This document shows positions 1-64,000 of a stretch of 64,000 nucleotides of DNA, piece after piece; position 1 is the stretch's first letter; each line of letters begins with the position of its first letter. A model generated the notes under the pieces. It searched no databases, had not been told where the DNA came from, and saw nothing but the letters and a program-made list of their open reading frames with translations. Location of the stretch: the NCBI GenBank assembly GCA_964558645.1, contig CAZLEV010000005.1:96001-160000 (forward strand). The letters are read 5' to 3'. The DNA is from an uncultured archaeon. Its GTDB lineage: Archaea > Asgardarchaeota > Thorarchaeia > Thorarchaeales > Thorarchaeaceae. The position numbers and the translations under genes were made by a program.

Positions 1-2
1 TG

Positions 3-494
3 CTCGATGAGAGTGGGAGATTCGGGAGATCTGAGAGAATTGAGCAGGACGAGTCCCTCGGCCGAGTCTATATTGTTGCAGATGCAGACGAGAATGGTGC
101 CGAAGAGCGAATAGTATTCACACAGAAGGATGTCAGACAGGTTCAGCTAGCTAAGGCAGCCATCCAAGCTGGGACCAAGATTGGGCTGGCTGCTGCAGAT
201 GTGGATCCCGAAGACATCGACATGATCTTCCTTGCAGGTGCCTTCGGCAACTACATCCGCCCCGAGAGTGCCATTGAGATAGGGCTGATTCCCTCTCTCC
301 CTCGGCAGAGAATCTTGCCGGTGGGCAATGCGGCGGGAGACGGTGCTCGCAGGATGACACTGTCTCGCGAACAGAGAAGGATTGCCGAGAGAATCGCCGG
401 AAGTGTGCAGTATATCGAACTAGCAGGTAGAGAAGGTTTCCAAGAAGAGTTTCTGGCCTCCACAGTGCTCAGACCTTGGGTGCTTGGCAACTAG
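3..494 (+). CDS. ASKHA-domain / RACo corrinoid-activation protein, C-terminal part (5' truncated by window edge)
   Basis: The frame is open from position 3. It contains TQKDVRQVQLAKAAI, LAGAFGNYI and VGNAAGDGA, typical of the RACo/DUF4445 C-terminus. Confidence 0.85.
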   Translation, partial: LDESGRFGRSERIEQDESLGRVYIVADADENGAEERIVFTQKDVRQVQLAKAAIQAGTKIGLAAADVDPEDIDMIFLAGAFGNYIRPESAIEIGLIPSLPRQRILPVGNAAGDGARRMTLSREQRRIAERIAGSVQYIELAGREGFQEEFLASTVLRPWVLGN

Positions 495-512
495 AGGGAC
501 GTAAGGCTGTTT

Positions 513-1598
513 CTAGGGCTCTAATCCGTGAAGCGGAAAGACCAGTTTCTTCAACAGAGCGACATTCTTCCGCATGATGTCCCAGGTCTCCCTGTCATCA
601 TGTTCGAAGGGAGGGGTCTGTGTCGGGGGAACATAGTCATTGCCAGTCAGTACTGCTAGAACCACACAGGCGCCCCACGCGAGAGAATCAGGATCATATC
701 CACCACCAGAGAGGACGCCAAGCCTTCCGTCAGAGTATCGGTGTGCAAAGTCGTGAATCTGTTCAGCAACATACCGGATTGTGTCCATACTGAGATTCAT
801 ATGCGTCAGGGGATCCCGATAGTGGGCGTCGAACCCCGGAAGGAACAATATGAACTCAGGCTGGAATGAATCAACGAGAGGCGGCACGAGTTCGTCGAAG
901 GCAAACTTGTAGACATCGTCACCTGAATCCATCGGGAACCACATGTTGATGTTGTAGCCTCTGCCCTCACCCTCACCAATATCCTCTATATGCCCATCAT
1001 GGGGGTACATCCATTCAGGGTCTTCATGAAACGAGATCTGCATGACATTGGGTGATTCGTAGCAGTAGGTCTGCGTACCGTTTCCATGATGTGCATCGAA
1101 GTCTGCAATGAGAATCCTCTCGAATCCATTCAAGGTGAGTTCGTGGACAGCTGCCGCAATATCATTGAAGACACAGAAACCACCACCAGCGTCATATGTT
1201 GCGTGATGGAATCCCCCGGTTGGTGAGAAGAAGTGGTCAATAGAACCGGACAGGATAGCCCGGACTCCCCAGACGGTGGCACCGGATACGCTGAGTGCGT
1301 TCTCATAGACACCCTTGAAACCGGGAGTATCGACAGCTACATCGCCCACTCCTGACACCGATATCTCTCTGACACGGGTGATATACTCCTGGGAGTGGAC
1401 AGCCTCTAGAATGGCCCGGGGCAGTATGTCGGTCTCGATGAGTTCAACAAGCGATGGGTCAAAACACCCCGCCTCCTCTACACTCTCCTTGATGTAGGTG
1501 AAGCGATTCTTCCTGATAGGATGGCGGCGTCCGTAGTCGTGACTGTCAAATGTAGAAGACCAAAGGAAACCTGTTCTGCAGCTGCGTCCGTCTTTCAT
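513..1598 (-). CDS. Histone deacetylase/AcuC-family Zn-dependent deacetylase
   Basis: Motifs GGFHHA, GGFCVFND, DFDAHHGNGTQ, GFDAHYRDPL and GGGY. Confidence 0.93.
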   Translation of the reverse strand: MKDGRSCRTGFLWSSTFDSHDYGRRHPIRKNRFTYIKESVEEAGCFDPSLVELIETDILPRAILEAVHSQEYITRVREISVSGVGDVAVDTPGFKGVYENALSVSGATVWGVRAILSGSIDHFFSPTGGFHHATYDAGGGFCVFNDIAAAVHELTLNGFERILIADFDAHHGNGTQTYCYESPNVMQISFHEDPEWMYPHDGHIEDIGEGEGRGYNINMWFPMDSGDDVYKFAFDELVPPLVDSFQPEFILFLPGFDAHYRDPLTHMNLSMDTIRYVAEQIHDFAHRYSDGRLGVLSGGGYDPDSLAWGACVVLAVLTGNDYVPPTQTPPFEHDDRETWDIMRKNVALLKKLVFPLHGLEP

Positions 1599-1760
1599 CG
1601 CACGTCATTTCATTGACCGTCTTATATCGGTTGACATGTAGTCAGCCAGAAGAGTGAGGAAACTCAGAAGATGTGTCGGATCAGACGACCTTTGACAATC
1701 CTTTTCTCTCTCTGTGCCAGAAGAGCACCGTGCTGGTCGCAGTATACGAGAGGATGTCAC

Positions 1761-2564
1761 ATGGATGAACAGACAGTACAAGAGAAGTTCGGTGCGGTAC
1801 GGGATATGCTCCGAGAGAAGAGAATCGTCGTTGCATTCAGCGGAGGGGTCGACAGTACGGTACTGGCACATATTGCACGGCAAGCTGCAGCTGAGACCCT
1901 TCTCCTCACGGTCGATATGCAGACAGTTCCCCAGTTTGAGATTGAACAGGCTGTTGAGCTGGCTCAGCGTCTTGGAATAGAGCACAAGGTCATCAGATTT
2001 GACTGGACAGCCGACGCATCTCTGTCAGCCAATCCGCCAGACAGGTGCTATCACTGCAAGAGAAGTCTCGCTCGGCTCTGGTTGGAAGTCAGAGATGAGC
2101 GAGGGATGGATATGGTGGTGGAGGGAACCAATGCGAGTGACCTCAAGGGACACCGACCGGGCCTGCATGCACTGGAGGAGATGGGAGTATCTTCACCATT
2201 TCTCGCGGCAGGAATCGGAAAAGGGGAGATCCGAAAGTACGCACGTGAACACGACCTTGGCATAGCAGAGAGACCGCCTCAAGCCTGTCTAGCCACCAGG
2301 TTTCCACCAACCACCGAGATAACAGAAGAACGCCTAGCCATGATAGAAACAGTAGAGAACAAGATACGAGAGTTGTACGAACTAGACTGTGTCCGTGCAC
2401 GCTATCACGGAGAGATTGTAAGAATCGAGGTGCCTCCAGAGTACATCTTTCAGTTCGGATCTGGCTCACAGGCGCATCAACTGGTCCAAGCGGCCAAAGA
2501 GGCAGGTTTCAAGTATGTAACATTGGACCTGGAGGGCTATCGTTCGGGTTCAACCAGCGTCTAG
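1761..2564 (+). CDS. larE: ATP-dependent sulfur transferase LarE family
   Basis: PP-loop AFSGGVDS, RCYHCK, EGTNASD..RPG, ACLATRFP and C-terminal GFKYVTLDLEGYRSGS. The ATG at 1761 is preferred over the ORF-track start at 1671. Confidence 0.9.
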   Translation: MDEQTVQEKFGAVRDMLREKRIVVAFSGGVDSTVLAHIARQAAAETLLLTVDMQTVPQFEIEQAVELAQRLGIEHKVIRFDWTADASLSANPPDRCYHCKRSLARLWLEVRDERGMDMVVEGTNASDLKGHRPGLHALEEMGVSSPFLAAGIGKGEIRKYAREHDLGIAERPPQACLATRFPPTTEITEERLAMIETVENKIRELYELDCVRARYHGEIVRIEVPPEYIFQFGSGSQAHQLVQAAKEAGFKYVTLDLEGYRSGSTSV

Positions 2565-2579
2565 CGGCCGTCATCTGAG

Positions 2580-2741
2580 TCATTCAGAGCTCACTTCTTC
2601 CTCCTCTGTCCATCGCTTCACCATCCCGTAGAGGAGCTCGATCTGCTCATCAGAGAGCATCGGCAGCTTCGATACAATGAGATTCCGTTTCATCTTATGG
2701 GACACGAATTTCGCACGTAGCTCCTTACCTCTTCCAGTCAC
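2580..2741 (-). CDS. Small hypothetical protein, 53 aa (not in the ORF track)
   Basis: Hand translation gives MTGRGKELRAKFVSHKMKRNLIVSKLPMLSDEQIELLYGMVKRWTEEEEVSSE*. The GTG start is preceded by GGGAGTG and lies 16 nt after the M24 peptidase stop on the same strand. Confidence 0.6.
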   Translation of the reverse strand: MTGRGKELRAKFVSHKMKRNLIVSKLPMLSDEQIELLYGMVKRWTEEEEVSSE

Positions 2742-2757
2742 TTCAGCACTCCCTTCT

Positions 2758-3954
2758 CTATTCGATACATATCAGCTCGGTCTGGGGATGGGAGAGAAAC
2801 TCGCATCCCTTGGAAGTCACAACTATGTCTTCCTCAAGACTCACCTGACCATAGTTCTCTGTGGTGACATAGAGCTCCAGCGTAAAGACATTGCCCTTTT
2901 CAAGAACACCCTTCGGACTATCACCATAGCGATCCCAGAGAGGGCCCAACAACGTGCCACCATCATGAGCCTGTCGTCCAACTTGGTGGCCCAGGGCATG
3001 TTTGTATTCGTCATACCCCTGGTCTTGGACATGACCACGAGCTATGGCATCAACCTCATGCCCGACTTTGCCTGGTGCAATGAAGCGTGCTGCCGATTGG
3101 ATGGCATCCCTCACTGTCTCAAAGGCGGTTTCTACCTCTTCAGGAACGTCCTTTGGATTCCCAAAGAAGAACATTCGCTGAATGTCCGAACAGTAGTCAT
3201 TCCATCGCACTCCAAAATCGAAGTGTAACAGATGGCCTACCTTTGTCTTGTTTTCAGTGGGTCCCGAATGCCCAAACTCTTTGTCTGGACCAGCATCTAC
3301 CGCAGGATTGTGATCAGGATTCCAAGCGCTGCTAACGCCACGAGTCTCCATTGCAGCGTGGAACATCTTGTATATCTCGAGTTCGGTCATACCAACACGA
3401 ACCTTCTCCCTCATCTCATCATAGATCGACTCAGTGATCTTGACGGCCTTTCTAATCCGCTCTACTTCTGATATGGTCTTTCGACCACGGAGCTTGCTGA
3501 CGAGCTCCTCGGCACTGACTAGTCGATCATCCATCAGTGCTTCTGACAGGTAGCCCTTCAGAATCCGAAACATCCCCACAGTCAGTCCATCAGCGGCCAC
3601 ATCATTCTTGCTGTAGTTGACTGCAATCTCCTTAGGATTGAGGCGTCTCAGCTCCTCGATCAGTGGTGCTCCAACGGACTCCACGTAAGGAACCACTCTG
3701 TCGAACAGGTTCTTTGATCGTATTGCATCCGCATCGAAACTCCCGACAATTGCCACCTTCTCACCTGTCTTGGTGAAGAGCAAGCCCGATTGCCAGACCA
3801 GATCGCAGTCCAAGACCAATGGCAAGACAGGGTCTTTGATCTGTGAGGTTTCGCGAACCCATACCAGCCAAGCATCAAGCCCCAGCTCCTTCAGTATATC
3901 GCAGGCCTGATTGACCTTCTCACTCTCTATACTCGCCATTGCCGGATCACTCAC
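2758..3954 (-). CDS. Xaa-Pro aminopeptidase (M24 family)
   Basis: Metal-ligand motifs HFDFGV..YCSDIQR, HALGHQVG..AHD, FTLE and LEEDIVVT. Confidence 0.92.
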   Translation of the reverse strand: MSDPAMASIESEKVNQACDILKELGLDAWLVWVRETSQIKDPVLPLVLDCDLVWQSGLLFTKTGEKVAIVGSFDADAIRSKNLFDRVVPYVESVGAPLIEELRRLNPKEIAVNYSKNDVAADGLTVGMFRILKGYLSEALMDDRLVSAEELVSKLRGRKTISEVERIRKAVKITESIYDEMREKVRVGMTELEIYKMFHAAMETRGVSSAWNPDHNPAVDAGPDKEFGHSGPTENKTKVGHLLHFDFGVRWNDYCSDIQRMFFFGNPKDVPEEVETAFETVRDAIQSAARFIAPGKVGHEVDAIARGHVQDQGYDEYKHALGHQVGRQAHDGGTLLGPLWDRYGDSPKGVLEKGNVFTLELYVTTENYGQVSLEEDIVVTSKGCEFLSHPQTELICIE

Positions 3955-4046
3955 TCCATCTGAGAGATGAACCCTCTGAATAATCTTCTCGAATAGAAGA
4001 ACACGACAGACTGATTAATCATACGTGAAGAACCGACACCTGAGGC

Positions 4047-4460
4047 TTGACGTTGACAGAAGACTTCACACTTCGACTTGATGCAATTCAACCAAGTCAA
4101 CTCTACATAAGCAGACTGAAGCTATCCATGGTCGAAGAGATGATAGACACACGAGGAATCGAGAAGCTTGAGCCAATTCCCATCAAGCTGCTACGGGGAC
4201 TCCTGATGGCAACTGATGGTCATACTCGCGGAGTAGCGCTGCATCGTCGAGGCCATGAAGAGGTCAAGTGTTGCTGGGAAGACACCAAACTGGACTGGAG
4301 GGCGTATTCAATATGTGTGGACTGGTGCCTTGAAGAGGGGATAACGTCTATGCTAGACCTGAACAATCGGATTGTTAATCATGATGACTTTGAGACTCTC
4401 TGGCTCGAACGCTGCCGAGTCATGCACGAAGAATTGACCAGTGATAACACTGAACAATAA
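4047..4460 (+). CDS. Hypothetical protein with ParB/Srx-like fold
   Basis: IQPSQLYIS...PIPIK...TDGHTR resembles the ParB/Srx DGHxR motif. Confidence 0.5.
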   Translation: MTLTEDFTLRLDAIQPSQLYISRLKLSMVEEMIDTRGIEKLEPIPIKLLRGLLMATDGHTRGVALHRRGHEEVKCCWEDTKLDWRAYSICVDWCLEEGITSMLDLNNRIVNHDDFETLWLERCRVMHEELTSDNTEQ

Positions 4461-4596
4461 CTCAGAGCCACAGAAACCGACCTCCTTGCAGGTCCATCTG
4501 ATTGAGATAGCATGTGAGCCCAATCACAGAGGAGGCTGCGGTACTTGCCTATTCTGTACACTTCCTCGAACCACATCTGGTTCCGTATACACATAG

Positions 4597-5394
4597 CTAC
4601 CGGTCTTCATCAAGATATCCCATAATATGGGCAATCTTCCGATAACTCTCTGGGAGCTCGTATTCTGGCTGAATTCTGCGGCCATGCGGCAGGCCTGAAC
4701 CAGTCTTCTCAACATGCCTAAGCCCTTCAATCAGAGAAGGCAATCTCTCTCGTGGTGCTGAGAATATCATCTCGTCTGCCTCTGCTGCAGCCGACCAACG
4801 GTCTCCGCGGCACGGTACGGCAACTTGGCAGTTTCCACTCTTAATGGCCGGAACCACAGCGTAGACACAGGCGGCGTGACTAGATAGAGAACAGGGAAGA
4901 CTATAGCCCTCCTTGTACTCCCTTGCCAGAAGCAACAGATTCAGTTGCTCAGAATTGCAGTAAATCATGATAAGGTCAGGTTCAAAGCTTGCCGATTTGA
5001 GAGGGGCCGAGACCACACCAATGTACTTGCCGAGCTCCAATCGAGGAAACTGCTCCGCATAGTGCCGACCTGCCTCCAAGGTCTCCACATCCACAGGGAA
5101 GCGATTGTGGCCCTCCAGGAAGTATTCAGGAGGCTCGGCCAGCCCATATCCTACAACAGGTTCGAAACACCAGTTGTCCTCCTTGAGCATTACAATCTCT
5201 GTTCCCTCACGTCGAGACTTCTGGTAGGCTTGACAGAGCGACAGATGATTACCGGAATCCCGGAGGGGCCTGTACGCACTCGTCGGAATGTCGCTCTCTG
5301 TCTTCAGTAGCTTCAGTGCCAGTGGATGAGACTGCAATCTCAGTTTCGCTTCAAGCTCTTCCCCATAGTTCCTGTAGTTCTCAGCTATTCCCAT
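4597..5394 (-). CDS. DUF169-family protein
   Basis: Cys pattern LCQA..SRR, NWC, AAC..AVV and VPCRGDR, plus DEMIFSAP. Confidence 0.8.
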   Translation of the reverse strand: MGIAENYRNYGEELEAKLRLQSHPLALKLLKTESDIPTSAYRPLRDSGNHLSLCQAYQKSRREGTEIVMLKEDNWCFEPVVGYGLAEPPEYFLEGHNRFPVDVETLEAGRHYAEQFPRLELGKYIGVVSAPLKSASFEPDLIMIYCNSEQLNLLLLAREYKEGYSLPCSLSSHAACVYAVVPAIKSGNCQVAVPCRGDRWSAAAEADEMIFSAPRERLPSLIEGLRHVEKTGSGLPHGRRIQPEYELPESYRKIAHIMGYLDEDR

Positions 5395-5462
5395 GTTTGC
5401 TCCCGTCTTTCAAGTACGAAGAGCAGTATGTGGCCCATAAAGGTACTCCCATACGATGCGGG

Positions 5463-6209
5463 TTATTCCGGATACACTACATTCTCTGTGATTGCTTGGT
5501 AAAAGTCATCTATTGGAGTAGTCATGAGCCCATTTGCATTCAACCAGTAGCCTGTTTCAGCGAAACCTGTGATCTCTGGATGGTCATATTCGGTGAACTG
5601 TCCAGTCCACGTACCATTCTGCAGAAAGACCATCTGATCCGACTCGGTATATCCGATGTAGAAGAATGTGTTGTCGTCGAAGAAGATGCTGACGTAGAAG
5701 TCTATTGGCCAAGTCGATGGAAAATCGGCCGGATGCTCGGTGGCGTCCGGCATCTGAGCGATTGCGTCATCTACCAGAGAACCGCTCAGAATGTCCCATT
5801 CGTCTGGGGATATCTCGCCGTGACCTGTTATGTCTGCAGTGTATGGTGCGAAGAGAACATCGATGGTGCTGGTTCCTGCATGTCTTGACATCTTGACCCC
5901 ATCAACGAAAGCATCAGGTGCAGTCTCTTGATAATGCTGTGTGAGACGCTCATTAACAAATGACGAATTACACATCCAGTAGAATACGACATCATCCCGT
6001 CGGCTGTTGATATACTCTGCCGCCCTTGCCCCAAGACCTTCCTGTGTTCCGTCAGGGACTCCTGTCTGGTCAGTTGGTCGAAAGATGGATAGAGCGAGAA
6101 AGCCCGATATCACAATCACTGCAATAATGATTGATGCAGTTGTCACCTTCCCCAATGTAGTTTCATACCACTTCAGTCTCAACACCTGACCATACATCTT
6201 AACAAACAA
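5463..6209 (-). CDS. Hypothetical membrane-anchored extracellular protein
   Basis: N-terminal TM helix (ASIIIAVIVISGFLALSIF) followed by an acidic soluble domain. Confidence 0.7.
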   Translation of the reverse strand: MFVKMYGQVLRLKWYETTLGKVTTASIIIAVIVISGFLALSIFRPTDQTGVPDGTQEGLGARAAEYINSRRDDVVFYWMCNSSFVNERLTQHYQETAPDAFVDGVKMSRHAGTSTIDVLFAPYTADITGHGEISPDEWDILSGSLVDDAIAQMPDATEHPADFPSTWPIDFYVSIFFDDNTFFYIGYTESDQMVFLQNGTWTGQFTEYDHPEITGFAETGYWLNANGLMTTPIDDFYQAITENVVYPE

Positions 6210-6480
6210 ATATCAATCTACGCTTTGAATAGGCTGTTCAAGAGTTTGAACAGTACCTTATCCTCGCTGGCACAGTTCCACTAACGAGGAGTTGAAAACT
6301 GAGGAGAATCGGTAAACACAATGATAGGGGCTTCACATTGATCGTGGGGATCCCGGTGCTTTTCTATGTCATGAGGCCTATTTAGAGGTATACCGGGATG
6401 ATTCCCCATAAGACGTGAATCACCACCTTGAATAGGCTCCGCGGATAGGATAGTCTGTGGAAATGCAGGAGAGGTGAACG

Positions 6481-6882
6481 GTGATCCGGATTCCCATTGA
6501 GTATCTCTGGCTAGCCATAATCACCGGGGGATTGTATCTCTATCTAGAACACAGGGACGTTCGATTCGGAAATCTGCCTCTGACTTTCATCCTAGCCCTC
6601 ATCTGGTCTGCGTGGAGCCTCTTCATTGTCATCTCCGTCGGACCACACCTCACAGGCCCGTTTGCTCCTGATCCGCCGGGTCTGACTCCAAGCCCTTCAC
6701 TGATAAGAGCCACCATCTTCACATTCATGATTGCTCCCACTGTCCTCCTGCTTTGGTTCATGGTAGAGACCCAGCTTCTGACATTGCTAGAGCACAACAG
6801 AGATAGTAACTCGAACCATAGAGTTAAATATCTTCACAATAGTTATTTCGTGAAGGTCAGGTGCGACCGAGATGACAGATAA
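6481..6882 (+). CDS. Hypothetical membrane protein (3 TM)
   Basis: Three hydrophobic segments; GGAGAGGTGA upstream of the GTG start. Confidence 0.6.
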   Translation: MIRIPIEYLWLAIITGGLYLYLEHRDVRFGNLPLTFILALIWSAWSLFIVISVGPHLTGPFAPDPPGLTPSPSLIRATIFTFMIAPTVLLLWFMVETQLLTLLEHNRDSNSNHRVKYLHNSYFVKVRCDRDDR

Positions 6883-7111
6883 ACCTGTGACGACCATTGA
6901 TTGTGTAGGACTCTACTGTCCACAACCCATCTTTCAGACAAGAGAGGGAATCGAGTCAGTAGAGATCGGTGAAGTAGTGGAGATTCTTGCAGATGACCCA
7001 GGAGCGGAGTCCGACTTGAAACGGTTCACAAAGAGGACTGGCCATGAGCTCGTTTCATTCCAGAAGCTGGAAGATGGAGTCCTCCGATTCCTGATCAGAC
7101 GAAAGAAGTAG
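6872..7111 (+). CDS. tusA: Sulfur carrier protein, TusA family
   Basis: IDCVGLYCPQP (CPxP) and ILADDPGAESDL; 79 aa. Confidence 0.92.
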   Translation: MTDKPVTTIDCVGLYCPQPIFQTREGIESVEIGEVVEILADDPGAESDLKRFTKRTGHELVSFQKLEDGVLRFLIRRKK

Positions 7112-7126
7112 TGGAAGGAAGAGAGA

Positions 7127-8305
7127 ATGAACAGCGTCTACCTGGACTATCACTCGTCGAAACCGACAGACAAGAGAGTAATTGACGAGATGATGCCCTA
7201 TTTCACAGAGCTATACGGGAACCCATCGTCGCTTCATAAGATAGGGGACCTCGCCTCCGATGCGATGGAGGCAAGCAGAAAGAAAGTGGCGGATTTCATC
7301 AATGCAGATGAAGACGAGATTGTATTCACAGGTAGTGCCACTGAGGCCACAAACATGGCGCTCATCGGCTATGCGATGAAGAACAAGCGGAAGGGCAAGC
7401 ACATCATCATAACCGAGGTCGAGCACATCTCAATCCGCAACATAGCCAAGTATCTTGAAGCGAATGGCTTCGATGTGTCACGGGTCCCTGTGGACCAATA
7501 TGGCATGGTGGCACCGGACAAGATTGAACGGAGGATTCGCGATGACACTATCCTCATCAGTGTGATCTATGCCAGCAACGAGATAGGTACAATCCAGCCA
7601 ATCAAGGCCATAGGTGAGATTGCAGCTAAGCATGATGTTGCATTTCACTCGGACGCTGTCGCAGCCGAGGGACTGGTCCCTCTCGATGTAAGACGTGACG
7701 GCATCAACCTGATGACACTGTCAGCAAATGATTTGTATGGCCCTCGAGGGGTCGGGGCGCTCTACATGCAGAAACGCTACAGGGTGAATCCGATTATAAT
7801 CGGCGGGGGACAAGAGAGAGGACTGCGGTCCGGCTCTGAAGACGTTCCCGGAATCGTTGGGATGGGAGCAGCCGCAACGCTTATGCAGAGGGAGATGAAG
7901 GACGAACTGAAGCGCATGGAGTCATTTCGAAACAGGACTATAGATACAATCCTTCAGGAAGTGCCCGATTCCTATCTGAACGGTCATCCAACTGAGAGAC
8001 TGGCAAGCAACTCACACCTCAGGTTCGACGGTATTGAAGGAGAGGCATTGCTACTCTCATTCAAAGATCACGATATTGCAGTGTCAACGGGCTCGGCGTG
8101 TACCTCAAAGACCCTTGAGGCATCCCACACACTCATTGCCACTGGTCTGACCCACGAAGAGGCCCACGGGTCACTGCAGCTGACAACCGGAAGATTCACT
8201 GAAGACTCTGACATTGATAGAGTGCTTGATGCGACCCCTGACATAGTTAGCAATCTCAGAAGACTGTCACCCATCTACAACGAGAAGAAGGTGTTTGTAA
8301 GATGA
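7127..8305 (+). CDS. iscS: Cysteine desulfurase IscS/NifS
   Basis: YLDY, GNPSSLH, GGGQERGLRSGS and catalytic STGSACTS. The usual PLP-lysine motif SAHK reads SANDLYGP here. Confidence 0.88.
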   Translation: MNSVYLDYHSSKPTDKRVIDEMMPYFTELYGNPSSLHKIGDLASDAMEASRKKVADFINADEDEIVFTGSATEATNMALIGYAMKNKRKGKHIIITEVEHISIRNIAKYLEANGFDVSRVPVDQYGMVAPDKIERRIRDDTILISVIYASNEIGTIQPIKAIGEIAAKHDVAFHSDAVAAEGLVPLDVRRDGINLMTLSANDLYGPRGVGALYMQKRYRVNPIIIGGGQERGLRSGSEDVPGIVGMGAAATLMQREMKDELKRMESFRNRTIDTILQEVPDSYLNGHPTERLASNSHLRFDGIEGEALLLSFKDHDIAVSTGSACTSKTLEASHTLIATGLTHEEAHGSLQLTTGRFTEDSDIDRVLDATPDIVSNLRRLSPIYNEKKVFVR

Positions 8306-9081
8306 AACCTACCAAATATTCAGACAAAGTATTAGACCACTTCAGAAACCCACGTAATGTCGGCGTACTCGAAGGCGATGATGTCTCAGTAGGGAGGGTT
8401 GGAAATCCGACCTGTGGAGACCAGATGGAGGTCTTCATCAAAGTACAAGACGACCGCATCGTGGACGCAAGATTCAGGACCTTTGGCTGCGGCTCAGCTA
8501 TTGCAACCAGTAGCATGGTCACGGAGATGGCAAAAGGGATGACATTGGACGAGGCCCTTGACATAGAAAGAGCAGATGTCGCAACAGAGCTCGAGGGTCT
8601 ACCACCAATAAAGATGCACTGCTCAAACCTTGCTGCTGACGCACTTCATGAGGCAATCAAGGCATACCGGGCCAGAGAGGGAAAGGAACTGTCCGAGGCG
8701 ATCGAAGATAATGGTCCGGAGCCCTCGTGTCTCATTGGCAAAGACGAGTATCTTGACAAGGGAGTCTACCTGGATGTTGCGGATACTGATGATTTCTCGG
8801 GCAAGAGAGTCATCGTTCTCCACACGGGCGGCGAGTCAGTAGATGCTGCACTAGAGCTCACGTCCCAGACCGACCGCGTTGTTCTGATAACACCAGAGAG
8901 AAATATAGTGACAACTGAGGATCTTGCAGAAGAGCTACGCAGGTCGTCGGTCAAGGTTATCACTGAGTCAAGAGTTCTCGAGGTCTTGGGCGACTACGAA
9001 GTCGAAAAGGTCCGTGTGCATAATCTAGACGAGGATGAGGAATACGACCTCTTCGTAGACGCAGTGGTCATCATCGAGTAG
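8302..9081 (+). CDS. iscU: Fe-S scaffold IscU/NifU-N fused to a thioredoxin-reductase-like NAD(P)H-domain remnant
   Basis: Three scaffold Cys are present (NPTCGD, FGCGSA, KMHCSNLA). The C-terminal ~115 aa resembles the TrxB middle domain. Confidence 0.85.
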   Translation: MKPTKYSDKVLDHFRNPRNVGVLEGDDVSVGRVGNPTCGDQMEVFIKVQDDRIVDARFRTFGCGSAIATSSMVTEMAKGMTLDEALDIERADVATELEGLPPIKMHCSNLAADALHEAIKAYRAREGKELSEAIEDNGPEPSCLIGKDEYLDKGVYLDVADTDDFSGKRVIVLHTGGESVDAALELTSQTDRVVLITPERNIVTTEDLAEELRRSSVKVITESRVLEVLGDYEVEKVRVHNLDEDEEYDLFVDAVVIIE

Positions 9082-9224
9082 AACGACTGGGCTTCACGTT
9101 GACCCGTTCACAGAATATACTGGAAGCATGACCTCATCAGGAATCGAAGGTATCTCGCTGAATACTAGGACACCAATATTCATAGATTACTCATATAAGT
9201 CGACCAAAGCTGCGTGGAAGAGCC

Positions 9225-9689
9225 ATGAACACAATACGACGAGCAAGAGAATCAGACCATGCTGCGCTCACGAATATGTATCAGGACGACATCGAGTCTG
9301 ACGAGATGGCGGCTCAACGATTTGCTGACGACCTCATCTACAAGATGAATACACTCCTCTGCCTCGAAGAAGAAGAGATTCTGGGGACGGTGAGCTGGGA
9401 GGTTAGAGGCGGGCTTGAGGACGGAGTCATTGAACTGATAGGATTGGGGGTAGATCAAGAATCTCGTCGCAAGGGCATTGCCACAGACCTTGTCAACGAG
9501 CTCATCAGAGATGCTAAGGAGTACTATGAGTCCATGGGACATACGCTAAGGTTTGTCTATCTGTTCATGGAGGCCAGTAACGAGGCGGCACGCTCTTTCT
9601 ACCTACAAGTTGGGTTCACCGAAGTCTCCGAGATACCGAATATGTTCATCCACGATGACGGAAGTATATGGACGAAACTCCTGGAATGA
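9225..9689 (+). CDS. GNAT-family N-acetyltransferase
   Basis: LGVDQESRRKGIAT acetyl-CoA motif and NEAARSFYLQVGF. Confidence 0.9.
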   Translation: MNTIRRARESDHAALTNMYQDDIESDEMAAQRFADDLIYKMNTLLCLEEEEILGTVSWEVRGGLEDGVIELIGLGVDQESRRKGIATDLVNELIRDAKEYYESMGHTLRFVYLFMEASNEAARSFYLQVGFTEVSEIPNMFIHDDGSIWTKLLE

Positions 9690-9694
9690 CACGC

Positions 9695-10507
9695 TCAAGG
9701 CGTGACTCGCGTCATCCGAGTACTTCTACGTTCTAGGGCAGCTGCGAGTTGACCAGGTTGCATCATCGAGAGAAGAGATATCTCCAGACCTCTATCCAGC
9801 CGGCCTGCTAATGGTAGTAGCGAACGCAATTTTCCCTGCATCGCACCACTTGCGTCCCGTCCGGCCCGTGCATCGATCTGTTGGAGAACTGCATCAATCT
9901 CTTTCAGACTGATCTCGGATATAAGAGAAGCCGCATCGTCCTTCGTGGGATCCCCATCATAGACTCCATCTACGTCCATGGCAAAGAGGAGACGCTGTGC
10001 ATCCAGTTCCTTTGCAAGAATGACTGCCAGTTGGTCCCCGCTTCCCACACTGAATCCCATCGCTCTATCGAAGATCATGTCCCCACCGAGCAGAATCGTC
10101 ATCCCGAGCTCAAGATAACCTCTCAGTGATTCAAGGAAATACTCCTCCATCCGCATCTTGTTTGAGACTACCATTGACGACGGATGGAAGAGGTTGACGG
10201 GTATCTCTGCTACCTGAAACGCCCCGACTATGTCCATTCTGAGTTCATTCACTGTTGTCTGGGTCTTCGAGATCGGGAGCAACTGTTCAGGTGACTCGAA
10301 GCCCTTGTGAAGTCGATGCTCGATGACTGGCGGATGCCCAAAGGACCCAACACCGTGGACGACGATGAGGGACTCGAGTAGACCCGCATCAAGACAGTGA
10401 CGAATCTCCTGGACTACCGCCTTCAGAGTATCTTCTCGCAGTGTGTACGGCTTGGACTTGTCTGTCAGGAGAGAGCCACCCAGTTTCAGGACAGTAAGGT
10501 CCTTCAT
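9695..10507 (-). CDS. ipk: Isopentenyl phosphate kinase (amino-acid kinase family)
   Basis: LKLGGSLLTDK, VHGVGSFGH (IPK His), GSGD, DVDGVY and DASGAMQGKL. Confidence 0.85.
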   Translation of the reverse strand: MKDLTVLKLGGSLLTDKSKPYTLREDTLKAVVQEIRHCLDAGLLESLIVVHGVGSFGHPPVIEHRLHKGFESPEQLLPISKTQTTVNELRMDIVGAFQVAEIPVNLFHPSSMVVSNKMRMEEYFLESLRGYLELGMTILLGGDMIFDRAMGFSVGSGDQLAVILAKELDAQRLLFAMDVDGVYDGDPTKDDAASLISEISLKEIDAVLQQIDARAGRDASGAMQGKLRSLLPLAGRLDRGLEISLLSMMQPGQLAAALERRSTRMTRVTP

Positions 10508-10517
10508 TCTGTGACCC

Positions 10518-11318
10518 TCAGAGAATGGTCAAGAGTGGGAATGGCCACAATGCCGGAGCAAAGAGGAACATCATCGCCAGAACCACTGCTATTCCGAGAG
10601 AGACCGTCCAGTTATCAAGATTCGGCGGAGTGATAGCCTCAAGTATCATGGCAATGACACTCAACAGAATCACAGGAAGCAATAGTCCCGCAAGGTCATA
10701 GGAATACTGGATAGAATAGATGGCCATCAGTGTGAAACTGAAGAGGAACGAACCAAGAAACATACCCACCGAGCCGGCCAGAGTCTTCTCCGATCCGCCA
10801 ATGCCGAACTTTCTGTCGCCCCCGTACTTGCGGCCAATGATATCAGCAAGCCCATCACCACCTGCAAGACAGCCAAAGATGACAAGCGCATTTAGATTGC
10901 CGCTTGGTTCAGTGAACCAGAGTATTGTCGTGATCACTATGATGATGGCATAGTACAGTGTCCCCTTCAGAAGCTCAGCGGGGTCCCCCGAGCGCGACAT
11001 CGAAGCGACAAATGCCTCATTCTCGACCTTGCCGGTCCCTATACCTACAAAGAGTAGGACGAATAAGATGGGAACGACGGCAGCCAGATAGCGGCTGAAG
11101 AAAGTTCCCGAGTACAAGAGCCATGTCGCCACAAAGACCGGGGCCGCAAAGATGTGCACCAGCTTTCGGGTCACATCCGAAGAAAGCTTACCGCTCTTCT
11201 GGATTGCACCATTGATCTGCACCACCATCATCACTGCAATGATGGAGATGAACATCGCTATGAGGTCCCAGACAATCGCCAGACCTTCACCTAACGGATT
11301 GAACACCATACTTCTCAT
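10518..11318 (-). CDS. CTP-dependent prenol/phytol/dolichol kinase-family membrane protein
   Basis: RKLVHI, GTLYY, GGDGLADIIGRKYG, KTLAGS and DNW motifs; multiple TM helices. Confidence 0.85.
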   Translation of the reverse strand: MRSMVFNPLGEGLAIVWDLIAMFISIIAVMMVVQINGAIQKSGKLSSDVTRKLVHIFAAPVFVATWLLYSGTFFSRYLAAVVPILFVLLFVGIGTGKVENEAFVASMSRSGDPAELLKGTLYYAIIIVITTILWFTEPSGNLNALVIFGCLAGGDGLADIIGRKYGGDRKFGIGGSEKTLAGSVGMFLGSFLFSFTLMAIYSIQYSYDLAGLLLPVILLSVIAMILEAITPPNLDNWTVSLGIAVVLAMMFLFAPALWPFPLLTIL

Positions 11319-11462
11319 CTCCAGAGGAAATCTTCTGCAGAGTTGTGCCTTGTCCGTGCTATAAGTGTGTTGCAGAAAGCGAATTGTTCTTCGTCAAGAG
11401 TCGAGCTGTGAGCCTATCACCAGATGAACCAGCAGTGGATTGCTCAGAAGCAACTCTTCATG

Positions 11463-11747
11463 TTATGCAATCTTCAGGTGTAGTCGGTTTAGGGTCCGCC
11501 AGTTATCGCGAATGGCAGATATCTCGTGAAGCCTCTCCGGGTTGGCCACATACTTCTGTGATCGCATATCCTGAAAGTCTGGAACCGCCCTGCAAATCTT
11601 GTGCTTGCATAACCGTCGTATTGCAAAGTTGACTGTTCGTCGAGCAAGCTTGGAGGACTCGGATATCTCGATTGACGACAGCGGCCCCTCCTCAGCAAGC
11701 CTGTCCAGCACAACCAGACAGCTCTTGGACAACAACACTTCTGTCAT
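11463..11747 (-). CDS. Small winged-helix DNA-binding protein
   Basis: VLDRLAEEGPLSSIEISESSKLARRTVNFAIRRL, followed by a PDFQDMR wing; ATG at 11747. Confidence 0.75.
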   Translation of the reverse strand: MTEVLLSKSCLVVLDRLAEEGPLSSIEISESSKLARRTVNFAIRRLCKHKICRAVPDFQDMRSQKYVANPERLHEISAIRDNWRTLNRLHLKIA

Positions 11748-11799
11748 GATTATCACAACCGCATCTGTAATCTGTGGGAGCCAATCTGACAACAAATAC

Positions 11800-11876
11800 A
11801 GCAATATTTTTGCTTCCTGTTGCCAGTTTATGACTCCTGATAGCAAGTATGGCAACATTTATTTTAAATTTTGCCA
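11800..11876. promoter_or_regulatory. AT-rich divergent promoter with GCAA/TTGC inverted repeats
   Basis: AGCAA-N5-TTGCT (11800-11814), TGTTGCCA/TGGCAACA (11818-11825/11850-11857) and TGGCAA..TTGCCA (11850-11876) around TTTATTTTAAAT, between two divergent HTH genes. Confidence 0.5.
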
Positions 11877-11961
11877 CCCTAGCAAGAGAGTGACAGGCAT
11901 AGAAACATCCTTCATAGCCATTCGCATCGTAACGCTCTTTGAACATCAAGGAAGTGCTCAT

Positions 11962-13056
11962 CTGAAGAGACCGAAGATAGACGAAGAAGACCTGAAGATT
12001 CTCGAGTTATTGGACCGACTGGGTGCGAAGGCCTCTGCGCGAGAGATCAGTCAGCACCTTGACAAGGCTCCAAGAACTGTGAGATATCGTCTGAACCGAC
12101 TGAAGGAAAAGGGGTATCTGATAGGGATGCGCCTCCAAGCCCACGAGCGAAGGCTAGGCCTCGGAGAGAACATTCTCTTTCTGGAGGAAAAGAAGGGCAA
12201 AGCGAAGGAGCTTCGGGCTCTCATCGAGAAGATACCCTGTTTCTATTGGTACTCTCCCACGTTCGGTCGCTATAACGGATACATGGTTCACTCTATGTAC
12301 CCACTCACGACGCCAAACATGAATCGCGACCTAGCACAGGAGATGGAGAGAGGGGGACTAGTCGAGCGCTTTGACGTCTTCGACATTGTTGACTATCACC
12401 TGAAGAGAGCAGACCTCAGATACTATGATCAAGAGGAGGGTTGGCAGTGGGACTGGAATAGATGGTATCACCAGCTCCACGAGGATATCTCTGCACAGAG
12501 AGAGAACCCTTTGCCGATGAATCTCGGGCCGCCGCTCAGCGATTTCGATCACATTGATGTGCAGATTCTGAAGACTCTCACAGCAGAACCGGAGATGACG
12601 CTCCGAGACCTCAGCGGAACAGTAGACCTCTCTGAGTCGCAGGTCAACAAGAGAGTCAAACGTCTCGAACGGGAAGGTATCATCAAGGAGTACAGGCCAA
12701 TCATAGACCTTTTCGAAGATATCATGCATGTCACGTTGATCATCGAGATGCACAATGATGCAGGTTCACTCATTCACGCACTGAACCGACTCCCATTTAG
12801 AAGTGGATTTGCAGTGGACCCACCGGACCGCTGGTCAGTGAAGATTGAGCTCTCGGCGGAGGACACGTTACATCTTCTTGAAGGCCTGGATGGAATCAGA
12901 GACCTGATTGATGACTATATGTTCCAGATTGAGATACCTGTGAAGAAGACAGAGCACGAGAACTTCTGTGACAGGTTCAATCCTGACACGAAGACATGGG
13001 ATCTGCCCGTGATGGAATATGTGTCCATTATTCGTGAATACGCAGCGAGTCATTGA
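11962..13056 (+). CDS. Lrp/AsnC-type regulator with two winged-HTH domains
   Basis: IDEEDLKILELL..SAREISQHL..RTVRYRLNRL and DHIDVQILKTL..TLRDLSGTV..SQVNKRVKRLE. The probable start is near the CTG at 11962. Confidence 0.85.
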   Translation: MKRPKIDEEDLKILELLDRLGAKASAREISQHLDKAPRTVRYRLNRLKEKGYLIGMRLQAHERRLGLGENILFLEEKKGKAKELRALIEKIPCFYWYSPTFGRYNGYMVHSMYPLTTPNMNRDLAQEMERGGLVERFDVFDIVDYHLKRADLRYYDQEEGWQWDWNRWYHQLHEDISAQRENPLPMNLGPPLSDFDHIDVQILKTLTAEPEMTLRDLSGTVDLSESQVNKRVKRLEREGIIKEYRPIIDLFEDIMHVTLIIEMHNDAGSLIHALNRLPFRSGFAVDPPDRWSVKIELSAEDTLHLLEGLDGIRDLIDDYMFQIEIPVKKTEHENFCDRFNPDTKTWDLPVMEYVSIIREYAASH

Positions 13057-13133
13057 TGCGCACAGCGGAGTACCAGAAGCCAGTTCCCAGCGAGAGTGGT
13101 GATTTGTACTTACATGCTGCACCTGGCAGAGAT

Positions 13134-14339
13134 TCAAAACAGCATCTTCAGCCCCGTTAGTGTATGTCGCGTTACCACGCGTTTCATGATGGCCATTCTT
13201 AGGTTGGAGTAAGGTCTGAGTCCACCTATGAGGTCAGTCATGTGCTCTCTGATGACCTCATCCTCTGCGGCCATCTGTACAATGCGCTCCATGTTATCCT
13301 GGGAGTTGAAGAGGAGGTTGGCAAGGAAGTTCGCAGCCCCGAGTTGCTTGCCAATATCTTTCTTCCAGCGGCGTTCGTATTCACGGGTCCCGTCTGCACG
13401 GCCTGTCGATATGTCCTTGACAGTGTCTGCGGCAATCTGGCCAGTCTCGATGGCGTAACATATCCCCTCACCTGTGGCGGGGGACACGAAACCAGCAGCA
13501 TCGCCAACCAGCATGATTCTCTTTGTCACCGTATTCCCGATTGGGCCCTTAAGAGGAACACGCATGGCGGTCTCCTCGCTTAGGTTCAGTCTGATATCAT
13601 ATCGCTCCTCAAACTCGTGGGTGAATACAGACCAGGCATGTCTCAGATCACCCGCAAAGGGCATCAAGCACCCCATTCCAAGCGATGCCTCACCCTTCTT
13701 TGGGAAACACCACGCATAGCCGTGCTCAAGGCCACCGAAGTAGATTTGGATGCATATCCGGTCAGACTCATAGGGGCCATGGGTGATTCGGAGGATATCA
13801 TCATCATCCATCGGGACACGAGCCTCGATGCACAGGCCGATCTCATCATCCTTCCAGCGTTTCTTGATTCCCGAAACACGAGCAACCCGACTGTTCACCC
13901 CATCGGCACCCACGAGATATGATGCTCGGTAGGTCTTCCCGTCATCACCGAAGACAGCCACATCGCTGCTACTCTCCGATACTTCGATGACCTTGACACC
14001 TGTGACCACTTCCGCTCCGGCCTCAACAGCCTTCTCCAACAGGTAGTTGTCAAAGACTCTGCGTTTCACGGTATAGCCCGTGACCTGATCTTTCGCACAG
14101 ATGACCTTTCTCCGGGATGGGGAGAATACATGCGATCCACAGGCAATCCGATCGATTGCGGGTGCGATATCGAAGTCTAAAAGGTCAGGAAGACCAGCAC
14201 GGAATCCACCACCACAGGCCTTCCTCCGGGGGTGGGTAACCTTGTCCAACAGGAGAACGTCCAGTCCATGCTGAGCGGCGCGCCTGGCGCAGGATGAACC
14301 AGCAGGGCCGCCGCCAGCAATTACGACATCGTATGTCAA
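13134..14339 (-). CDS. Geranylgeranyl reductase-family FAD oxidoreductase
   Basis: YDVVIAGGGPAG, RKACGGG, GADG, YAWCFPK and LVGDAAGFVSPATGEGI; TTG at 14339 preferred as start. Confidence 0.9.
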   Translation of the reverse strand: MTYDVVIAGGGPAGSSCARRAAQHGLDVLLLDKVTHPRRKACGGGFRAGLPDLLDFDIAPAIDRIACGSHVFSPSRRKVICAKDQVTGYTVKRRVFDNYLLEKAVEAGAEVVTGVKVIEVSESSSDVAVFGDDGKTYRASYLVGADGVNSRVARVSGIKKRWKDDEIGLCIEARVPMDDDDILRITHGPYESDRICIQIYFGGLEHGYAWCFPKKGEASLGMGCLMPFAGDLRHAWSVFTHEFEERYDIRLNLSEETAMRVPLKGPIGNTVTKRIMLVGDAAGFVSPATGEGICYAIETGQIAADTVKDISTGRADGTREYERRWKKDIGKQLGAANFLANLLFNSQDNMERIVQMAAEDEVIREHMTDLIGGLRPYSNLRMAIMKRVVTRHTLTGLKMLF

Positions 14340-14446
14340 TGTATGTCGCTTCCTCTTCGGCTCGTATGCTACCGACCGACTATTATCTGTTTTCAACAAA
14401 AGCCTAAGCGGTATACGACACCTGCCGAAGTATAGATGAGGAATCC

Positions 14447-16831
14447 TCAGCCACGACGCGAGCGAACCACAGGAATACCAAACACAATGATCACCACAAG
14501 GGAACCCAGAGTTACCAGTAGACTACCAACCGAGAGGAGGAAGCCAGGCGGGATCAGGCCGCCACTTCTCTCCCATACAGTCACAAGAACAGTATCGGAC
14601 ACCTCATGGCCGCCCACATCAGTGACGACAAGCGTGAAATTATAGATGCCGCGGGTGAGTCCATCGATACCTACTCGAATGATGCTCCCGTTCCATCTAC
14701 CAGAATCCAACTCTGTACCATTTCGAAGAATCCAGTAGCGCGCTGGATACTCGTCTGTGGCATTCCATCCAATCTCGACGCCTGTTTCATTCTCCCTGAC
14801 TGAAATATCAGGGTGATCAAGTATGGTGGGAGGAATCGTATCATTCACAACCCTGACTGTGGTCGTGCCTTCTGCAGCTAGGCCCCCGATGTCCTCCACA
14901 ACCAGACGGTATTCGTGAACACCCAAGCCCAACCCATCCACGCTGCATTCAATGGCGCCGCCGCCCCATGCTTCTCGCTCCATGACAAGCCCGTTACAGT
15001 AGACCGTGTAGCGAACTGGATGCTCATCGAATGCGGACCATGACAGACGGTGACCGGTCGTTCCAACCTGGTATATCAGATCTTCAGGAGATGAGAAAAT
15101 CTCCGGGTACGCACCATCGTAGTGATTCGCACCAAAGTAGCTGGGGTTGCGAGTCAGCTCTGTGAATTCACCTGCAATATAACGTGACACATTGAATGGA
15201 CCAGAGGTCACCATCGGCTCATCGGGAGGTTGAGGGTTCCATAGGTTCCATTGATCAGGGGGCATGTCCTCGAACACATGCATCGGAATCACAGGTTTGT
15301 ATCCCACAACGTGTAGATGCCAGAAAGACTCAGTGTTGAACTCGATAACAAACCTGTACGTTGACAGGGTATACACCGCCGCCATCTCTTGCAGGTCAGT
15401 CCCGTACGGGTTTCCATACCCCTCACGGTAGAAATTGAGCGAAAATACCACATCAGATGCCGTGAGAGGCACTCCATCTGTCCAGGTGGCGTTCTGGACC
15501 ATGTTGAATGTGAACCGTGTATGACCAACAGGAACCGCCGGATTGTCCTCATTGGTCTGAGCAGTATAGCTCTCTACAAGCCAGAGAACGTCTCGCCCGA
15601 CCGGCCCTCTTCTTATCAGGCTGTCATATAACTCGTTGAGCATGCCCATGGTGTATGACCAGCTTGCCACCATGAAGTTGAAGGTCTCAACATCGAGTGG
15701 ATTGCTCAGGCGGAAGGTGCCGCCAAAGGGGCCACCCTCAGCCTCTCTGAGATGAACCCTGTAGTTGGTCCACCACCCGTGCACGCCCTCACTCACATCA
15801 TTGACATGGCCCTCGAATCGGTCGGTTCGGTAGGCAGAGAACACGACACTCTCATAGCAGACAATCACGGGACTCGAATGGACCCATATCTCCTGCATGG
15901 CGAACGCTGCATCATAGACCTCCTCGTAAGAGGTTGAGTGAAGCAGCTGGTCCCTCCAGCCATCATAGGTCGCATTCTGCCAGCAGGGGAAGTTATAGTA
16001 ATCCTCATCAGCGTTCTCAGACCAGTAGTCGTAGGCCAGCCAGTCAACGTCGAAATCTGTGAAACTGGCACCAAGAAAGACCATGTCGTAGTCTCCGTGA
16101 TAATGGAGTCGCTGGAGGATGTCGTAGAAGTCTGTTGGTACACAGGTCGCATCGATATGTAAGTCCTGAAGGGCCTCCGCTACGATATTCCCTACACCGA
16201 TTCCAGTACTCGAAGTCTGGGCCACTTCGATGATAACGTCAAACGCGTCACCATTTGGTGCGTCCCGAAAACCATCATTGTCCCAGTCGTGGAACCCAGC
16301 CCGATCGAGTAGTTGATTGCCAAGTTCGATGTTTCCGTCATAGTAGGTATAGGGCAGGTGACCCTCGACACTAAAGGGGTTGATCTTCGGAACGCACGAG
16401 TCCAGTGGGTCAGCCATTCCTAACCATATCTCTTCGCAGATTCTGTGCTTGTCAGTGGCAAAAGAGACAGCCCTTCGGAAGGCAGTGATATTGAAAGGAT
16501 ACTTGTCGCATTTGATGGTGATGTAACCATATCCGTTCCGAGGCGTGCGTGCAACTCGAATATTCTCGGCAGCCTCCAGAGTGGGCAGGAAGAATGGGTC
16601 AACCATGTCCCCAACGATGTCTATCTCATCATCTTGGAGTGCGAGCACCTGCTGTTCACCACCCTCAATCACTTTGTAAAGAAGCTTGTCGACATAGGGA
16701 CCGGAAGAGGCTGGGGTCTGAGCCGCCGTCGAGGGTGCAAGTATGAATCCAGTTGCGAGTATTCCAATAACCGCAACAAAGGCGAGATGAGTCGCGTGCC
16801 GCATTGCTTTCACGATTGCCTGACCTTTCAT
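14447..16831 (-). CDS. ABC transporter substrate-binding protein (family 5) with C-terminal Ig-like repeats and TM anchor
   Basis: Signal peptide, FRRAVSFA, ATWTDGVPLTASDVVFS, SGPF, two Ig-like repeats and a C-terminal TM. Confidence 0.88.
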   Translation of the reverse strand: MKGQAIVKAMRHATHLAFVAVIGILATGFILAPSTAAQTPASSGPYVDKLLYKVIEGGEQQVLALQDDEIDIVGDMVDPFFLPTLEAAENIRVARTPRNGYGYITIKCDKYPFNITAFRRAVSFATDKHRICEEIWLGMADPLDSCVPKINPFSVEGHLPYTYYDGNIELGNQLLDRAGFHDWDNDGFRDAPNGDAFDVIIEVAQTSSTGIGVGNIVAEALQDLHIDATCVPTDFYDILQRLHYHGDYDMVFLGASFTDFDVDWLAYDYWSENADEDYYNFPCWQNATYDGWRDQLLHSTSYEEVYDAAFAMQEIWVHSSPVIVCYESVVFSAYRTDRFEGHVNDVSEGVHGWWTNYRVHLREAEGGPFGGTFRLSNPLDVETFNFMVASWSYTMGMLNELYDSLIRRGPVGRDVLWLVESYTAQTNEDNPAVPVGHTRFTFNMVQNATWTDGVPLTASDVVFSLNFYREGYGNPYGTDLQEMAAVYTLSTYRFVIEFNTESFWHLHVVGYKPVIPMHVFEDMPPDQWNLWNPQPPDEPMVTSGPFNVSRYIAGEFTELTRNPSYFGANHYDGAYPEIFSSPEDLIYQVGTTGHRLSWSAFDEHPVRYTVYCNGLVMEREAWGGGAIECSVDGLGLGVHEYRLVVEDIGGLAAEGTTTVRVVNDTIPPTILDHPDISVRENETGVEIGWNATDEYPARYWILRNGTELDSGRWNGSIIRVGIDGLTRGIYNFTLVVTDVGGHEVSDTVLVTVWERSGGLIPPGFLLSVGSLLVTLGSLVVIIVFGIPVVRSRRG

Positions 16832-17031
16832 ATATTTGCCAACATTCTAGAAAAAGCCTTCCGTACTGAGGATTGCATCTCGATGGAGAAAGCTTGTGGA
16901 GATACTGGTCTGTCTTCTCTGTCCTGACTCGCGGACAACTACTAATGTCAGCACGGCAGCAGATGCCGACAGAAACCATAAGTGTGTGAAAGACCATTAG
17001 AAAGATTAGAGAAGTAGGTTGGTTAGTCCAA

Positions 17032-19878
17032 GTGAGATACCGCGTCCACGTCCTGATTATCGTCTGTATGCTCGCCAGTGTGATGTTTATCGCAACTGAC
17101 GTGCAGCGGACATCTGAGAAGAGAGTCCTTGAGGAAGAGAACGAGACAGCCCTCGATGCTGAGTCTACAGTATCGATCCGCTTTCGGAAGGAGCTATCCC
17201 AGCAGGAGATGCTGTCCTTTGAGAGGATGGGAATCCGATTTGGACCCGAGCCCAAGCATATCGGAGGGGTGTATGTGGTAGAGGCATCCCAACGCGCCAT
17301 AGAGCTGGCTCGGAGTCATGCACTCTTCGAGAACGCAGAACCTCTGACACGGCAAAAGCTGGTCCTTCCCAGAGATGTGTCAGCCCAGCAGACCTATGCA
17401 GACTTGGCATGGAACCTTCAGGACCACTATGGCGTGAACACGACTGGAGAGGGAATCCTCATCGCAGACCTCGACACCGGTATCCAGTGGACCCATCCTG
17501 ACTTCTATTTTGCTGATGGCACGCCAGTCTCCTGGACAGATGTCAACACGAACGGCGTCTTCACGCCAGCAGTTGACGGTGTTGAATACAATGGCGTCGG
17601 CGGTATTCAGTCGGACGAGCTACTTCGGATGATTGACGTGAACAATGACGGCTCCTTCCAGACAGACATCGACTGGCTCTGGATAGACAACGGTACAGTC
17701 CCTGGAGTGCTGGATAAGAGTGACACCAAGTTCGTTGCTGAGGATACAGATGGGGACACCGTACTCGATCTCACCGAGCAATTGGTACCGATGTTGACCC
17801 CGAAGACGAAGTATCTCGTTCACAAGCCCTCCGCTATTCAGTGCTGGGAGCGAGGCGTGAACCTCACATCAACCACCTTCAAGGACACAGATGGCCACGG
17901 TACCAGCGTAGCGGGGATTCTGAACGGTGGACAGCTTGGCTATCACAAGTACTTGGGTCTCGCACCAATGGCAGAACTCATGGCCATCAACATCTTCGGA
18001 TCAGACGGACTAACGGTGGAAGAAGGGCTGATCTGGGCCAAGGACCACGGGGCCGATGTCATTCTCATCGAGATCGGAGCCTGGAGCTACGAGTACCTCG
18101 ATGGGACGAGCAATGTAGAGGTCATGATTGACCAGCTGGTTGCTGACGGCATCCCGGTCATCGTGCCTGCCGGAAACCTGTACGGGCAGAAACGACACGC
18201 AGAGCTGCATGTTCAGCAGAACACCAACGCGATTGCGCATTTCGTCGCTCCAAGCTCGGCAGGGACTATCACGAAGCTGTACATCACAGTACTCGCAAAC
18301 GTCTCCCTGAGCAATGCAATTGTGGATCTCTTTGAACCGACGGCGACTGGCAGCAACCACATACCCCTGACAACCATCGGAAGTGGATACAAGAACTGGG
18401 CCACATTGGTGACAGCCAATTTCACTCTAGACTCCTTCAGGTCGGCCTCTGCACGGGGTACGCACATGTTGGCGTTCCACCTCTCCGGCACCATCATGCA
18501 TGACAAGGCGTGGCTCCTCAACATCAATAATAATCTCGCAACCAACTATCAGTTCTATATAGCCGACGACCAGACAGGATGGGGAGGGGGAGCCGAATGG
18601 CAGAATGGCTTGTCTGATGCTCACACCATCTCATGGCCATCTACGGCGGACTCTGCCATCAGTGTCGGGGCTTATAGCTCACGGGGATTCTCTGGAACCA
18701 GCCTAGGAGATATTGCGCCCTATTCATCCGAGGGGCCTCGGGTGGACGGATCGGTGAAGATGTCCGTTGCTGCCCCGGGAAACTGGGATGTCGTTTCGTC
18801 ATACTCGAATGACTCGACCTGGCCCAGCTGGGTGACACAGGGCTACAACGGTCTACCCGTATACTCGGTACATGGAGGAAACCTACTGTTCTCAGGCACT
18901 TCCGCCGCAGGGCCCCATGTGGCAGCGGCCGCGGCACTCATGCTTCAGGTGAACGGCAGATGCGGGAGTCTGGTCAAGCAGATAGTCGAGGCAACAGCAT
19001 ATAACGACACAAACGTGGGCTCCGTACCCAACTCGAGGTGGGGTTATGGTAAGCTCAACGTCTGCGCTGCGGTCGAGGAGGCGCAAAACCTCCCGGTCAT
19101 CAAGAGCGTGAGTATGCTCCCAGAAGGTCCGATGTATTATGAGACTGCGAATGTCTCTGCTAGGGTGGTCTACGCTGACTCTGTAGACATCGTGTATTCA
19201 AACGACTCTTGGTCCAGCAACGCCACCGTGACGACCACACATGCTGGAGAGTGGTATAATGGGAGTATCTCGATGCATCCCTACCTTACACAGGTGGACT
19301 GGAAGATTATCGCGACGAACTCCTCGGGCATCGCACCCCTGATCGTGTCAGGACAGTACATGGTGGGGGACAACCTGCCACCAGTGGTCCACAGCATACA
19401 GAGGAACGCAACGACTGTCTATAGTGGAGATGTGGTCGAGGTGACAGTCAATATCACGGAACCCGGGTCTGCAAGCGGCATCGCGTCGGTGCTTCTGGAG
19501 TACTCAACCAACAACTGGACCACCTACACGCAGCTTACTATGAGTCTGGACTCAGGATTCTACGTCGTCATTCTGCCGTCGTTTGCGGCCGGTAGCAATG
19601 TCAGTTATCGTGTCTGGTCAATGGACTCAGCAGGTAACAGCATGTACTCATCGTCCGACTGGTATGTGGTGCAGTCCTCAACAACAACCACAACAACAAC
19701 CACGACGACCACTACCACAACAACCACAACAACTGCCACCACGAGTACGACTACAACAACCACAAGCACCACAACGCCACCAGCCACGCTTCCAGACAGT
19801 TCGTTGTATCTCGCCGTTGGCTTTGCCGTTGCCATGGTGATTGCAGTCATCCTTGCAGTGAGGAAACGCCGGCGATGA
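17032..19878 (+). CDS. Surface-anchored S8 (subtilisin-family) serine protease
   Basis: Catalytic triad IADLDTG / DGHGTSVAG / FSGTSAAGPHVA, oxyanion AGN, Thr-rich linker, TM helix and RKRRR tail. Confidence 0.93.
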   Translation: MRYRVHVLIIVCMLASVMFIATDVQRTSEKRVLEEENETALDAESTVSIRFRKELSQQEMLSFERMGIRFGPEPKHIGGVYVVEASQRAIELARSHALFENAEPLTRQKLVLPRDVSAQQTYADLAWNLQDHYGVNTTGEGILIADLDTGIQWTHPDFYFADGTPVSWTDVNTNGVFTPAVDGVEYNGVGGIQSDELLRMIDVNNDGSFQTDIDWLWIDNGTVPGVLDKSDTKFVAEDTDGDTVLDLTEQLVPMLTPKTKYLVHKPSAIQCWERGVNLTSTTFKDTDGHGTSVAGILNGGQLGYHKYLGLAPMAELMAINIFGSDGLTVEEGLIWAKDHGADVILIEIGAWSYEYLDGTSNVEVMIDQLVADGIPVIVPAGNLYGQKRHAELHVQQNTNAIAHFVAPSSAGTITKLYITVLANVSLSNAIVDLFEPTATGSNHIPLTTIGSGYKNWATLVTANFTLDSFRSASARGTHMLAFHLSGTIMHDKAWLLNINNNLATNYQFYIADDQTGWGGGAEWQNGLSDAHTISWPSTADSAISVGAYSSRGFSGTSLGDIAPYSSEGPRVDGSVKMSVAAPGNWDVVSSYSNDSTWPSWVTQGYNGLPVYSVHGGNLLFSGTSAAGPHVAAAAALMLQVNGRCGSLVKQIVEATAYNDTNVGSVPNSRWGYGKLNVCAAVEEAQNLPVIKSVSMLPEGPMYYETANVSARVVYADSVDIVYSNDSWSSNATVTTTHAGEWYNGSISMHPYLTQVDWKIIATNSSGIAPLIVSGQYMVGDNLPPVVHSIQRNATTVYSGDVVEVTVNITEPGSASGIASVLLEYSTNNWTTYTQLTMSLDSGFYVVILPSFAAGSNVSYRVWSMDSAGNSMYSSSDWYVVQSSTTTTTTTTTTTTTTTTTTATTSTTTTTTSTTTPPATLPDSSLYLAVGFAVAMVIAVILAVRKRRR
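19681..19780 (+). repeat. ACN-codon low-complexity tract (Thr-rich linker)
   Basis: acaacaaccacaacaacaaccacgacgacc... encodes the poly-Thr stalk of the protease. Confidence 0.85.
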
Positions 19879-20005
19879 CCATCTGACAGGAACAGGGGCA
19901 TACCAAGGAGAATCTGCAAGAGGCTAGCGACGCATATGACCGGGCCCGTGACCTGTGTGTCAGCCTGTGATTAGTCACTGTACAATACTGCCTGCGTCAG
20001 ATGGC

Positions 20006-20878
20006 TCAAGAGTCGGCGGATGAAGTGTCCAGTTCCTGAAACCTGCTCAAGAAGACGACACCAAACATGCCGCAGATGAGGCCTAGAGCATAGAACGGCA
20101 CACTGGTCATGGTCTGCCCGAATATGTAGAGTCCGCCAAAGATCACAGCGAACATACTGATTGTGCCGGTGATAGCGTTGAATCGGGCGGCTGGGTTGCG
20201 CTGGAGACCTATCGAGACCGTGTAGACCCCTGCAGAAAAGGTGAAGACGCCCAATAGGACGAGGGGAATGAGTCCGTTGATGAAGCCTTCAATGATGTCC
20301 GAGCCTGTGAACAATGCCAGCGTGAACCACTGAGTGTACTGTGAGGCCAGGGCCTGCAAGACAGACGTGATAGGAGCCCAGAGCATTGCTGCCCTGCGGG
20401 TGGCGGGCACCATCACTCCCACGGCAATCAGCATGACAACAGAGTAGAGGAGAATGCTGTCGTACGAAGTGAACATGGTTGGTTCCGTGACCCCTCCGAG
20501 GGCGATGAATACGGGAGTGAGGATGAGCATGAAGACACCGATGATCGTCCGAGAGTCTATCTCTTCACCCAGTCTGCGGTTTGATAAGACTACGAGCGCG
20601 ATGAGGCCCACATTCATCAAGGGCTGGACCACAACGATTCCCGCCATCTGGGTTGCAAGAAGATAGGCGAGTCCTCCAGCCAGTGACATCAGGAACCCGA
20701 GAAGCCATCTCCTGTTTCTGAAGAGAGCTCCCGTCTGGCCTATGGCGCCAGATATCTCGATGTCCTCCATGGTACCGAGGGCCTCTTTCTGGATGATAGG
20801 GGCAATATTCCACATCAGGGATGTGATGATAGCGAGGAGGATTCCAAGGAACACACCGGTCACAATGAACTGCAACAT
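20006..20878 (-). CDS. DMT-superfamily membrane transporter
   Basis: About 9 TM helices; IIQKEAL...FRNRRWLLG...VVQPL...LGE pattern. Confidence 0.7.
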   Translation of the reverse strand: MLQFIVTGVFLGILLAIITSLMWNIAPIIQKEALGTMEDIEISGAIGQTGALFRNRRWLLGFLMSLAGGLAYLLATQMAGIVVVQPLMNVGLIALVVLSNRRLGEEIDSRTIIGVFMLILTPVFIALGGVTEPTMFTSYDSILLYSVVMLIAVGVMVPATRRAAMLWAPITSVLQALASQYTQWFTLALFTGSDIIEGFINGLIPLVLLGVFTFSAGVYTVSIGLQRNPAARFNAITGTISMFAVIFGGLYIFGQTMTSVPFYALGLICGMFGVVFLSRFQELDTSSADS

Positions 20879-21185
20879 CAGGCATCATGGGCACGGCGTC
20901 GCTGGATTCCTAAAAAGATATGGCATCGACTGGAGATGGGTCCGAGTCAGAAAAGCAACAGAGGAAGGAACGCATAAGACGAGGCAAAGTGGAACCTGTC
21001 CCCACCACATTCCGTGCCACTGCTTCTCATTAAAACCAGCTCCTAGCACTCTACTACCGGGGTACTATTGTGCAACTCCCCGCACAAGGTTTGCGAACCA
21101 TGTACAGCATTGCTCATAACACTCATATGGCTGCTCATGCCATATCTATTGAGGAAGCGTTCCAACTATGGGAGATGGGTAACGA

Positions 21186-21599
21186 ATGCGCTTCGAAGGC
21201 AGTGAAACGATCGAACTACCAGAGTCCACCGAGTGGCAGACGGTCCGCGACAGGATTGCCACGTGGCGGAACACGCGGGCGGGTCACGAGTATCGCATCG
21301 TTGAGAGCGCTCCAGGAAGGGTGGTCTTGGAGAGGACATGGACATCAACGACGAGCGTAGTGTGCATCGTCCTCACGGTGGTGTTCATGCTGTCCACCCA
21401 TTTCTTCACCCTCCTGACCATCGGGCTACCCCTGGTCATCGCGATGGTATACCTCATGCAGGACAAGATCCGAATCGAGGTGCTCTTTGCGGACTCAAGG
21501 GTAGATCTGCACCTAGGGGCCACACAGCGAGCGGAAGCAGAGTGGGACCTTGACTCATTGGTGAATGCACTCGAGGACCTGAAGACGTGCAGTAGATGA
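21186..21599 (+). CDS. Hypothetical membrane protein (2 TM)
   Basis: Central hydrophobic hairpin with soluble flanks. Confidence 0.6.
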   Translation: MRFEGSETIELPESTEWQTVRDRIATWRNTRAGHEYRIVESAPGRVVLERTWTSTTSVVCIVLTVVFMLSTHFFTLLTIGLPLVIAMVYLMQDKIRIEVLFADSRVDLHLGATQRAEAEWDLDSLVNALEDLKTCSR

Positions 21600-21612
21600 C
21601 CTGACAGTAGAG

Positions 21613-22398
21613 TCAAATAAGGAAGAGCCGCAGAAGTGTCACAAGGCCAAGTAAGACTGAACATGTCCCAACCACTCTTCGCGCCCTTCTGTCATCAAGC
21701 TTACGCACAAACAGTGCTCCCACAGGGGCTGCCAGTGCGCCAGTCACCACCATGATGAGGGCCGCCTGCATGACAAGCGTCACCTGATAGATGTCAGAGA
21801 GTACAACGTACATGAGGAACGCGATGGAGGAGATGGTTGCCTCTGAGAATTGAGTGATGCCCACCGAACTCTTGACCTCGCTGCCAGTCATGATCTGCAC
21901 ACTGGTCACAATGGGACCGTAGCCGCCGCCAGAGATGGCCTTGTTGAAACCGCCAAGGCCGCTGGCCAGATAGAGTTTCCACCACCCGCCGCTGAAGCTG
22001 ACTTTGAAGCGGACAACGATGCCGACAATGAGCATCATCAGCCCGATGTACGTGAGCATGAACCAATCTGGAAGGGTCACAGCCAGGGTCGCTGAGATGA
22101 CTGCGCCAATGACACCGATGGTCGTGAAGAGGAGGTAGATTCGGGCCTCTCGCTGGTCAGGCGACGTGAATTCGATGTTTCTGAACAGGCGATGAAAGAT
22201 GGAACCGCTGAGTCCTGCCACTGTCTGAGAGAGAAGCAGCAAGGGCACAACTATGAGGGGGTCGAACCCGATGAGGATGAAGATGGGGGTGAGAAGGCTG
22301 TAGCCCATGCCGAAGGCGTTGTCCACGAAACTTCCAATGAAGCCGAGGATGATTATGGCAAGCAGAAGGGGTGTGCCCGGGTCGGTCAGGACCTGCAT
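21613..22398 (-). CDS. Sulfite exporter TauE/SafE-family protein
   Basis: FVDNAFGMGYSLLTP and NKAISGGGYGP; about 8 TM; ATG at 22398 preferred. Confidence 0.85.
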   Translation of the reverse strand: MQVLTDPGTPLLLAIIILGFIGSFVDNAFGMGYSLLTPIFILIGFDPLIVVPLLLLSQTVAGLSGSIFHRLFRNIEFTSPDQREARIYLLFTTIGVIGAVISATLAVTLPDWFMLTYIGLMMLIVGIVVRFKVSFSGGWWKLYLASGLGGFNKAISGGGYGPIVTSVQIMTGSEVKSSVGITQFSEATISSIAFLMYVVLSDIYQVTLVMQAALIMVVTGALAAPVGALFVRKLDDRRARRVVGTCSVLLGLVTLLRLFLI

Positions 22399-22726
22399 GG
22401 CTATCACAGTCCGACTCGGCTTCTTGAAGCTTCTTCTTTTTGGTTTTACGTTTCCCCTCGTACTCCCCCCGAAACGGACAGGCATCAATGCATATGCTGG
22501 TCCTGAGCCATGGACTCGGCTTTCTCGTCAGAGCAGTCGGCTGCTTGAAGCACGAGAGAGAGGGCAAGAAGAGCGTTCAGTGATACTCTAAGAGGAACCG
22601 TGAGTGAGTCGCTCGCGGAGTATCATACATCCAGGGATTCCTGGCCTTGCATCAAGGCAACCTCCAAGGGATTTAGCATCTACGCTGTTTGATCAGGTAT
22701 CTTCCTCGTGATTTGAGTATGCACTG

Positions 22727-23713
22727 TCATATCCAGCCAAAGAGAGCCACATAGGCCACTCCCGCTATGAGAGAAAACAGGAAGAAGATAACCGTATAGA
22801 TGAGAACGCCTCTCCATTTGAAGAACCGACTGTTCGGGGCCATTGATACAAAGTCATAAGGCTGTCCCATCATGAAGGCCAATGCAGTTGACCGCGACAT
22901 TCCCTTTGCAAGAAGCGTACTTGTTAGTACAATCTCAACAAGCGTGGGTGTGTAAAGGGGACCACCAAGAAGCGATCCGAAAAATATACCCAACCACCCA
23001 GTGAAGTACGAAACAATCCATTCGCTAGGAAGAAAAGCAGCAATGTAGCTGACGATAATCAGCCCGATGAGTAGATAAGCAAGAATCGATTTCATCAAGA
23101 ACCATATATTGTTGTATACATTTCGAACTCGATCATTAATTGTCTTTGTCAGTAGTAGCTTCTTGGCTTTTCCTACTCGTACATCATCATACTGCTTCTG
23201 AAGATCTCTTGCGAGCTTCGTTCGATCAAATACAAATCCACACAAAACAGCAGCGATCATGGAAAAGAACAGTCTGAACAAGCCAAGATCCCAACCCAGA
23301 TAATCGCCTGTCAAAAGAATGGTGATCAAATTGGCAGCTGGAGCCATCAGAAAGAAGGTCATCGCAACGCCAACAGTTGCGCCACTCATTAGAATTGAAA
23401 CATAGATGGGTATTACCGAGCAACTACATGTTATGAACAGGGGGGATAGGAGTGCAGCAAGCAAGTAGTTCCTTAGACCGTGAGACCCAAGATACTTGAC
23501 AATCATATCCTCTTTTACATACTCCTGGATAGCCCCCCCAATGAAGAAGGCCAACAATAATGAAGACCATGCATTCCTTCCGTAATCAATTATGTACCTT
23601 ATCGGAATCTCGTACAATGGAAATTGACTGTAATCAATGGTCTGAGAAGGTGGTGGTGTAGATAAGAGCTCTATCTTATTGATGACGAACGCACACACGA
23701 CCGCACCAAACAC
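22727..23713 (-). CDS. Permease, ArsP/DUF318 family
   Basis: TCSCSVIP and AMTFFLMAPAAN; multi-TM. The frame is open about 25 codons upstream of the GTG at 23713, so the true start is uncertain. Confidence 0.85.
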   Translation of the reverse strand: MFGAVVCAFVINKIELLSTPPPSQTIDYSQFPLYEIPIRYIIDYGRNAWSSLLLAFFIGGAIQEYVKEDMIVKYLGSHGLRNYLLAALLSPLFITCSCSVIPIYVSILMSGATVGVAMTFFLMAPAANLITILLTGDYLGWDLGLFRLFFSMIAAVLCGFVFDRTKLARDLQKQYDDVRVGKAKKLLLTKTINDRVRNVYNNIWFLMKSILAYLLIGLIIVSYIAAFLPSEWIVSYFTGWLGIFFGSLLGGPLYTPTLVEIVLTSTLLAKGMSRSTALAFMMGQPYDFVSMAPNSRFFKWRGVLIYTVIFFLFSLIAGVAYVALFGWI

Positions 23714-23815
23714 AATGATTAGCAGAATAGTAGTGAGATGAATTCCATCAGTACTCTCTGACTGCTCTTCCGTACTGGTTCTCTCCTGTCAATTCAGACT
23801 TAGGCACAAAAATGC

Positions 23816-24112
23816 TTATCCTGACAAGATTTGCTTAATCGCTCGATTTATTTGTTTCTGGGTCGGAACATCGCCTTCTGACACAACATACTCATTGATG
23901 ATGACAGCAGGTCCCTTCAAAGATCCGTACGTCTCCAGTGTTGTCTTATCTGTTAAGGAAATATGTTCAATCGAACTGTCATAGTCACCAAGTGCTGCTA
24001 ATGCCTCCTCGATGTTCTTCTTGGTCTTTCTGCATCGGTCACAAGGAGTCTCTGGGCCAGCAATCTTAACGATGATCTTTTGCATGTTGGTTCTGTGACT
24101 GGAGTCGTTCAT
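23816..24112 (-). CDS. Small thioredoxin-like protein (MTH895 type)
   Basis: CDRC motif and PAVIINE..G.VP; same strand as and directly upstream of the permease. Confidence 0.8.
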   Translation of the reverse strand: MNDSSHRTNMQKIIVKIAGPETPCDRCRKTKKNIEEALAALGDYDSSIEHISLTDKTTLETYGSLKGPAVIINEYVVSEGDVPTQKQINRAIKQILSG

Positions 24113-24651
24113 TGTGACTAGTCTACGGAGATAGAACCTATTTGAGCTTTCTTACACTTCAAGACGTTGCCGCCCATCTTTGTGATGAGAGGAGTGGGGG
24201 ATGTACTGGTATCGATGAAGGAGTGACCGAGTATGCTGGAGACATGGAAGGATATAGCCAGAGCCGGGTCTGCACTGCTCTCTGTGATTCTCGTGCTTCA
24301 GGCTCCGATGGTATGGGTGTATCTGGAAACGCCAACCTCGTACTAATGGTGCGTCTAAAGGTTGTTTCCAACAAGAGAATCTGGGAACCGGTGTGCTCAT
24401 ATGCTTGAAGGATGGCTTGGTCAGTGTGATTTGCCGCAGATATCGTGGATTGAGCAAGAAGGATCCTTTCTGTAGTTCAATATGGCAAAAGATGACAAGG
24501 GATCACATCTGGGTAACAGGAGGGATTGTGTAACTACATCTTTCTGTCATTCGACTACTGCCCACGTGGTCGTGTTTAGGCCGTGCGCGGACGATGCTCA
24601 CCGATAGACTAAATATAGACTATCTCTCGATTAGGCATAGGGTGTTGAGAT

Positions 24652-26544
24652 TTGGTTTTAAGAGGAGATGACGCGGAATATCAGGAAGCAATCCGGTTCT
24701 GGGAGGGGCAAAGCGATACAAACAAACGAATAATCCTTCAGACCCTTGTAGAAAATAGCTGGGACTTCGAGGGGGTTACAGAGGAGTATGGTAGCAAGAT
24801 AGCTCGTATTCCCCTTTCTGTCTTGCAGGCGGAGTATAAGAGGCTGAATCTGACTCCTAGGCGATTGGAGAAAGAATTCCGAGATCCGTTGAAGGCAACT
24901 CCTTTGAAGAATACTCTGAAGCGTTTGAGTCAGACCTGTACCGCAGAGGAGGCGATCGCAGAGTTAGTAGACAATGTCTTCGACAACTTTGCGAGGAAAC
25001 GTCATGAACGTACAACGGATCTCTTGGAAATCGGCATTCACTTCCTCTCTCGTGAGGGGGAACACTACGACGAGATAATCCTCAGGGAGAATAGTGGGGG
25101 GGTCAGGAATGATGAGCTTCTCCCGTTGGTTCGGTTGGGGGACTCGGCGACTGCCGGAGCACGCACGATCGGTGCATGGGGACAAGGATCGAAGATTGCA
25201 TGCTTTGCCCTAGCAGATGAAATAGAGATTTTTACCCATCATCCTGCCCATCGTCCGGTCTGTATTCATTTCCCAGACGGATGGCTAAAGGAAGAACACC
25301 CACGATACAAAGACTGGGAAGTGAAAGTATACGAAGCTGAGGATGTACCTAGTGGGACAACGGTATTTCGTTTCTGTAACTTGAAGACAACGGCAAGAAC
25401 GGCTGACCTGACAGCTATCAAGAAATACCTTGAGAGAATCTATTCCTACAAAATCCAGGATTGGAGAGAACAGGGTACCACGATTGATATCCGATTAGAA
25501 GATACACTGAGCGATGTATCCTATGAAATTGAACCCGTTTTCACTGTTGATATTCTCGAGGAAGAGAGGGGCTTCTGTTGGTTTCCTGATTATGCACCAT
25601 TGGAGGTGACTCATGTGCTCGAAAGCGAAACGCCGTTGGGTGAGAAGATCGAAGTCAAGGTAAGGATGGTTTGTGGTATACTGAGTGATTCGAAGTCGGA
25701 CCTAGGGGGAGTATATATGTACGGTAATAAGCGACTCTTCACACCAAAGCCGGAAACTGATGAAAGGGTGGGTTACGGTCTAGATGTTCAGGGAAGGAGA
25801 GGCAAGATTCAGAAATATCGGCCCTCGCTCTATCGTCTTTTGACATTTGTCTTCTTCGAAAGCGAGGAACAGGAGTCTGAGTATATACCTTGGGCTGCAC
25901 CTCTCAAGAACCGGTATAATCCAAGTAACGTCTTTCATGATGAAATAATCCAGATTCTCTACAGAATAGTCTATCCGTATAGTCTTGTATGCGAAGGTCT
26001 AGAGAGGGAAATGCTACCATTCTTTTCCAAAAGATGGGACGCTCTTGGCCGCCAAGAGAAGAAGAACCTAGTGGAATCATTCTTTGGCGGAGACGTGAAT
26101 CCCGAGGAAGTAGTCAAATACCATATCATTGAAGGCAACCTGGACAATCTTCGTCAGTTCCCTTTTGAACAAGTAAAGGGAATCAGCGACTTGCCCTTCG
26201 GGCAAGTAAAATCTTCAACAGTGAAGAAGTTCCTAGAAAAAGTCAAAGATGAGAAGTTCAACGTTGGAAGGAGAGAGTTCTTCTTGGCATTCTTCTCGGG
26301 CACGGTGAATCGACTAGTCGGTGAAGGAGTGCTCGACATAGACTTACCCGCACCAGATCCAGATCATATCAATATGGAGTACATAGAGAGTTGCCTTGAG
26401 CAGATGGAGCAGCTGTACGAGTCGGGGACAATCAAGCTTGAGATGGATGAGAAGGAGAAACTACAGAAGAAACTCAATCTACCAGAAGAGGCATCTGTAG
26501 CTGAGATTATCGATGCACTTGCAAAGAAAGAACTCGGCATCTAG
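24652..26544 (+). CDS. GHKL/MORC-type ATPase (HATPase_c_3-like)
   Basis: N-box AIAELVDNVFD, RENSGGV, G-rich LGDS..IGAWGQGSKIAC and GTT, followed by an S5-like region (GGVYMYGNKRL). Confidence 0.8.
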   Translation: MVLRGDDAEYQEAIRFWEGQSDTNKRIILQTLVENSWDFEGVTEEYGSKIARIPLSVLQAEYKRLNLTPRRLEKEFRDPLKATPLKNTLKRLSQTCTAEEAIAELVDNVFDNFARKRHERTTDLLEIGIHFLSREGEHYDEIILRENSGGVRNDELLPLVRLGDSATAGARTIGAWGQGSKIACFALADEIEIFTHHPAHRPVCIHFPDGWLKEEHPRYKDWEVKVYEAEDVPSGTTVFRFCNLKTTARTADLTAIKKYLERIYSYKIQDWREQGTTIDIRLEDTLSDVSYEIEPVFTVDILEEERGFCWFPDYAPLEVTHVLESETPLGEKIEVKVRMVCGILSDSKSDLGGVYMYGNKRLFTPKPETDERVGYGLDVQGRRGKIQKYRPSLYRLLTFVFFESEEQESEYIPWAAPLKNRYNPSNVFHDEIIQILYRIVYPYSLVCEGLEREMLPFFSKRWDALGRQEKKNLVESFFGGDVNPEEVVKYHIIEGNLDNLRQFPFEQVKGISDLPFGQVKSSTVKKFLEKVKDEKFNVGRREFFLAFFSGTVNRLVGEGVLDIDLPAPDPDHINMEYIESCLEQMEQLYESGTIKLEMDEKEKLQKKLNLPEEASVAEIIDALAKKELGI

Positions 26545-26559
26545 TGGAGAAAGCAGCAG

Positions 26560-27060
26560 ATGCGATACAGAAGTGTGACGGAAAAGGACATTCTGTTCAT
26601 TCTTGAGGAATCGATTAGTAAGTTGCCGCATCATCCTTGGATCCAGACCGAGAGTGACATAAAATGCGCACTTTATACCGCGTTTTACAATATGATTTCA
26701 GTCCGAATAGCCAATCTCGAGAGCTGTGGTTGGCGAGTCATTACGGAGTATCCATTACCCGACGGCAAGTATGTCGATTTTGCTGTTCTCCACAACGGCC
26801 ATCCGTGTTTGTTTGTTGAGATAAAATACATCAAGAATTTCACAACTAAGGAAATCGCGGATATTCGGGAGGACTACTTGAAGAGAAAATCCTTTCTGAT
26901 CAGCGAAGAAGTCAAGCTGCTACAGCTTGTTGCAAGTGAGTTTGACGGGGACTACGAAGAGGTGATTTGCGAGAAGATGATAAGAGCATATGGCGAACTC
27001 TATGAGGGGGGTCTGGGAGGAAAGGCATACATCATATATATTCGGATTCCAAGTGGCTGA
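26560..27060 (+). CDS. PD-(D/E)XK-superfamily nuclease
   Basis: TESDI...TEY.LPDGKYVDFAV...FVEIK; starts 15 nt after the GHKL ATPase stop. Confidence 0.7.
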   Translation: MRYRSVTEKDILFILEESISKLPHHPWIQTESDIKCALYTAFYNMISVRIANLESCGWRVITEYPLPDGKYVDFAVLHNGHPCLFVEIKYIKNFTTKEIADIREDYLKRKSFLISEEVKLLQLVASEFDGDYEEVICEKMIRAYGELYEGGLGGKAYIIYIRIPSG

Positions 27061-27085
27061 GGCAGAAACTACAGAAAGCGCATTG

Positions 27086-27472
27086 CTACTCCGTTAGTAC
27101 ACTCTTCTGACGACTGTCAAGCAAAAGCAAGAAGTCATCAAGCGATCTGATCCTCGTGTGGATCAGGGATATGCCTCGGTTAAGGTGAGCCTTGAGATAG
27201 GCTTCAGCCTTTTCGAAGTCGATTTCATCTGCAGATAACCGTTCGATCAGAAGAGATCTGAAAGCATTATCCCATTTTCCCGTTAAAGAGTACCTATTCA
27301 GTTCTTTGCCATCTTCATCGAAGTCGAAACTTGGAAACCCCTCTTTCTCCATCGAATAGCAGAGAGCAACTCGACACAGAAGATTCGGTGTTATTCCTGT
27401 CCTCCGCCTCAAGACAGTTAGTTTGGAGGTTGACGACCGACTGACCTTGATTTTCTTGAATTCCAGCTTCAT
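27086..27472 (-). CDS. dndE: DNA phosphorothioation protein DndE
   Basis: LRRRTGITPNLLCRVALCYS, DGKELNRYSLTG and HLNRGI; 128 aa; overlaps the dndD stop. Confidence 0.9.
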   Translation of the reverse strand: MKLEFKKIKVSRSSTSKLTVLRRRTGITPNLLCRVALCYSMEKEGFPSFDFDEDGKELNRYSLTGKWDNAFRSLLIERLSADEIDFEKAEAYLKAHLNRGISLIHTRIRSLDDFLLLLDSRQKSVLTE

Positions 27473-29460
27473 CCGCAGGTCCTCCTGGTCGTTGCTATTG
27501 TACGGCGTTCGGCACCATCAAACTGAAGATGGTATTCCTGAGATATGATGGGGCGGATCTTCTTTCCAACCTCTTCGGTAACTTCAGTTTCCGTAGCGAA
27601 CATTACTATCTGTGGACCTGCAAGTGGAATGAATTTCGAGATCACAGAGGCACGATGTTCCTCATCTAGTCGGGAGAATGGAGTATCAATGAAGACTGGC
27701 AGACTTCTCTTCGATATTTTAGAGATGGCGCCCAGTAGTGCATATATGTAGATTTGTTGTTCTCCTGAAGAAAGGACCGACGAGCCGGTTGTCCTGCCAT
27801 CGCTATGCTGGATACTGACATCAAGTGCATCCCTTCCAATTTCAACGGCACGGAGTCGTTTGTTACGGGGTCGCATGTTGTTGTAAATCTGCTTGAACTC
27901 TGCAGTCAGTTCTTCTGCATAAAATGAATGAAGTTCTCTCTTGAATTCTTTGACTACCCCACGGAGTCTGTCAACTAGTGCAAGTTTCCGTTTGTGCTTC
28001 TCGGCCGCCTCTGTTTCTTTCATTGCCTTGTTCTGACGGTTCCTAAGCTGCTCAATGTCAACAATGAGCGAATCAAGCTCGTCCTGAAGCTCGTTTTTCT
28101 CCCGTTCGATCTTCTCAAGGTCCCGTATAGAATCACGCAAATCGCTCACAAGAGGTTTGAGACTCTCATCTGTGGGCATTCGAGAGAGGTCATCGCGTAC
28201 TTGCTCCAGTGAGGCTTCTACTTGGCCGTATTCGCTTACATAGTCTCTGAATTCCTGAAGAGCTGTCGGCGCATCATGGGTAAGTAGTCTGACTACCCGG
28301 TCGGTTTCGAAAGAAGATAGCTTGTGACGAAGCGGAATATTGTGACTATTCTCAAGTCTGCTGGATATCGCATCCAGAATGTCCTCAGCTATGCGCTCCT
28401 TCTGGGAAGAGGATAAATCAAGTGAGTCGAACACGCCATCGGAAGCCATTGAGCTAGCAAGTTCCTTCTTGCCATCCTTCATCTTTCTGACTACTGCATT
28501 AGATGATATTATATCCGCTTCTCTCTTTAGAACCTCGACGGTCTTCTTCTTCAACGATGGGGCGAAAACAAACGGGAGAGCATTTGAGAAAAGCTCTAGT
28601 ATTGCTCGCTCTAATGTTTCTTTCTCAACAAGGAGATGTCGCTCTTGACGGTGAAGCTCGTTCCTTTGCTCAGCATACTCTGAGCCCTGCCTCGAAAGCC
28701 TTAGCTCCTGTTCCGTAATGGAAGCCTGGATATCGATGAGAAGGCCGTCGATTTCGGCTAGTCTCTCATGAATCCACTCGCTCCTCTCAGTCAACTCATT
28801 TATCTCATTCTCTAGCTTCTCGAACACAGAGAAGTCGGCCTGAATCTCCTTCTTGTTCAACCAGTACATGTATCTAGGCAAGTCGGAATCCAGTTGATTG
28901 ACAACATCGATTCCCACCAGAGTTTCAAATCCGTCTCTGAAAATCTTCTGTGGGCCGCGGGCTCCAGATAGTCGGTCTATTCGTTCCCCGTCGAAGAATA
29001 TCAGCTGGGCGAGTCCTGCAGGCACAAAATTCAGAAGGAATTCCTGAGGATAAGTGAGTTCCTTCTCTGGTTCTCCTCCCTGTAGAATTGATGCTCTGAG
29101 GTCCTCAATCACACCACCGTCTCTTTGAGTCCATGCGCGGGATATCCGGAGACGGTAATCGATACCTCGCTCAGCATAGGCTATTTCCAACTCTATTGAT
29201 GAAGTGTCGGCGGAGTTTCCGCCTGATATTCGCTGCTTGATGAAATCCTGGTAATCCGCTTCTTTCATCTTGATCCCTCGGAAGAAAGGGCCGTAGATGC
29301 AAAGAGAGATTGCCTGAAACAGTGTGCTCTTACCGGCGCCATTCTTCCCAGTGAAGAGAATCAACGAAGGTGATTGTTTTTCGTCTTCACAGGACAGACT
29401 GAAGCTATAAGATCCTCGATATGGACCGAAGTTCCGAATGTCTACAGAACGCACCCTCAT
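27469..29460 (-). CDS. dndD: DNA phosphorothioation SMC-like ATPase DndD
   Basis: NFGPYRG, Walker A GKNGAGKST, FFDGERI, coiled coil, LSSGEQQI, IDTPFSRLDEEHR and QIVMFATETEV. Confidence 0.92.
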   Translation of the reverse strand: MRVRSVDIRNFGPYRGSYSFSLSCEDEKQSPSLILFTGKNGAGKSTLFQAISLCIYGPFFRGIKMKEADYQDFIKQRISGGNSADTSSIELEIAYAERGIDYRLRISRAWTQRDGGVIEDLRASILQGGEPEKELTYPQEFLLNFVPAGLAQLIFFDGERIDRLSGARGPQKIFRDGFETLVGIDVVNQLDSDLPRYMYWLNKKEIQADFSVFEKLENEINELTERSEWIHERLAEIDGLLIDIQASITEQELRLSRQGSEYAEQRNELHRQERHLLVEKETLERAILELFSNALPFVFAPSLKKKTVEVLKREADIISSNAVVRKMKDGKKELASSMASDGVFDSLDLSSSQKERIAEDILDAISSRLENSHNIPLRHKLSSFETDRVVRLLTHDAPTALQEFRDYVSEYGQVEASLEQVRDDLSRMPTDESLKPLVSDLRDSIRDLEKIEREKNELQDELDSLIVDIEQLRNRQNKAMKETEAAEKHKRKLALVDRLRGVVKEFKRELHSFYAEELTAEFKQIYNNMRPRNKRLRAVEIGRDALDVSIQHSDGRTTGSSVLSSGEQQIYIYALLGAISKISKRSLPVFIDTPFSRLDEEHRASVISKFIPLAGPQIVMFATETEVTEEVGKKIRPIISQEYHLQFDGAERRTIATTRRTCG

Positions 29461-30860
29461 CGATCAAGCTTCCTCCTAGTAGCAAGCACTTCCTCTTTCG
29501 ACCGCCATTCCTCAGAGAAGACTCGGTCGATATGTTCCATCATCGAAGATCTTCTCGCTAGACCCTGCTTCAACGCCTCCAAATCAAGTAATTTCTTGAC
29601 AAGATCTAGTGGCACATTCTCTTTCTCACAGAGGCTCTGAAGAATATCCTGCTCTTTCATTCCGAAGGTGACTATGTCGTCCGTCTTCCACTCCAAGTCC
29701 TTATCCATCTCTTCTCGATATATTTTTGGAACACGATCAAGCCAATCTGCACGCTCCAATCGCCAGATACGGCGGATTGCATGTAATTCATCAGAGCGAA
29801 TAACCACGAAGGTATCCAGACCTGTTTCATCTATCTTCTTCTGAACTCTTAGCACCATTCTTAGTATCTTCTCACACACATCAAGCCTGTATGGGCCTGG
29901 AACGATGGCACTGGAATCATTTCGCATGAAAGAAACACGGCCGTTTCGTCTTTTGTACTGGCGATATTCCTTCTTCTTCTCCGGATTAGTAGTCATATGC
30001 AAGAAGTCCCTTATCTCGAGAAGATCACTCATCCAACCTCTTCTGGTGTCAATTAGATGTTCCATGGATCTATCGCTTTCCACGAGCGTACAGACCCAGC
30101 ATCCGAAACGCGAGTTACCACAAGGAGGCGTCTTTGTGTCAACAACCATAGGGCACTCTCCGCCCTCGGCATCTTTATAGAGATCAAACAGGGCGTAGTT
30201 ATCACCGCCCCAAGGGGAACTCTCTTCCAGTAGATAACCCCAAACTTCGTCTACACTAAACTCCTTGATAGGAGCATAGACATAAGCTCCCGCAAAGTGT
30301 GTATGTTTGAGGAGCTTCGGCCTTTTCGTTTCTCTCAAACTGAGTACTTGATCGCGTGTGGCACTTTCACCCTGTCTGACACCCAATACGATTATCACTT
30401 CGCCATGATACGCAATCTTCTCCTCAATGAATCTGTTCGATGGTCGTATCTTCAAACGATCCGTACACCAGCGAAATTTCTGGGTTGGAGCAGGATATCC
30501 TCTCCCAATAAGGTTCACCCAGAAACTATCATTTATGGCGGGCTGAACCAATGCAATCTCAAATGGGAGATTCGCATCCTCGGCCGCATTCTTCATTCTT
30601 GAGAGAGAATCGCGTAGGTAGTCGAGGACAACAGGGTTCTCTACGAATGTATCGGAGGATATGACATAGAGCTTCTTTTGCAGCTTCTTTCTCGGCAATT
30701 CGGACAGTGCAGACCAGACCATCTGTAAAGCCGCTGTGGAGTCCTTGCCCCCGCTGTAACCAACTATCCACGGGCGGTCGTCCGCAAGAAATAAGCTTCT
30801 GATTTCCTCGTATATGTTACTGAGCCGCCACTCATCTATGATCACCGATGTTTCACTCAT
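29457..30860 (-). CDS. dndC: DNA phosphorothioation sulfurtransferase DndC (PAPS-reductase fold)
   Basis: PWIVGYSGGKDS, FWVNLIGRGYPAP, RWCTDRLKIRP and GECP...CGNSRFGCWVCT. Confidence 0.95.
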   Translation of the reverse strand: MSETSVIIDEWRLSNIYEEIRSLFLADDRPWIVGYSGGKDSTAALQMVWSALSELPRKKLQKKLYVISSDTFVENPVVLDYLRDSLSRMKNAAEDANLPFEIALVQPAINDSFWVNLIGRGYPAPTQKFRWCTDRLKIRPSNRFIEEKIAYHGEVIIVLGVRQGESATRDQVLSLRETKRPKLLKHTHFAGAYVYAPIKEFSVDEVWGYLLEESSPWGGDNYALFDLYKDAEGGECPMVVDTKTPPCGNSRFGCWVCTLVESDRSMEHLIDTRRGWMSDLLEIRDFLHMTTNPEKKKEYRQYKRRNGRVSFMRNDSSAIVPGPYRLDVCEKILRMVLRVQKKIDETGLDTFVVIRSDELHAIRRIWRLERADWLDRVPKIYREEMDKDLEWKTDDIVTFGMKEQDILQSLCEKENVPLDLVKKLLDLEALKQGLARRSSMMEHIDRVFSEEWRSKEEVLATRRKLDR

Positions 30861-31169
30861 TGACGACGACCCCGACTTCCAAGACGCTCTGCCATTTTCT
30901 CTCTGAGTTCATACTCCCTGAAATGCCTTTTCCTTTCGGGCCTCAGATTCGCAAAGGAACAGCACTCATGGGAGTATCTGTTACTCCTATGTGAGCATCT
31001 GTACATCAAGCTTCCCAATTCCATTTCCCTCATCATGTGTGTTCCACTTGCTGCAATAAAAGGTCGTCAATTCCCTGAATCTCTCATCATTGATTTCGAA
31101 GAATCATGAGATCATGTAGCTCTGCTTGTCTTCTCATACACTATACCTGGTGATTCCCCAAGAGCTCGT

Positions 31170-31802
31170 CTATTCGTACTCATTCGACAAGAACTGCTTG
31201 GGTATTTCTGCAAGTACCTTCTTCTCGAACTGCTCTCTGACTCTAACAAAGTCAAGAGCAATGTACTCAGGCGCGTGTGACCTCATCTTCCACTCTACAA
31301 ACCTGCTGCTCGCAAGTTTGTCGATGAAGGATATGTCCCCATCTTCTCTTGCGGCATCAGAGTAGTACGGAAACACGACATTGGTTACGAAATCGTCATC
31401 GAGGATTATGTCAAGAAAGTCGTAAAGCTTCCGCCTGTATTCAACTTCCCTTTCTTGATCCAGATCCTCGTTCCTTGATAACCACAGGAGAAGAAGTGCA
31501 TTGCGAAGCATGTTTACTTCTTTCTCTACATTGGCACTGAACTCATAGCTGCCGTCGCAAGGGAACTCGTCAACTTCCAACGGAGGAAGTTTGACGGTTG
31601 AGTAGAGCCCGTAGAAGACTGTTAGAAGGAGGATGTCCACCTTCCTGGGTCCGCTAAGGTAGTCAGTTTCGTTGTACTGATCACGTCCCTCCTTCCCGGC
31701 TGCTGGAGATTCAGCAGTCTGCTCACCCACCGCCTTCAGAAGACTCTCAAGTTGTTTCGGCATTCTGATATTACCTTTTAACTGCATGTTCCCAGACCTC
31801 AC
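31170..31802 (-). CDS. pbeD: PbeD-like protein (last gene of the PT-associated effector block)
   Basis: About 200 aa and overlapping the ATPase stop. Assigned mainly by position in the helicase-small-ATPase-small order next to dndCDE. Confidence 0.55.
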   Translation of the reverse strand: MRSGNMQLKGNIRMPKQLESLLKAVGEQTAESPAAGKEGRDQYNETDYLSGPRKVDILLLTVFYGLYSTVKLPPLEVDEFPCDGSYEFSANVEKEVNMLRNALLLLWLSRNEDLDQEREVEYRRKLYDFLDIILDDDFVTNVVFPYYSDAAREDGDISFIDKLASSRFVEWKMRSHAPEYIALDFVRVREQFEKKVLAEIPKQFLSNEYE

Positions 31803-33667
31803 TTCGGATTCTCGATTTTTTCGACCTCTGCAGAGAAATACTCAGCAAAATCATCAAGCTCGGTGGGCAAACAAAGCAGCATGACTTGTGGATGATTGTT
31901 CACCAAATGCTTTGCAAGGGCAGCTCTGTGACTTCCAACATTGCCCACAGGCGTGTCGATAATGATGGGATCAACCTGGCTCATTGCCTCCGCGAAGAGA
32001 TAAGAAAGAATCAGTCGGCCAGAGTACCCACCAACTTCGGGTCCATAGATGCCTTTCTCTCCAAGCATCAGACCCTCCTCTTCATCAAGAGTCGCTGAAA
32101 AAGTGTCACCAAGGATGTTCTTGACGGCTTTCGAAATCACCTTGCTGATAGCATCGATTGTTCTGCTGCGAATCTCCTCATTTGTCTTTCGAAGTATTCC
32201 TCTCAGATGTTCGATTTCGTCATAGAATGGTTTGTTGATCCTGTAACCCTCACTCTTCTCCTTGGCCGCCTCGAACTCCTTCTCAGCCATCTTGAATATC
32301 TCCGTTTCGTCTTCAAGTGATCCTTTCGCATCACCAAGCTTCTCTAGCAAGAGCCTCTTTGAGTGTTCAAGATTGTCGATCTTGCTGAATAGCTCCTGAT
32401 CAGCTGGTGATAATTGGATCTGCTCCAGTCTTGAGTTGAGCCCGTCCAGTTTCTCTACATGCTCTAGGATTTCCTTCCTCTTGCTCTTGGGATCAAAACT
32501 CAGATCCTCGCGGACGGGATTAGAAGTGAGGAATTCCTGAATCCTATGTGATGCAACTTGGCGGCCCAATTCTCTTACTCGTTCAAGTGTTTCATCTTCG
32601 TCAATTTCTCGGCCACAGATCTGGCAGACAGGGGGGGCACTTGACAGGCATGCATCAATCAGATCCTTTCGATATGGTTCCGGCAGCCTTCCATGTTCTC
32701 GAATCAATTCCTTAACGGACTCAAGTTCATTGACAGAGCCAAACCGAGCCCATGCCCACCAGTTGTGATAGACATCCATCCGCGCAGCGGCGAAGTCCTT
32801 CTTGCAGGACCGTATTTCACTCTCAATGTTCACTTTCTGGGTTGCGTTCCTTGACAGTGCCTTGAGTTTGGCTTCGCGAATCTCTTCTATTTTTGCTGTG
32901 ATTTTCTCTATTTCTCCGGTATAGACCTCTATCTGATCCTTGCAGTGTTTCATCCTCTTCTCAGATTCTGCCTTCAGCTTCCTCTTTTCCTCGAGAGAGC
33001 TGTTCGTGATAGAGATCGATCGTTGGCTGTCGACACGTCCGATCTTGCTTAAGAGACGGTCTTCAAGATCATCAAGCGCGTCCAGGTACGCCATCAGATG
33101 CTGATGTGTTGTTCGTTCCTTCACACGTTCGATGAGTTTGCTAACCTGTGTAGCTAGTATCATCATCTCGCGAGCCTTCTCTCCATCAAAGCAAAGATAC
33201 TCGGCAGATACGCCCAGTCTGAATTCCGAATTCAGGAACTCCTGCACGTCGTCGCCTCGAATGACTTTCTTTCCTCGATCTATCTCCAGGGAATCTTCAA
33301 TAGAATCAATAATATCGCCAGCCAATGACTCCTTTCTCTTTGATCGATCATGTTTCCCCTTCGTCACGCGCTGATAGCTGTACAACGTGCCAGAATCATC
33401 CTCGAAATCAATGCTTATCCTGCACTCTTGTTTTCCTTTTTTGTCCCAATCCAGGACATGGGCCGGATCGACCCACATATGTCGAAACTTTCCTTCTGCT
33501 TGGCTCTCTTTGTAACTGAAACACCAGCGGAGAAGTTCGATTGTTGTGGTCTTACCGGTAGACCCATCCATCTCGAATATTGCGTGTGATTGGCCTTTCG
33601 GAATACTTAATCTGAAATTCCGCCCCCTATAGCCTTCTATGCCTATCGACCTAAATCTAATCCCCAA
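31799..33667 (-). CDS. pbeC: PbeC-like Rad50/SMC-type ATPase with Zn-hook
   Basis: Walker A DGSTGKTT, FDGE, coiled coils with central CQIC, and Walker B IIIDTP. Confidence 0.7.
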   Translation of the reverse strand: MGIRFRSIGIEGYRGRNFRLSIPKGQSHAIFEMDGSTGKTTTIELLRWCFSYKESQAEGKFRHMWVDPAHVLDWDKKGKQECRISIDFEDDSGTLYSYQRVTKGKHDRSKRKESLAGDIIDSIEDSLEIDRGKKVIRGDDVQEFLNSEFRLGVSAEYLCFDGEKAREMMILATQVSKLIERVKERTTHQHLMAYLDALDDLEDRLLSKIGRVDSQRSISITNSSLEEKRKLKAESEKRMKHCKDQIEVYTGEIEKITAKIEEIREAKLKALSRNATQKVNIESEIRSCKKDFAAARMDVYHNWWAWARFGSVNELESVKELIREHGRLPEPYRKDLIDACLSSAPPVCQICGREIDEDETLERVRELGRQVASHRIQEFLTSNPVREDLSFDPKSKRKEILEHVEKLDGLNSRLEQIQLSPADQELFSKIDNLEHSKRLLLEKLGDAKGSLEDETEIFKMAEKEFEAAKEKSEGYRINKPFYDEIEHLRGILRKTNEEIRSRTIDAISKVISKAVKNILGDTFSATLDEEEGLMLGEKGIYGPEVGGYSGRLILSYLFAEAMSQVDPIIIDTPVGNVGSHRAALAKHLVNNHPQVMLLCLPTELDDFAEYFSAEVEKIENPK

Positions 33668-33673
33668 GAAACT

Positions 33674-33844
33674 TCATCTCCCAAGTATATTTTCACGAAT
33701 CTCCTCGAAAGGCATGTCACGGAGTTTTCCGGCGCGTATCAACTGAAGCAACGGGTTGTCACCATGTTCAGCCAACAACCTCTCAAACTCAGCCGACAGT
33801 ATTGCATCTATCTCTTCTTGTATATTCACAGGTTTGTCCTTCAT
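33674..33844 (-). CDS. pbeB: PbeB-like small protein, 56 aa (not in the ORF track)
   Basis: Hand translation gives MKDKPVNIQEEIDAILSAEFERLLAEHGDNPLLQLIRAGKLRDMPFEEIRENILGR*. It fills the gap between helicase and ATPase with 6-nt spacers on both sides. Confidence 0.7.
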   Translation of the reverse strand: MKDKPVNIQEEIDAILSAEFERLLAEHGDNPLLQLIRAGKLRDMPFEEIRENILGR

Positions 33845-33850
33845 ATTTCA

Positions 33851-35647
33851 TCACTCCCTCATATAGGAAATCGACTGCAGTGTTTCGTATCGGTCTAGCT
33901 CCATTGGTAGTACGGACCCCTCAGGATCACAGAACACCAAATCAATGATCTTGGCGGGGGCTTCAGGCTCTCGTGGATCGTAGCGTAGGGCGCGTCCGAT
34001 TTTCTGGACCCAATCTCTCTCAGAGCGATGTGAGCCGTGAAGTACGATAAGCGAAATGCTAGGAAGGTCGAATCCTTCCGCAAGCATCTGTTCTGCAATC
34101 AGGCAGAAACCCTTGTTGGAAGCAAACCGATCCATTGCATAATCAAGATACTTCTGTGGGTGTTTCGAGTCGTAAACATAGGCAGATGAATCTGGTTTCC
34201 AGTCAGTATGGGCGGTCAGATGGTCCCGAATCATCTCCGCAATCTTGTTGGTCTGAACAAAGACTAGAGAAAAGCAATCATTGATCTCCTCTATAGAGTC
34301 GTCCAGAACACGACGAAGTTCTCGAATCCCGTTTTTGGAGCTGCGGACATGGTAGGCACGCATGAACGCCGCAGATGCTGAATCAGCATCTCCAATACCC
34401 TTGGAATCCATCTCCATGGCGATTCGACGCGTGTAATCCTCATATTTCTGCATCTCAGACTTCGAAAGACGGCAGAAGTGAGGTTCATATTCCACTTCCT
34501 TTAGTATTGGTCTCCCTTTATTCAAATCATTCCACCGAGAATAAAAGGACGGCAATGATATGGCAAACTGCGAAGCGGGGCCCCCGCAGTGTGAAAGATA
34601 TCTTTCGACCAACTGTGTTCTGAAAGAATCGATAGTAGCTGATAATCCGAGGTGGTAGTATTCAACGCCACCAGAAGTGAGAACATCCTCAAAGTTCTCC
34701 AAGGTGTCTAGCATGCTGTACAAGTTGTGACATTCATCAGCAAACAGGAGACAGTCACATCCAACAAGTGAAAGGCCGTCAGCGACTGTCAGATGGTGTT
34801 CCTTGAAGCGACTATACAGTGTCACAAGGATTCTCTGCTCGGGACGGGCCAAGTATTCCGAATAGGATTCTGAAGTAGTCCCACCTTCATATACATCGAA
34901 ACCCATGGCCTCAAGAATACCTATCCATTGCTCTATCAGTGTCGTAGTAGGTACGAGGACGATGGTAGTGATCTCCTTTCCCACAGGCAACATGTGCTGT
35001 AAATATGACAAAGCAATACGCGTCTTGCCTGTTCCAGGCGGGATATTCACTATCGCTCGTTTTCTACCGGATAGCCATTCGACGATCACTTTCTGATGTT
35101 CCCAGAGGTCGCTCACAAGGGACGGATCAACTTCGAAAACTTTCTCAATGTCCGAGCGAAAGAGTGTGGGCGGAGGTTCATCAGAGGGCAGCTCAAGTTC
35201 ACGACTAAACGAGATAATGTCTGTCCACAAATTCGCCACATCTTCGTGAAATGGGGGTTCAAACTCAACAAGCAGCTCCATATTCTGACCCGATGATCGC
35301 GTCAAATTTGGAGAACCCAGCCCCACAAGAATGCACCCGTTCTCCCCGTCGACGAAGTAGCCCTTCGCATGTATCACTCGCTGATTCTCCGATACGCAGT
35401 GGATCCTTATGATTCCCTTTCGAATAAGTCCTATCAGTTCGTCGGTTTGGCTTCCTGAATGCTTGAGATGCTCCTCGTTCGCCACAATCGATACTTTCTG
35501 CAAGCCTTTGTAACGCTTGAATAGACTCAGTACGTAGTCTAGATTGACATTGTATACAACACACCTGAGGGTTTTACCCTCCATCTGTCCAAGCGCCTTC
35601 GCCAGAAAATTCTCTAACGTATTTAGGCCGAACGAAACACCCTGCAT
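33851..35647 (-). CDS. pbeA: PbeA-like PLD-nuclease / SF2 DExH helicase fusion
   Basis: PLD motif IHAKGY...GSPNLT; helicase motifs PPGTGKT, DECH, SAT, EGFDLP and QKIGRALR; ATG at 35647 preferred. Confidence 0.8.
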   Translation of the reverse strand: MQGVSFGLNTLENFLAKALGQMEGKTLRCVVYNVNLDYVLSLFKRYKGLQKVSIVANEEHLKHSGSQTDELIGLIRKGIIRIHCVSENQRVIHAKGYFVDGENGCILVGLGSPNLTRSSGQNMELLVEFEPPFHEDVANLWTDIISFSRELELPSDEPPPTLFRSDIEKVFEVDPSLVSDLWEHQKVIVEWLSGRKRAIVNIPPGTGKTRIALSYLQHMLPVGKEITTIVLVPTTTLIEQWIGILEAMGFDVYEGGTTSESYSEYLARPEQRILVTLYSRFKEHHLTVADGLSLVGCDCLLFADECHNLYSMLDTLENFEDVLTSGGVEYYHLGLSATIDSFRTQLVERYLSHCGGPASQFAISLPSFYSRWNDLNKGRPILKEVEYEPHFCRLSKSEMQKYEDYTRRIAMEMDSKGIGDADSASAAFMRAYHVRSSKNGIRELRRVLDDSIEEINDCFSLVFVQTNKIAEMIRDHLTAHTDWKPDSSAYVYDSKHPQKYLDYAMDRFASNKGFCLIAEQMLAEGFDLPSISLIVLHGSHRSERDWVQKIGRALRYDPREPEAPAKIIDLVFCDPEGSVLPMELDRYETLQSISYMRE

Positions 35648-35882
35648 TTTCCTAATCCTCCATTCTCTACAAAGGTCAAGAAAAAGGTTATTGTGGTCGA
35701 AGGAAGATGATGGGTTTGGATAGGGATGAGTCAGACCTTGGATTATACAATTGCCGAGTAATCTGAATGAGTCTTGGCCCGGTAGAGAAACCCTACTCGA
35801 CGCCAAGAAGAAGAATCCTATCAGCGGTTGGAGAAGTCGCATTCTTGAACCTAGGAGCAGCATTAGATCTGGAAGACGAATC

Positions 35883-36641
35883 TCAGCTGAGAACAGAATC
35901 TACGAAGTTGTATTTCTGTTTCGAGTCATAAAGGCCCCACAGATCCCAAGATAGAACGGGAGTGACATCAGAGCGCATCTCCTGAAAAGCGAGGTCTAGG
36001 CGATGCCTGAGATTCTGCATATCCTCTAGGCCGGTAACAATCGGAACCAATCTAGAATTCCATTGAACTCTGGCTTCCTTCTGGGCAACTAGCATGGCAT
36101 CACCTCTTTCGGGTGAGAAAATATCAAAGATGCAGGTTGGCGCACCTTTAGCACTCCATTTCCAGACTATAGGAAATAGATGGGTGCCAACCTCGAAATC
36201 TCGTTCCACAACCCGATCATAGTGTTCCGCCAGAGCTTCTAGCATGTCTAGAATTCCTTCTTCGGGAAGTGTCTTCATCTCCCTGAAGTCATGTTTCCTT
36301 GTCGACTCCCCGGGATCAATCGGATCTAGTGCTCGACCTCTCCGATGAGGTGTTATCTCCCATTCTGTTCCCTGCTCCACCTTCACGAATCTTAGATTGT
36401 CGCCCGCCTCCAGATGGAAATTCTCTGCTAGTGTTTCAAGTTTCATTCTACTGCTATTGTCAACATAGGTTTCATAGTAGGAGCCGCCACAGTGATACTC
36501 GAAACGGACGTTGGAACGTGGAAACCAAAACCTGTGTTCCTCTAATGCGCGCAAAAGGTGATCAAGATGTGACTGGCTCAACTCAAGTTCAAACTCGTTC
36601 TCGCTGACAAAAGTGATGGTTATCACCTCAAATCTTACCAC
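35883..36641 (-). CDS. Hypothetical protein: beta-barrel (B3-like?) N-domain + degenerate restriction-nuclease-fold C-domain
   Basis: N-terminal FP....F......YETYVD...L....F.LEAGDNLRF; C-terminal ILDML...ERDF....FPIVWK...P.CIFDI. Confidence 0.45.
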   Translation of the reverse strand: MVRFEVITITFVSENEFELELSQSHLDHLLRALEEHRFWFPRSNVRFEYHCGGSYYETYVDNSSRMKLETLAENFHLEAGDNLRFVKVEQGTEWEITPHRRGRALDPIDPGESTRKHDFREMKTLPEEGILDMLEALAEHYDRVVERDFEVGTHLFPIVWKWSAKGAPTCIFDIFSPERGDAMLVAQKEARVQWNSRLVPIVTGLEDMQNLRHRLDLAFQEMRSDVTPVLSWDLWGLYDSKQKYNFVDSVLS

Positions 36642-36808
36642 AGATGGGTCACAATAGACCCATGGAGCTGTATTCCCTAGGAGGATATATCTGTCTTTGG
36701 GGCCTTCAGATAGGCGAATGAGTAAAGACCAGATTATGAATCAGAGATAACTACGTTCGCAATCTCACGAGCGTTCCACCGATAATCTATTCCAAGAAGC
36801 GGTGACCG

Positions 36809-37069
36809 TTGGTCTCGAATCAGCCACGATGGAAATATGGGACAATGCGCTCCTACTTGGCGCAGAAACAAATGCCTGAAGAATGCTCGCCTATATTGGA
36901 AGATATCATTGAGAGCGTCACAGATATTTTGGAGAAGGAAATAGAGCGGATTGAAGAGAATCTAGGAGAAGCAGATGCGGATGATGAACAGAAATTCAGG
37001 GGAGCGCTAGCCAATGCTTCTCTCTATTTCAAACTCACTCATCTGGCACTCACCATACTTAGGTACTAG
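36809..37069 (+). CDS. Small acidic helical hypothetical protein
   Basis: 86-aa ORF with GCGGTGA upstream and coiled-coil-like composition. Confidence 0.5.
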   Translation: MVSNQPRWKYGTMRSYLAQKQMPEECSPILEDIIESVTDILEKEIERIEENLGEADADDEQKFRGALANASLYFKLTHLALTILRY

Positions 37070-37104
37070 AACACCTCTCGAACCTCAGCAGATGCTTCTA
37101 GTGC

Positions 37105-38043
37105 TCACTTCGATTCATCCTGCTCAGCAACTGGGTATCGCAAGACAGTTGATTTCGAACGGCGGAACTCCAAGGCGAGCTGATACAATCGGACAACTTC
37201 CTCGGCTGAGCAGTAGCTGAATCTATCCTTTACGGAAGAGTAGGGTTCAGTACTCACTAGCGCCTCGAAACGTGACCTATGCTTCTCAGATCCTATGACT
37301 GTAAGTAGAGCATCCAGATGTCTCACGGAATGAAGACCGTCGAGGGCCGAATCAACCTCATCATCAGTGAGGACATTGTACATGAAGAGAGGGGGCACAT
37401 CGCTGAACCATATCACATCACTGTTCTCCATCTGCTCGAAACCCCGGTATTGCTTAGGAATCTCAACCGTCTTCAGGTTCTTCGACGCCAACGAAGACCG
37501 TGACTTCGCTTCGGCCCCCCTGAGGTAAACCTCGTACTTCAGCAAAGCACCGGTCTTAGCAATCATGTCCAGTATTTGCCCACGTTCGAACCAAGGTCGT
37601 GTCTTCTTTGTCAACCAGAATCTGAACACCCTCTGGAGCTGGCCAGCTGGAGTCTTCTTCTTGGTGACGAAGCTATCCTCATAGCCTCTGAGCTGCCAGA
37701 TTCCGCGGTATACCCAATCCCCCTCTCTTTCCTCTTCGGTGTGAACAAAGAGATGAATGTCCTTGTCCCCACCCTGTGCCAAGGTCTTATTGCCATGACT
37801 GTACGTCTGATGCCCTTTCTCCGGTTGCCCCTCTCCTATGTAGTACACCACGGGGCTGTCAGGATTGTACACGTCATCGTATGGACTAGTCTCAAGATTG
37901 AGTCTCAGCATTATTGCCGTATGATCCTCCTTAGGAACAGGAAGAATGCCTCGGGGAGTTGTGGCGTCTTCTTGATATCCAATAGCAGCGAAGATCTCGC
38001 TCTGCTTGTACTCGTTGCCTTCTTTGAAGTCGTCAAATACCAT
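37105..38043 (-). CDS. SRA/YDG-domain protein with degenerate PD-(D/E)XK-like C-domain
   Basis: RGI...YDD.......YIGEGQ..GHQ....GNKTL...IHLF...WVYRG matches SRA domains of modification-dependent nucleases; C-terminal SDVIWF...MYNV. Confidence 0.7.
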   Translation of the reverse strand: MVFDDFKEGNEYKQSEIFAAIGYQEDATTPRGILPVPKEDHTAIMLRLNLETSPYDDVYNPDSPVVYYIGEGQPEKGHQTYSHGNKTLAQGGDKDIHLFVHTEEEREGDWVYRGIWQLRGYEDSFVTKKKTPAGQLQRVFRFWLTKKTRPWFERGQILDMIAKTGALLKYEVYLRGAEAKSRSSLASKNLKTVEIPKQYRGFEQMENSDVIWFSDVPPLFMYNVLTDDEVDSALDGLHSVRHLDALLTVIGSEKHRSRFEALVSTEPYSSVKDRFSYCSAEEVVRLYQLALEFRRSKSTVLRYPVAEQDESK

Positions 38044-38200
38044 GATACTGCACCCTACCACTTCGTGGGTAATCACGCACATGGCGAAGAAGCGGCTTTA
38101 ATCTATTCTGGTTGACTGTGACCTAGAAACCTAACATCTTCGTTGATGGTAGACCAAAGCGTTATCTTGTCAGAATGCGAAAGACCGTCTAGGGAGTAAT

Positions 38201-38863
38201 GTGTCACAACGCTCGCACCTAATCGAGGGAGTCATCCTCCTGTCGTTCGTGATCATGACCTTCGGCGTGCTCTCGCTGTACGTCCTGAACCCCATCGTGG
38301 GGCGACACGTGATCGGTGGAGTGGCAGGTAGCTCAGACTTCTCCAGCAGAACCTACGTGGTCACCAGCGGGGCCATCTACGAGATAGAGGTCGAAGTGGC
38401 TGACGTCCATGCGCAGGAGGCAGAGGTCAACGGGACGCTGCGGACCCTCCTAGACAGGCAGCTGGTCGAGGAACGCACCCTGACAGCAAAGGAGAAGGCA
38501 AGCCCGCAGGACTACTCCATGTCGGTCCGAGAGAACGCCACCATCGTGCTCTCATCCGACGAGGACTGCCAGCTCACCGTGGAGTGGTATGTGGAGAAGG
38601 GTGACAAGTGGGACATCACCATCTACGAGAGGCCACCCGAGGGGCAAGTGCGACTGACCCGCACCTACGGACTCGTTGCCGTCTTTGGGATGATTCTACT
38701 CCTTGTTTCGAGGGTGAAATATGGGACTCGCCTTGGGGAGAAAGACGATACTGCGAAACGACCCGATTGGCGTGAGGACGGAGCCGGGGGAGGAACTGGG
38801 CGTGGAGTTCTACGACTGACAATCGGTTCTATAGACTCGTCTGAAATGTATGCCGTCAATTGA
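38201..38863 (+). CDS. Hypothetical membrane protein (TM-beta domain-TM), paralog 1
   Basis: Two TM helices flanking a beta-rich domain; similar to the next gene. Confidence 0.7.
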   Translation: MSQRSHLIEGVILLSFVIMTFGVLSLYVLNPIVGRHVIGGVAGSSDFSSRTYVVTSGAIYEIEVEVADVHAQEAEVNGTLRTLLDRQLVEERTLTAKEKASPQDYSMSVRENATIVLSSDEDCQLTVEWYVEKGDKWDITIYERPPEGQVRLTRTYGLVAVFGMILLLVSRVKYGTRLGEKDDTAKRPDWREDGAGGGTGRGVLRLTIGSIDSSEMYAVN

Positions 38864-38928
38864 CGCAACTGGATGAAAACCAAAGGGTTATTGCCTTCAA
38901 CTGACAGAGTATGAATGGAAGGGGCATC

Positions 38929-39528
38929 ATGCCGAAACGTTCGCAGACCGCTGAGAGGCTCATCATCATCTCCATACTCTACATAGCGATTGCAGCCATC
39001 AGTCTGTACTGGATTGACACAGCCGGTCACAGACACAACATCTACCGAAGGAGCGACCACACAGAGGAGTTCACTCACTCCATGGCTGTCCGCGGGAGTC
39101 ATTCCTACACGGTCACTGTGTCACTCCGGGACATCGGCTGGGGGATCGCCCGTGTTGAAGGGACCGTTCGTCTCTACCTCGACTCCGAGCTGGTTGAAAC
39201 GCTGACTCTGTCTGATGTCGATGAGAGTAGCATCCCCGACGCCAGAGACTCGGCTTCCTGCTGGCTCTATCCCGAGACTGACGGCGAGCTGAGAATCGAG
39301 CTCTCGGTAGATTCTGGTAATTCCTGGACAATCAGTGTGTACGAGGACCTCCCTCAGAGCTTGGATTTCTGGAGGTTGGCCTTCACATATCTTGAGGGGG
39401 GCAGCATCCTGCTCATGACTGGAGTGAGTATCTGGTACCTTCACTACAACCTCCAGGATTCCGACAGAACGAGACCAAGGAACGAGCAGTCCGAGGATGA
39501 CGAGCTCGAGAGGGAGCTTGGTGCCTAG
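38929..39528 (+). CDS. Hypothetical membrane protein (TM-beta domain-TM), paralog 2
   Basis: Shares A.V.GT.R..LD..LVE..TL and W.I..YE..P with 38201..38863. Confidence 0.7.
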   Translation: MPKRSQTAERLIIISILYIAIAAISLYWIDTAGHRHNIYRRSDHTEEFTHSMAVRGSHSYTVTVSLRDIGWGIARVEGTVRLYLDSELVETLTLSDVDESSIPDARDSASCWLYPETDGELRIELSVDSGNSWTISVYEDLPQSLDFWRLAFTYLEGGSILLMTGVSIWYLHYNLQDSDRTRPRNEQSEDDELERELGA

Positions 39529-39589
39529 TTCTACGATTGAGTTCCGCGATTGTTGGTCTATTGATACTGTCCCTATGCTCATGGTGCAA

Positions 39590-39643
39590 TGATACGCTTC
39601 CATGACTCCGCCCACCATCCGCCTCACTCAGATGCCAGCCAGA
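39590..39643 (+). repeat. 54-bp direct repeat, copy 1
   Basis: tgatacgcttccatgactccgcccaccatccgcctcactcagatgccagccaga; 51/54 identical to 41178..41231. Confidence 0.92.
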
Positions 39644-39868
39644 ACAGAGCGTCGATACAGCCGACACAAACCATGGGATACACGATGCGAAAGGGGGAAC
39701 CGAGAACCACAATCTGTCCATGAACGCACATGATAGTCACTTCCACACGGTCAGGTTTCTCTCCCGAACCTTGAGTGGTTCACAGCCAGTGTCTAAGGAC
39801 GGGTTCTCGTATTCTTAGATTCCCAGCAGGCTGACACTCTGACTCTGGGTGACGACGAGGATCCAGAT

Positions 39869-41056
39869 GTGGCAACGACTAACAGGAGGGATACAGCATC
39901 GACTCGGACCCATCCAGACATGCACTGCGAGCAGGGCATTGAACTGTCGAAGGAGGCAGGTGGCCAGAGGTCTCTTTCCACATCCGAGAGCCTCCCAGAG
40001 CTGTTGCCAGAATTGCGGGCCATCTGGTCGATTCTTGACGAGTCCAAGTCGCCCAAAAGATTCATTATTCGAGTCAGTGGTCGAAACTGGGAGCTCCATT
40101 TGGAATCAGGCAGGATACATCGTGTTTTTGTCAGGTATGCAGCAGCAGTTGGATTCGTATTCACACTTACAGCAGTCATGCTGCTTGTTGCACACTACAT
40201 GTTTCCATATCTGAACCTACTAAACTCGCTGCACATGATTGTGATATTCTCTGGACTCATACTCATAGGCTCAGCGGGGGTTATCATTGCCGTAACTCAG
40301 GGAGTTGGCATCTATCGCAAGAAACGAGAAACCCTACGAAGTATAAGAGAGAAGACCGCAGACAAGATGGGACTGATAGGATTTGGAGCTGATAGCCTAC
40401 CGCCCTATATGCTCGCCGACTCGATTGACCACGAAGTGCTGGTGATTGCAAAGGATCTTGGAGGGGAGGTATTGGATATGGAGGAGCGCCTTATGAAACG
40501 CGGTCTTGTGAGGAGGGGTCTGGAGTTTCAGCGTCGGATCAGCAAACTCATCCTTCTCGGGCTTCTCATTCACTATGATGATGACAAGCGACTCTATCTG
40601 ACCTCTGCAGGACTGGATGCAGTGAACACCCCGCCATCATTGTTTATCTCATCAATCCCTGAAACGGTATGGAATCTGGTCCTGAAACAAAAGAGAAGTC
40701 TGCTCCAGCAGGACTGGGGAGGCATAGTGGTCGCCACAAGTCAAGCACTAGAGGCAGCGATGCGCAGCCTGATTGAGAAATCAATCAAGAGCAAACCAGA
40801 TGAATGGGAGGAGATATCGCAAGTTGCACACGGACGCCCTCTTGAAAAATGGCCTGCGGGTAATCTGTTGCATGGACTGAGAAAACTAGGAGTCGTCAAG
40901 CAGCATTCCCTCGAGGACTACCTTGCTGGTGAGCTCATCAAGATTAGAAATCGAATTCACCACAAGGAAGGAGAGGGTGCGTTCAGCGCGTCTGATGCAG
41001 ACAAGTGCGACATCTACCTCGGTCTGCTCTTGAGATCATGGTTTGGCGTCAGATGA
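39869..41056 (+). CDS. Membrane protein with 2 TM, winged helix and C-terminal HEPN-like domain
   Basis: TM pair, then wHTH-like LILLGLLI....LYLTSAG, then HEPN pattern SQALEAAMR...IRNRIHH (Rx4H). Confidence 0.7.
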   Translation: MATTNRRDTASTRTHPDMHCEQGIELSKEAGGQRSLSTSESLPELLPELRAIWSILDESKSPKRFIIRVSGRNWELHLESGRIHRVFVRYAAAVGFVFTLTAVMLLVAHYMFPYLNLLNSLHMIVIFSGLILIGSAGVIIAVTQGVGIYRKKRETLRSIREKTADKMGLIGFGADSLPPYMLADSIDHEVLVIAKDLGGEVLDMEERLMKRGLVRRGLEFQRRISKLILLGLLIHYDDDKRLYLTSAGLDAVNTPPSLFISSIPETVWNLVLKQKRSLLQQDWGGIVVATSQALEAAMRSLIEKSIKSKPDEWEEISQVAHGRPLEKWPAGNLLHGLRKLGVVKQHSLEDYLAGELIKIRNRIHHKEGEGAFSASDADKCDIYLGLLLRSWFGVR

Positions 41057-41177
41057 GGCTTGTTTTGCAGTCTTATCGATTTGAAACCTCCCCAAATCCT
41101 CACTACGTTCTCAGCTTCACAATCTGCCCGCAAGCTGGAAATCAGAAACCTCTGTCAAATAGCCAGAAAAGACCCGC

Positions 41178-41231
41178 TGATACGCTTATATGACTCCGCC
41201 CACCATCCGCCTCACTCAGACGCCAGCCAGA
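41178..41231 (+). repeat. 54-bp direct repeat, copy 2
   Basis: tgatacgcttatatgactccgcccaccatccgcctcactcagacgccagccaga. Confidence 0.92.
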
Positions 41232-41258
41232 GCAGCAACAGAACGGAGAAAGCCATCA

Positions 41259-41495
41259 GTGAAGATCGAGATTCTGAGCAGAGGTTGCGCGAAATGCGAG
41301 ACCCTCGAGTTGATTGTCAGAGAGATTGTTGCCGAGCACGGGCTTCCAGCAGAGATCAGCAAAGTAACAGATGTCAACAAGATGATCGATTATGGTGTTA
41401 TGCTGACGCCGGGTCTCGTTATCGACGGAAAGGTGAAAGTTACTGGACGCCTTCCCTCAAGGGACGAAATCGAAGAGATACTGACAACAATCTGA
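41259..41495 (+). CDS. Small thioredoxin-like redox protein (MTH895/TM0996 type)
   Basis: KIEILSRGCAKC...YGVMLTPGLVIDGKVK.TGRLP; GTG at 41259 with GGAGA upstream. Confidence 0.9.
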   Translation: MKIEILSRGCAKCETLELIVREIVAEHGLPAEISKVTDVNKMIDYGVMLTPGLVIDGKVKVTGRLPSRDEIEEILTTI

Positions 41496-41585
41496 GTCCT
41501 TTCACCGTTATACGTGGTCCAGCCCCAAGCTCTCGCGTCCCACGACAGACGCTCAATTCCGACACTTCTTGTCCATCACCCAATG

Positions 41586-42275
41586 CTAACCGAAGGGAAA
41601 TATCCCGAACAGCGGTAGCACCAGGAGTATACCAATTGCCACCAGGAACACGCCAACCAGTATCTGCACCTTTCGTGCGGACTCGGCCAGTGAGGTCGTC
41701 ATCCGATTCCGGATCTCTTCAGAGAGCAGAGCGATGGCCAGGTAAGGTATCGATATGCCCAGTGTCAGGGCGATGAATGTCAATACCAGTACAAGCACTT
41801 CTGTCTGCGTGCTGATATAGAGCATGAACCCGACGACCGCTGAGCCAGAACACGGCGCGGCAAGCAGGGAGTACGACAGCCCGATGATATAGACACCAAA
41901 GAGGCCTCCAGGGGCCTCGGGTTGTGATTTGAGGTTCAAGGAGGTGAGCCTGAGGTGTCGCTGCAGGGTCTCAGACATTGTGACTACGCCGAAGAATATG
42001 ATTACTCCACCCAGAATCGCCTGAATCGTTATCTGGTTCTGAAGCAGAAACAGCCCGATGAAGACCGAGATCAGCGTATAGACCAGCAGCGACGAGAGGA
42101 TGCCTAGGATAAGCGTTCCCGTCACCATGATGCTCTTCCTCTTGCTCTCTGCTGACTGGAGTGAGCGGATGAGAAACATTGGAAGGAGCGGGAACAGGCA
42201 GGGAGATATCGCAGCGTAGAATCCCAGAGAGAACCCCAGCCCGATATTCAGGAGAGTCTGGATGAGCGCCTGCAC
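41586..42275 (-). CDS. ccdA: CcdA/DsbD-family thiol-disulfide transporter
   Basis: SPCLFPLLP and AAPCSG Cys pair; 6 TM. Confidence 0.88.
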   Translation of the reverse strand: MQALIQTLLNIGLGFSLGFYAAISPCLFPLLPMFLIRSLQSAESKRKSIMVTGTLILGILSSLLVYTLISVFIGLFLLQNQITIQAILGGVIIFFGVVTMSETLQRHLRLTSLNLKSQPEAPGGLFGVYIIGLSYSLLAAPCSGSAVVGFMLYISTQTEVLVLVLTFIALTLGISIPYLAIALLSEEIRNRMTTSLAESARKVQILVGVFLVAIGILLVLPLFGIFPFG

Positions 42276-42290
42276 GATGACCCATCTCCA

Positions 42291-42869
42291 TTATCTATCC
42301 AGTTGCGAGAGGGTCGCCGAGATCTCGCTCTCAGCCCAGACGCCGACATGAACCCAACGGAAGTACCCCTCATCGTCGATGATGATCAGGGTTGGCACAG
42401 ACTGGGCATTGAAATATGAGCCGAACACTCCATTGGTATCGAGACCCACATACCAATCGATATCATTGGTTGATTTGTAGTTAGCCAGTCGCTGTACCGT
42501 ATCGCTCAACACCAGGCTCAATGAGAGGACCTCGATACGTCCTTCATAACTCTCATAGAGGCTCTTCAGATGGTCCGTCTGGATCTCGCATGGAATGCAT
42601 TCACCTGTCTGCATGAGGTCCACTACAACAAACTTGCCGCGCAATGAGTGGAGTTCGAGAAGTTCACCGTCAGACATGATCAGGTTCCAGTTCGGCGCTT
42701 CCAGATTACGACTCTCGAGATCCGTGTCAGTGGGAATATCTGACGTTGGATTGTCTGTACCGCCACCTGATGGCGGGGGCGCCGACATGAGGACCACAGC
42801 AGCAATCCCTATGCCAACAACAACCAGGACACAGACAACTCCAGCTACCAGCATCTGCCATGATTCCAT
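42291..42869 (-). CDS. Membrane-anchored TlpA/redoxin-family thiol-disulfide oxidoreductase
   Basis: N-terminal TM, LRGKFVVVD...CIPC and VPTLIIID. Confidence 0.85.
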   Translation of the reverse strand: MESWQMLVAGVVCVLVVVGIGIAAVVLMSAPPPSGGGTDNPTSDIPTDTDLESRNLEAPNWNLIMSDGELLELHSLRGKFVVVDLMQTGECIPCEIQTDHLKSLYESYEGRIEVLSLSLVLSDTVQRLANYKSTNDIDWYVGLDTNGVFGSYFNAQSVPTLIIIDDEGYFRWVHVGVWAESEISATLSQLDR

Positions 42870-43242
42870 GAAATAACCTCATTCTGAGCCTTTTGACTCA
42901 CGGTAGAGTTCCCGTTGTTGTATTTTGTTACTTAAGTATACGCATCGCTCAAGGATGTGATTACTGCAGGATTGACAACCACCTGACACCTTGGCGAGCC
43001 AGCAGGCTCAGCAGGTAACTTTGAATCCGAAAGGTGCACGACTGGAGCCCCAGAATCTATAGGGGCTTTCTAGAGCATACAGACTGGCTGCACAATACCA
43101 CCTCGGATTTCACAGAGGCTTCTATCAATGTCTTATAGAATAGGCGGTGGTTTGTTCCCCCTATACGCGACAGGATATAGGTTCGCCTACCACAAGAGAT
43201 GAGGAGAGACGATCAGTCTCCACCTCATCCTGACCTCTCATA

Positions 43243-46083
43243 TCAGGCCCGCCGTCTGCGCAGAAGCTCAAACACAAGGACCAGAATCACTACGCCGGCC
43301 ATAATCATGACGAAGACCAGTATCGGGTCTACTGGAGGAACCGTTGTTGTCGTGGTCGTCGTGGTCGTGGTGGTGGTTGTCGTGGTCGTCGTGGTTGTCG
43401 TGGTTGTTGTGGTCGTCGTCGCAGCTGTCACGGTCAGAAACACAGTTGACGTCGAAAGATGACCTGATGTGTCATTGACCGCCAGAGTTGCGTTATAGAC
43501 TCCAGCGAAGAGTCCACCAGCATCCACTGAGATTTCGGAACCGTCCCAGTCGCCGCTGTCGTACAGTGTTCCGTTGACGTAGAACGCATAACTATCCGGA
43601 TACAGCTCGGTGAACGACCAGTTCAAGAGGTGCGTCGATACACCCTCCTCGTACTGAAGATTGTCGGGGCCCTCGGCAAAGGCAGGATACATCGTGTCTT
43701 CGACTGTGATGGTTGCCGAGTCACTGGCACTCTCACCGGCAGTATCGAATACAGTGACCTCTATCTCATAGACACCCAAGTCCACCCCACCTCTAGAGTA
43801 GATGATTGAGCCTCCGAACCAATCATCATCCAAGACGACATCACCATCCTCTCTGATTTCATACCTATAGGGCCTATCACTCTCTGGTGTCCAGGTCAAC
43901 GACACCTCTGGACTTCCACCCTCTACAACGACATCCGTGGGCGAGTCGATAGTGGGACGCAGCAGGTACGCAATCTGATTCATCCAGATCTCCAACGCAT
44001 CGGAATACGTGGAGTCATCCGTGTCATTGACATAGAGGGTGGTCAGCATACCGTTGACAATAGCCCGCCCGTCAACGCTGCTCACGATAGACACATTTGT
44101 ATCCCCAGGATCTGGGTCGAGCCCTGCCAGAGCAGTGGCATTATCATAGATTGTGAGATTGTTTAGATCCCAGATGAAGTAGTTGACGGCGTTGCTGAGA
44201 TTAGCGGCGGAATAGTCATTGGGGACCTCAAATGTCGGATGTGATTCATCCCAGATGTATATCGGACTCAGATCCATGAACGCGCCCTCTGAGTGTACGC
44301 CGAGATAGTCCCAGAGTGCAGCACTGTCCTGATCAAAGTACTCCCACGTGCTGATAACCAGCCGGCCTCCTCCATCCAGATACTCGATTATCTCCCCAGC
44401 ATAGGCCTCAATTCCATACCAGGGAAGATCCATGACCAGAAGGTCCCAAGACCCATCGTTCAGACTCAGGTTGAAGTACTCAGGATCTGAGGACAGCTTG
44501 AATTGGACTCCCAATTCGTTCAGCGCCTCGGCTACAGCACCGCGATATGCGTTGTCGTAATTCGGATTGCCTGAGCCGTTGCCCGTGTCGACAAACGCCA
44601 GGACACTTCCTGCGGTCAACCAGTCTATCATATTCATGGTGGACCGCTTGTTGTCTAGCGCCGTGAGTCGGCCATCTCGCACAATCGCTTCATCGGCAAG
44701 AACAACAATACGGCCTTCATTCACGACTTCGGCCGCAATGACCACATCGCCGTCTTCGTCCTCCCAGAGGGGGAATGCGGGCGCCGATAGGTTCACAGAT
44801 CCTGGTGCCAGGCAGCCCATGGAAGTACAGTTCTCGTGGACATCGCGTAGACCTGATCGGACCAATGCGTTCGTCGCAGCAGTGGTGTTCAGCCTGAGAT
44901 TCGAGGCGGAGAGCAGCTGGTTGAGGTTGGCATTTGGCGTCACTGAATGATCACCGACAAGGAACAGAGCACCTCCAGCAGACACCCACTCCGTAACGTT
45001 CGAAATCTCGTTTGCAGTGAAGCTGTAATCTGGGCTGTTTATGATGAGGAGATCGTAAGAATTCAGGACATCTAGCCTAAGGGTGTCAGTACCTGACGGG
45101 TAGAGCTTGTCGAACACGTACTCGCTTGCCACGAGGGCGTTTCTCAGATCTGCGTGTCCGGTTGTGCTATCTGCATACTGAATATCCCAAGGGTCAACTC
45201 CATACTGGACCTCGTGGGAGAGGTCAAACAGGATGCGAGCCTTTGGGGTGGGGGTGAGCCACTCCACTGCATCACGTATGATGGGTGAGAGGTCTGCAGC
45301 GATAGACGTCGTATTCATGCACACGGCAACAACTCGACCACCATTGATTTTGTTGTCGAGAGACAGAATCGATGACACTTGAAGACCGTCTGTCTGGTTG
45401 GCCAGAATCGAGAGATAGGGCCCGACCATCGAGTTCTCCTTGATGAACCTCCCGTTCAGAAGCTCCTTCTTCTCTTGGGAGGGCTCAACCAGAATATCAC
45501 CAACTTGATACTCCTGAGTGACTGGATGACGTCTCATCACTCGGTGTGAAGACCATGTCTCCTCATCCCAGAGGAACCCATATTGATCATCTCCCGCAGC
45601 TTCGGGCATGATGATGCCCTCATAGCACAGATAGCCGAATGCTGCGTTGATGCTCAGTATGCCACCGCCGCCTAGCCAAAACTCCTTCACGAGTTTGGTG
45701 ATGTTCTCTCGGGGGTAATTATCCACCATCACAAAAACATCATAGTCTGCTGTGAGTAGCTCGTGGTCCAAGACATCTTGGAACGTCAGGGTGGTCACAT
45801 CGAAGCCTTGGAGGAGCAGCTCTCCTGCCAAGTCAGCAAGCTCATTACTGAAGGTCATCCCCAGACCTGTTGCATAGTCAGGCAGCGTTGTATTGGGCTC
45901 GTCATAGATTGCTATGCGCACATTCCTGTCAAGCGGCAGGAAGGACGATAAGAAGTCGTTCGTAGGCACGTGTTCTAGTACTGCTTCCTCTGGCGCATCT
46001 GTGGTCGTCGATGATACCACAGGTGAATATACCATTGTCGAAAGAAACAGCACTACCAGGATGAATGGTAGGCTCTTCTGCAT
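43243..46083 (-). CDS. Large cell-surface protein (GATase-like/DUF4350-type domains, Ig-like repeats, Thr-rich stalk, TM anchor)
   Basis: Signal peptide, ILFDLSH, YDLLII, GGALFLVGDH, two Ig-like repeats, poly-Thr, TM helix and RRRR. Confidence 0.8.
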   Translation of the reverse strand: MQKSLPFILVVLFLSTMVYSPVVSSTTTDAPEEAVLEHVPTNDFLSSFLPLDRNVRIAIYDEPNTTLPDYATGLGMTFSNELADLAGELLLQGFDVTTLTFQDVLDHELLTADYDVFVMVDNYPRENITKLVKEFWLGGGGILSINAAFGYLCYEGIIMPEAAGDDQYGFLWDEETWSSHRVMRRHPVTQEYQVGDILVEPSQEKKELLNGRFIKENSMVGPYLSILANQTDGLQVSSILSLDNKINGGRVVAVCMNTTSIAADLSPIIRDAVEWLTPTPKARILFDLSHEVQYGVDPWDIQYADSTTGHADLRNALVASEYVFDKLYPSGTDTLRLDVLNSYDLLIINSPDYSFTANEISNVTEWVSAGGALFLVGDHSVTPNANLNQLLSASNLRLNTTAATNALVRSGLRDVHENCTSMGCLAPGSVNLSAPAFPLWEDEDGDVVIAAEVVNEGRIVVLADEAIVRDGRLTALDNKRSTMNMIDWLTAGSVLAFVDTGNGSGNPNYDNAYRGAVAEALNELGVQFKLSSDPEYFNLSLNDGSWDLLVMDLPWYGIEAYAGEIIEYLDGGGRLVISTWEYFDQDSAALWDYLGVHSEGAFMDLSPIYIWDESHPTFEVPNDYSAANLSNAVNYFIWDLNNLTIYDNATALAGLDPDPGDTNVSIVSSVDGRAIVNGMLTTLYVNDTDDSTYSDALEIWMNQIAYLLRPTIDSPTDVVVEGGSPEVSLTWTPESDRPYRYEIREDGDVVLDDDWFGGSIIYSRGGVDLGVYEIEVTVFDTAGESASDSATITVEDTMYPAFAEGPDNLQYEEGVSTHLLNWSFTELYPDSYAFYVNGTLYDSGDWDGSEISVDAGGLFAGVYNATLAVNDTSGHLSTSTVFLTVTAATTTTTTTTTTTTTTTTTTTTTTTTTTVPPVDPILVFVMIMAGVVILVLVFELLRRRRA
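43343..43420 (-). repeat. Poly-Thr codon tract
   Basis: (gtg/gtc/gtt)n on the + strand equals ACN codons on the - strand. Confidence 0.85.
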
Positions 46084-46224
46084 AATCTCCACTCGGCCTA
46101 GAGTAGAACCATCCTCATATAAATGGTTCATCACATTTCGAGAGATGAACTCAATATCAAAACAGTGATAATCGCGCTTCAAGAAGATGTCCTGTATTGA
46201 TTGCTGAGGAGCTGAAGAAGCAGA

Positions 46225-47550
46225 TTGAGGTCTGAGCTCTCAACGTACTATGAGCGGCTGCGAGCCAGTTACTGGTTCATACCGGGAGTCATGATCACAG
46301 CTGCAATTCTACTCTCATTCATCACGGTGGCTATCGATGAGGCATATCCCGGCAGGTTACAGGACATCCTGGGTTGGATTGACATTGCTGACCCAGATGG
46401 CGCGCACGCATTTCTCTCGGTTGTGTCTGGCTCTATGATTGGTGTGACAGGGGTGACATTTTCTATCACCATCGTTGCGCTGGTTCAGGCGTCTAGCCAG
46501 TTCGGTCCTCGGATTCTCAATACCTTCCTCCGCGACAGAGGAAACCAGTTTGTCCTTGGCACATTTGTGGCGACCTACACCTACTGTCTGTTAATCATCC
46601 GCAGTGTTACCAACACTCCGGAGCGCGTCTTTGTGCCGAACTTCTCCCTCTTCGTAGCGATACTCTTTGCAGTGTTCAGTGTGGCGGTCCTAGTCTACTT
46701 CTTCCATCATGTCACTGTCATTCTTCAAGCAGACCATGTCATCGCCTCACTTGGACGGGATCTCGACAAATCAATCGCACGGATATTCCCTGAAACCCTT
46801 GACTATTCGGGATACGGGCAGGCGCTGAAGAGCGAGGAGGATTTGCCGTCCTACATTGATGAAGAGGCGGCCACCATCGTCGAGTCTGAAACAGCAGGCT
46901 ACATGCAGGCGATTGGCATTGAGGCTTTGGTGAACCTGGCCGAGGAACACGAAATATTCCTACGGGTGCCTCATCGACCGGGCGACTTCATCCAGAAGGA
47001 GGGACGGCTCATAGACGTATGGCCAGATCGATTTGATAGGGAGAACATAGAAGAGAAACTACAGAATACCTTCATCATCGGAGACCAGCGTCTCAGAATC
47101 AACGACATCGAGTTCATGGTCAACCAGCTGGTCGAGATTGCGGTGCGTGCCCTCTCTCCAGGGATTAACGATCCATTCACAGCTATGTCGTGTATAGACC
47201 AGCTTGGCTCAGGGCTGTCCGGGCTCATGGCTCGAAGCATTCCTCACGGATATCACTATGACAGCAAAGGGCAATTGCGACTCATGACCGACTCATTGAC
47301 CTTCTCAGGAATCATAGAGGCCGCCTTCAACCAGATTCGGCAGAATGCATCCTCGGATGTTGCGGTGACCATTCGGCTTCTCGACGCGCTCAAGGCCATG
47401 GCACCCCAGGTTCAGACGAGAGAACAACGGGATATTCTCTCCAAACAGGCCGAGATGTTGAACAGATCGCGGGAACAGGTGCCAGAGAAGTGGGATCGTG
47501 AGGATATAGAGGAACGATTCGAATCCGTAATGAAGGAGCTCAGACCCTGA
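46225..47550 (+). CDS. DUF2254-family membrane protein
   Basis: SYWFIP, FSITIVALVQASSQFGPR and EIAVRALSPGINDPFTA. Confidence 0.9.
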   Translation: MRSELSTYYERLRASYWFIPGVMITAAILLSFITVAIDEAYPGRLQDILGWIDIADPDGAHAFLSVVSGSMIGVTGVTFSITIVALVQASSQFGPRILNTFLRDRGNQFVLGTFVATYTYCLLIIRSVTNTPERVFVPNFSLFVAILFAVFSVAVLVYFFHHVTVILQADHVIASLGRDLDKSIARIFPETLDYSGYGQALKSEEDLPSYIDEEAATIVESETAGYMQAIGIEALVNLAEEHEIFLRVPHRPGDFIQKEGRLIDVWPDRFDRENIEEKLQNTFIIGDQRLRINDIEFMVNQLVEIAVRALSPGINDPFTAMSCIDQLGSGLSGLMARSIPHGYHYDSKGQLRLMTDSLTFSGIIEAAFNQIRQNASSDVAVTIRLLDALKAMAPQVQTREQRDILSKQAEMLNRSREQVPEKWDREDIEERFESVMKELRP

Positions 47551-47592
47551 TCTGCAGTATCAGTCTAGATGGTGTGGCTGCAGACAAACCCC

Positions 47593-47988
47593 CTATACGC
47601 CACAGCTGTAGCACTCTCCGTTGTGCACACAGATGATGCCCCCACACGCTGGACACCTGTACTGTTCTTCTTGCTGACTGAGAAACGCATCCATCCCCTC
47701 ATTCTTGAGGAACCTCAGATTCTCAATCATACTCATATTGAACCGTTTTCTGTAGCCCTCGTCAAGCTTCCTCAGGTTCTCGCAGGGGAACTCATCACAC
47801 TCAAAGCAGAACTCAATCTCCCCCTTTCGGAGGCGTGCGCAGTCTCTCATTATGAAGGCGCAGTTCTTTCTGGCTGGCCTACACCCACTGCATGGCTGGC
47901 CTCTCTTCTTGCCGTCCATCCTGTATCCGAAATAGGATATGCAGATGGCGCAGTTCGCACCACAGCGAGCTACAAGTTCTGAGTGCAT
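47593..47988 (-). CDS. DUF3795-family Cys-rich protein
   Basis: CGANCAIC, CSGC, FCFECDEFPC and CPACGG..C. Confidence 0.85.
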   Translation of the reverse strand: MHSELVARCGANCAICISYFGYRMDGKKRGQPCSGCRPARKNCAFIMRDCARLRKGEIEFCFECDEFPCENLRKLDEGYRKRFNMSMIENLRFLKNEGMDAFLSQQEEQYRCPACGGIICVHNGECYSCGV

Positions 47989-48050
47989 AGGTATCCTTAC
48001 TCCCGTTTCCTCTTAAGCTCATCAGTGAGGTGACCGAGTCGGCTCGAGCT

Positions 48051-48878
48051 TCAGATTGGCTGACATCGGGGACAGAGATACACGTGACCGCCGCCGTGAG
48101 CCAACCGTTCAATCGGTGTCCCGCAGGTCTCACATGTGCTGTCCCGCATATTCGAGCCCATCCTAGGAACGTAGCGACCCTGTACTCCGTAGAAGTCAAC
48201 GAAGTCCTCCTTTCCGCCATGCTCCAGTCTTTCCCGAACAAGGGCATTCAGGGCATCGAAGAGCGAGTGTCGCTCACTGGCATCCAGATCTGAGGCCTTC
48301 CTCTTGGGTTGGACTCCCGCACGGTAGATGATATCCTGAAAGGCGCTGTTCTGTATCCCAACAATCACCGCATCCTTGCCCACAAATGCTGTCTTGATGT
48401 TCACGGTCAACCCCTCTAGCGCTCGATTGAATGCCTCAAAGGTGAATCCCTCATCGAAAGGAGAGGGTACCTCCGAGAAGTCCCTTGCATAGACATACAC
48501 ATCCTTAAGCTCGGAGTCCTTGATGGAGGAGATCTGGCCCCAACCCTTCAGACGAACCGTGAAGAAGGTACCATCGGTGAAGCGCAACATGAACTGTGTA
48601 TCCTTTGGAACAGATGACTCCTCCTCATGGTACAAGATCCTCCCGCCGTACTCTGGCGCAAGAAAGAGGTTCATCCCATCGTCGAGCCGGACGCGTATGC
48701 CATTTCCTCGGGATACGACAGCCTGGATTGTGCGTCCCTCCAACCTCTTGAAGTCCTCAGCAGGCTGTGTGATCATCTTCTCCAGGCCCTCTAGCTTCCA
48801 CGATACAATCTGTTTTCCAACAAGCTCCTCTTGGATCTGACGGCCCAGAATGAACGCCTCAGGCGACTCGATACTCAT
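48051..48878 (-). CDS. Fpg/Nei-family DNA glycosylase-like protein
   Basis: N-terminus SIESPE, H2TH GIQNSAFQDIIYRA and C-terminal Zn finger CETC...YLCPRCQ. Confidence 0.85.
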   Translation of the reverse strand: MSIESPEAFILGRQIQEELVGKQIVSWKLEGLEKMITQPAEDFKRLEGRTIQAVVSRGNGIRVRLDDGMNLFLAPEYGGRILYHEEESSVPKDTQFMLRFTDGTFFTVRLKGWGQISSIKDSELKDVYVYARDFSEVPSPFDEGFTFEAFNRALEGLTVNIKTAFVGKDAVIVGIQNSAFQDIIYRAGVQPKRKASDLDASERHSLFDALNALVRERLEHGGKEDFVDFYGVQGRYVPRMGSNMRDSTCETCGTPIERLAHGGGHVYLCPRCQPI

Positions 48879-48889
48879 GGCTACCATCC

Positions 48890-49394
48890 TCAACTTGGAT
48901 ACTGTAACCACGTTTCGTCAGGCTTTCTGTGTTTCTCTGGAATTGAAGTGTCGCTTCGCAATCCGCGTACAGCAGCCTTTCAAGAACCGAAACACCTCTG
49001 CATCCATGGGATGATCGTTCGTCAGGGTGGTGAAAGGTAAGAATCATGAGACCACCCCGAGCTCCTTCAGGTAAACGAACCAGCCTGTGATTCCATGCTG
49101 CAGCGGGGCGGTCGCGGTGAACAGAGAGGTGATAGCTGAACCAGTGCTTGCGGGAAAGACGCTAGTCAGGCGGTCCGAGAGATGTTCTGCAAGGGTGCTG
49201 GTCTTTACATGACGTTGAAGATGGTGGTAACCGAGCCCATCGACAACCGGAAGCAAGACGGACTTTCCGTAGTCCGTGAGTAATCGCCCATCAATCGCAA
49301 GGGGAGCGTAGACGGGACTGTGACCCAGATGCTCAGAAACGGCACTGCTAAGGTTCACAATGGACCTATCGGCATAGCCTGGCTTCGTTGACAT
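48890..49394 (-). pseudogene. Truncated alkaline-phosphatase-superfamily phosphodiesterase
   Basis: VVDGLGY and LTSVFPASTGSAITSL.T...P.QHGITG, then a TGA after ~116 aa. A family-like FLPF follows the stop, and there is no room for the C-terminal two-thirds. Confidence 0.75.
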
Positions 49395-49472
49395 CACGAA
49401 CAGAGATGAGTCCAGTTTTGTCAGTCTAGTGGAGTCTGACGGTTGACTGCTCAAAAGTGTCGGCTTTGGTTT

Positions 49473-49820
49473 CTAGCCCTCTGAGGTGGGACTCTCTCTG
49501 TTCACAACTGCTGAAACCAGTTCATTCATTCTCTGGTACTGCGAACGAATTTTCTCCACACCAGCGGGAGTAATCTCAACGAGGGTGGTAGGGCGCAAGT
49601 CTACAAAATGCTTGAAAATCTTGACGAGCCCCATCTCCTCCAGCTTCCTGAGATGACTTGAGAGGTTACCTGAGGTCAGATTCAGCTTCTTCTGCAGGTT
49701 CGTGTACTTGGCCCTCCGTGTGAAATAGAGGTAGGACAAGATGGAGAGTCTTGTGGGAACTAGAGCCTCCTCATCGATGAGGCTGACCAATGCCCGAAGG
49801 ATATCTCCATCCAGCGACAT
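49473..49820 (-). CDS. Winged-helix transcriptional regulator (MarR/HTH_34-like)
   Basis: TRLSILSYL...LTSGNLSSHLRKLEE.G...ITPAG. Confidence 0.88.
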   Translation of the reverse strand: MSLDGDILRALVSLIDEEALVPTRLSILSYLYFTRRAKYTNLQKKLNLTSGNLSSHLRKLEEMGLVKIFKHFVDLRPTTLVEITPAGVEKIRSQYQRMNELVSAVVNRESPTSEG

Positions 49821-49825
49821 ATCTA

Positions 49826-50512
49826 CTACCTTCTAGTCTTCTCCAAGAGAAGTCTCTCAGCCGACAGAAGTGCATAGATACCTATGGCATACAGTCCTCC
49901 CAGGTTTATGACAATCAAAAACACAAAGGCCATGGGGGGAAACAGGAACATTGGAACCAGTCCTAAGGCAATGAGGAGGGAGTAGTAGAGGTGTACTCTT
50001 CTGAATGAGTCGCTCTCCGATCCACGAGTAGAGTCATAGTAGTTCACCGAGTTCCCGATGAAGAGGAGGAGCTGGAGAACCACTGCGAACACGAATACCT
50101 GCCCAATCGAGAACAGAACTACGGCAGAAACGACCATGGCAGTCGTGAGTATGCCCCAGACGACCTTGAGGAGGGTGCTCATCTCCTCCTGAATATCTAT
50201 TGGATACGACTCTGTCAGAGGACGAATCAATCTGAATGAGAGAAACCATGCGATGACAAGGCTTAGGATCACAAATGCGGTGATGATCAGGAGGTTCTGA
50301 CCAGGAAACTCAACAAAGAGCAGCAATGACATGAAGATCAGGGTCACAAAAGACATCCCGCCACCGATTATCAGATACAGAATCCCATTCACCCGCCTGG
50401 CAACAACGTCGGGATACGCCTCAACGAGGTCTGTGAGCACAAGTAGTTGTTGAGCCTTCTCCAGAAGCTCTGAGTCGGGAAACTCAGTCTCAGCAGGGCT
50501 CTTATCACTCAT
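49826..50512 (-). CDS. Hypothetical membrane protein (6 TM)
   Basis: Multiple hydrophobic helices; operonic with the regulator. Confidence 0.7.
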   Translation of the reverse strand: MSDKSPAETEFPDSELLEKAQQLLVLTDLVEAYPDVVARRVNGILYLIIGGGMSFVTLIFMSLLLFVEFPGQNLLIITAFVILSLVIAWFLSFRLIRPLTESYPIDIQEEMSTLLKVVWGILTTAMVVSAVVLFSIGQVFVFAVVLQLLLFIGNSVNYYDSTRGSESDSFRRVHLYYSLLIALGLVPMFLFPPMAFVFLIVINLGGLYAIGIYALLSAERLLLEKTRR

Positions 50513-50609
50513 CTATGATCTGCCTCCCTTGGATTACTCTCATGACTCATAATCTCCAATAAAACAGTATGCGGTCGCGTGCGTATGCTCATACACGCGA
50601 CCAATTCGT

Positions 50610-51770
50610 CTATCTCCTTCCCCTCCTAGCAAAGAGGAGTATCCCCACACCGAGTACAACGGCACTGACAATCACGACGACTAGGAGGTCAACCCATATC
50701 GTGATGGTTGTCAACGGCGCACCCCTCAGGAAGAGCGTTCTGAGAGCATCTGTCACATAGCTACTTGGCATGAATGTGCCAAGAATCTCGGTGACCCCGC
50801 CCAGGTCCATGAATGTTCCGAAGAACATCTGTGGCATGATGAATATGAAGGATACTCCCGTGGCGACATCAGCAGAGTTCGAGATCACAGCTGTGATGAG
50901 CCCAAAGCCCACGCAGGTCAACGAGAAGACTGCGACGATTAGGAAGGCGAATGCAAGTCCACCCGGCCCAGTTTCTGGGGAGTAACCAATCGCCAACGAA
51001 ACTGCGAATATGATTGCACTCTGGAGAAGGGCAATGAACATATTGGACACTGCCTTGCTGATGATGAACTCAGATGACTTCACGGGTGTAGTGGCCATCC
51101 TTCTAAGGAGTCCTTCGTCGCGTTCTGTGGTCATGGATTGCGAGACCGTCATGATCATGAAGATGGCTGAGAAGGCGAAGATTCCAGGGGCCATGAAGTC
51201 CCACATCGTCAGGTCGCTCACTATGACCATCGATGGTGAGCCAATCCTGACGGGTAGTTCCAGTGTTGTTGCCGACTCCCCGTAGATGGCACTCAGAAGC
51301 GACTGTTGAATCATCGGGGGTATTGCACTTGAGGCTATCATGGAACTGCTGTCAAGGTAGAGGCCCAGCGTCACGTTACTCCAGCCGGCCCCGTCTGCGG
51401 GTGAGCTCCAGTAGGAATCGATACTCGAACCGAACCCGTTCGGTATCAAGACAAGCGCATCCAGATTCCCCTGTAGGAGGTCGGTATGCGCCGTAACATT
51501 GTCCTGATAGTGAAACACGACCGTCCCGTTCATCGCCGTGAGATTTCCGAGGAAGTGTTCAGCCCAATCCGGGCTCTCATCCGAGTCGTCCATGTTGACA
51601 ACACCAATCTCGAAGTGTGTGCCCCCACCAGTACCGATGCCGCCGAAGGCAACGCCAAAGATAACTGTAACGAGCAGGGGGAACAGCAGAAGGAGAAACA
51701 AAAGGGCCGGCGCTCTCACAGTCTGTTTCATGTCCTTTCTGACCAGGACGGCTACACGTTTCAGGTTCAT
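50610..51770 (-). CDS. ABC-2 type exporter permease
   Basis: ERDEGLLRRMATTP and a 1+5 TM layout. Confidence 0.9.
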   Translation of the reverse strand: MNLKRVAVLVRKDMKQTVRAPALLFLLLLFPLLVTVIFGVAFGGIGTGGGTHFEIGVVNMDDSDESPDWAEHFLGNLTAMNGTVVFHYQDNVTAHTDLLQGNLDALVLIPNGFGSSIDSYWSSPADGAGWSNVTLGLYLDSSSMIASSAIPPMIQQSLLSAIYGESATTLELPVRIGSPSMVIVSDLTMWDFMAPGIFAFSAIFMIMTVSQSMTTERDEGLLRRMATTPVKSSEFIISKAVSNMFIALLQSAIIFAVSLAIGYSPETGPGGLAFAFLIVAVFSLTCVGFGLITAVISNSADVATGVSFIFIMPQMFFGTFMDLGGVTEILGTFMPSSYVTDALRTLFLRGAPLTTITIWVDLLVVVIVSAVVLGVGILLFARRGRR

Positions 51771-51772
51771 CT

Positions 51773-52519
51773 CTAGACCGCCCCCCTCAGCTTCTTGCCG
51801 GTCAACTTGATGAAGACCTGCTCGAGGTCTGCGACATCATGCTCTTCCATCAATTCCCTTGGTGTACCCACAGCAATCAGTACTCCCTCATCGATGATAC
51901 CAACACGGTCACACAGCGAATCGGCCTCTTCCATGTAGTGGGTCGTGAGGATAATCGCCTTGCCTTTCTCCTTGAGTTCACGGATGAAGTCCCAGACAGC
52001 CCTGCGGGAAACAGGGTCCATCGAGACAGTAGGCTCGTCAAGCAGAGCGATTCGCGGATCGTGGATGAGCGCCATCACAGTACTCACTCTTCGGACCATT
52101 CCCCCGGAGTACTCGCCAGCCCTCCTGTCGGCATGGTCCTCCATGCCAATCTTCCTGATGAACTCCTCACTTCGCCCGCGGAGCATAGGTTTCGGAACTG
52201 AGTGGAACTCGCCATAGAGCTCTATGTTCTCCCGTCCGGTGAGGAAGGGATAGAAGGCGGGCTCCTGAGGGCACAGCCCAACTATCTCACGGACGCTCTC
52301 ATTGTCCTCTACCACATCAAAGTCGGCAATGGAGGCGCCTCCCCCTGTCGGTTCAAGGAGGGTGCATAGCACGTTGATTGTGGTAGTCTTACCGGCCCCG
52401 TTGGGCCCCAGGAGACCGAACAGCTCGCCCCACTTCACACTCAAGTCGAGTCCATCGACTGCCGTGATGGTATCGAACCGAACGGTCAGGTTATCAATCA
52501 CTATTGCATCTTCAGACAT
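51773..52519 (-). CDS. ABC transporter ATP-binding protein
   Basis: GPNGAGKTT, YSGGM, LLDEPT and TTHYMEEA. Confidence 0.95.
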   Translation of the reverse strand: MSEDAIVIDNLTVRFDTITAVDGLDLSVKWGELFGLLGPNGAGKTTTINVLCTLLEPTGGGASIADFDVVEDNESVREIVGLCPQEPAFYPFLTGRENIELYGEFHSVPKPMLRGRSEEFIRKIGMEDHADRRAGEYSGGMVRRVSTVMALIHDPRIALLDEPTVSMDPVSRRAVWDFIRELKEKGKAIILTTHYMEEADSLCDRVGIIDEGVLIAVGTPRELMEEHDVADLEQVFIKLTGKKLRGAV

Positions 52520-52636
52520 TGTGGTTCATGTGTATGGAGAACTCAAAGGCATATAACACGTCGACTATGTTTGGGTCACAGTGTACTTTGTGCGGCACGG
52601 TACCTTCTTACACAGGCAAGTCGGCCGCGGACGCTC

Positions 52637-53242
52637 CTACTTCAGTGGTTGGCCACAGTTGGGGCAGGTGTCCACATATGGGGAGATTCCTTTTCTGCCG
52701 CAGTGATGGCAGACCTGAGGCTGGGGCCCCTCGACTCGGGTGTACTGCACTGGACCAGTTTGGCTCTTGTTCGAAGTAGCAGTGAGGGAGGTGAATCCTG
52801 CAAACATGGCAATGACCCCTGCAAGCATGGCAGGAATGCCTCCAACCAGAATCAGACCCATGGTCCACTCGACGTGAGGCATTGAGATGGCAAGGGTGAC
52901 GATGATAACAGCAAGCCCTGTCATGCATCCACACGTGATACCATTGGCGGTCTCAGCTCGACGTTCCACCCAGCCACCACCGATGCGACGTTCAACCGTC
53001 CCTGTGATGCCGAGGCCGGTCTTGGCAAAGAAGGCCCCCACTATGAACAGGACGCCTATGAGAGGGTAGAGCCAGAGAAAGATCGATAGGTTGGAACTCA
53101 GACTCCAGTCCGTGTACCAGTCACCCGAACTTGGGATGATACTGGGCACGATAGCAACGATTCCCGTCTCGATGAACATCAGGACTGCCGCAATCAGGTA
53201 CAGCTTGTAGCTCTTGATCGATTTTACAGTGTGAATAGACAT
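52637..53242 (-). CDS. Membrane protein with C-terminal zinc ribbon
   Basis: 4 TM followed by CHHC...CPNC. Confidence 0.7.
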   Translation of the reverse strand: MSIHTVKSIKSYKLYLIAAVLMFIETGIVAIVPSIIPSSGDWYTDWSLSSNLSIFLWLYPLIGVLFIVGAFFAKTGLGITGTVERRIGGGWVERRAETANGITCGCMTGLAVIIVTLAISMPHVEWTMGLILVGGIPAMLAGVIAMFAGFTSLTATSNKSQTGPVQYTRVEGPQPQVCHHCGRKGISPYVDTCPNCGQPLK

Positions 53243-53495
53243 GACGCAATCTCCCGAATAATGGACATATGCTACATATTATTGTGCTATTTCAGTATAT
53301 CGAGAGCGGGATGGAAATTCCACAGGACTATGCGCAATCTATTCGGACAGCATAGCCGGTTGTTGATGGATCCGGCTCGGTGTTGGACCCTAAGAAAAAG
53401 TTATATCCTATTGAACAGTATATAGGCCAAACAGTCATCCAGCATAACATGGAGTGACTGTCCAGGAGAGGTATGCCTGGTTTGTCTGGGGTTGA

Positions 53496-56228
53496 TTGCA
53501 GTTGAGTTGTATTCTTAGATATAGTAGTGTGAGATACGTTGCGTTGGTTTCTATTGCATTGATGGCCGTTGGGTTTGGCGCGGGGGCTGTTCCAAACCAT
53601 GCCCCCATCTTGGACCAACCTCGACAGAGCACATTCGGTGTTGTAGAACCTATGAGAGAGCTGTCCATGGCGGCAGCTAGCAGTACGAACGTTTCAGGAC
53701 CCATCTGGTTGCAGCGCTATGGGGGCGACGACATAGACGAGGGGCATGACGTCATCCAGTGTGCAGATGGTGGATTCTGCATAGTGGGTGAAACATGGTC
53801 GTTTGGCGCAGGCTATGCTGACATGTACGTTGTAAGAACCGATTCTGAGGGACACATGCTCTGGAACTCTACTTTTGGGTACGTACGGTTTGACCATGGC
53901 GTGGCAATCGTTGAAAGGGCGCGAGGGGACTTCATCATTGCCGGGGGGCGCCTCGACCCATCCTTTAACTTCTATGGATGGCTTGTCTGTGTGAATTCCA
54001 CCGGGGGGCATAAATGGAACAAGACTTTTACTGAGTCTTCTGGTTTCAGAGGGGTCTGTGAAACGGAGGATGGCGGAATCTTACTTGCTGGTGGAAGATC
54101 TGGCTCTGACTCTGGGGGCGATATCCACGTCATGAAGACTGACGAGAATGCCACGAAGATATGGAGCAAGTGGTTTGGAACCCTGAGAGATGACCATTGT
54201 GAGTCGCTCTATCGGTGTGCTGATGGGGGCTACTTGCTGTCGGGAATCTCATATGCCTACGAAGATGGCACACACGATGAGTCGTGGCTGTTGCGCTTGG
54301 ACTCCGATGGCATACGGAAGTGGTTCAGAGTCTATGGTACCGATGAGCACATGCGCGTCGTCGACGCAATTGAGTGTCCAGATGGTGGATATCTTGCAGT
54401 AGGTCAAACCTCAAGTCGTCTATTGCTCCTTCGCACGGACAGTTCTGGATACTACATGTGGGAAAGCACTAGTACCCTATCCAATGCAGGCCTTGGAGTT
54501 GTACCTCTGGGAACGGAGAACTATGGTGTGGCCGGGGGTTCACAGTTCTTGGTCTTCGGCAAGAACGGTGAATATCGTTGGCACTGCGGACTGAACATGT
54601 TCAGCATCTCCTCTCTAGAGAAATGCTCAAACGGGGAGTGTGTCGCCGCGGGAATGGCCTCCGATGACTGTGCCCTCTCAAGGATTCCGTGGTTGGCTTG
54701 GAATGAGACCCCCATCGATCATGCACTGGAGTATGGCTCATTCTTCCGAGCCGATCTGAATGCTACACTCAGTGCAGAGATCGATATGTGGAGCATCAAT
54801 GACACGGCCCGTTTCTCCATCGACCAGGAAGGAGTTGTCGAGAACGCGGACTTGCTGGGCGTCGGTCAATACCCTCTGCTAGTGTCCGTGAACGACACGA
54901 TCGGAAACGTCCTCTCCCAGGAGTTCACCCTGACAGTAGAGGATACAGCTGCACCCACCTGGAACGAGAGCCCCGTCGATCAGACTCTGGAGATTGGAGA
55001 ACAGTTCAGGTACGACCTGAATGCGAGTGATGCATCGGGCATCGTATACTGGGCGACAAATACAACAGGAACCTTCGAAATTGATGATGCAGGTATCATC
55101 ACCGATGCTATGCTGGTGCCTGTGGGAAGCTATGGAATACAGGTGAAGGCAAGAGACCCGTACAATAATACGCTGAGTGATGAGTTCGTCCTACGGGTTG
55201 TAGACACCCAGGCGCCTGTGTGGATACAACAACTAGATGAGGAGTATGTGTTCGCAAGTCCGGCTGAAGTCGAGCTCGCATGCTCAGCATCTGATCTCTC
55301 AGGAATTCACTCGTGGGGACTAAATGACACAGAGCGTTTCAGTTACACAAGCACCGAGCTGCACTCATCAAGCCTGTGTGTTGTATCACCCACAGGTTCA
55401 CTTGTTCCGGGGGTCTATGGCCTAAACCTGTCTGTTACTGACGCTCTTGGAAACACTGCTTGGACAGTCTGCAACGTTATCATCGGAGAGAGGGACACAA
55501 CTGCACCAACCTGGGTGGAAGAGCCCCACGACCAGATTGCTGAGTATGGAGAGGGACTGATCTACGACCTGAATGCAACCGATTCCTCGGGTCTAGATTT
55601 GTGGTGGGTGACTCCGGAACCCTATTTCGCCATCGGACAGGATGGTGTAATCAATAACGCTACTGTTCTCGAGGTCGGGACTTACTCGGTGATTGTGTCT
55701 GTCAACGATACGTACGGGAATCTTCTTCAGTCAAGCCTCACGGTGGAAGTGAAGGACACGATATCTCCTATCTGGCGCTGGAGCCCTGAGGACCAAGTCA
55801 TAGAGCATGGTGAGCTGGTCCAATACCAACTTGGGTCATGGGATCTCTCCGGTATCGGCCACTGGGGGATAAACGACACAGTGCATTTCCTTGTGGATAG
55901 TAGCGGCTGTGTGTGGTCGATCGACGCTCTGGAGCCGGGGACCTACGTTCTCCAAATCATAGTATCCGATATCTATGGCAATGAGCTGTCTGCCGTCTTT
56001 GCCGTCACAGTGAACCAACCGACAACCACCACAACCACATCAACGACGACTACGACCACCAGCACATCAACATCTACGACCAGTACGACAACAACATCTA
56101 CAACCACAACAGGCACGGAGACCGCACCACCTCTACCAGTGGAGCTCGTCTTGATTGGTATCGGCATACCCATTGCGCTGGTGGCAATGATAATCATACT
56201 AAGGTCCAGACCCAGGCTGGGCAGATAG
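53496..56228 (+). CDS. Cell-surface protein: beta-propeller-type repeats + Ig/cadherin-like repeats + Thr-rich stalk + TM
   Basis: Repeats of DGG(F/Y)...G...R.D..G...W...G and of DT.AP.W...P.DQ; poly-Thr/Ser; C-terminal TM. Confidence 0.82.
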   Translation: MQLSCILRYSSVRYVALVSIALMAVGFGAGAVPNHAPILDQPRQSTFGVVEPMRELSMAAASSTNVSGPIWLQRYGGDDIDEGHDVIQCADGGFCIVGETWSFGAGYADMYVVRTDSEGHMLWNSTFGYVRFDHGVAIVERARGDFIIAGGRLDPSFNFYGWLVCVNSTGGHKWNKTFTESSGFRGVCETEDGGILLAGGRSGSDSGGDIHVMKTDENATKIWSKWFGTLRDDHCESLYRCADGGYLLSGISYAYEDGTHDESWLLRLDSDGIRKWFRVYGTDEHMRVVDAIECPDGGYLAVGQTSSRLLLLRTDSSGYYMWESTSTLSNAGLGVVPLGTENYGVAGGSQFLVFGKNGEYRWHCGLNMFSISSLEKCSNGECVAAGMASDDCALSRIPWLAWNETPIDHALEYGSFFRADLNATLSAEIDMWSINDTARFSIDQEGVVENADLLGVGQYPLLVSVNDTIGNVLSQEFTLTVEDTAAPTWNESPVDQTLEIGEQFRYDLNASDASGIVYWATNTTGTFEIDDAGIITDAMLVPVGSYGIQVKARDPYNNTLSDEFVLRVVDTQAPVWIQQLDEEYVFASPAEVELACSASDLSGIHSWGLNDTERFSYTSTELHSSSLCVVSPTGSLVPGVYGLNLSVTDALGNTAWTVCNVIIGERDTTAPTWVEEPHDQIAEYGEGLIYDLNATDSSGLDLWWVTPEPYFAIGQDGVINNATVLEVGTYSVIVSVNDTYGNLLQSSLTVEVKDTISPIWRWSPEDQVIEHGELVQYQLGSWDLSGIGHWGINDTVHFLVDSSGCVWSIDALEPGTYVLQIIVSDIYGNELSAVFAVTVNQPTTTTTTSTTTTTTSTSTSTTSTTTTSTTTTGTETAPPLPVELVLIGIGIPIALVAMIIILRSRPRLGR
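56021..56113 (+). repeat. Thr/Ser codon tract
   Basis: acaaccaccacaaccacatcaacgacgact... Confidence 0.8.
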
Positions 56229-56297
56229 CAAGATGCTTGACGACCGACGACAAGCTCTCCGGTGTGCATAGAGTCAGAGCCCAGAAGGTAATAATCG

Positions 56298-57176
56298 ATG
56301 ATTCCTACAGAACCATTTGGCCGCACAGGTCGCAATAGCACGCGCATCATCTTCGGCGGGTATGCTCTGAGCGAGGCAACGCAAGAAGAGGCGAATCGTG
56401 TTCTCGAAATGCTGTTAGAGCATGGAGTCAACCATATCGACATGGCACCCATGTACGGAGAAGCTGAGAAACGCATTGCTCCGTGGATGGACACACACCG
56501 CGCTGAGTTCTTCCTCGCAACCAAGTCCAGGAAGCGCTCATACGAGGGCGCATGGAAAGATTTGAAGACCTCGTTGAGCACCTTAGGCGTTGACTCTGTA
56601 GACCTCTGGCAGATGCATGGTCTGACGAATCCCGTTGGCTGGGAGAAGGCAATGGGACCGGGTGGTGCTCTGGAGGCATTCATCGAGGCACGCGACCAGG
56701 GGCTCGTCCGGTTTCTGGGCGTGACAGCTCATGGCGACAAGGCGGCTGCCATGCACAGGCAGAGTCTGGAACGGTTCGATTTTGACAGTATCCTGCTGCC
56801 ATACAACTACTTGCAGATGCAGAATGTCCGGTATGCAGATGACTTCCGTGGACTAGTCGAAACGTGCCGCAACCGGAATGTGGCAATACAGACCATCAAG
56901 TCCCTGGTCCGACGGCCATGGGGGACCCGTACTCAGAACTACACCACCTACTTCTATGAACCGCTCGACACCCAGAACGCCATTGACAAGGCGGTCCACT
57001 GGTCTCTGGGCCTATCCGACAGCTTTGTGATCACGGCAGGTGACATGCAGCTTCTACCCAAGATTCTAGATGCAGCCAATCGCTTTGAGAGACCACCATC
57101 TGATGCGGAGATGAACACGATGGTCGATGAGCTCCAGATGGACACAATAATCTGCAGTGTAAGAGACTTCCGATAA
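56298..57176 (+). CDS. Aldo/keto reductase
   Basis: GVNHIDMAPMYGEAE, FLATK, DLWQMH and VRFLGVTAH. Confidence 0.92.
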   Translation: MIPTEPFGRTGRNSTRIIFGGYALSEATQEEANRVLEMLLEHGVNHIDMAPMYGEAEKRIAPWMDTHRAEFFLATKSRKRSYEGAWKDLKTSLSTLGVDSVDLWQMHGLTNPVGWEKAMGPGGALEAFIEARDQGLVRFLGVTAHGDKAAAMHRQSLERFDFDSILLPYNYLQMQNVRYADDFRGLVETCRNRNVAIQTIKSLVRRPWGTRTQNYTTYFYEPLDTQNAIDKAVHWSLGLSDSFVITAGDMQLLPKILDAANRFERPPSDAEMNTMVDELQMDTIICSVRDFR

Positions 57177-57225
57177 ATTGTGCAAGATTGATTAGGAAGC
57201 TCAGGCGTACACTACTTCTGGCGAG

Positions 57226-58350
57226 TTGAGTCGGATGGACAAAAGCAGCCAGGAAACCAGATTCACGATGCATCCAGTGACCACTGCGCTCACCAGAGGG
57301 CCACTGCAGCTTACATCCTCCATGCTTCTTGTAGGCATTCTCACGTATGCAGGATTCGCCTTCATTGCTCTGTTCACAGGAGAGATAGCACAGCTGTTCT
57401 TCTCCTTCATGCACCTAGTCCAGTTGGATTTCTCCCTGCTCATCACGATTGGACTCTTCTTTCTCTATGACTACTTCAGGAAGCTCGACGAAACGCTCAG
57501 AGAGATACGCTATGTCTTTGTCATCGGGGATGAGGAGTACGAGAAATATCTTGAGAATGTGAGTAATAGGATGGGTAGCCCTCGAGGATTCATGTTAGGG
57601 CTGCCTTTCATTGCTCTCGGGCTGGCTTCGATTGCCTTCTTTGTAATGCCGACAATGCCCAATCCCCTGTTCCCTGTTGGGTCATTATCTCCTGTCTGGC
57701 TGTACCTGTCCTTCGAGTTCGTCTTCATAATGCTTCCACTTTTCGGAGTTGCCATCTGGCTAGGTGTCGTTGTAATGTCCGTTGCCAAGGACATCGGCCG
57801 GAAACTGGAGATCTCCGTCACGCCAATATCCCCGGATCGGGCGGGGGGACTCGTATCCTTCTCCGATGTGCTTCTGAGGGGAGTGTTCATGTATTCCCTC
57901 CTCCTCATGCTGTTGATTCCCGTGTTTGTCTACCTTGTGCAATACCTGAGTGCCACCAGTCCGATACTAGCCTTGGTCCCCTCGGCAGGATTGGCTCTGG
58001 CAATCGTAACCATAGGCATATTCTTTCTTGTGCCTCAGTACTATATTCACAGTATTCTGGAGGATGAGAAGAAGAAACACCTGGCCCAAGTCAGCGAGGA
58101 GGTCAACACGGTCCTGTCCAACATCCGGAGTATGCTTGCATCCGCCCCATCAAGCTCTGATATCCCATCTCAGCAACTCACGCTCGTAAGCCTTCAGCTC
58201 ACAACGCTCTTTGAACAAGTGGAGAAGATGAAGACGTGGCCCTCAACCCTGTGGATTGCAACCAAGGCGATCAGTTCCTTGGTTCTCATTCTGGTCACCT
58301 TCTTCATCAATCAACTACTGATACTGTACTTCGAAGCGGTCTTAGGGTAG
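57226..58350 (+). CDS. Hypothetical multi-pass membrane protein
   Basis: About 7 TM; PDRAGGL and K.WP motifs. Confidence 0.7.
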   Translation: MSRMDKSSQETRFTMHPVTTALTRGPLQLTSSMLLVGILTYAGFAFIALFTGEIAQLFFSFMHLVQLDFSLLITIGLFFLYDYFRKLDETLREIRYVFVIGDEEYEKYLENVSNRMGSPRGFMLGLPFIALGLASIAFFVMPTMPNPLFPVGSLSPVWLYLSFEFVFIMLPLFGVAIWLGVVVMSVAKDIGRKLEISVTPISPDRAGGLVSFSDVLLRGVFMYSLLLMLLIPVFVYLVQYLSATSPILALVPSAGLALAIVTIGIFFLVPQYYIHSILEDEKKKHLAQVSEEVNTVLSNIRSMLASAPSSSDIPSQQLTLVSLQLTTLFEQVEKMKTWPSTLWIATKAISSLVLILVTFFINQLLILYFEAVLG

Positions 58351-58398
58351 GAATCTGGCCAGTCCAAAAGGAACCACGTGGACATTCGATACCCATAC

Positions 58399-59151
58399 TC
58401 AGACTGCATCAGGGTGGCAGGAGAATGAAACCATCGCCTTCTTCATGAGGTTCTCCGCAACCTCCTTTGCATAGGCCGCCGCGGCCACGAATATATAATA
58501 GAATCGCCCGGACTTCTCACAATCGAGGAGCAGCATTCTGTTCAGAACGGTGAACCCGATGTCATTGGCACTGTAAGCATGAGAGCCGCCAACGAATTCA
58601 GCCCGGTGCCCCATGATATCAATCTCTCCTGTTTCAGTGACCTGGAAGTCTATCTCTGATTTAAGTTGGTCAAGCTGCCGATGAGATGCCGCCTCTGCCT
58701 TTGACCGTTGCTGATACCACTGGATGACTAGTCGGGTGTAGTACTGTTTCTCGATGTCGGCAAGAGAGATCTGCCCAGAGGTGTGGTCGCCCACGACATC
58801 GAGCACTTCCCACCTAAATGATGCATCGAAAGAGATGCCCACCCAGTCCGGAACTGAAAGCCCTTGAGATTCTTCATCTATGATCCCCTCTTCCTGCTCA
58901 GATATCACAGGGCCGGGAGGCTCCTGTGTGTGCAGGTCGCTCTGTTTCATCGCAGAACATGTAATCAGTACCAGCAATGCAGCACTCAGAAGGAATCCAA
59001 TCTGGAAGTTAATAGAGTGAACTACAGAGAGACACAGGGAGTGGTATTGCGGCGCCCCTGCTTCGGGTATGAGAGTTGTGAAGAGCATCACCAGTGCGCC
59101 GACACCTAGCAGCCGGGGAGGCAAATGCATACCACCGTCGTCGCCAGTCAT
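58399..59151 (-). CDS. Hypothetical membrane-anchored protein
   Basis: Two N-terminal hydrophobic segments and a soluble C-domain; start uncertain (59223/59151/59130). Confidence 0.55.
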   Translation of the reverse strand: MTGDDGGMHLPPRLLGVGALVMLFTTLIPEAGAPQYHSLCLSVVHSINFQIGFLLSAALLVLITCSAMKQSDLHTQEPPGPVISEQEEGIIDEESQGLSVPDWVGISFDASFRWEVLDVVGDHTSGQISLADIEKQYYTRLVIQWYQQRSKAEAASHRQLDQLKSEIDFQVTETGEIDIMGHRAEFVGGSHAYSANDIGFTVLNRMLLLDCEKSGRFYYIFVAAAAYAKEVAENLMKKAMVSFSCHPDAV

Positions 59152-59341
59152 ACTTCCGACCCCAGATGAGGTCGGGGTTTGAGAGTATAAGCGTTTCTTG
59201 CACAAAGCTTGGAGGAAAAGCACTGATTACCACCAGTGAGACTATGTCCGGCACCCGGAGGCCCAAACTCTATTTTGGTTTCTTTTGCGGATAACATATA
59301 TCGCACTACGAGGATAGTCACTGAGAGTGAGGGTATTCAAT

Positions 59342-59923
59342 ATGAATGGGATATACTTCGCTATTCCAGACTTGATGGACAGATTCCGTAGATCGAGGTT
59401 CATGATTGATGTGCTGAACAAGAACTTCCTAGCCTCTACCGCAGACCTCGACATCGTGAACTTCGTTGAGATGGATGATGACGAGTTTCTGGATGAGATC
59501 GAGAAGTTCCTCCTTCGAGCAGTCCCTCTTGATAAGAAAATTGTGACGCCCGTCCTCGAACGGAATCCGGTTGATGATATCAGAAGTCTGTTCAAGAACG
59601 CGTTCACTGAGGACTATTCTGAGTGGGACCTCCTCGAAGAGGCTCTTCGCCTAGAAGGTGCCGATGTCCACTTTGCCTCCACAGTCCTCTTCCTGGCTAC
59701 GCAGGGACGATGCATCATGTACCACGATCATCTCTATCACGCACTCAGCCAGCTCTATCCGGGAGAGTTTGATGCAGAGTTTGAGATACCAACGGACCCG
59801 CTGTCATACTACCGACTTCTGTTCTACTGCTATGCGCTAGCGGAAACCTACGAGTTCCGAAGCATGAGTGAACTCTACCACTTCCTGTGGTATGGGCATC
59901 ACACGAACTGGGAATTCGACTGA
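59342..59923 (+). CDS. Hypothetical helical protein with HhH-like motif
   Basis: LRLEGADVHFASTVLFL...I....YHAL...Y......ELYHFLW. Confidence 0.55.
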   Translation: MNGIYFAIPDLMDRFRRSRFMIDVLNKNFLASTADLDIVNFVEMDDDEFLDEIEKFLLRAVPLDKKIVTPVLERNPVDDIRSLFKNAFTEDYSEWDLLEEALRLEGADVHFASTVLFLATQGRCIMYHDHLYHALSQLYPGEFDAEFEIPTDPLSYYRLLFYCYALAETYEFRSMSELYHFLWYGHHTNWEFD

Positions 59924-60068
59924 TGATGGCTCAGAGTGGTTGGTCCAATCTGCACGTCTAGCCAGTCAGGCTGCATCCGTGCCTGTGCAGCAACCTTGAT
60001 TCATATGTCCATTGTATCTCAAAGGCCACTGTCTACTGGTACTTCAGAGACTTGCTCAGTGTCTTGCA

Positions 60069-60983
60069 TCAACGTCTTCCTCTGGCCCAACGGAACACGA
60101 GAGCGATGCAGAGTGCTGCTAAGACTATACCCCCTACAGGAACCAACGGATGGATACTCGCCCCATCAAGAGGCGGTGGCGGGCCTGCCTCGATCTTAAT
60201 GACCTCTCCCTCAGGAGTCACAGAGAAGACTATCTCAGTCTCACTCGTCACAACGTCAAACGGCCCATGAGGAAAGACAGATTGCTGAATATACCTGTAC
60301 GTAGCAATCTCCCAGTGGATCCCGGCCAGTAGCGCGTCCGCGTTGTCATGGCTCCAAATGGTAGTGAAAGCGTCCCAGCACCAAAAGGTGGTCCCGGTGT
60401 AGTTGTATGACCAGAGATATGCGACAAAAGGTGATTCTGTTTCCCAATGTGGCTCTGTCCATGACATCACTCTCAGACCCAAGGTCTGGTTCATTTCCAT
60501 GACAGAACGCAGAGATAATTTCAGGGAATCTATCGGCGCATCCAGACCAATATCAATCACCGAGGTGACTCCAGTCATCTCCGTGCGATTAAACGTACAT
60601 TCAATTATCAAGTTGGAGTAACTGCTCTCGTTGAGTGCAACCAATGATATATGGCGCGTATCGTAGGAGAAGGGGCCCTGAGGGTAGGTTTTTCGCATGA
60701 AAGCAAGACACTCATGATGCTCCTCAATGAAAGCAACGATGTCTGGATTATCGAGGAGAAGAGGGTAGTTCTCTGCAATGCGCTGCTCGACTTGCTGCCT
60801 TATCACAAGTACATCCCGGCCATCCACATCAAGAGTGAGATTTGATGCCTGTGAAGAGCTGCCGATTCGAGGCAGAGAGGGACAGTTGGATTCGGCAGAC
60901 AAATGGCAGCCATAGCTTGAAAATGGCGAACTCATGAGGAGTGCTAGTAGCACGATGCATGATAATGCACTCTTCAATCTCAA
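60069..60983 (-). CDS. Secreted/membrane-anchored hypothetical protein
   Basis: Signal peptide and a C-terminal TM with basic tail. Confidence 0.7.
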   Translation of the reverse strand: MRLKSALSCIVLLALLMSSPFSSYGCHLSAESNCPSLPRIGSSSQASNLTLDVDGRDVLVIRQQVEQRIAENYPLLLDNPDIVAFIEEHHECLAFMRKTYPQGPFSYDTRHISLVALNESSYSNLIIECTFNRTEMTGVTSVIDIGLDAPIDSLKLSLRSVMEMNQTLGLRVMSWTEPHWETESPFVAYLWSYNYTGTTFWCWDAFTTIWSHDNADALLAGIHWEIATYRYIQQSVFPHGPFDVVTSETEIVFSVTPEGEVIKIEAGPPPPLDGASIHPLVPVGGIVLAALCIALVFRWARGRR

Positions 60984-60988
60984 GCACC

Positions 60989-62332
60989 TCAGTATTGATT
61001 CGGTCCATCGTATTCAACGTAGTAGTAGAAGTCGAGCTTCCAGTGGAGTCGTCCGTTGTAGTTCCCACCATCATAAACAGGGTCACTATCATAATGCGCA
61101 TCATCGGCTCCGGAGTAGATTCGAATACAATCAAAGGAATACGCATTGAGCCAATAGAACCAGGGCATATCGAAAAGACTTCCCGTTGGGTCGCAGTGCT
61201 TCCATGTGCCGCTCACATATACCTCGCACCATGCGTGACCGAACTTTTCCCCGAGATGATATCCGTATCCCAATATATATCTACACGGGATGTTGAGCAC
61301 CCTGAGAAACGAAAGGAGTACGACGGAAAACTCGTCACACACACCGCGCCAATTGGAGTTGTACGAAAACATGTCAGAGTTAGTCGTTTCCCAATAGCAA
61401 CTCGCATCATCATAGGTCATTAGAGAGTGTACTGCACTCGTGAGAACCTCGGCGGAGTATTCGGGATAACTGATCTTGTCGTCAACCAGATAGCCAGCCT
61501 GATATAGTATCGGCTCCCACATCGGATGAAATAACGAACATGAATCCGATATTGAGTAACCATCATTAGGTAGGCCCTCCCAGTAGTAGTTCGGGTTTCC
61601 TGACTCTACAGTCATGCTATCGCTAGGAGGCAGGCCTCCGTAGGTCTGTAAATCAGCCAGACCATAGCGTGCAACGAACTCATAGTCCCAATTCCAACCT
61701 CGGGATATCCAGTCCCAAGACATCCCTGGAGCCGCTTCAGGTTCCACAGTTGTTACTCCATATGGCACTATACTCCCGCTCTTGTAGTAGGCCTTGCCAG
61801 ATACTTGTACCTCGGCCCGCTTCAGCCCAACAGAATAGGAGGAAGAGAGATAGCACGCCAATGAATACTCGTCAGTTGGGCCGTCAATCCTGACATTCGA
61901 GGCGGATGAATAGACCTCTCTCTGCTCACCACCATCACCATCATGGTCAAAGCCCTCGAATACGAAGTCAAGATCTGCATAGACGTAGCCGTCCATATAT
62001 ACGTCAAACTGAACGTAGAAATACTGGGTCCTGGTCCAAAGAGATGGGACAGTCACTACAATGGTGATACTTCGTCCGTAGCTCTCTACCATCTGCCCCT
62101 GAGGTTCACGGAGTGTCCTCACTGAAACAACTGATCCATCCTCCAACCTAGTCATATTCGGCGTTGTCAGAGGCATTTCAAAATGCTCGATATCACGCGA
62201 ATCTCTATTGTCTGCTGTCCCAGATAAGGGAGATCCCATCGGAATTGGGGCTGCCTGCACTATGACAGTGAAATTGACTCCCATCCCAAACACTATAAGA
62301 AGCATTACCACTACTGTAAGATGTTTCTTCAT
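60989..62332 (-). CDS. Secreted transglutaminase-like (Cys-His-Asp) protein
   Basis: Signal peptide MKKHL..., RGVCDEFS, IPCRYILG, HAWCEVY and W.HCDPT. Confidence 0.88.
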   Translation of the reverse strand: MKKHLTVVVMLLIVFGMGVNFTVIVQAAPIPMGSPLSGTADNRDSRDIEHFEMPLTTPNMTRLEDGSVVSVRTLREPQGQMVESYGRSITIVVTVPSLWTRTQYFYVQFDVYMDGYVYADLDFVFEGFDHDGDGGEQREVYSSASNVRIDGPTDEYSLACYLSSSYSVGLKRAEVQVSGKAYYKSGSIVPYGVTTVEPEAAPGMSWDWISRGWNWDYEFVARYGLADLQTYGGLPPSDSMTVESGNPNYYWEGLPNDGYSISDSCSLFHPMWEPILYQAGYLVDDKISYPEYSAEVLTSAVHSLMTYDDASCYWETTNSDMFSYNSNWRGVCDEFSVVLLSFLRVLNIPCRYILGYGYHLGEKFGHAWCEVYVSGTWKHCDPTGSLFDMPWFYWLNAYSFDCIRIYSGADDAHYDSDPVYDGGNYNGRLHWKLDFYYYVEYDGPNQY

Positions 62333-62682
62333 GCGAATCCACCACGAATTCGTCAAATAATATGCCGATACTTGCAATAAATCTTTCGGGGCATCAAGCA
62401 TACGTCGGTCAGCAACTCTGTGGTGACGAGGTTATCCCATGGCCAGCATACCGCCCTTTCTTACCAACGAAGACATCAATGACATTGGCCCTATCTAGTG
62501 CATCAGGTCGATGAATCGGTTGAGAAGTGTCGATAGCCCCTACCAGAGGAGCTATTTCTCTGTTACTAACTACTTGCATCTGGAGGGGAGATGGCGTTGT
62601 ACTGATGGGGTTCTCTCCATCAAAGTTTTATGGCCTCTTCTCCATCCTCAACACAAGATAGCCGGAATTAGGGGGAATTCAA

Positions 62683-64000
62683 CTGAAACCAGGAACGACC
62701 ACCTTAGTTGCGCTCACGGTAGCATTACTGATTGCCTCACAGACATGTATCACAACGAATCAACCGCCTGCTTTGCATTCTAGACTGAAGGATTCCCAAC
62801 CTGCATCGCATGTCAGTCACGATCCAATTATCATCCGCGATGACCAAGACTTCATAGATCAGGGCTGGCCGGGTTCTGGCACAGAGGAAGATCCCTACCT
62901 CATCGCCGGACTAGACATCACAGACAATGCGACCTGCATCTTTGTGTTCCAGACGACCGTGCACTTCACCATCCGGGACTGCATCATCTCGTCGCCCGGC
63001 GTGTCTTTAGGATTTGGTGTGCATCTTGTGGATGTCCAGCACGGATCCATAGAGAGCTGCATTGTCAGCCACCATGCTATCGGTATCTTCCTCATGGTCT
63101 GCACCGATTGTGTCCTGAGGAACAATACAGTGAGCCAGTGCGAGAGAGGAATGGAACTGCAGGGTTTGGAAGACTGCACGGTGAGTGGTAATAGCATCAT
63201 GGAAAATGATGTCAACGGCATGGTCATCTTCGAGTCGTCTGCCTGCACAATCACGAACAACACAGCCAGCGAGAACGAGAGGGGATTTGGTCTGACTGGC
63301 TCAGACAGAATACTCCTGACAGACAACATTGCCATCCGCAACAACAGGAATGGGTTCCGGATTACTGGGATTCTACGACAGGGCTCCGTAGTCACCTCGG
63401 ATGACTGCATTCTGAGTAACAACACGGCCATTGCAAACACAGAAAGCGGGTTCCTGTTAGATTACACAAGGAACTGCACGCTTGTAGAGAACACAGCAGA
63501 ACAGAACCAGTACGGTGTCTACCTGTCAGAAGCGTCTCGCAGTAGCCTGGTCTACCTGAACAGCATGTTCAACAATACGATCAACGGATTTGACAATGGC
63601 ACCCTGAACCGGTGGGATAATGGAACCCACGGAAACTATTGGAGCGACTACAGTGGAAGAGGGGCATACACCGTACCGGGACCGGCTCAGAGCACTGACG
63701 ACCATCCCTTTGTCTACGGACTCGTTCCACCCCAGATAGATCAGCCCCCCGATGTGGAATACGAGGTTGGGAGCACGGGAAACTCGATCCAATGGCATAT
63801 TTCGGGTTCCCATCCTGACTCGTATGACCTCTTCCTGAATGGCACCCTCATAGAGTCTGGCGAATGGGAGGAGAACAACTTCACCGTTGATGTCGATGGG
63901 CGGGATGCGGGAGTGTACAATTACACATTGGTGGTCCGGGATATCACCGGAAACACTGCGCGGGACACTGTGATGGTCGTCGTCAAGCCCTCTGCGCTCC
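62683..64000 (+). CDS. NosD/right-handed parallel beta-helix surface protein with Ig-like repeat (3' truncated; not in the ORF track)
   Basis: Hand translation from the CTG at 62683 (after AGGGGGA) gives a signal peptide, HDPIII.DDQDF..QGWPGSGT.EDPYLI.GL.I, Asn-rich PbH1 repeats and GNYWSDY. The frame is open to the window end. Confidence 0.85.
   Translation, partial: MKPGTTTLVALTVALLIASQTCITTNQPPALHSRLKDSQPASHVSHDPIIIRDDQDFIDQGWPGSGTEEDPYLIAGLDITDNATCIFVFQTTVHFTIRDCIISSPGVSLGFGVHLVDVQHGSIESCIVSHHAIGIFLMVCTDCVLRNNTVSQCERGMELQGLEDCTVSGNSIMENDVNGMVIFESSACTITNNTASENERGFGLTGSDRILLTDNIAIRNNRNGFRITGILRQGSVVTSDDCILSNNTAIANTESGFLLDYTRNCTLVENTAEQNQYGVYLSEASRSSLVYLNSMFNNTINGFDNGTLNRWDNGTHGNYWSDYSGRGAYTVPGPAQSTDDHPFVYGLVPPQIDQPPDVEYEVGSTGNSIQWHISGSHPDSYDLFLNGTLIESGEWEENNFTVDVDGRDAGVYNYTLVVRDITGNTARDTVMVVVKPSAL

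What the first reader, a model, noticed from the sequence alone, without database searches (positions are those of the whole stretch)
24652..38082. Extended DNA-phosphorothioation defence island (dndCDE + pbeABCD-like + extra modules) in a probable Asgard archaeon
Seen: a co-oriented PLD-helicase, 56-aa ORF, Zn-hook ATPase and ~200-aa gene, followed by dndC-dndD-dndE with 4-nt overlaps. A GHKL ATPase-nuclease operon lies on one side and two reader-pseudonuclease genes on the other. Established: dndCDE(A)-pbeABCD is a PT-dependent antiviral system described in the haloarchaeon Haloterrigena jeotgali, distinct from DndFGH restriction. Inference: this is a divergent Pbe-type system in an Asgard-like host, and the accessory genes may make it a multi-layer, modification-sensing variant. 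I am not aware of a described locus with this composition.
Basis: partly seen in the sequence, partly recalled or inferred. Interest (0 to 1): 0.85.

Follow-up and report, generated by a model that had tools for sequence, protein, structure and literature searches.

The report
Asgard Dnd-Pbe island with GHKL-nuclease pair
An Asgard archaeon carries a horizontally acquired island with a known DNA-sulfur-marking defence system (DndCDE plus PbeABCD), and beside it a rare ATPase-nuclease gene pair that sits next to such systems wherever its close relatives occur, so it may be an undescribed partner.

Summary
DndC, DndD and DndE score above NCBIfam's curated cut-offs. The four co-oriented genes are a PbeABCD cassette: an HKD nuclease fused to an SF2 helicase, a 56-aa protein, a zinc-hook ABC ATPase and a 210-aa protein. 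This system type is published (Xiong 2019; Aravind lab 2020 and 2024), so the core is not new.

The host is an Asgard archaeon. The locus is not an assembly chimera, because a second study's contigs bridge every junction.

The new part is the GHKL ATPase plus PD-(D/E)xK nuclease pair. Its close subfamily is very rare, with four other proteins among 5.8 billion clusters. All four contexts that can be read lie beside dnd or pbe genes, although the gene order differs between them. A 31%-identical relative sits near a Pbe-methylase cassette. More distant pairs stand alone. I found no description of this partnership.

The two "reader" genes share one C-terminal domain that has lost its family's conserved polar residues. 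Their relatives are mostly in genomes where DndC was not found, so they are separate type IV-like genes.

First-stage notes of this scan had already flagged this pair, here and in a related genome.

The parts
24652..26544 (+). GHKL (GHL-type) ATPase, 630 aa. It has an N-terminal helical extension (1-80), a GHKL plus transducer module (about 83-455) and a helical C-terminal domain.
   Evidence: Pfam HATPase_c_3 6.5e-8. Motifs ELVDNVFDN, ENSGG and GAWGQGSK are invariant in 5 homologues. The AF2 model has pLDDT 92.1. VIA-align: SMCHD1 Z 17.4, TRAP1 16.5, MORC3/MORC2 14.6, Topo VI-B 13.6, MutL 13.3.
26560..27060 (+). PD-(D/E)xK nuclease, 166 aa, starting 15 nt after the ATPase gene.
   Evidence: D73, E87 and K89 are invariant in 6 partners of related GHKL genes. 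A distant partner hits HSDR_N at 1.3e-5.
27086..27472 (-). dndE
   Evidence: TIGR03184 76.1 bits, cut-off 71.85. PF08870 6e-23.
27469..29460 (-). dndD (ABC ATPase without a zinc hook)
   Evidence: TIGR03185 371 bits, cut-off 245.85. No CxC or CxxC motif.
29457..30860 (-). dndC (PAPS-reductase-like sulfurtransferase)
   Evidence: TIGR03183 542.5 bits, cut-off 290.4. PADLOC DndC 1.9e-187.
31170..31802 (-). pbeD-position gene, 210 aa
   Evidence: Position and a 4-nt overlap with pbeC. 43% identical to the gene in the same position in L002. Language-model look-alikes at 0.92-0.93 include a cluster in which 11% of members carry PF27807 dnd_assoc_4. No profile hit, and the DndE-like fold was not shown.
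31799..33667 (-). pbeC, zinc-hook ABC ATPase, 622 aa
   Evidence: PADLOC PbeC 2.2e-24. CQIC-GR hook at residue 348. P-loop GSTGKT.
33674..33844 (-). pbeB, small protein, 56 aa
   Evidence: Position. 32% identical to the 58-aa gene in L002. Small ORFs of 58-77 aa occupy the same place in three other Asgard loci.
33851..35863 (-). pbeA, HKD nuclease fused to an SF2 helicase. The ORF is 670 aa, but the likely true start is M73 at about 35647.
   Evidence: PADLOC PbeA 1e-44 over residues 252-648. ResIII, Helicase_C and a weak PLDc_2 hit. HKD motif HAKGYFVD...GSPN. The alignment to the 602-aa L002 protein starts at residue 55.
35883..36641 (-). 252-aa protein: an N-terminal domain that looks DNA-binding (my reading only) plus a degenerate C-terminal domain.
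   Evidence: Family found in about 10 Asgard genomes. The family core LDVVWK...FEVQ...KLKHA reads FPIVWK...FDIF...AQKEA here.
37105..38082 (-). 325-aa protein: ScoMcrA-type SRA reader domain plus the same C-terminal domain, also degenerate.
   Evidence: PF26348 SRA_ScoMcrA precomputed for this protein. C-terminal homology: hmmsearch i-E 5e-4, BLAST 1.5e-5 to a family member. Alignment.
21613..24112 (-). Left part of the low-GC stretch: TauE-like exporter, ArsP-type permease and a small thioredoxin. These are probably cargo or flank, not part of the defence system.
   Evidence: Pfam. No match in the same-genus genomes beyond 21622.

Best explanation
This is an island of about 17 kb, acquired horizontally by an Asgard archaeon, that combines three kinds of nucleic-acid defence genes.

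1. DndC, DndD and DndE write phosphorothioate (PT) marks on host DNA. No dndA is present, so sulfur mobilisation would have to come in trans. The NifS-NifU pair 19 kb away is a candidate, by analogy with IscS in Salmonella and E. coli. This step is inferred.

2. A PbeABCD cassette acts against unmarked invading DNA. By published models, the zinc-hook ABC ATPase and its small partner scan DNA. The HKD nuclease-SF2 helicase is the effector, and its catalytic motif is intact here. The 56-aa protein is a regulator. These roles are taken from the literature and were not tested here.

3. A GHKL(GHL)-type dimeric ATPase and a PD-(D/E)xK nuclease form a conserved two-gene unit. The close subfamily of this unit travels with dnd/pbe loci. 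I infer that it is an additional ATP-gated nuclease effector tied to the PT/Pbe system, either as a second restriction arm or as a backup suicide nuclease. The GHKL clamp would control the nuclease, as in the fused paraMORC3/VcSduA enzymes.

The two genes beyond pbeA are reader-domain proteins of a type IV-like family whose C-terminal domain is degenerate here. They are most likely independent neighbours.
For: - Identity of DndCDE: all three score above curated cut-offs.
- Identity of the Pbe cassette: PADLOC PbeA and PbeC hits, the HKD motif and the zinc hook, and gene order and sizes as in PMC6459918 and PMC10853773. The same cassette lies beside dnd in four further genomes of the phylum.
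- Island status: GC dip, no counterpart in same-genus genomes, and DndC in only 9 of 400 genomes of the phylum.
- GHKL-nuclease unit: the pair is conserved even among relatives at 27-31% identity, with the gene order sometimes reversed.
- Linkage of the close subfamily: only four other proteins were found among 5.8 billion clusters. All four contexts that can be read are next to dnd or pbe, in four different arrangements. The pair is convergent on dndE in the window, follows pbeD and a transposase in L002, is convergent on dndA in L003, and starts 40 nt after the pbeD-position gene in L019.
- A 31%-identical pair lies 4.6 kb from a canonical CxC Pbe cassette with two methylases.
- The divergence of GHKL (46-48% identity) is similar to that of DndC (50-59%) and PbeA/PbeC (48-50%), which fits long co-residence.
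- Fold: a GHKL plus transducer module like SMCHD1, Hsp90 and MORC.
- Candidate DndA surrogate: NifS 451 bits, with an adjacent NifU.
Against: - No experiment or expression data bear on any step.
- The GHKL pair is on the opposite strand from dnd/pbe in the window. In L002 a transposase separates it from pbe, and in L059 four genes do. It is therefore not one operon with them.
- More distant GHKL-nuclease pairs stand without dnd or pbe within 16-18 kb. The unit can therefore probably work alone.
- The contexts are few. Two of them come from one archaeal family. All may descend from one mobile island, so hitch-hiking in a defence island is not excluded.
- The absence of dndA and dndB leaves open whether PT is made at all.
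- The claim that PbeD is a cognate of DndE could not be confirmed.
Confidence: 0.62

Rival explanations
1. The GHKL ATPase-nuclease pair is a self-contained defence system, a split paraMORC/Shedu-like ATP-gated nuclease. It merely shares a mobile defence island with Dnd-Pbe and has no functional dependence on PT or Pbe.
For: - Distant pairs (27% identity) occur without dnd or pbe in G183 and G226.
- The pair is on the opposite strand, or separated by a transposase or other genes.
- Fused GHKL-nuclease proteins protect on their own (VcSduA, PMC12137116).
- Defence genes are known to cluster in islands (established knowledge).
Against: Relatives at 31% identity or more lie within 5 kb of dnd or pbe genes in 5 of 5 contexts with readable flanks, although the gene order differs. 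DndC itself is found in only 9 of 400 genomes of the phylum.
Confidence: 0.3
2. The island is partly decayed and no longer works as a PT system. dndA and dndB are missing, the two reader proteins have lost their conserved residues, and the genes persist as remnants.
For: - There is no dndA next to dndE, unlike L002, L003, L029, L033 and L034.
- No DndB was found in the genome.
- The C-terminal domains of the 252-aa and 325-aa proteins are degenerate.
- The nuclease partner is frameshifted in L003.
Against: - All nine core ORFs are intact, with their catalytic motifs and translational-coupling overlaps.
- Dnd systems without dndA that use IscS are established, and the genome has several cysteine desulfurases.
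- The degenerate SRA protein keeps 56% identity to a homologue with the same substitutions, which points to selection rather than decay.
Confidence: 0.07
3. The locus is an assembly chimera or a contaminant contig from a non-Asgard organism.
For: The genome bin has 6.3% estimated contamination. The island GC differs from that of the flanks.
Against: - One source contig spans 20001-39631.
- Contigs from a second, independent marine-sediment study bridge both island borders and the GHKL-dnd-pbe junctions with no mismatches.
- The flanks match same-genus genomes at 80-87% identity.
- A same-family genome carries the same gene set.
Confidence: 0.01

Closest known systems
DndCDEA-PbeABCD of Haloterrigena jeotgali A29 (Xiong et al. 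[quoted passage not shown] 2020 and Rakesh et al. 2024 (PMC10853773)
   Same: dndC-D-E lies next to a four-gene cassette in the same order: an HKD nuclease fused to an SF2 helicase, a small protein of about 60 aa, a zinc-hook ABC ATPase and a small fourth protein. It is found in an archaeon and spreads horizontally.
   Different: - There is no dndA in the cluster.
- The hook is CxxC (CQIC), not CxC. Three other Asgard loci and L059 have CxC.
- The fourth protein is 196-210 aa, against about 150.
- The PbeA profile matches only the helicase half.
- A GHKL-nuclease pair is attached. Neither paper mentions such a pair: GHKL, MORC, MutL and Hsp90 each occur 0 times in PMC10853773.
paraMORC3 / VcSduA (Shedu type I-D): a GHKL ATPase fused to a PD-(D/E)xK nuclease (Iyer et al. 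2008, PMC2292703; Adams et al. 2025, PMC12137116)
   Same: A GHKL plus transducer ATPase is combined with a restriction-endonuclease-fold nuclease. The ATPase is proposed to gate the nuclease, and the gene sits among defence genes.
   Different: - Here the two parts are separate genes.
- The nuclease gave no hit to the Shedu DUF4263 family, or to any other Pfam family.
- PADLOC has no match for either protein.
- The ATPase has its own N-terminal and C-terminal helical domains.
- Linkage to dnd/pbe has not been described for paraMORCs.
Standalone REase-fold nucleases at the borders of Dnd neighbourhoods, proposed as backup suicide effectors (PMC10853773, section 17)
   Same: A small standalone PD-(D/E)xK nuclease is encoded at the edge of the Dnd core, on the opposite strand.
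   Different: The nuclease here is always paired with a GHKL ATPase. The NERD family named in the paper was not detected.
ScoMcrA (SBD-SRA-HNH), a PT- and 5mC-dependent type IV restriction enzyme
   Same: The 325-aa protein carries the ScoMcrA-type SRA domain (PF26348) and lies beside a dnd cluster.
   Different: It has no sulfur-binding domain and no HNH domain. Its C-terminal domain belongs to another family and lacks that family's conserved D/E/K residues. Its nearest homologue lies beside a DISARM-like operon, not beside dnd.

Membership tests
Dnd PT-modification module (DndCDE) | DndC, DndD and DndE each match their equivalog models above the curated cut-off | tested here: met
   TIGR03183 542.5 against 290.4; TIGR03185 371 against 245.85; TIGR03184 76.1 against 71.85.
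Dnd PT-modification module (DndCDE) | A cysteine desulfurase (DndA or IscS) supplies the sulfur | tested here: inconclusive
   There is no dndA in the cluster. A NifS-like gene at 7127-8305 scores 344 bits on the DndA model, below its cut-off of 480. At least 6 other class-V aminotransferase genes are present elsewhere in the genome. Whether one of them serves Dnd is unknown.
Dnd PT-modification module (DndCDE) | PT is actually present in the DNA | not testable with these tools
   This needs iodine cleavage, LC-MS/MS or long-read kinetics.
PbeABCD / CxC ABC-ATPase-anchored system | PbeA is an HKD endonuclease fused to an SF2 helicase | tested here: met
   PADLOC PbeA 1e-44 over the helicase half. 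HKD motif HAKGYFVD...GSPN. PLDc_2 1.1e-3.
PbeABCD / CxC ABC-ATPase-anchored system | [quoted passage not shown] | tested here: inconclusive
   PADLOC PbeC 2.2e-24. A cysteine pair sits mid-protein, but it reads CxxC (CQIC-GR) here and in L002. Four other cassettes read CxC-G. The function is probably equivalent, but the literal motif differs.
PbeABCD / CxC ABC-ATPase-anchored system | A small, fast-evolving protein lies between pbeA and pbeC | tested here: met
   A 56-aa ORF with 6-nt gaps on both sides, 32% identical to its L002 counterpart.
PbeABCD / CxC ABC-ATPase-anchored system | PbeD is a DndE cognate (double ribbon-helix-helix) | tested here: inconclusive
   hhalign of PbeD-position proteins against DndE gave probability 0.1. 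The AF2 model has pLDDT 49.6. The Atlas lead to dnd_assoc_4 clusters scores 0.92-0.93. The gene in the same position in L019 scores 70.4 bits on TIGR04062, below its cut-off of 74.25.
PbeABCD / CxC ABC-ATPase-anchored system | PT-dependent protection against viruses | not testable with these tools
   This needs a heterologous challenge assay.
GHL/MORC-like ATPases (GHKL plus S5-fold transducer) | Bergerat-fold motifs I-III are intact and followed by a transducer domain | tested here: met
   ExxxDNxxD, ENSGG and GxWGxGxK are conserved. The model, pLDDT 92.1, aligns over residues 83-455 to SMCHD1 (Z 17.4, 312 residues, rmsd 4.1), TRAP1 (16.5), MORC3 (14.6) and MutL (13.3).
paraMORC3 / Shedu type I-D | A DUF4263 (Shedu) nuclease domain is fused to the GHKL ATPase | tested here: not met
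   The nuclease is a separate 166-aa gene, with no Pfam or PADLOC hit to Shedu families. The resemblance is one of working principle, not of family membership.
ScoMcrA-type type IV restriction enzymes | SBD, SRA and HNH domains | tested here: not met
   Only the SRA domain (PF26348, precomputed) is present. No HNH or SBD hit was found, and the C-terminal domain belongs to a different, degenerate family.
Asgard archaea (host) | Eukaryotic signature proteins are present in the genome and in its lineage | tested here: met
   ESCRT-II/Vps25 at 42 bits and actin at 438 bits in the genome. ESCRT-II is found in 56 of 61 genomes of the GTDB family and in 0 of 14 control genomes.

The most novel reading that the evidence does not exclude
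The GHKL ATPase plus PD-(D/E)xK nuclease pair is a new, dedicated effector module of phosphorothioate/Pbe-type immunity, a further partner class beside DndFGH, PbeABCD, SspE/SspFGH and DndI. Its ATP-driven clamp would read the state of DNA scanned by the Dnd/Pbe ABC-ATPase machinery and license cleavage.
Probability: 0.35. Interest if true: 0.7.

Novelty: new variant of a known kind. Interest (0 to 1): 0.55.

Why it matters
How PT marks are turned into immunity is still disputed. Xiong et al. report no DNA cleavage by PbeABCD, while the Aravind laboratory argues that its HKD nuclease must cut. A second nuclease unit gated by an ATPase, which keeps company with dnd/pbe across archaea and probably bacteria, would add a missing effector. 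It could explain protection without visible action by PbeA. It would also extend the link between MORC/GHKL ATPases and epigenetic-mark-based defence to backbone modification. In addition, the locus documents Dnd-Pbe in Asgard archaea, in about 2% of the genomes sampled, always as a sporadic and apparently transferred island. The main text of the Asgard defence survey does not mention this.

Tried and rejected
- PbeD as a DndE cognate. Profile-profile comparison gave probability 0.1. AF2 on a 6-row alignment gave pLDDT 49.6 and was unusable. PADLOC holds no model that matches any PbeB or PbeD.
- Complex prediction of the GHKL ATPase with the nuclease returned no verdict, score 0.00. This is not evidence either way.
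- Further members of the close GHKL subfamily. The JGI metagenome scan with A1 found nothing, as did viral contigs and plasmids. GTDB species genomes yielded only the same-family MAG.
- Contexts of P0017, P0019, P0021 and P0023. The contigs are 2.5-3.8 kb, too short to show neighbours.
- PDB sequence searches with the GHKL, 252-aa and 325-aa profiles gave nothing meaningful.
- The Atlas look-up of the C-terminal half of the 325-aa protein gave no usable hit. For the 252-aa protein it gave only sub-0.8 leads to restriction endonucleases.
- No direct repeats suggesting att sites were found at the island borders. There are no tRNA genes in the window and no Rfam families at 20-41 kb.
- Sequencing runs. 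No RNA holder is listed. In run X3 (freshwater sediment, relatives at 90-99% identity) no contig covers 24.7-26.7 kb, the GHKL gene. Cover is thin over pbe, while dndCD and the flanks are covered. A part without cover proves nothing.
- The 59-aa ORF at 30857-31036, which overlaps the start of dndC, has no counterpart in any related locus. I treat it as probably spurious.
- BLAST between the 252-aa and 325-aa proteins found nothing. Homology of their C-terminal domains appeared only with a family profile.

Full report
**What is there**

| Coordinates | Strand | Gene |
|---|---|---|
| 24652-26544 | + | 630-aa GHKL ATPase |
| 26560-27060 | + | 166-aa protein, starting 15 nt later |
| 27086-27472 | - | dndE |
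| 27469-29460 | - | dndD |
| 29457-30860 | - | dndC |
| 31170-31802 | - | 210-aa gene |
| 31799-33667 | - | 622-aa ATPase |
| 33674-33844 | - | 56-aa ORF |
| 33851-35863 | - | 670-aa helicase |
| 35883-36641 | - | 252-aa gene |
| 37105-38082 | - | 325-aa gene |

The dndC/dndD and dndD/dndE junctions each overlap by 4 nt. So does the junction between the 622-aa ATPase gene and the 210-aa gene. The plus-strand pair ends 25 nt from the dndE stop, so the two units converge.

GC is 0.47 across 22-38 kb, against about 0.52 outside.

**The Dnd module**

DndC, DndD and DndE each exceed NCBIfam's curated equivalog cut-offs. PADLOC agrees.

| Protein | Model | Bits | Cut-off |
|---|---|---|---|
| DndC | TIGR03183 | 542.5 | 290.4 |
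| DndD | TIGR03185 | 371 | 245.85 |
| DndE | TIGR03184 | 76.1 | 71.85 |

There is no dndA in the cluster, and no DndB was found in the genome. Related loci carry dndA directly after dndE.

A NifS-like cysteine desulfurase with an adjacent NifU lies 19 kb away, outside the island. The genome has several more class-V aminotransferase genes. Use of a housekeeping desulfurase in place of DndA is established for IscS in enterobacterial Dnd systems. For this organism it is an inference.

**The Pbe cassette**

The literature defines the four Pbe proteins as follows (PMC6459918 and PMC10853773):
- PbeA is an HKD nuclease fused to an SF2 helicase.
- PbeB is a small, fast-evolving protein.
- PbeC is a CxC zinc-hook ABC ATPase.
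- PbeD is a small DndE cognate.

The window's genes compare as follows:
- **670-aa protein.** It matches PADLOC PbeA at 1e-44 over its helicase half. It has an intact HKD motif, HAKGYFVD...GSPN. Its first 72 residues are probably not translated, because the alignment to the 602-aa orthologue starts at residue 55.
- **622-aa protein.** It matches PbeC at 2e-24 and has a cysteine pair in mid-coiled-coil. The pair reads CQIC-GR, that is CxxC rather than CxC. The same is true in the one close relative. Three other Asgard cassettes and a metagenomic one read C-x-C-G.
- **210-aa protein.** It is longer than the usual PbeD of about 150 aa. I could not show that it is DndE-like. A language-model look-up places it with clusters that include PF27807 dnd_assoc_4. 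The gene in the same position in L019 scores 70.4 bits on TIGR04062 dnd_assoc_4, below its cut-off of 74.25.

The cassette is therefore a mildly divergent member of a published system type.

**Host and integrity**

- The genome encodes an ESCRT-II/Vps25 homologue and an actin scoring 438 bits.
- ESCRT-II is found in 56 of 61 genomes of the same GTDB family and in none of 14 control prokaryotes. This is the accepted signature of Asgard archaea.
- The flanks of the island match two same-genus genomes at 80-87% DNA identity, up to about 21.6 kb on the left and from about 38.9 kb on the right. Nothing matches in between.
- DndC is present in only 9 of 400 genomes of the phylum, and in neither same-genus genome.
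- One contig of the source run spans 20001-39631. Contigs from an independent marine-sediment study match with no mismatches over all but one of the listed pieces. They bridge both island borders and the GHKL-dnd-pbe junctions.

The island is real, contiguous and horizontally acquired.

**The GHKL-nuclease pair**

*Fold and motifs*
- The ATPase keeps the Bergerat motifs.
- With a 51-row alignment it folds at pLDDT 92.1.
- Residues 83-455 align to the GHKL plus transducer modules of SMCHD1 (Z 17.4), TRAP1/Hsp90 (15-16.5), MORC3/MORC2 (14.6), Topo VI-B (13.6) and MutL (13.3).
- The N-terminal 80 residues and the C-terminal 175 residues are helical and unmatched.
- The 166-aa partner has an invariant D...ExK. 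This is shared with the partners of relatives as low as 27-31% identity, in some of which the gene order is reversed. One such partner hits HSDR_N.

The two genes therefore form a conserved unit.

*Rarity*
- A profile search of 1.84 billion representative proteins gave 297 hits, of which only 26 were below 1e-30.
- The close subfamily (46-51% identity) has four other proteins among 5.8 billion clusters.

*Contexts*

Every context that can be read holds dnd or pbe genes.

| Locus | Source | Arrangement |
|---|---|---|
| Window | this genome | GHKL pair convergent on dndE |
| L002 | same-family MAG | dndAEDC, pbeABCD, transposase, then the pair |
| L003 | another assembly; its Jag_N gene suggests a bacterium | the pair convergent on dndA-E-D-C; nuclease frameshifted |
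| L019 | 2.9-kb contig | 3' end of pbeC, dnd_assoc_4 gene, then the pair 40 nt later |
| L059 | JGI sediment metagenome contig; GHKL 31% identical | 4.6 kb from a canonical CxC Pbe cassette that carries two DNA methylases instead of dnd |

Pairs at 27% identity in two other Asgard genomes have no dnd or pbe within 16-18 kb. Another clade has a different small partner.

*Literature*

The most thorough comparative study of Dnd neighbourhoods does not mention GHKL, MORC, MutL or Hsp90. It does note standalone REase nucleases at system borders as putative backup effectors. The nearest functional analogue is the fused GHKL-nuclease paraMORC3/VcSduA.

*Conclusion for the pair*

I conclude that it is a split ATP-gated nuclease whose close subfamily is specifically associated with Dnd/Pbe loci. 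Functional dependence on PT or Pbe is inferred, not shown. Hitch-hiking within one mobile island remains a serious rival explanation.

**The two reader genes**

- The 325-aa protein carries the ScoMcrA-type SRA domain, PF26348, from precomputed hits.
- Its nearest homologue (56% identity) follows a DISARM-like operon.
- The 252-aa protein has full-length or C-terminal-domain relatives in about ten Asgard genomes. DndC was not found in most of them.
- Neighbours of these relatives include an EVE/DCD protein, a PLD-DpnI_C enzyme and, in one case, dndBCDEA.
- A family profile shows that both window proteins share one C-terminal domain.
- The family consensus reads LDVVWK...FEVQ...KLKHA...FHE. The 252-aa protein has FPIVWK...FDIF...AQKEA. 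The 325-aa protein and its homologue have lost the acidic residue and the lysine.

"Reader plus pseudonuclease" is therefore a fair description, if the domain is a nuclease at all, which I did not test. These genes look like independent type IV-like neighbours, not parts of Dnd-Pbe.

**Verdict**

The core is a known system in a host group where the papers I read do not describe it. The GHKL-nuclease partnership appears undescribed and is the part worth an experiment.

First-stage notes of this scan had already flagged the same pair in this window and in the related genome. Follow-ups on other genomes reported other GHKL ATPases beside dnd or pbe. I did not test those.

Noticed in passing
window 19682-19743 and 43341-43420: A stretch of 60-80 nt at the 3' ends of two large secreted-protein genes (a subtilase and a 979-aa DUF4350 protein) matches dozens of contigs in both same-genus genomes at 75-85% identity. 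It is probably a shared C-terminal sorting or anchor signal.
   Followed up: no
window 7127-9081: A NifS-like cysteine desulfurase (451 bits) is translationally coupled to a NifU scaffold fused to a thioredoxin-reductase-like C-terminal part. It is the candidate sulfur donor for Dnd.
   Followed up: partly
window 30857-31036 (-): A 59-aa ORF overlaps the dndC start by 4 nt. It has no counterpart in any related locus and is probably spurious.
   Followed up: partly
window 35647-35863 (-): The first 72 codons of the pbeA ORF look untranslated, since they are hydrophobic and not conserved. The real start is probably M73, which leaves a gap of about 236 nt after the 252-aa gene.
   Followed up: partly
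alignment A6 (relatives of the GHKL ATPase): 8 of 51 relatives carry a fused NTP_transf_2/Pol-beta nucleotidyltransferase domain. One of them (L044) is followed by a DUF8154 gene. This is a different output module on the same ATPase.
   Followed up: no
L029 (G363:C16, same archaeal family): dndB-C-D-E-A is followed by a homologue of the 252-aa protein with intact family residues, and then by a DpnII-type R-M system with two methylases. A ParB-like pair and an MBL-fold gene lie on the other side.
   Followed up: partly
L014 (JGI 3300035158 contig): The closest homologue of the SRA protein lies directly after a DISARM-like operon (DrmE_C, helicase, a 616-aa gene, PLD nuclease), with a C5 methylase nearby.
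   Followed up: no
L003:2045-2698: The nuclease partner of the GHKL ATPase is split by a frameshift into pieces of 68 and 130 aa in this assembly. This is either decay or a sequencing error.
   Followed up: no
L053:9295-11100 (G108): A homologue of the 252-aa protein sits divergently next to a 314-aa EVE/DCD-domain protein. This mirrors the two-gene arrangement in the window, but with a different reader domain.
   Followed up: no

What the first reader, a model, noticed from the sequence alone, without database searches (positions are those of the whole stretch)
24652..27060. Two-gene GHKL/MORC ATPase + PD-(D/E)XK nuclease operon converging on dndE: candidate undescribed defence module
Seen: a 630-aa protein with GHKL motifs (ELVDNVFD; ENSGG in place of DxGxG; IGAWGQGSK; GTT), an ~80-aa helical N-terminal extension and a charged helical C-terminus. 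A 166-aa nuclease with intact E...D...EIK residues follows 15 nt later. The operon ends 25 nt from the dndE stop. Established: prokaryotic MORC-family ATPases are associated with restriction-modification and defence loci. Inference: this is an ATP-driven DNA clamp that licenses a separate nuclease. No methyltransferase is present in the window, so self-protection could depend on the PT mark, which would make it a PT-coupled restriction arm different from DndFGH, SspE and Pbe.
Basis: partly seen in the sequence, partly recalled or inferred. Interest (0 to 1): 0.8.

Follow-up and report, generated by a model that had tools for sequence, protein, structure and literature searches.

The report
MORC-type ATPase–nuclease pair beside dnd
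Two adjacent genes in a marine-sediment archaeon encode a MORC-like ATP-driven clamp and a small restriction-type nuclease; this rare, unnamed module sat next to DNA-phosphorothioation (dnd) genes in all four places where its close relatives could be examined, so it may be a further way of policing sulfur-marked DNA.

Summary
Both ORFs, the GHKL motifs, the E…D…EIK residues and the 15-nt and 25-nt spacers are as described.

**The two proteins**
- The 630-aa protein folds confidently (pLDDT 92) as a GHKL plus S5/transducer ATPase.
- By sequence profile it is closest to MORC2/3/4, and it carries the MORC S5 motif.
- The 166-aa partner models as a restriction-endonuclease fold with conserved E31/D33, D73 and E87-x-K89.
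- Neither protein hits PADLOC or NCBIfam. Pfam gives only the generic HATPase_c_3 domain for the ATPase and nothing for the partner.

**Link to dnd**
- The close clade is very rare: four relatives in 5.8 billion protein clusters.
- All four loci with context lie next to dnd genes of at least three different flavours, in varying arrangements.
- One locus looks like a single dndD–dnd_assoc_4–ATPase–nuclease operon.
- The same ATPase plus small-nuclease module also occurs in more distant clades, in two genomes where no dnd was found.
- Other family members sit beside DNA methyltransferases.

- A complete pbeABCD set lies just beyond dndCDE, so this pair is not the only candidate restriction arm.

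**Verdict:** a new split-gene variant of the MORC/paraMORC–nuclease kind. It was probably recruited to PT systems, but PT dependence is untested. This scan also noted the same pair on other DNA (note e1-5424279).

The parts
24652..26544 (+). 630-aa MORC-type GHKL+S5 ATPase: helical N-terminal extension (aa 1-67), strap strand (70-81), Bergerat ATP-binding domain (about 83-295; E104/N108, E146-N-S-G-G150, G174-x2-G177-x-G179-x-K181, G235-T), S5/transducer domain (about 296-428; G353-x7-R361-L-F, invariant K419), helical C-terminal region (429-630)
   Evidence: ORF and translation. Pfam HATPase_c_3 33.1 bits against a cut-off of 25. AF2 pLDDT 92, pTM 0.88. Hsp90/TRAP1/SMCHD1 N+M domains at Z about 17 with about 300 residues aligned. 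PDB profile hits to MORC4/2/3, E 7.5e-10 to 1e-7. Invariant residues.
26560..27060 (+). 166-aa stand-alone PD-(D/E)xK (restriction-endonuclease fold) protein; E31/D33 in helix 2, D73, E87-I-K89
   Evidence: ORF. AF2 pLDDT 77 with alpha-beta-beta-beta-alpha-beta order. Best structural matches BglII, OkrAI, BstYI and BamHI, Z 7.5-7.9. Homologous partners next to related ATPases. One of those partners hits Pfam HSDR_N at 1.3e-5.
27061..27085 (.). 25-nt spacer between the convergent stops of the nuclease gene and dndE
   Evidence: Coordinates. Bridged by an independent contig.
27086..27472 (-). dndE
   Evidence: Pfam DndE 6.2e-23; PADLOC DndE 6.1e-35.
27469..29460 (-). dndD (ABC/SMC-like ATPase)
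   Evidence: PADLOC DndD 7.7e-128 and PbeC model 1.4e-136; Pfam AAA_23 and SMC_N.
29457..30860 (-). dndC (PAPS-reductase-like)
   Evidence: PADLOC DndC 1.9e-187. TIGR03183 at 542 bits, above its cut-off.
31170..31802 (-). pbeD-like gene (DndE cognate of the CxC-ATPase system)
   Evidence: Position in the operon. 43% identical to the gene in the same position of L001. Role taken from PMC10853773.
31799..33667 (-). pbeC-like ABC ATPase
   Evidence: PADLOC PbeC 2.2e-24.
33674..33844 (-). pbeB-like small ORF (56 aa)
   Evidence: ORF. tblastn match to the 58-aa gene in L001.
33851..35863 (-). pbeA-like PLD/HKD nuclease fused to an SF2 helicase
   Evidence: PADLOC PbeA 9.9e-45; Pfam ResIII, Helicase_C and PLDc_2. 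TIGR04095 at 8.1e-24, below its cut-off.

Best explanation
The two genes are one operon. It encodes a split ATPase-nuclease defence module of the MORC/paraMORC kind, and in this clade the module has been recruited to DNA-phosphorothioation (Dnd) systems.

Shown here:
- The large protein is a GHKL+S5 ATPase. It keeps the catalytic Glu/Asn of motif I, the glycine loops, the MORC-type S5 motif and an invariant transducer lysine.
- The small protein has a restriction-endonuclease fold with an intact E-D-ExK site.
- The pairing of the two genes is conserved across at least four ATPase sub-clades.
- The window's clade lies beside dnd genes in every locus that could be examined.

Inferred:
- The ATPase dimerises and closes around DNA on ATP binding, as other GHL clamps do.
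- It recruits or switches on the nuclease, in the way MutL does with MutH and as the fused GHKL-Shedu protein VcSduA is thought to work.
- In this clade the phosphorothioate mark, or the Dnd proteins that write it, takes the place that methyltransferases hold next to other family members. Marked self DNA would be spared and unmarked incoming DNA cut.
- It would act as a second restriction arm alongside pbeABCD, much as DndI acts alongside DndFGH.

Odds: about 0.8 that this is an ATPase-controlled nuclease defence module. About 0.5 that it is functionally tied to Dnd/PT in some way, which includes the guard reading listed as a rival. The figure in the confidence field is for that tie.
For: Module identity:
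- Pfam HATPase_c_3 above its cut-off.
- pLDDT-92 model matching GHKL N+M modules at Z about 17.
- MORC2/3/4 are the nearest solved sequences, and HMMER aligns the GVYMYGNKRLF block to MORC4 GIMMYHNNRLI.
- E104, N108, G150, G174, G177, R361 and K419 are invariant or nearly so in 52 family members.
- The partner fold and its REase matches.
- Partner homologues sit next to ATPases of other sub-clades: L021/L022, L009, and L031 at E 1.4e-34.
- These sub-clades group in one sub-family (SH-aLRT 90).

Link to dnd:
- All four close-clade loci with context are beside dnd.
- Window: pair convergent on dndE-D-C, then pbeDCBA.
- L001: dndA-E-D-C, pbeABCD, transposase, pair.
- L002: pair, then dndA-E-D-C.
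- L004: dndD, dnd_assoc_4, then 40 nt to the ATPase, with a 4-nt overlap into the partner, all on one strand.
- The ATPases are 44-51% identical in a star-like pattern, while the dnd systems differ: DndE is 61%, 40%, or replaced by dnd_assoc_4, and DndD is 28-33%.
- L002 carries a bacterial-type Jag gene, while the window's kin is labelled an archaeon.
- In the window's taxonomic family 4 of 86 genomes have DndC and 2 have the pair; both are among those 4.
- The flanking genes differ between the window and L001.

Family habit:
- Other members sit next to DNA-modification genes: Dam-ATPase-Dam beside dptFGH, N6_N4 or D12 methyltransferases, and a TGT-like gene.

Precedents:
- Two restriction arms can share one PT writer, DndFGH plus DndI (PMC11662687).
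- A GHKL ATPase fused to a PD-(D/E)xK nuclease is needed for phage defence in VcSduA (PMC12137116).
Against: - Only four loci carry the close clade, and two of them (window and L001) come from one archaeal family and share a similar dnd-pbe island, so there are at most three or four independent cases.
- Defence genes cluster in islands whatever their function.
- The same two-gene module in G214 and G257 (99% and 93% complete) has no dnd or methyltransferase within 8-10 kb, and no dndC or dndE was found anywhere in those genomes. The module can therefore work without PT.
- dnd loci exist without the pair: G375 is 97% complete and has a plain dnd(B)CDEA locus.
- A pbeABCD set already supplies a candidate restriction arm in the window and in L001.
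- In the window the pair is convergent with dndE, not co-transcribed with it.
- Motif II reads ENSGG: Glu replaces the adenine-binding Asp across the whole family. ATP binding is presumed, not shown.
- The dnd_assoc_4 call in L004 is 70.4 bits, just under the NCBIfam cut-off of 74.25.
Confidence: 0.5

Rival explanations
1. The pair is an autonomous two-gene defence module: an ATPase-gated nuclease that works like a split GHKL-Shedu or a modification-independent or type-IV-like restriction system. It merely resides in the same defence island as dnd. PT plays no part in its action.
For: The homologous module occurs in genomes where no dnd was found. Transposases or a MITE lie at or in the module in L001, L021 and L002, which fits a mobile stand-alone cassette. 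The window's pair is convergent to dndE, not co-transcribed with it. The low-GC island at 23-37 kb looks like one acquired block.
Against: Four of four close-clade loci are next to dnd, despite 44-51% ATPase identity, different gene orders and different dnd flavours. One arrangement is operon-like with dndD. No other defence family recurred next to the close clade in the same way.
Confidence: 0.33
2. The pair is a guard or backup (suicide) effector of the Dnd system. The ATPase monitors the integrity of the Dnd/Pbe machinery or a phage inhibitor of it, and it releases the nuclease on the cell's own DNA when that machinery is attacked. The Dnd reappraisal proposed this for stand-alone REases at the edges of dnd loci.
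For: PMC10853773 notes stand-alone REase genes at the boundaries of dnd systems, sometimes on the opposite strand, and reads them as backups. The pair lies at the boundary and, in the window, on the opposite strand. It co-occurs with another arm (pbeABCD) in 2 of 4 loci.
Against: No sensor domain for proteins or phage factors was recognised in the ATPase; its N- and C-terminal helical parts are unassigned. The module also occurs in genomes where no dnd was found, so there would be nothing for it to guard there.
Confidence: 0.12
3. The pair has a non-defence role: a MutL/MutH-like repair or processing pair that handles nicks or damage associated with phosphorothioate sites.
For: The architecture mirrors MutL (GHKL+S5) with the stand-alone RE-fold nuclease MutH, an analogy drawn in PMC2292703. 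The pair is linked to dnd.
Against: The distribution is extremely patchy, 2 of 86 genomes in the family and 5 of 400 in the phylum. The island has low GC, transposable elements are associated with the module, and relatives have R-M-type neighbours. All of this fits mobile defence genes, not housekeeping repair.
Confidence: 0.04

Closest known systems
Prokaryotic MORC / paraMORC ATPases of restriction-modification operons (Iyer, Abhiman and Aravind 2008, PMC2292703)
   Same: Both have a GHKL+S5 ATPase module and the MORC-type S5 motif. MORC2/3/4 are the nearest solved sequences. Both show sporadic, laterally mobile distribution. Both partner with fused or stand-alone RE-fold nucleases, and family members sit beside DNA methyltransferases, SNF2 helicases and HNH nucleases.
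   Different: There is no Pfam Morc6_S5 hit. Motif II is ENSGG instead of DxGxG. The protein has its own helical N- and C-terminal regions. It forms a compact two-gene unit with a 160-190-aa nuclease and no helicase. The window's clade sits beside Dnd phosphorothioation genes instead of methyltransferases, a context mentioned neither in that paper nor in the 2024 Dnd reappraisal, where a text search for MORC or GHKL gave 0 hits.
VcSduA / paraMORC3 / Shedu type I-D (PMC12137116)
   Same: A GHKL ATPase works with a PD-(D/E)xK nuclease, and both activities are needed for phage defence in VcSduA. It gives the same proposed logic of an ATPase clamp controlling a nuclease.
   Different: VcSduA is one polypeptide whose nuclease is DUF4263. 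Here there are two genes, the partner has no DUF4263 or any other Pfam hit, and neither protein hits a PADLOC model, Shedu included.
Tiamat (bioRxiv 10.64898/2026.09.30.754977)
   Same: It combines an Hsp90-like GHL ATPase with a PD-(D/E)xK nuclease, and it is often near methyltransferases, helicases and nucleases.
   Different: Tiamat is a large single protein with DUF3684/TPR-like middle domains and a DUF3883/NOV_C nuclease. None of these domains is found here, and by sequence this ATPase is nearer to MORC than to Hsp90.
MutL-MutH
   Same: A GHKL+S5 ATPase activates a separate small RE-fold nuclease that reads an epigenetic mark on DNA.
   Different: No MutL C-terminal dimerisation/endonuclease domain is present, and MutL scores only E 5e-3 against the family profile. 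The distribution is that of a mobile island, not a core repair gene.
Known PT-linked restriction arms: DndFGH, PbeABCD, SspE, DndI
   Same: Genomic position next to the PT-writing genes, and an ATPase combined with a nuclease activity. PT-modulated ATPase control of a nuclease is documented for DndI (PMC11662687).
   Different: The domains are unrelated. DndI and SspE are DUF262+HNH. PbeA is HKD+SF2 helicase with a CxC ABC ATPase. DndFGH is a large P-loop/HerA-FtsK complex. The two proteins hit none of the PADLOC models for these systems.

Membership tests
GHKL (Bergerat-fold) ATPase superfamily | Recognised ATP-binding domain with motif I (E...N), the G-loops and motif IV | tested here: met
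   Pfam HATPase_c_3 at 33.1 bits against a cut-off of 25. E104/N108, G174-x2-G177-x-G179 and G235-T are present and conserved. Structural Z about 17 to Hsp90/TRAP1/SMCHD1.
GHKL (Bergerat-fold) ATPase superfamily | Motif II DxGxG with the adenine-contacting Asp | tested here: inconclusive
   The motif reads E146-N-S-G-G150. HMMER aligns E146 to the canonical Asp of MORC4. The Glu is the family consensus. Whether nucleotide binding is kept cannot be told from sequence.
MORC family sensu Iyer et al. 2008 | GHKL domain followed by an S5-fold domain that supplies a conserved basic residue | tested here: met
   The model shows an alpha+beta middle domain aligned with the Hsp90/SMCHD1 middle domains over residues 83-530. 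R361 and K419 are invariant in 52 sequences.
MORC family sensu Iyer et al. 2008 | S5 motif GhXhhpXXRhl (quoted from PMC2292703) | tested here: met
   G353-V-Y-M-Y-G-N-K-R361-L-F fits, except that Gly stands at the 'polar' place and Phe at the last place. HMMER pairs it with MORC4 GIMMYHNNRLI, but that second domain is below threshold on its own.
MORC family sensu Iyer et al. 2008 | Hit to the curated MORC S5 model (Pfam PF17942 Morc6_S5) | tested here: not met
   No Pfam family other than HATPase_c_3 at E up to 0.01. A distant profile hit, P0157, does carry PF17942. I therefore file the protein as MORC/paraMORC-type, not as a MORC family member.
PD-(D/E)xK (restriction endonuclease fold) nucleases | alpha-beta-beta-beta-alpha-beta core with E, D and (D/E)xK placed on helix 1, strand 2 and strand 3 | tested here: met
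   The model's element order is H31-49, E58-65, E71-78, E81-91, H96-110, E119-126. E31/D33, D73 and E87-x-K89 are conserved in partners of four clades.
PD-(D/E)xK (restriction endonuclease fold) nucleases | Significant match to a known member by structure or profile | tested here: inconclusive
   VIA-align Z 7.5-7.9 to BglII, OkrAI, BstYI and BamHI, in the range the tool calls middling. Foldseek's best E is 5.9e-3. No Pfam hit for the window's protein, but its homologue in L021 hits HSDR_N at 25.6 bits against a cut-off of 25.1.
Shedu (including GHKL-Shedu type I-D) | DUF4263 nuclease domain | tested here: not met
   No Pfam or PADLOC hit for either protein.
Tiamat | Hsp90-like ATPase with DUF3684 and DUF3883/NOV_C in one protein | tested here: not met
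   Neither domain was found, and there was no PADLOC hit.
Named PT restriction arms (DndFGH, PbeABCD, SspE, SspFGH, DndI) | Homology of the two proteins to a component of one of these systems | tested here: not met
   PADLOC gave 0 families for both proteins, while the neighbouring genes hit the DndC/D/E and PbeA/C models strongly. DndI is DUF262+HNH.
PT-dependent restriction module (functional class) | Activity or toxicity that depends on the phosphorothioate status of DNA | not testable with these tools
   Only genomic linkage is available: 4 of 4 close-clade loci lie beside dnd.

The most novel reading that the evidence does not exclude
A MORC-type clamp reads a DNA backbone modification. 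The ATPase-nuclease pair would be a previously unrecognised phosphorothioate-sensing restriction arm, a MutL/MutH-like pair in which the PT mark plays the part of hemimethylated GATC. It would have evolved from methylation-linked relatives by swapping the modification partner, and it is shared between archaea and bacteria.
Probability: 0.3. Interest if true: 0.8.

Novelty: new variant of a known kind. Interest (0 to 1): 0.55.

Why it matters
GHKL/MORC ATPases are chromatin silencers and immune factors in eukaryotes, and their prokaryotic relatives have long been predicted, but rarely shown, to run restriction systems. This is a compact two-gene form in which the nuclease is a separate, very small protein, which suits biochemistry and structural work.

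The methyltransferase neighbour typical of the family is replaced here by phosphorothioation genes. If the link is functional, it adds a mechanistically different reader of PT-DNA to DndFGH, Pbe, SspE and DndI. It would also show that one ATPase-nuclease chassis can be re-coupled to different epigenetic marks.

If the link is only island co-residence, the pair is still an unnamed candidate defence system absent from PADLOC.

Tried and rejected
- **Complex prediction** of ATPase with partner: no verdict (score 0.00, controls not run). It counts neither for nor against binding.
- **Scan of metagenome contigs** with the clade alignment found no relative. The wide alignment A3 was too diverse for that tool.
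- **Word-indexed search** with A3 added only one distant MORC-like protein.
- **PDB sequence search** with the narrow profile A1 gave no GHKL hit. Only the wide profile did.
- **Protein atlas:** no usable hit for the C-terminal region, residues 430-630, so the N- and C-terminal helical parts stay unassigned. For the partner it gave only unnamed clusters (best score 0.96); the nearest named ones (MunI, PDDEXK_18) score about 0.8, which is a lead only.
- **Promoter and terminator scan:** sigma-70 and intrinsic-terminator patterns were uninformative, with fewer sites than in shuffles, and they do not apply to archaeal promoters. By eye there is a TAAATATA at 24610-24617, about 35 nt upstream of the TTG, which could be an archaeal TATA box. 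This was not tested.
- **No tRNA gene** in the window, so no integration site could be named.
- **No RNA holder listed** among public runs, so nothing can be said about expression.
- **Hsp90-type rather than MORC-type?** I considered this because Foldseek ranks Hsp90/TRAP1 first. I rejected it as a family call because sequence profiles favour MORC by seven orders of magnitude over HtpG, and SMCHD1 ties for the top Z.
- **Plasmid collection:** only two distant members. The phage collection was not searched.
Full report
**1. Observation**

They are 15 nt apart. The second ends 25 nt from the stop of a convergent dndE (27086-27472).

The quoted motifs are read directly from the translations.
- In the ATPase: ELVDNVFD (104-111), ENSGG (146-150), IGAWGQGSK (173-181) and GTT (235-237).
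- In the partner: E31/D33, D73 and E87-I-K89.

The TTG start is credible because the homologues start with ATG at the same aligned residue. The stretch sits in a low-GC block at about 23-37 kb, 0.42-0.48 against roughly 0.50-0.56 in most flanking windows.

The same DNA is present in marine-sediment metagenomes of two studies. In the second study one 5.6-kb contig bridges ATPase 3' end, nuclease, dndE, dndD and dndC with a single mismatch. The adjacency is therefore real.

**2. The surroundings**

Right of the pair, on the minus strand:
- dndE, dndD and dndC (27086-30860) give very strong PADLOC and Pfam hits.
- A complete pbeABCD-like set follows:
  - pbeD-like, 31170-31802
  - pbeC-like ABC ATPase, 31799-33667
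  - a 56-aa pbeB-like ORF, 33674-33844
  - pbeA-like HKD nuclease-helicase, 33851-35863

The gene roles follow the re-annotation in PMC10853773.

No methyltransferase was found among the ORFs scanned between 13.1 and 41.8 kb. Left of the pair are housekeeping-type genes: an ArsP permease and a thioredoxin-like protein.

**3. The ATPase**

Pfam sees only HATPase_c_3 (33.1 bits, cut-off 25). PADLOC and NCBIfam see nothing.

The AlphaFold model built on a 52-sequence alignment is confident (pLDDT 92, pTM 0.88). Its parts are:
- a four-helix N-terminal extension (7-67)
- a long strand (70-81)
- the Bergerat fold
- an alpha+beta middle domain
- a helical C-terminal region (429-627)

Structure search returns Hsp90, TRAP1 and the SMCHD1 ATPase module. 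E is about 1e-11 to 1e-12 and Z about 17, with about 300 residues aligned across both the N-terminal and middle domains.

By sequence profile the nearest solved proteins are MORC4, MORC2 and MORC3 (E 7.5e-10 to 1e-7). MutL is at 5e-3 and HtpG at 0.5. The invariant block G353-VYMYGNK-R361-LF fits the motif that Iyer et al. used to define MORCs, and HMMER pairs it with MORC4's GIMMYHNNRLI.

E104, N108, G150, G174, G177, R361 and K419 are invariant or nearly so across the family. This fits a working ATPase whose middle domain supplies a basic finger.

The oddity is motif II. Glu146 stands where every classical GHKL has the adenine-binding Asp, and this is the family consensus.

I file the protein as MORC/paraMORC-type rather than as a MORC proper, because the curated Morc6_S5 model does not hit it.

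**4. The partner**

It has no Pfam, PADLOC or NCBIfam hit. The model (pLDDT 77, pTM 0.72) has the alpha-beta-beta-beta-alpha-beta order of the restriction-endonuclease fold.

The best matches in an exhaustive structural comparison are BglII, OkrAI, BstYI and BamHI (Z 7.5-7.9). Nearly all other top rows are also RE-fold nucleases. The Z values are middling and Foldseek's best E is only 5.9e-3.

The fold call therefore rests on three things together: the consistency of the hits, the conserved E-D-ExK, and the HSDR_N hit of a homologue.

**5. Relatives and their contexts**

The close clade is very rare. There are four relatives at 46-51% identity in 5.8 billion clusters. One further species representative turned up among 185,579 genomes. 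In the window's own taxonomic family, 1 other genome of 85 carries it.

Every close-clade locus with context is beside dnd:

| Locus | Arrangement |
|---|---|
| Window | pair convergent on dndE-D-C, then pbeDCBA |
| L001 | dndA-E-D-C, pbeABCD, transposase, pair |
| L002 | pair, dndA-E-D-C |
| L004 | dndD 3' end, dnd_assoc_4 gene, 40 nt, ATPase, 4-nt overlap, partner, all on one strand |

The ATPases are about equally distant from each other (44-51%). The dnd genes differ much more from locus to locus:
- DndE is 61% or 40% identical, or is replaced by dnd_assoc_4.
- DndD is 28-33% identical.

L002 carries a bacterial-type Jag gene. The window's relative L001 is labelled an archaeon. The flanking genes of the window and L001 do not match.

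Within the family, 4 of 86 genomes have DndC. Both pair-bearing genomes are among those four.

dnd also occurs without the pair. G375, 97% complete, has a plain dnd(B)CDEA locus.

**6. The wider family**

An exhaustive profile search finds 297 relatives, 26 of them below 1e-30. Contexts recovered:

| Member | Neighbours |
|---|---|
| Natronorubrum plasmid | Dam, ATPase, Dam, next to dptFGH |
| P0011 (L011) | 101-aa ORF, then an N6_N4 methyltransferase |
| P0012 (L012) | AlwI-type nuclease plus D12 methyltransferase |
| P0016 (L028) | N6_N4 methyltransferase nearby |
| P0019 (L029, L030) | ATPase, SNF2 helicase, HNH (both loci); N6_N4 methyltransferase upstream in L030 |
| P0014 | TGT-like gene, plus a 195-aa downstream gene |
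| 8 of 52 members | fused nucleotidyltransferase domain |

The small nuclease partner recurs in three further sub-clades:
- G214 and G257 (28% ATPase identity; partner 188 aa)
- P0009 (partner upstream)
- P0023 (partner E 1.4e-34 to a partner profile)

In a quick tree these nuclease-partnered members and the dnd-linked clade fall in one sub-family (SH-aLRT 90). The dnd clade sits on a long, fully supported branch. The careful tree search did not finish, so this tree is provisional.

G214 and G257 have no dnd or methyltransferase gene within 8-10 kb, and no dndC or dndE was found in their genomes.

**7. Reading**

The conserved unit is a MORC-type ATPase plus a small RE-fold nuclease. The wider ATPase family keeps company with DNA-modification genes. 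The window's clade keeps company with dnd specifically, through rearrangements and across divergent dnd systems.

The most economical mechanism follows MutL-MutH, the MORC/paraMORC proposals of PMC2292703 and the validated fused protein VcSduA. An ATP-closed dimeric clamp on DNA controls the nuclease. In this clade the PT mark or the Dnd machinery provides the self signal.

The presence of pbeABCD does not exclude this. DndFGH and DndI are two arms on one PT writer, and they co-occur in 72 strains.

The evidence is still only genomic, and the independent cases are few. The distant clades show that the chassis itself needs no PT.

My odds are:
- about 0.8 that this is an ATPase-controlled nuclease defence module
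- about 0.5 that it is functionally tied to Dnd/PT
- about 0.33 that it is an autonomous island neighbour

**8. Novelty**

Neither the Dnd reappraisal nor the Tiamat survey makes this connection. The first has no mention of MORC or GHKL and the second no mention of dnd. No paper in the searched library combines GHKL, dnd and phosphorothioate.

The general kind, a GHKL+S5 ATPase with a nuclease in R-M-like systems, is known. I therefore rate this a new variant: split two-gene form, unnamed family, new modification partner.

Another first-stage note of this scan (e1-5424279) reported the same pair next to dnd-pbe in another genome. This agrees with what I found for L001.

Noticed in passing
L002:2178-2310 (same in L003): The partner nuclease gene of this relative is split by a 119-nt MITE-like insert. 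It has 18-nt terminal inverted repeats (94% complementary), is flanked by a 7-bp direct repeat CTATGTC, and is present in two independent assemblies. The nuclease is therefore probably inactivated there while the ATPase stays intact.
   Followed up: yes
window 35883-36641 (-), and L027:5729-6460: The 252-aa ORF just upstream of pbeA has no family hit. It has a 29%-identical homologue immediately after the ORF at the dndA position (not scanned) in G375's dnd(B)CDEA locus, which has no pbe genes. It may be another dnd-associated gene of unknown function. The next ORF, 37105-38082 (325 aa), also has no hit.
   Followed up: partly
window 27086-30860 versus L001, L002, L027: In three related loci a gene sits directly after dndE: Aminotran_5 by Pfam in L001 and L002, an unscanned 388-aa ORF in L027. 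In the window that position is taken by the convergent ATPase-nuclease pair and no dndA is adjacent. Whether a desulfurase elsewhere in the genome serves the system was not checked.
   Followed up: no
L013 (Natronorubrum aibiense plasmid NZ_CP045489.1, 111970-115898): A distant member of the ATPase family is sandwiched between two Dam-family methyltransferase genes. It lies directly next to dptF-dptG and an FtsK/SpoIIIE-domain gene (DndFGH-type), with DUF262, HNH and TIR genes further on. This is a dense defence island and another PT-related neighbourhood for the family.
   Followed up: partly
alignment A3 (family-wide): The whole ATPase family has ENSGG where GHKL ATPases have DxGxG, that is Glu for the adenine-binding Asp and Ser for the first Gly. 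Eight of 52 members carry a fused nucleotidyltransferase (NTP_transf_2/Polbeta) domain.
   Followed up: partly
L029/L030: One family member sits in an operon of 272-aa ORF, ATPase, SNF2 helicase and HNH nuclease. L030 has an N6_N4 methyltransferase upstream, and L029 has a phage-type integrase downstream next to ribosomal protein genes. This is the MORC-SNF2-HNH operon type described in 2008.
   Followed up: no
window 23000-37000: A low-GC block (0.42-0.48 against roughly 0.50-0.56 around it) covers the thioredoxin-like gene, the pair, dndCDE, pbeABCD and the 252-aa ORF. No tRNA or integrase was found at its edges.
   Followed up: partly
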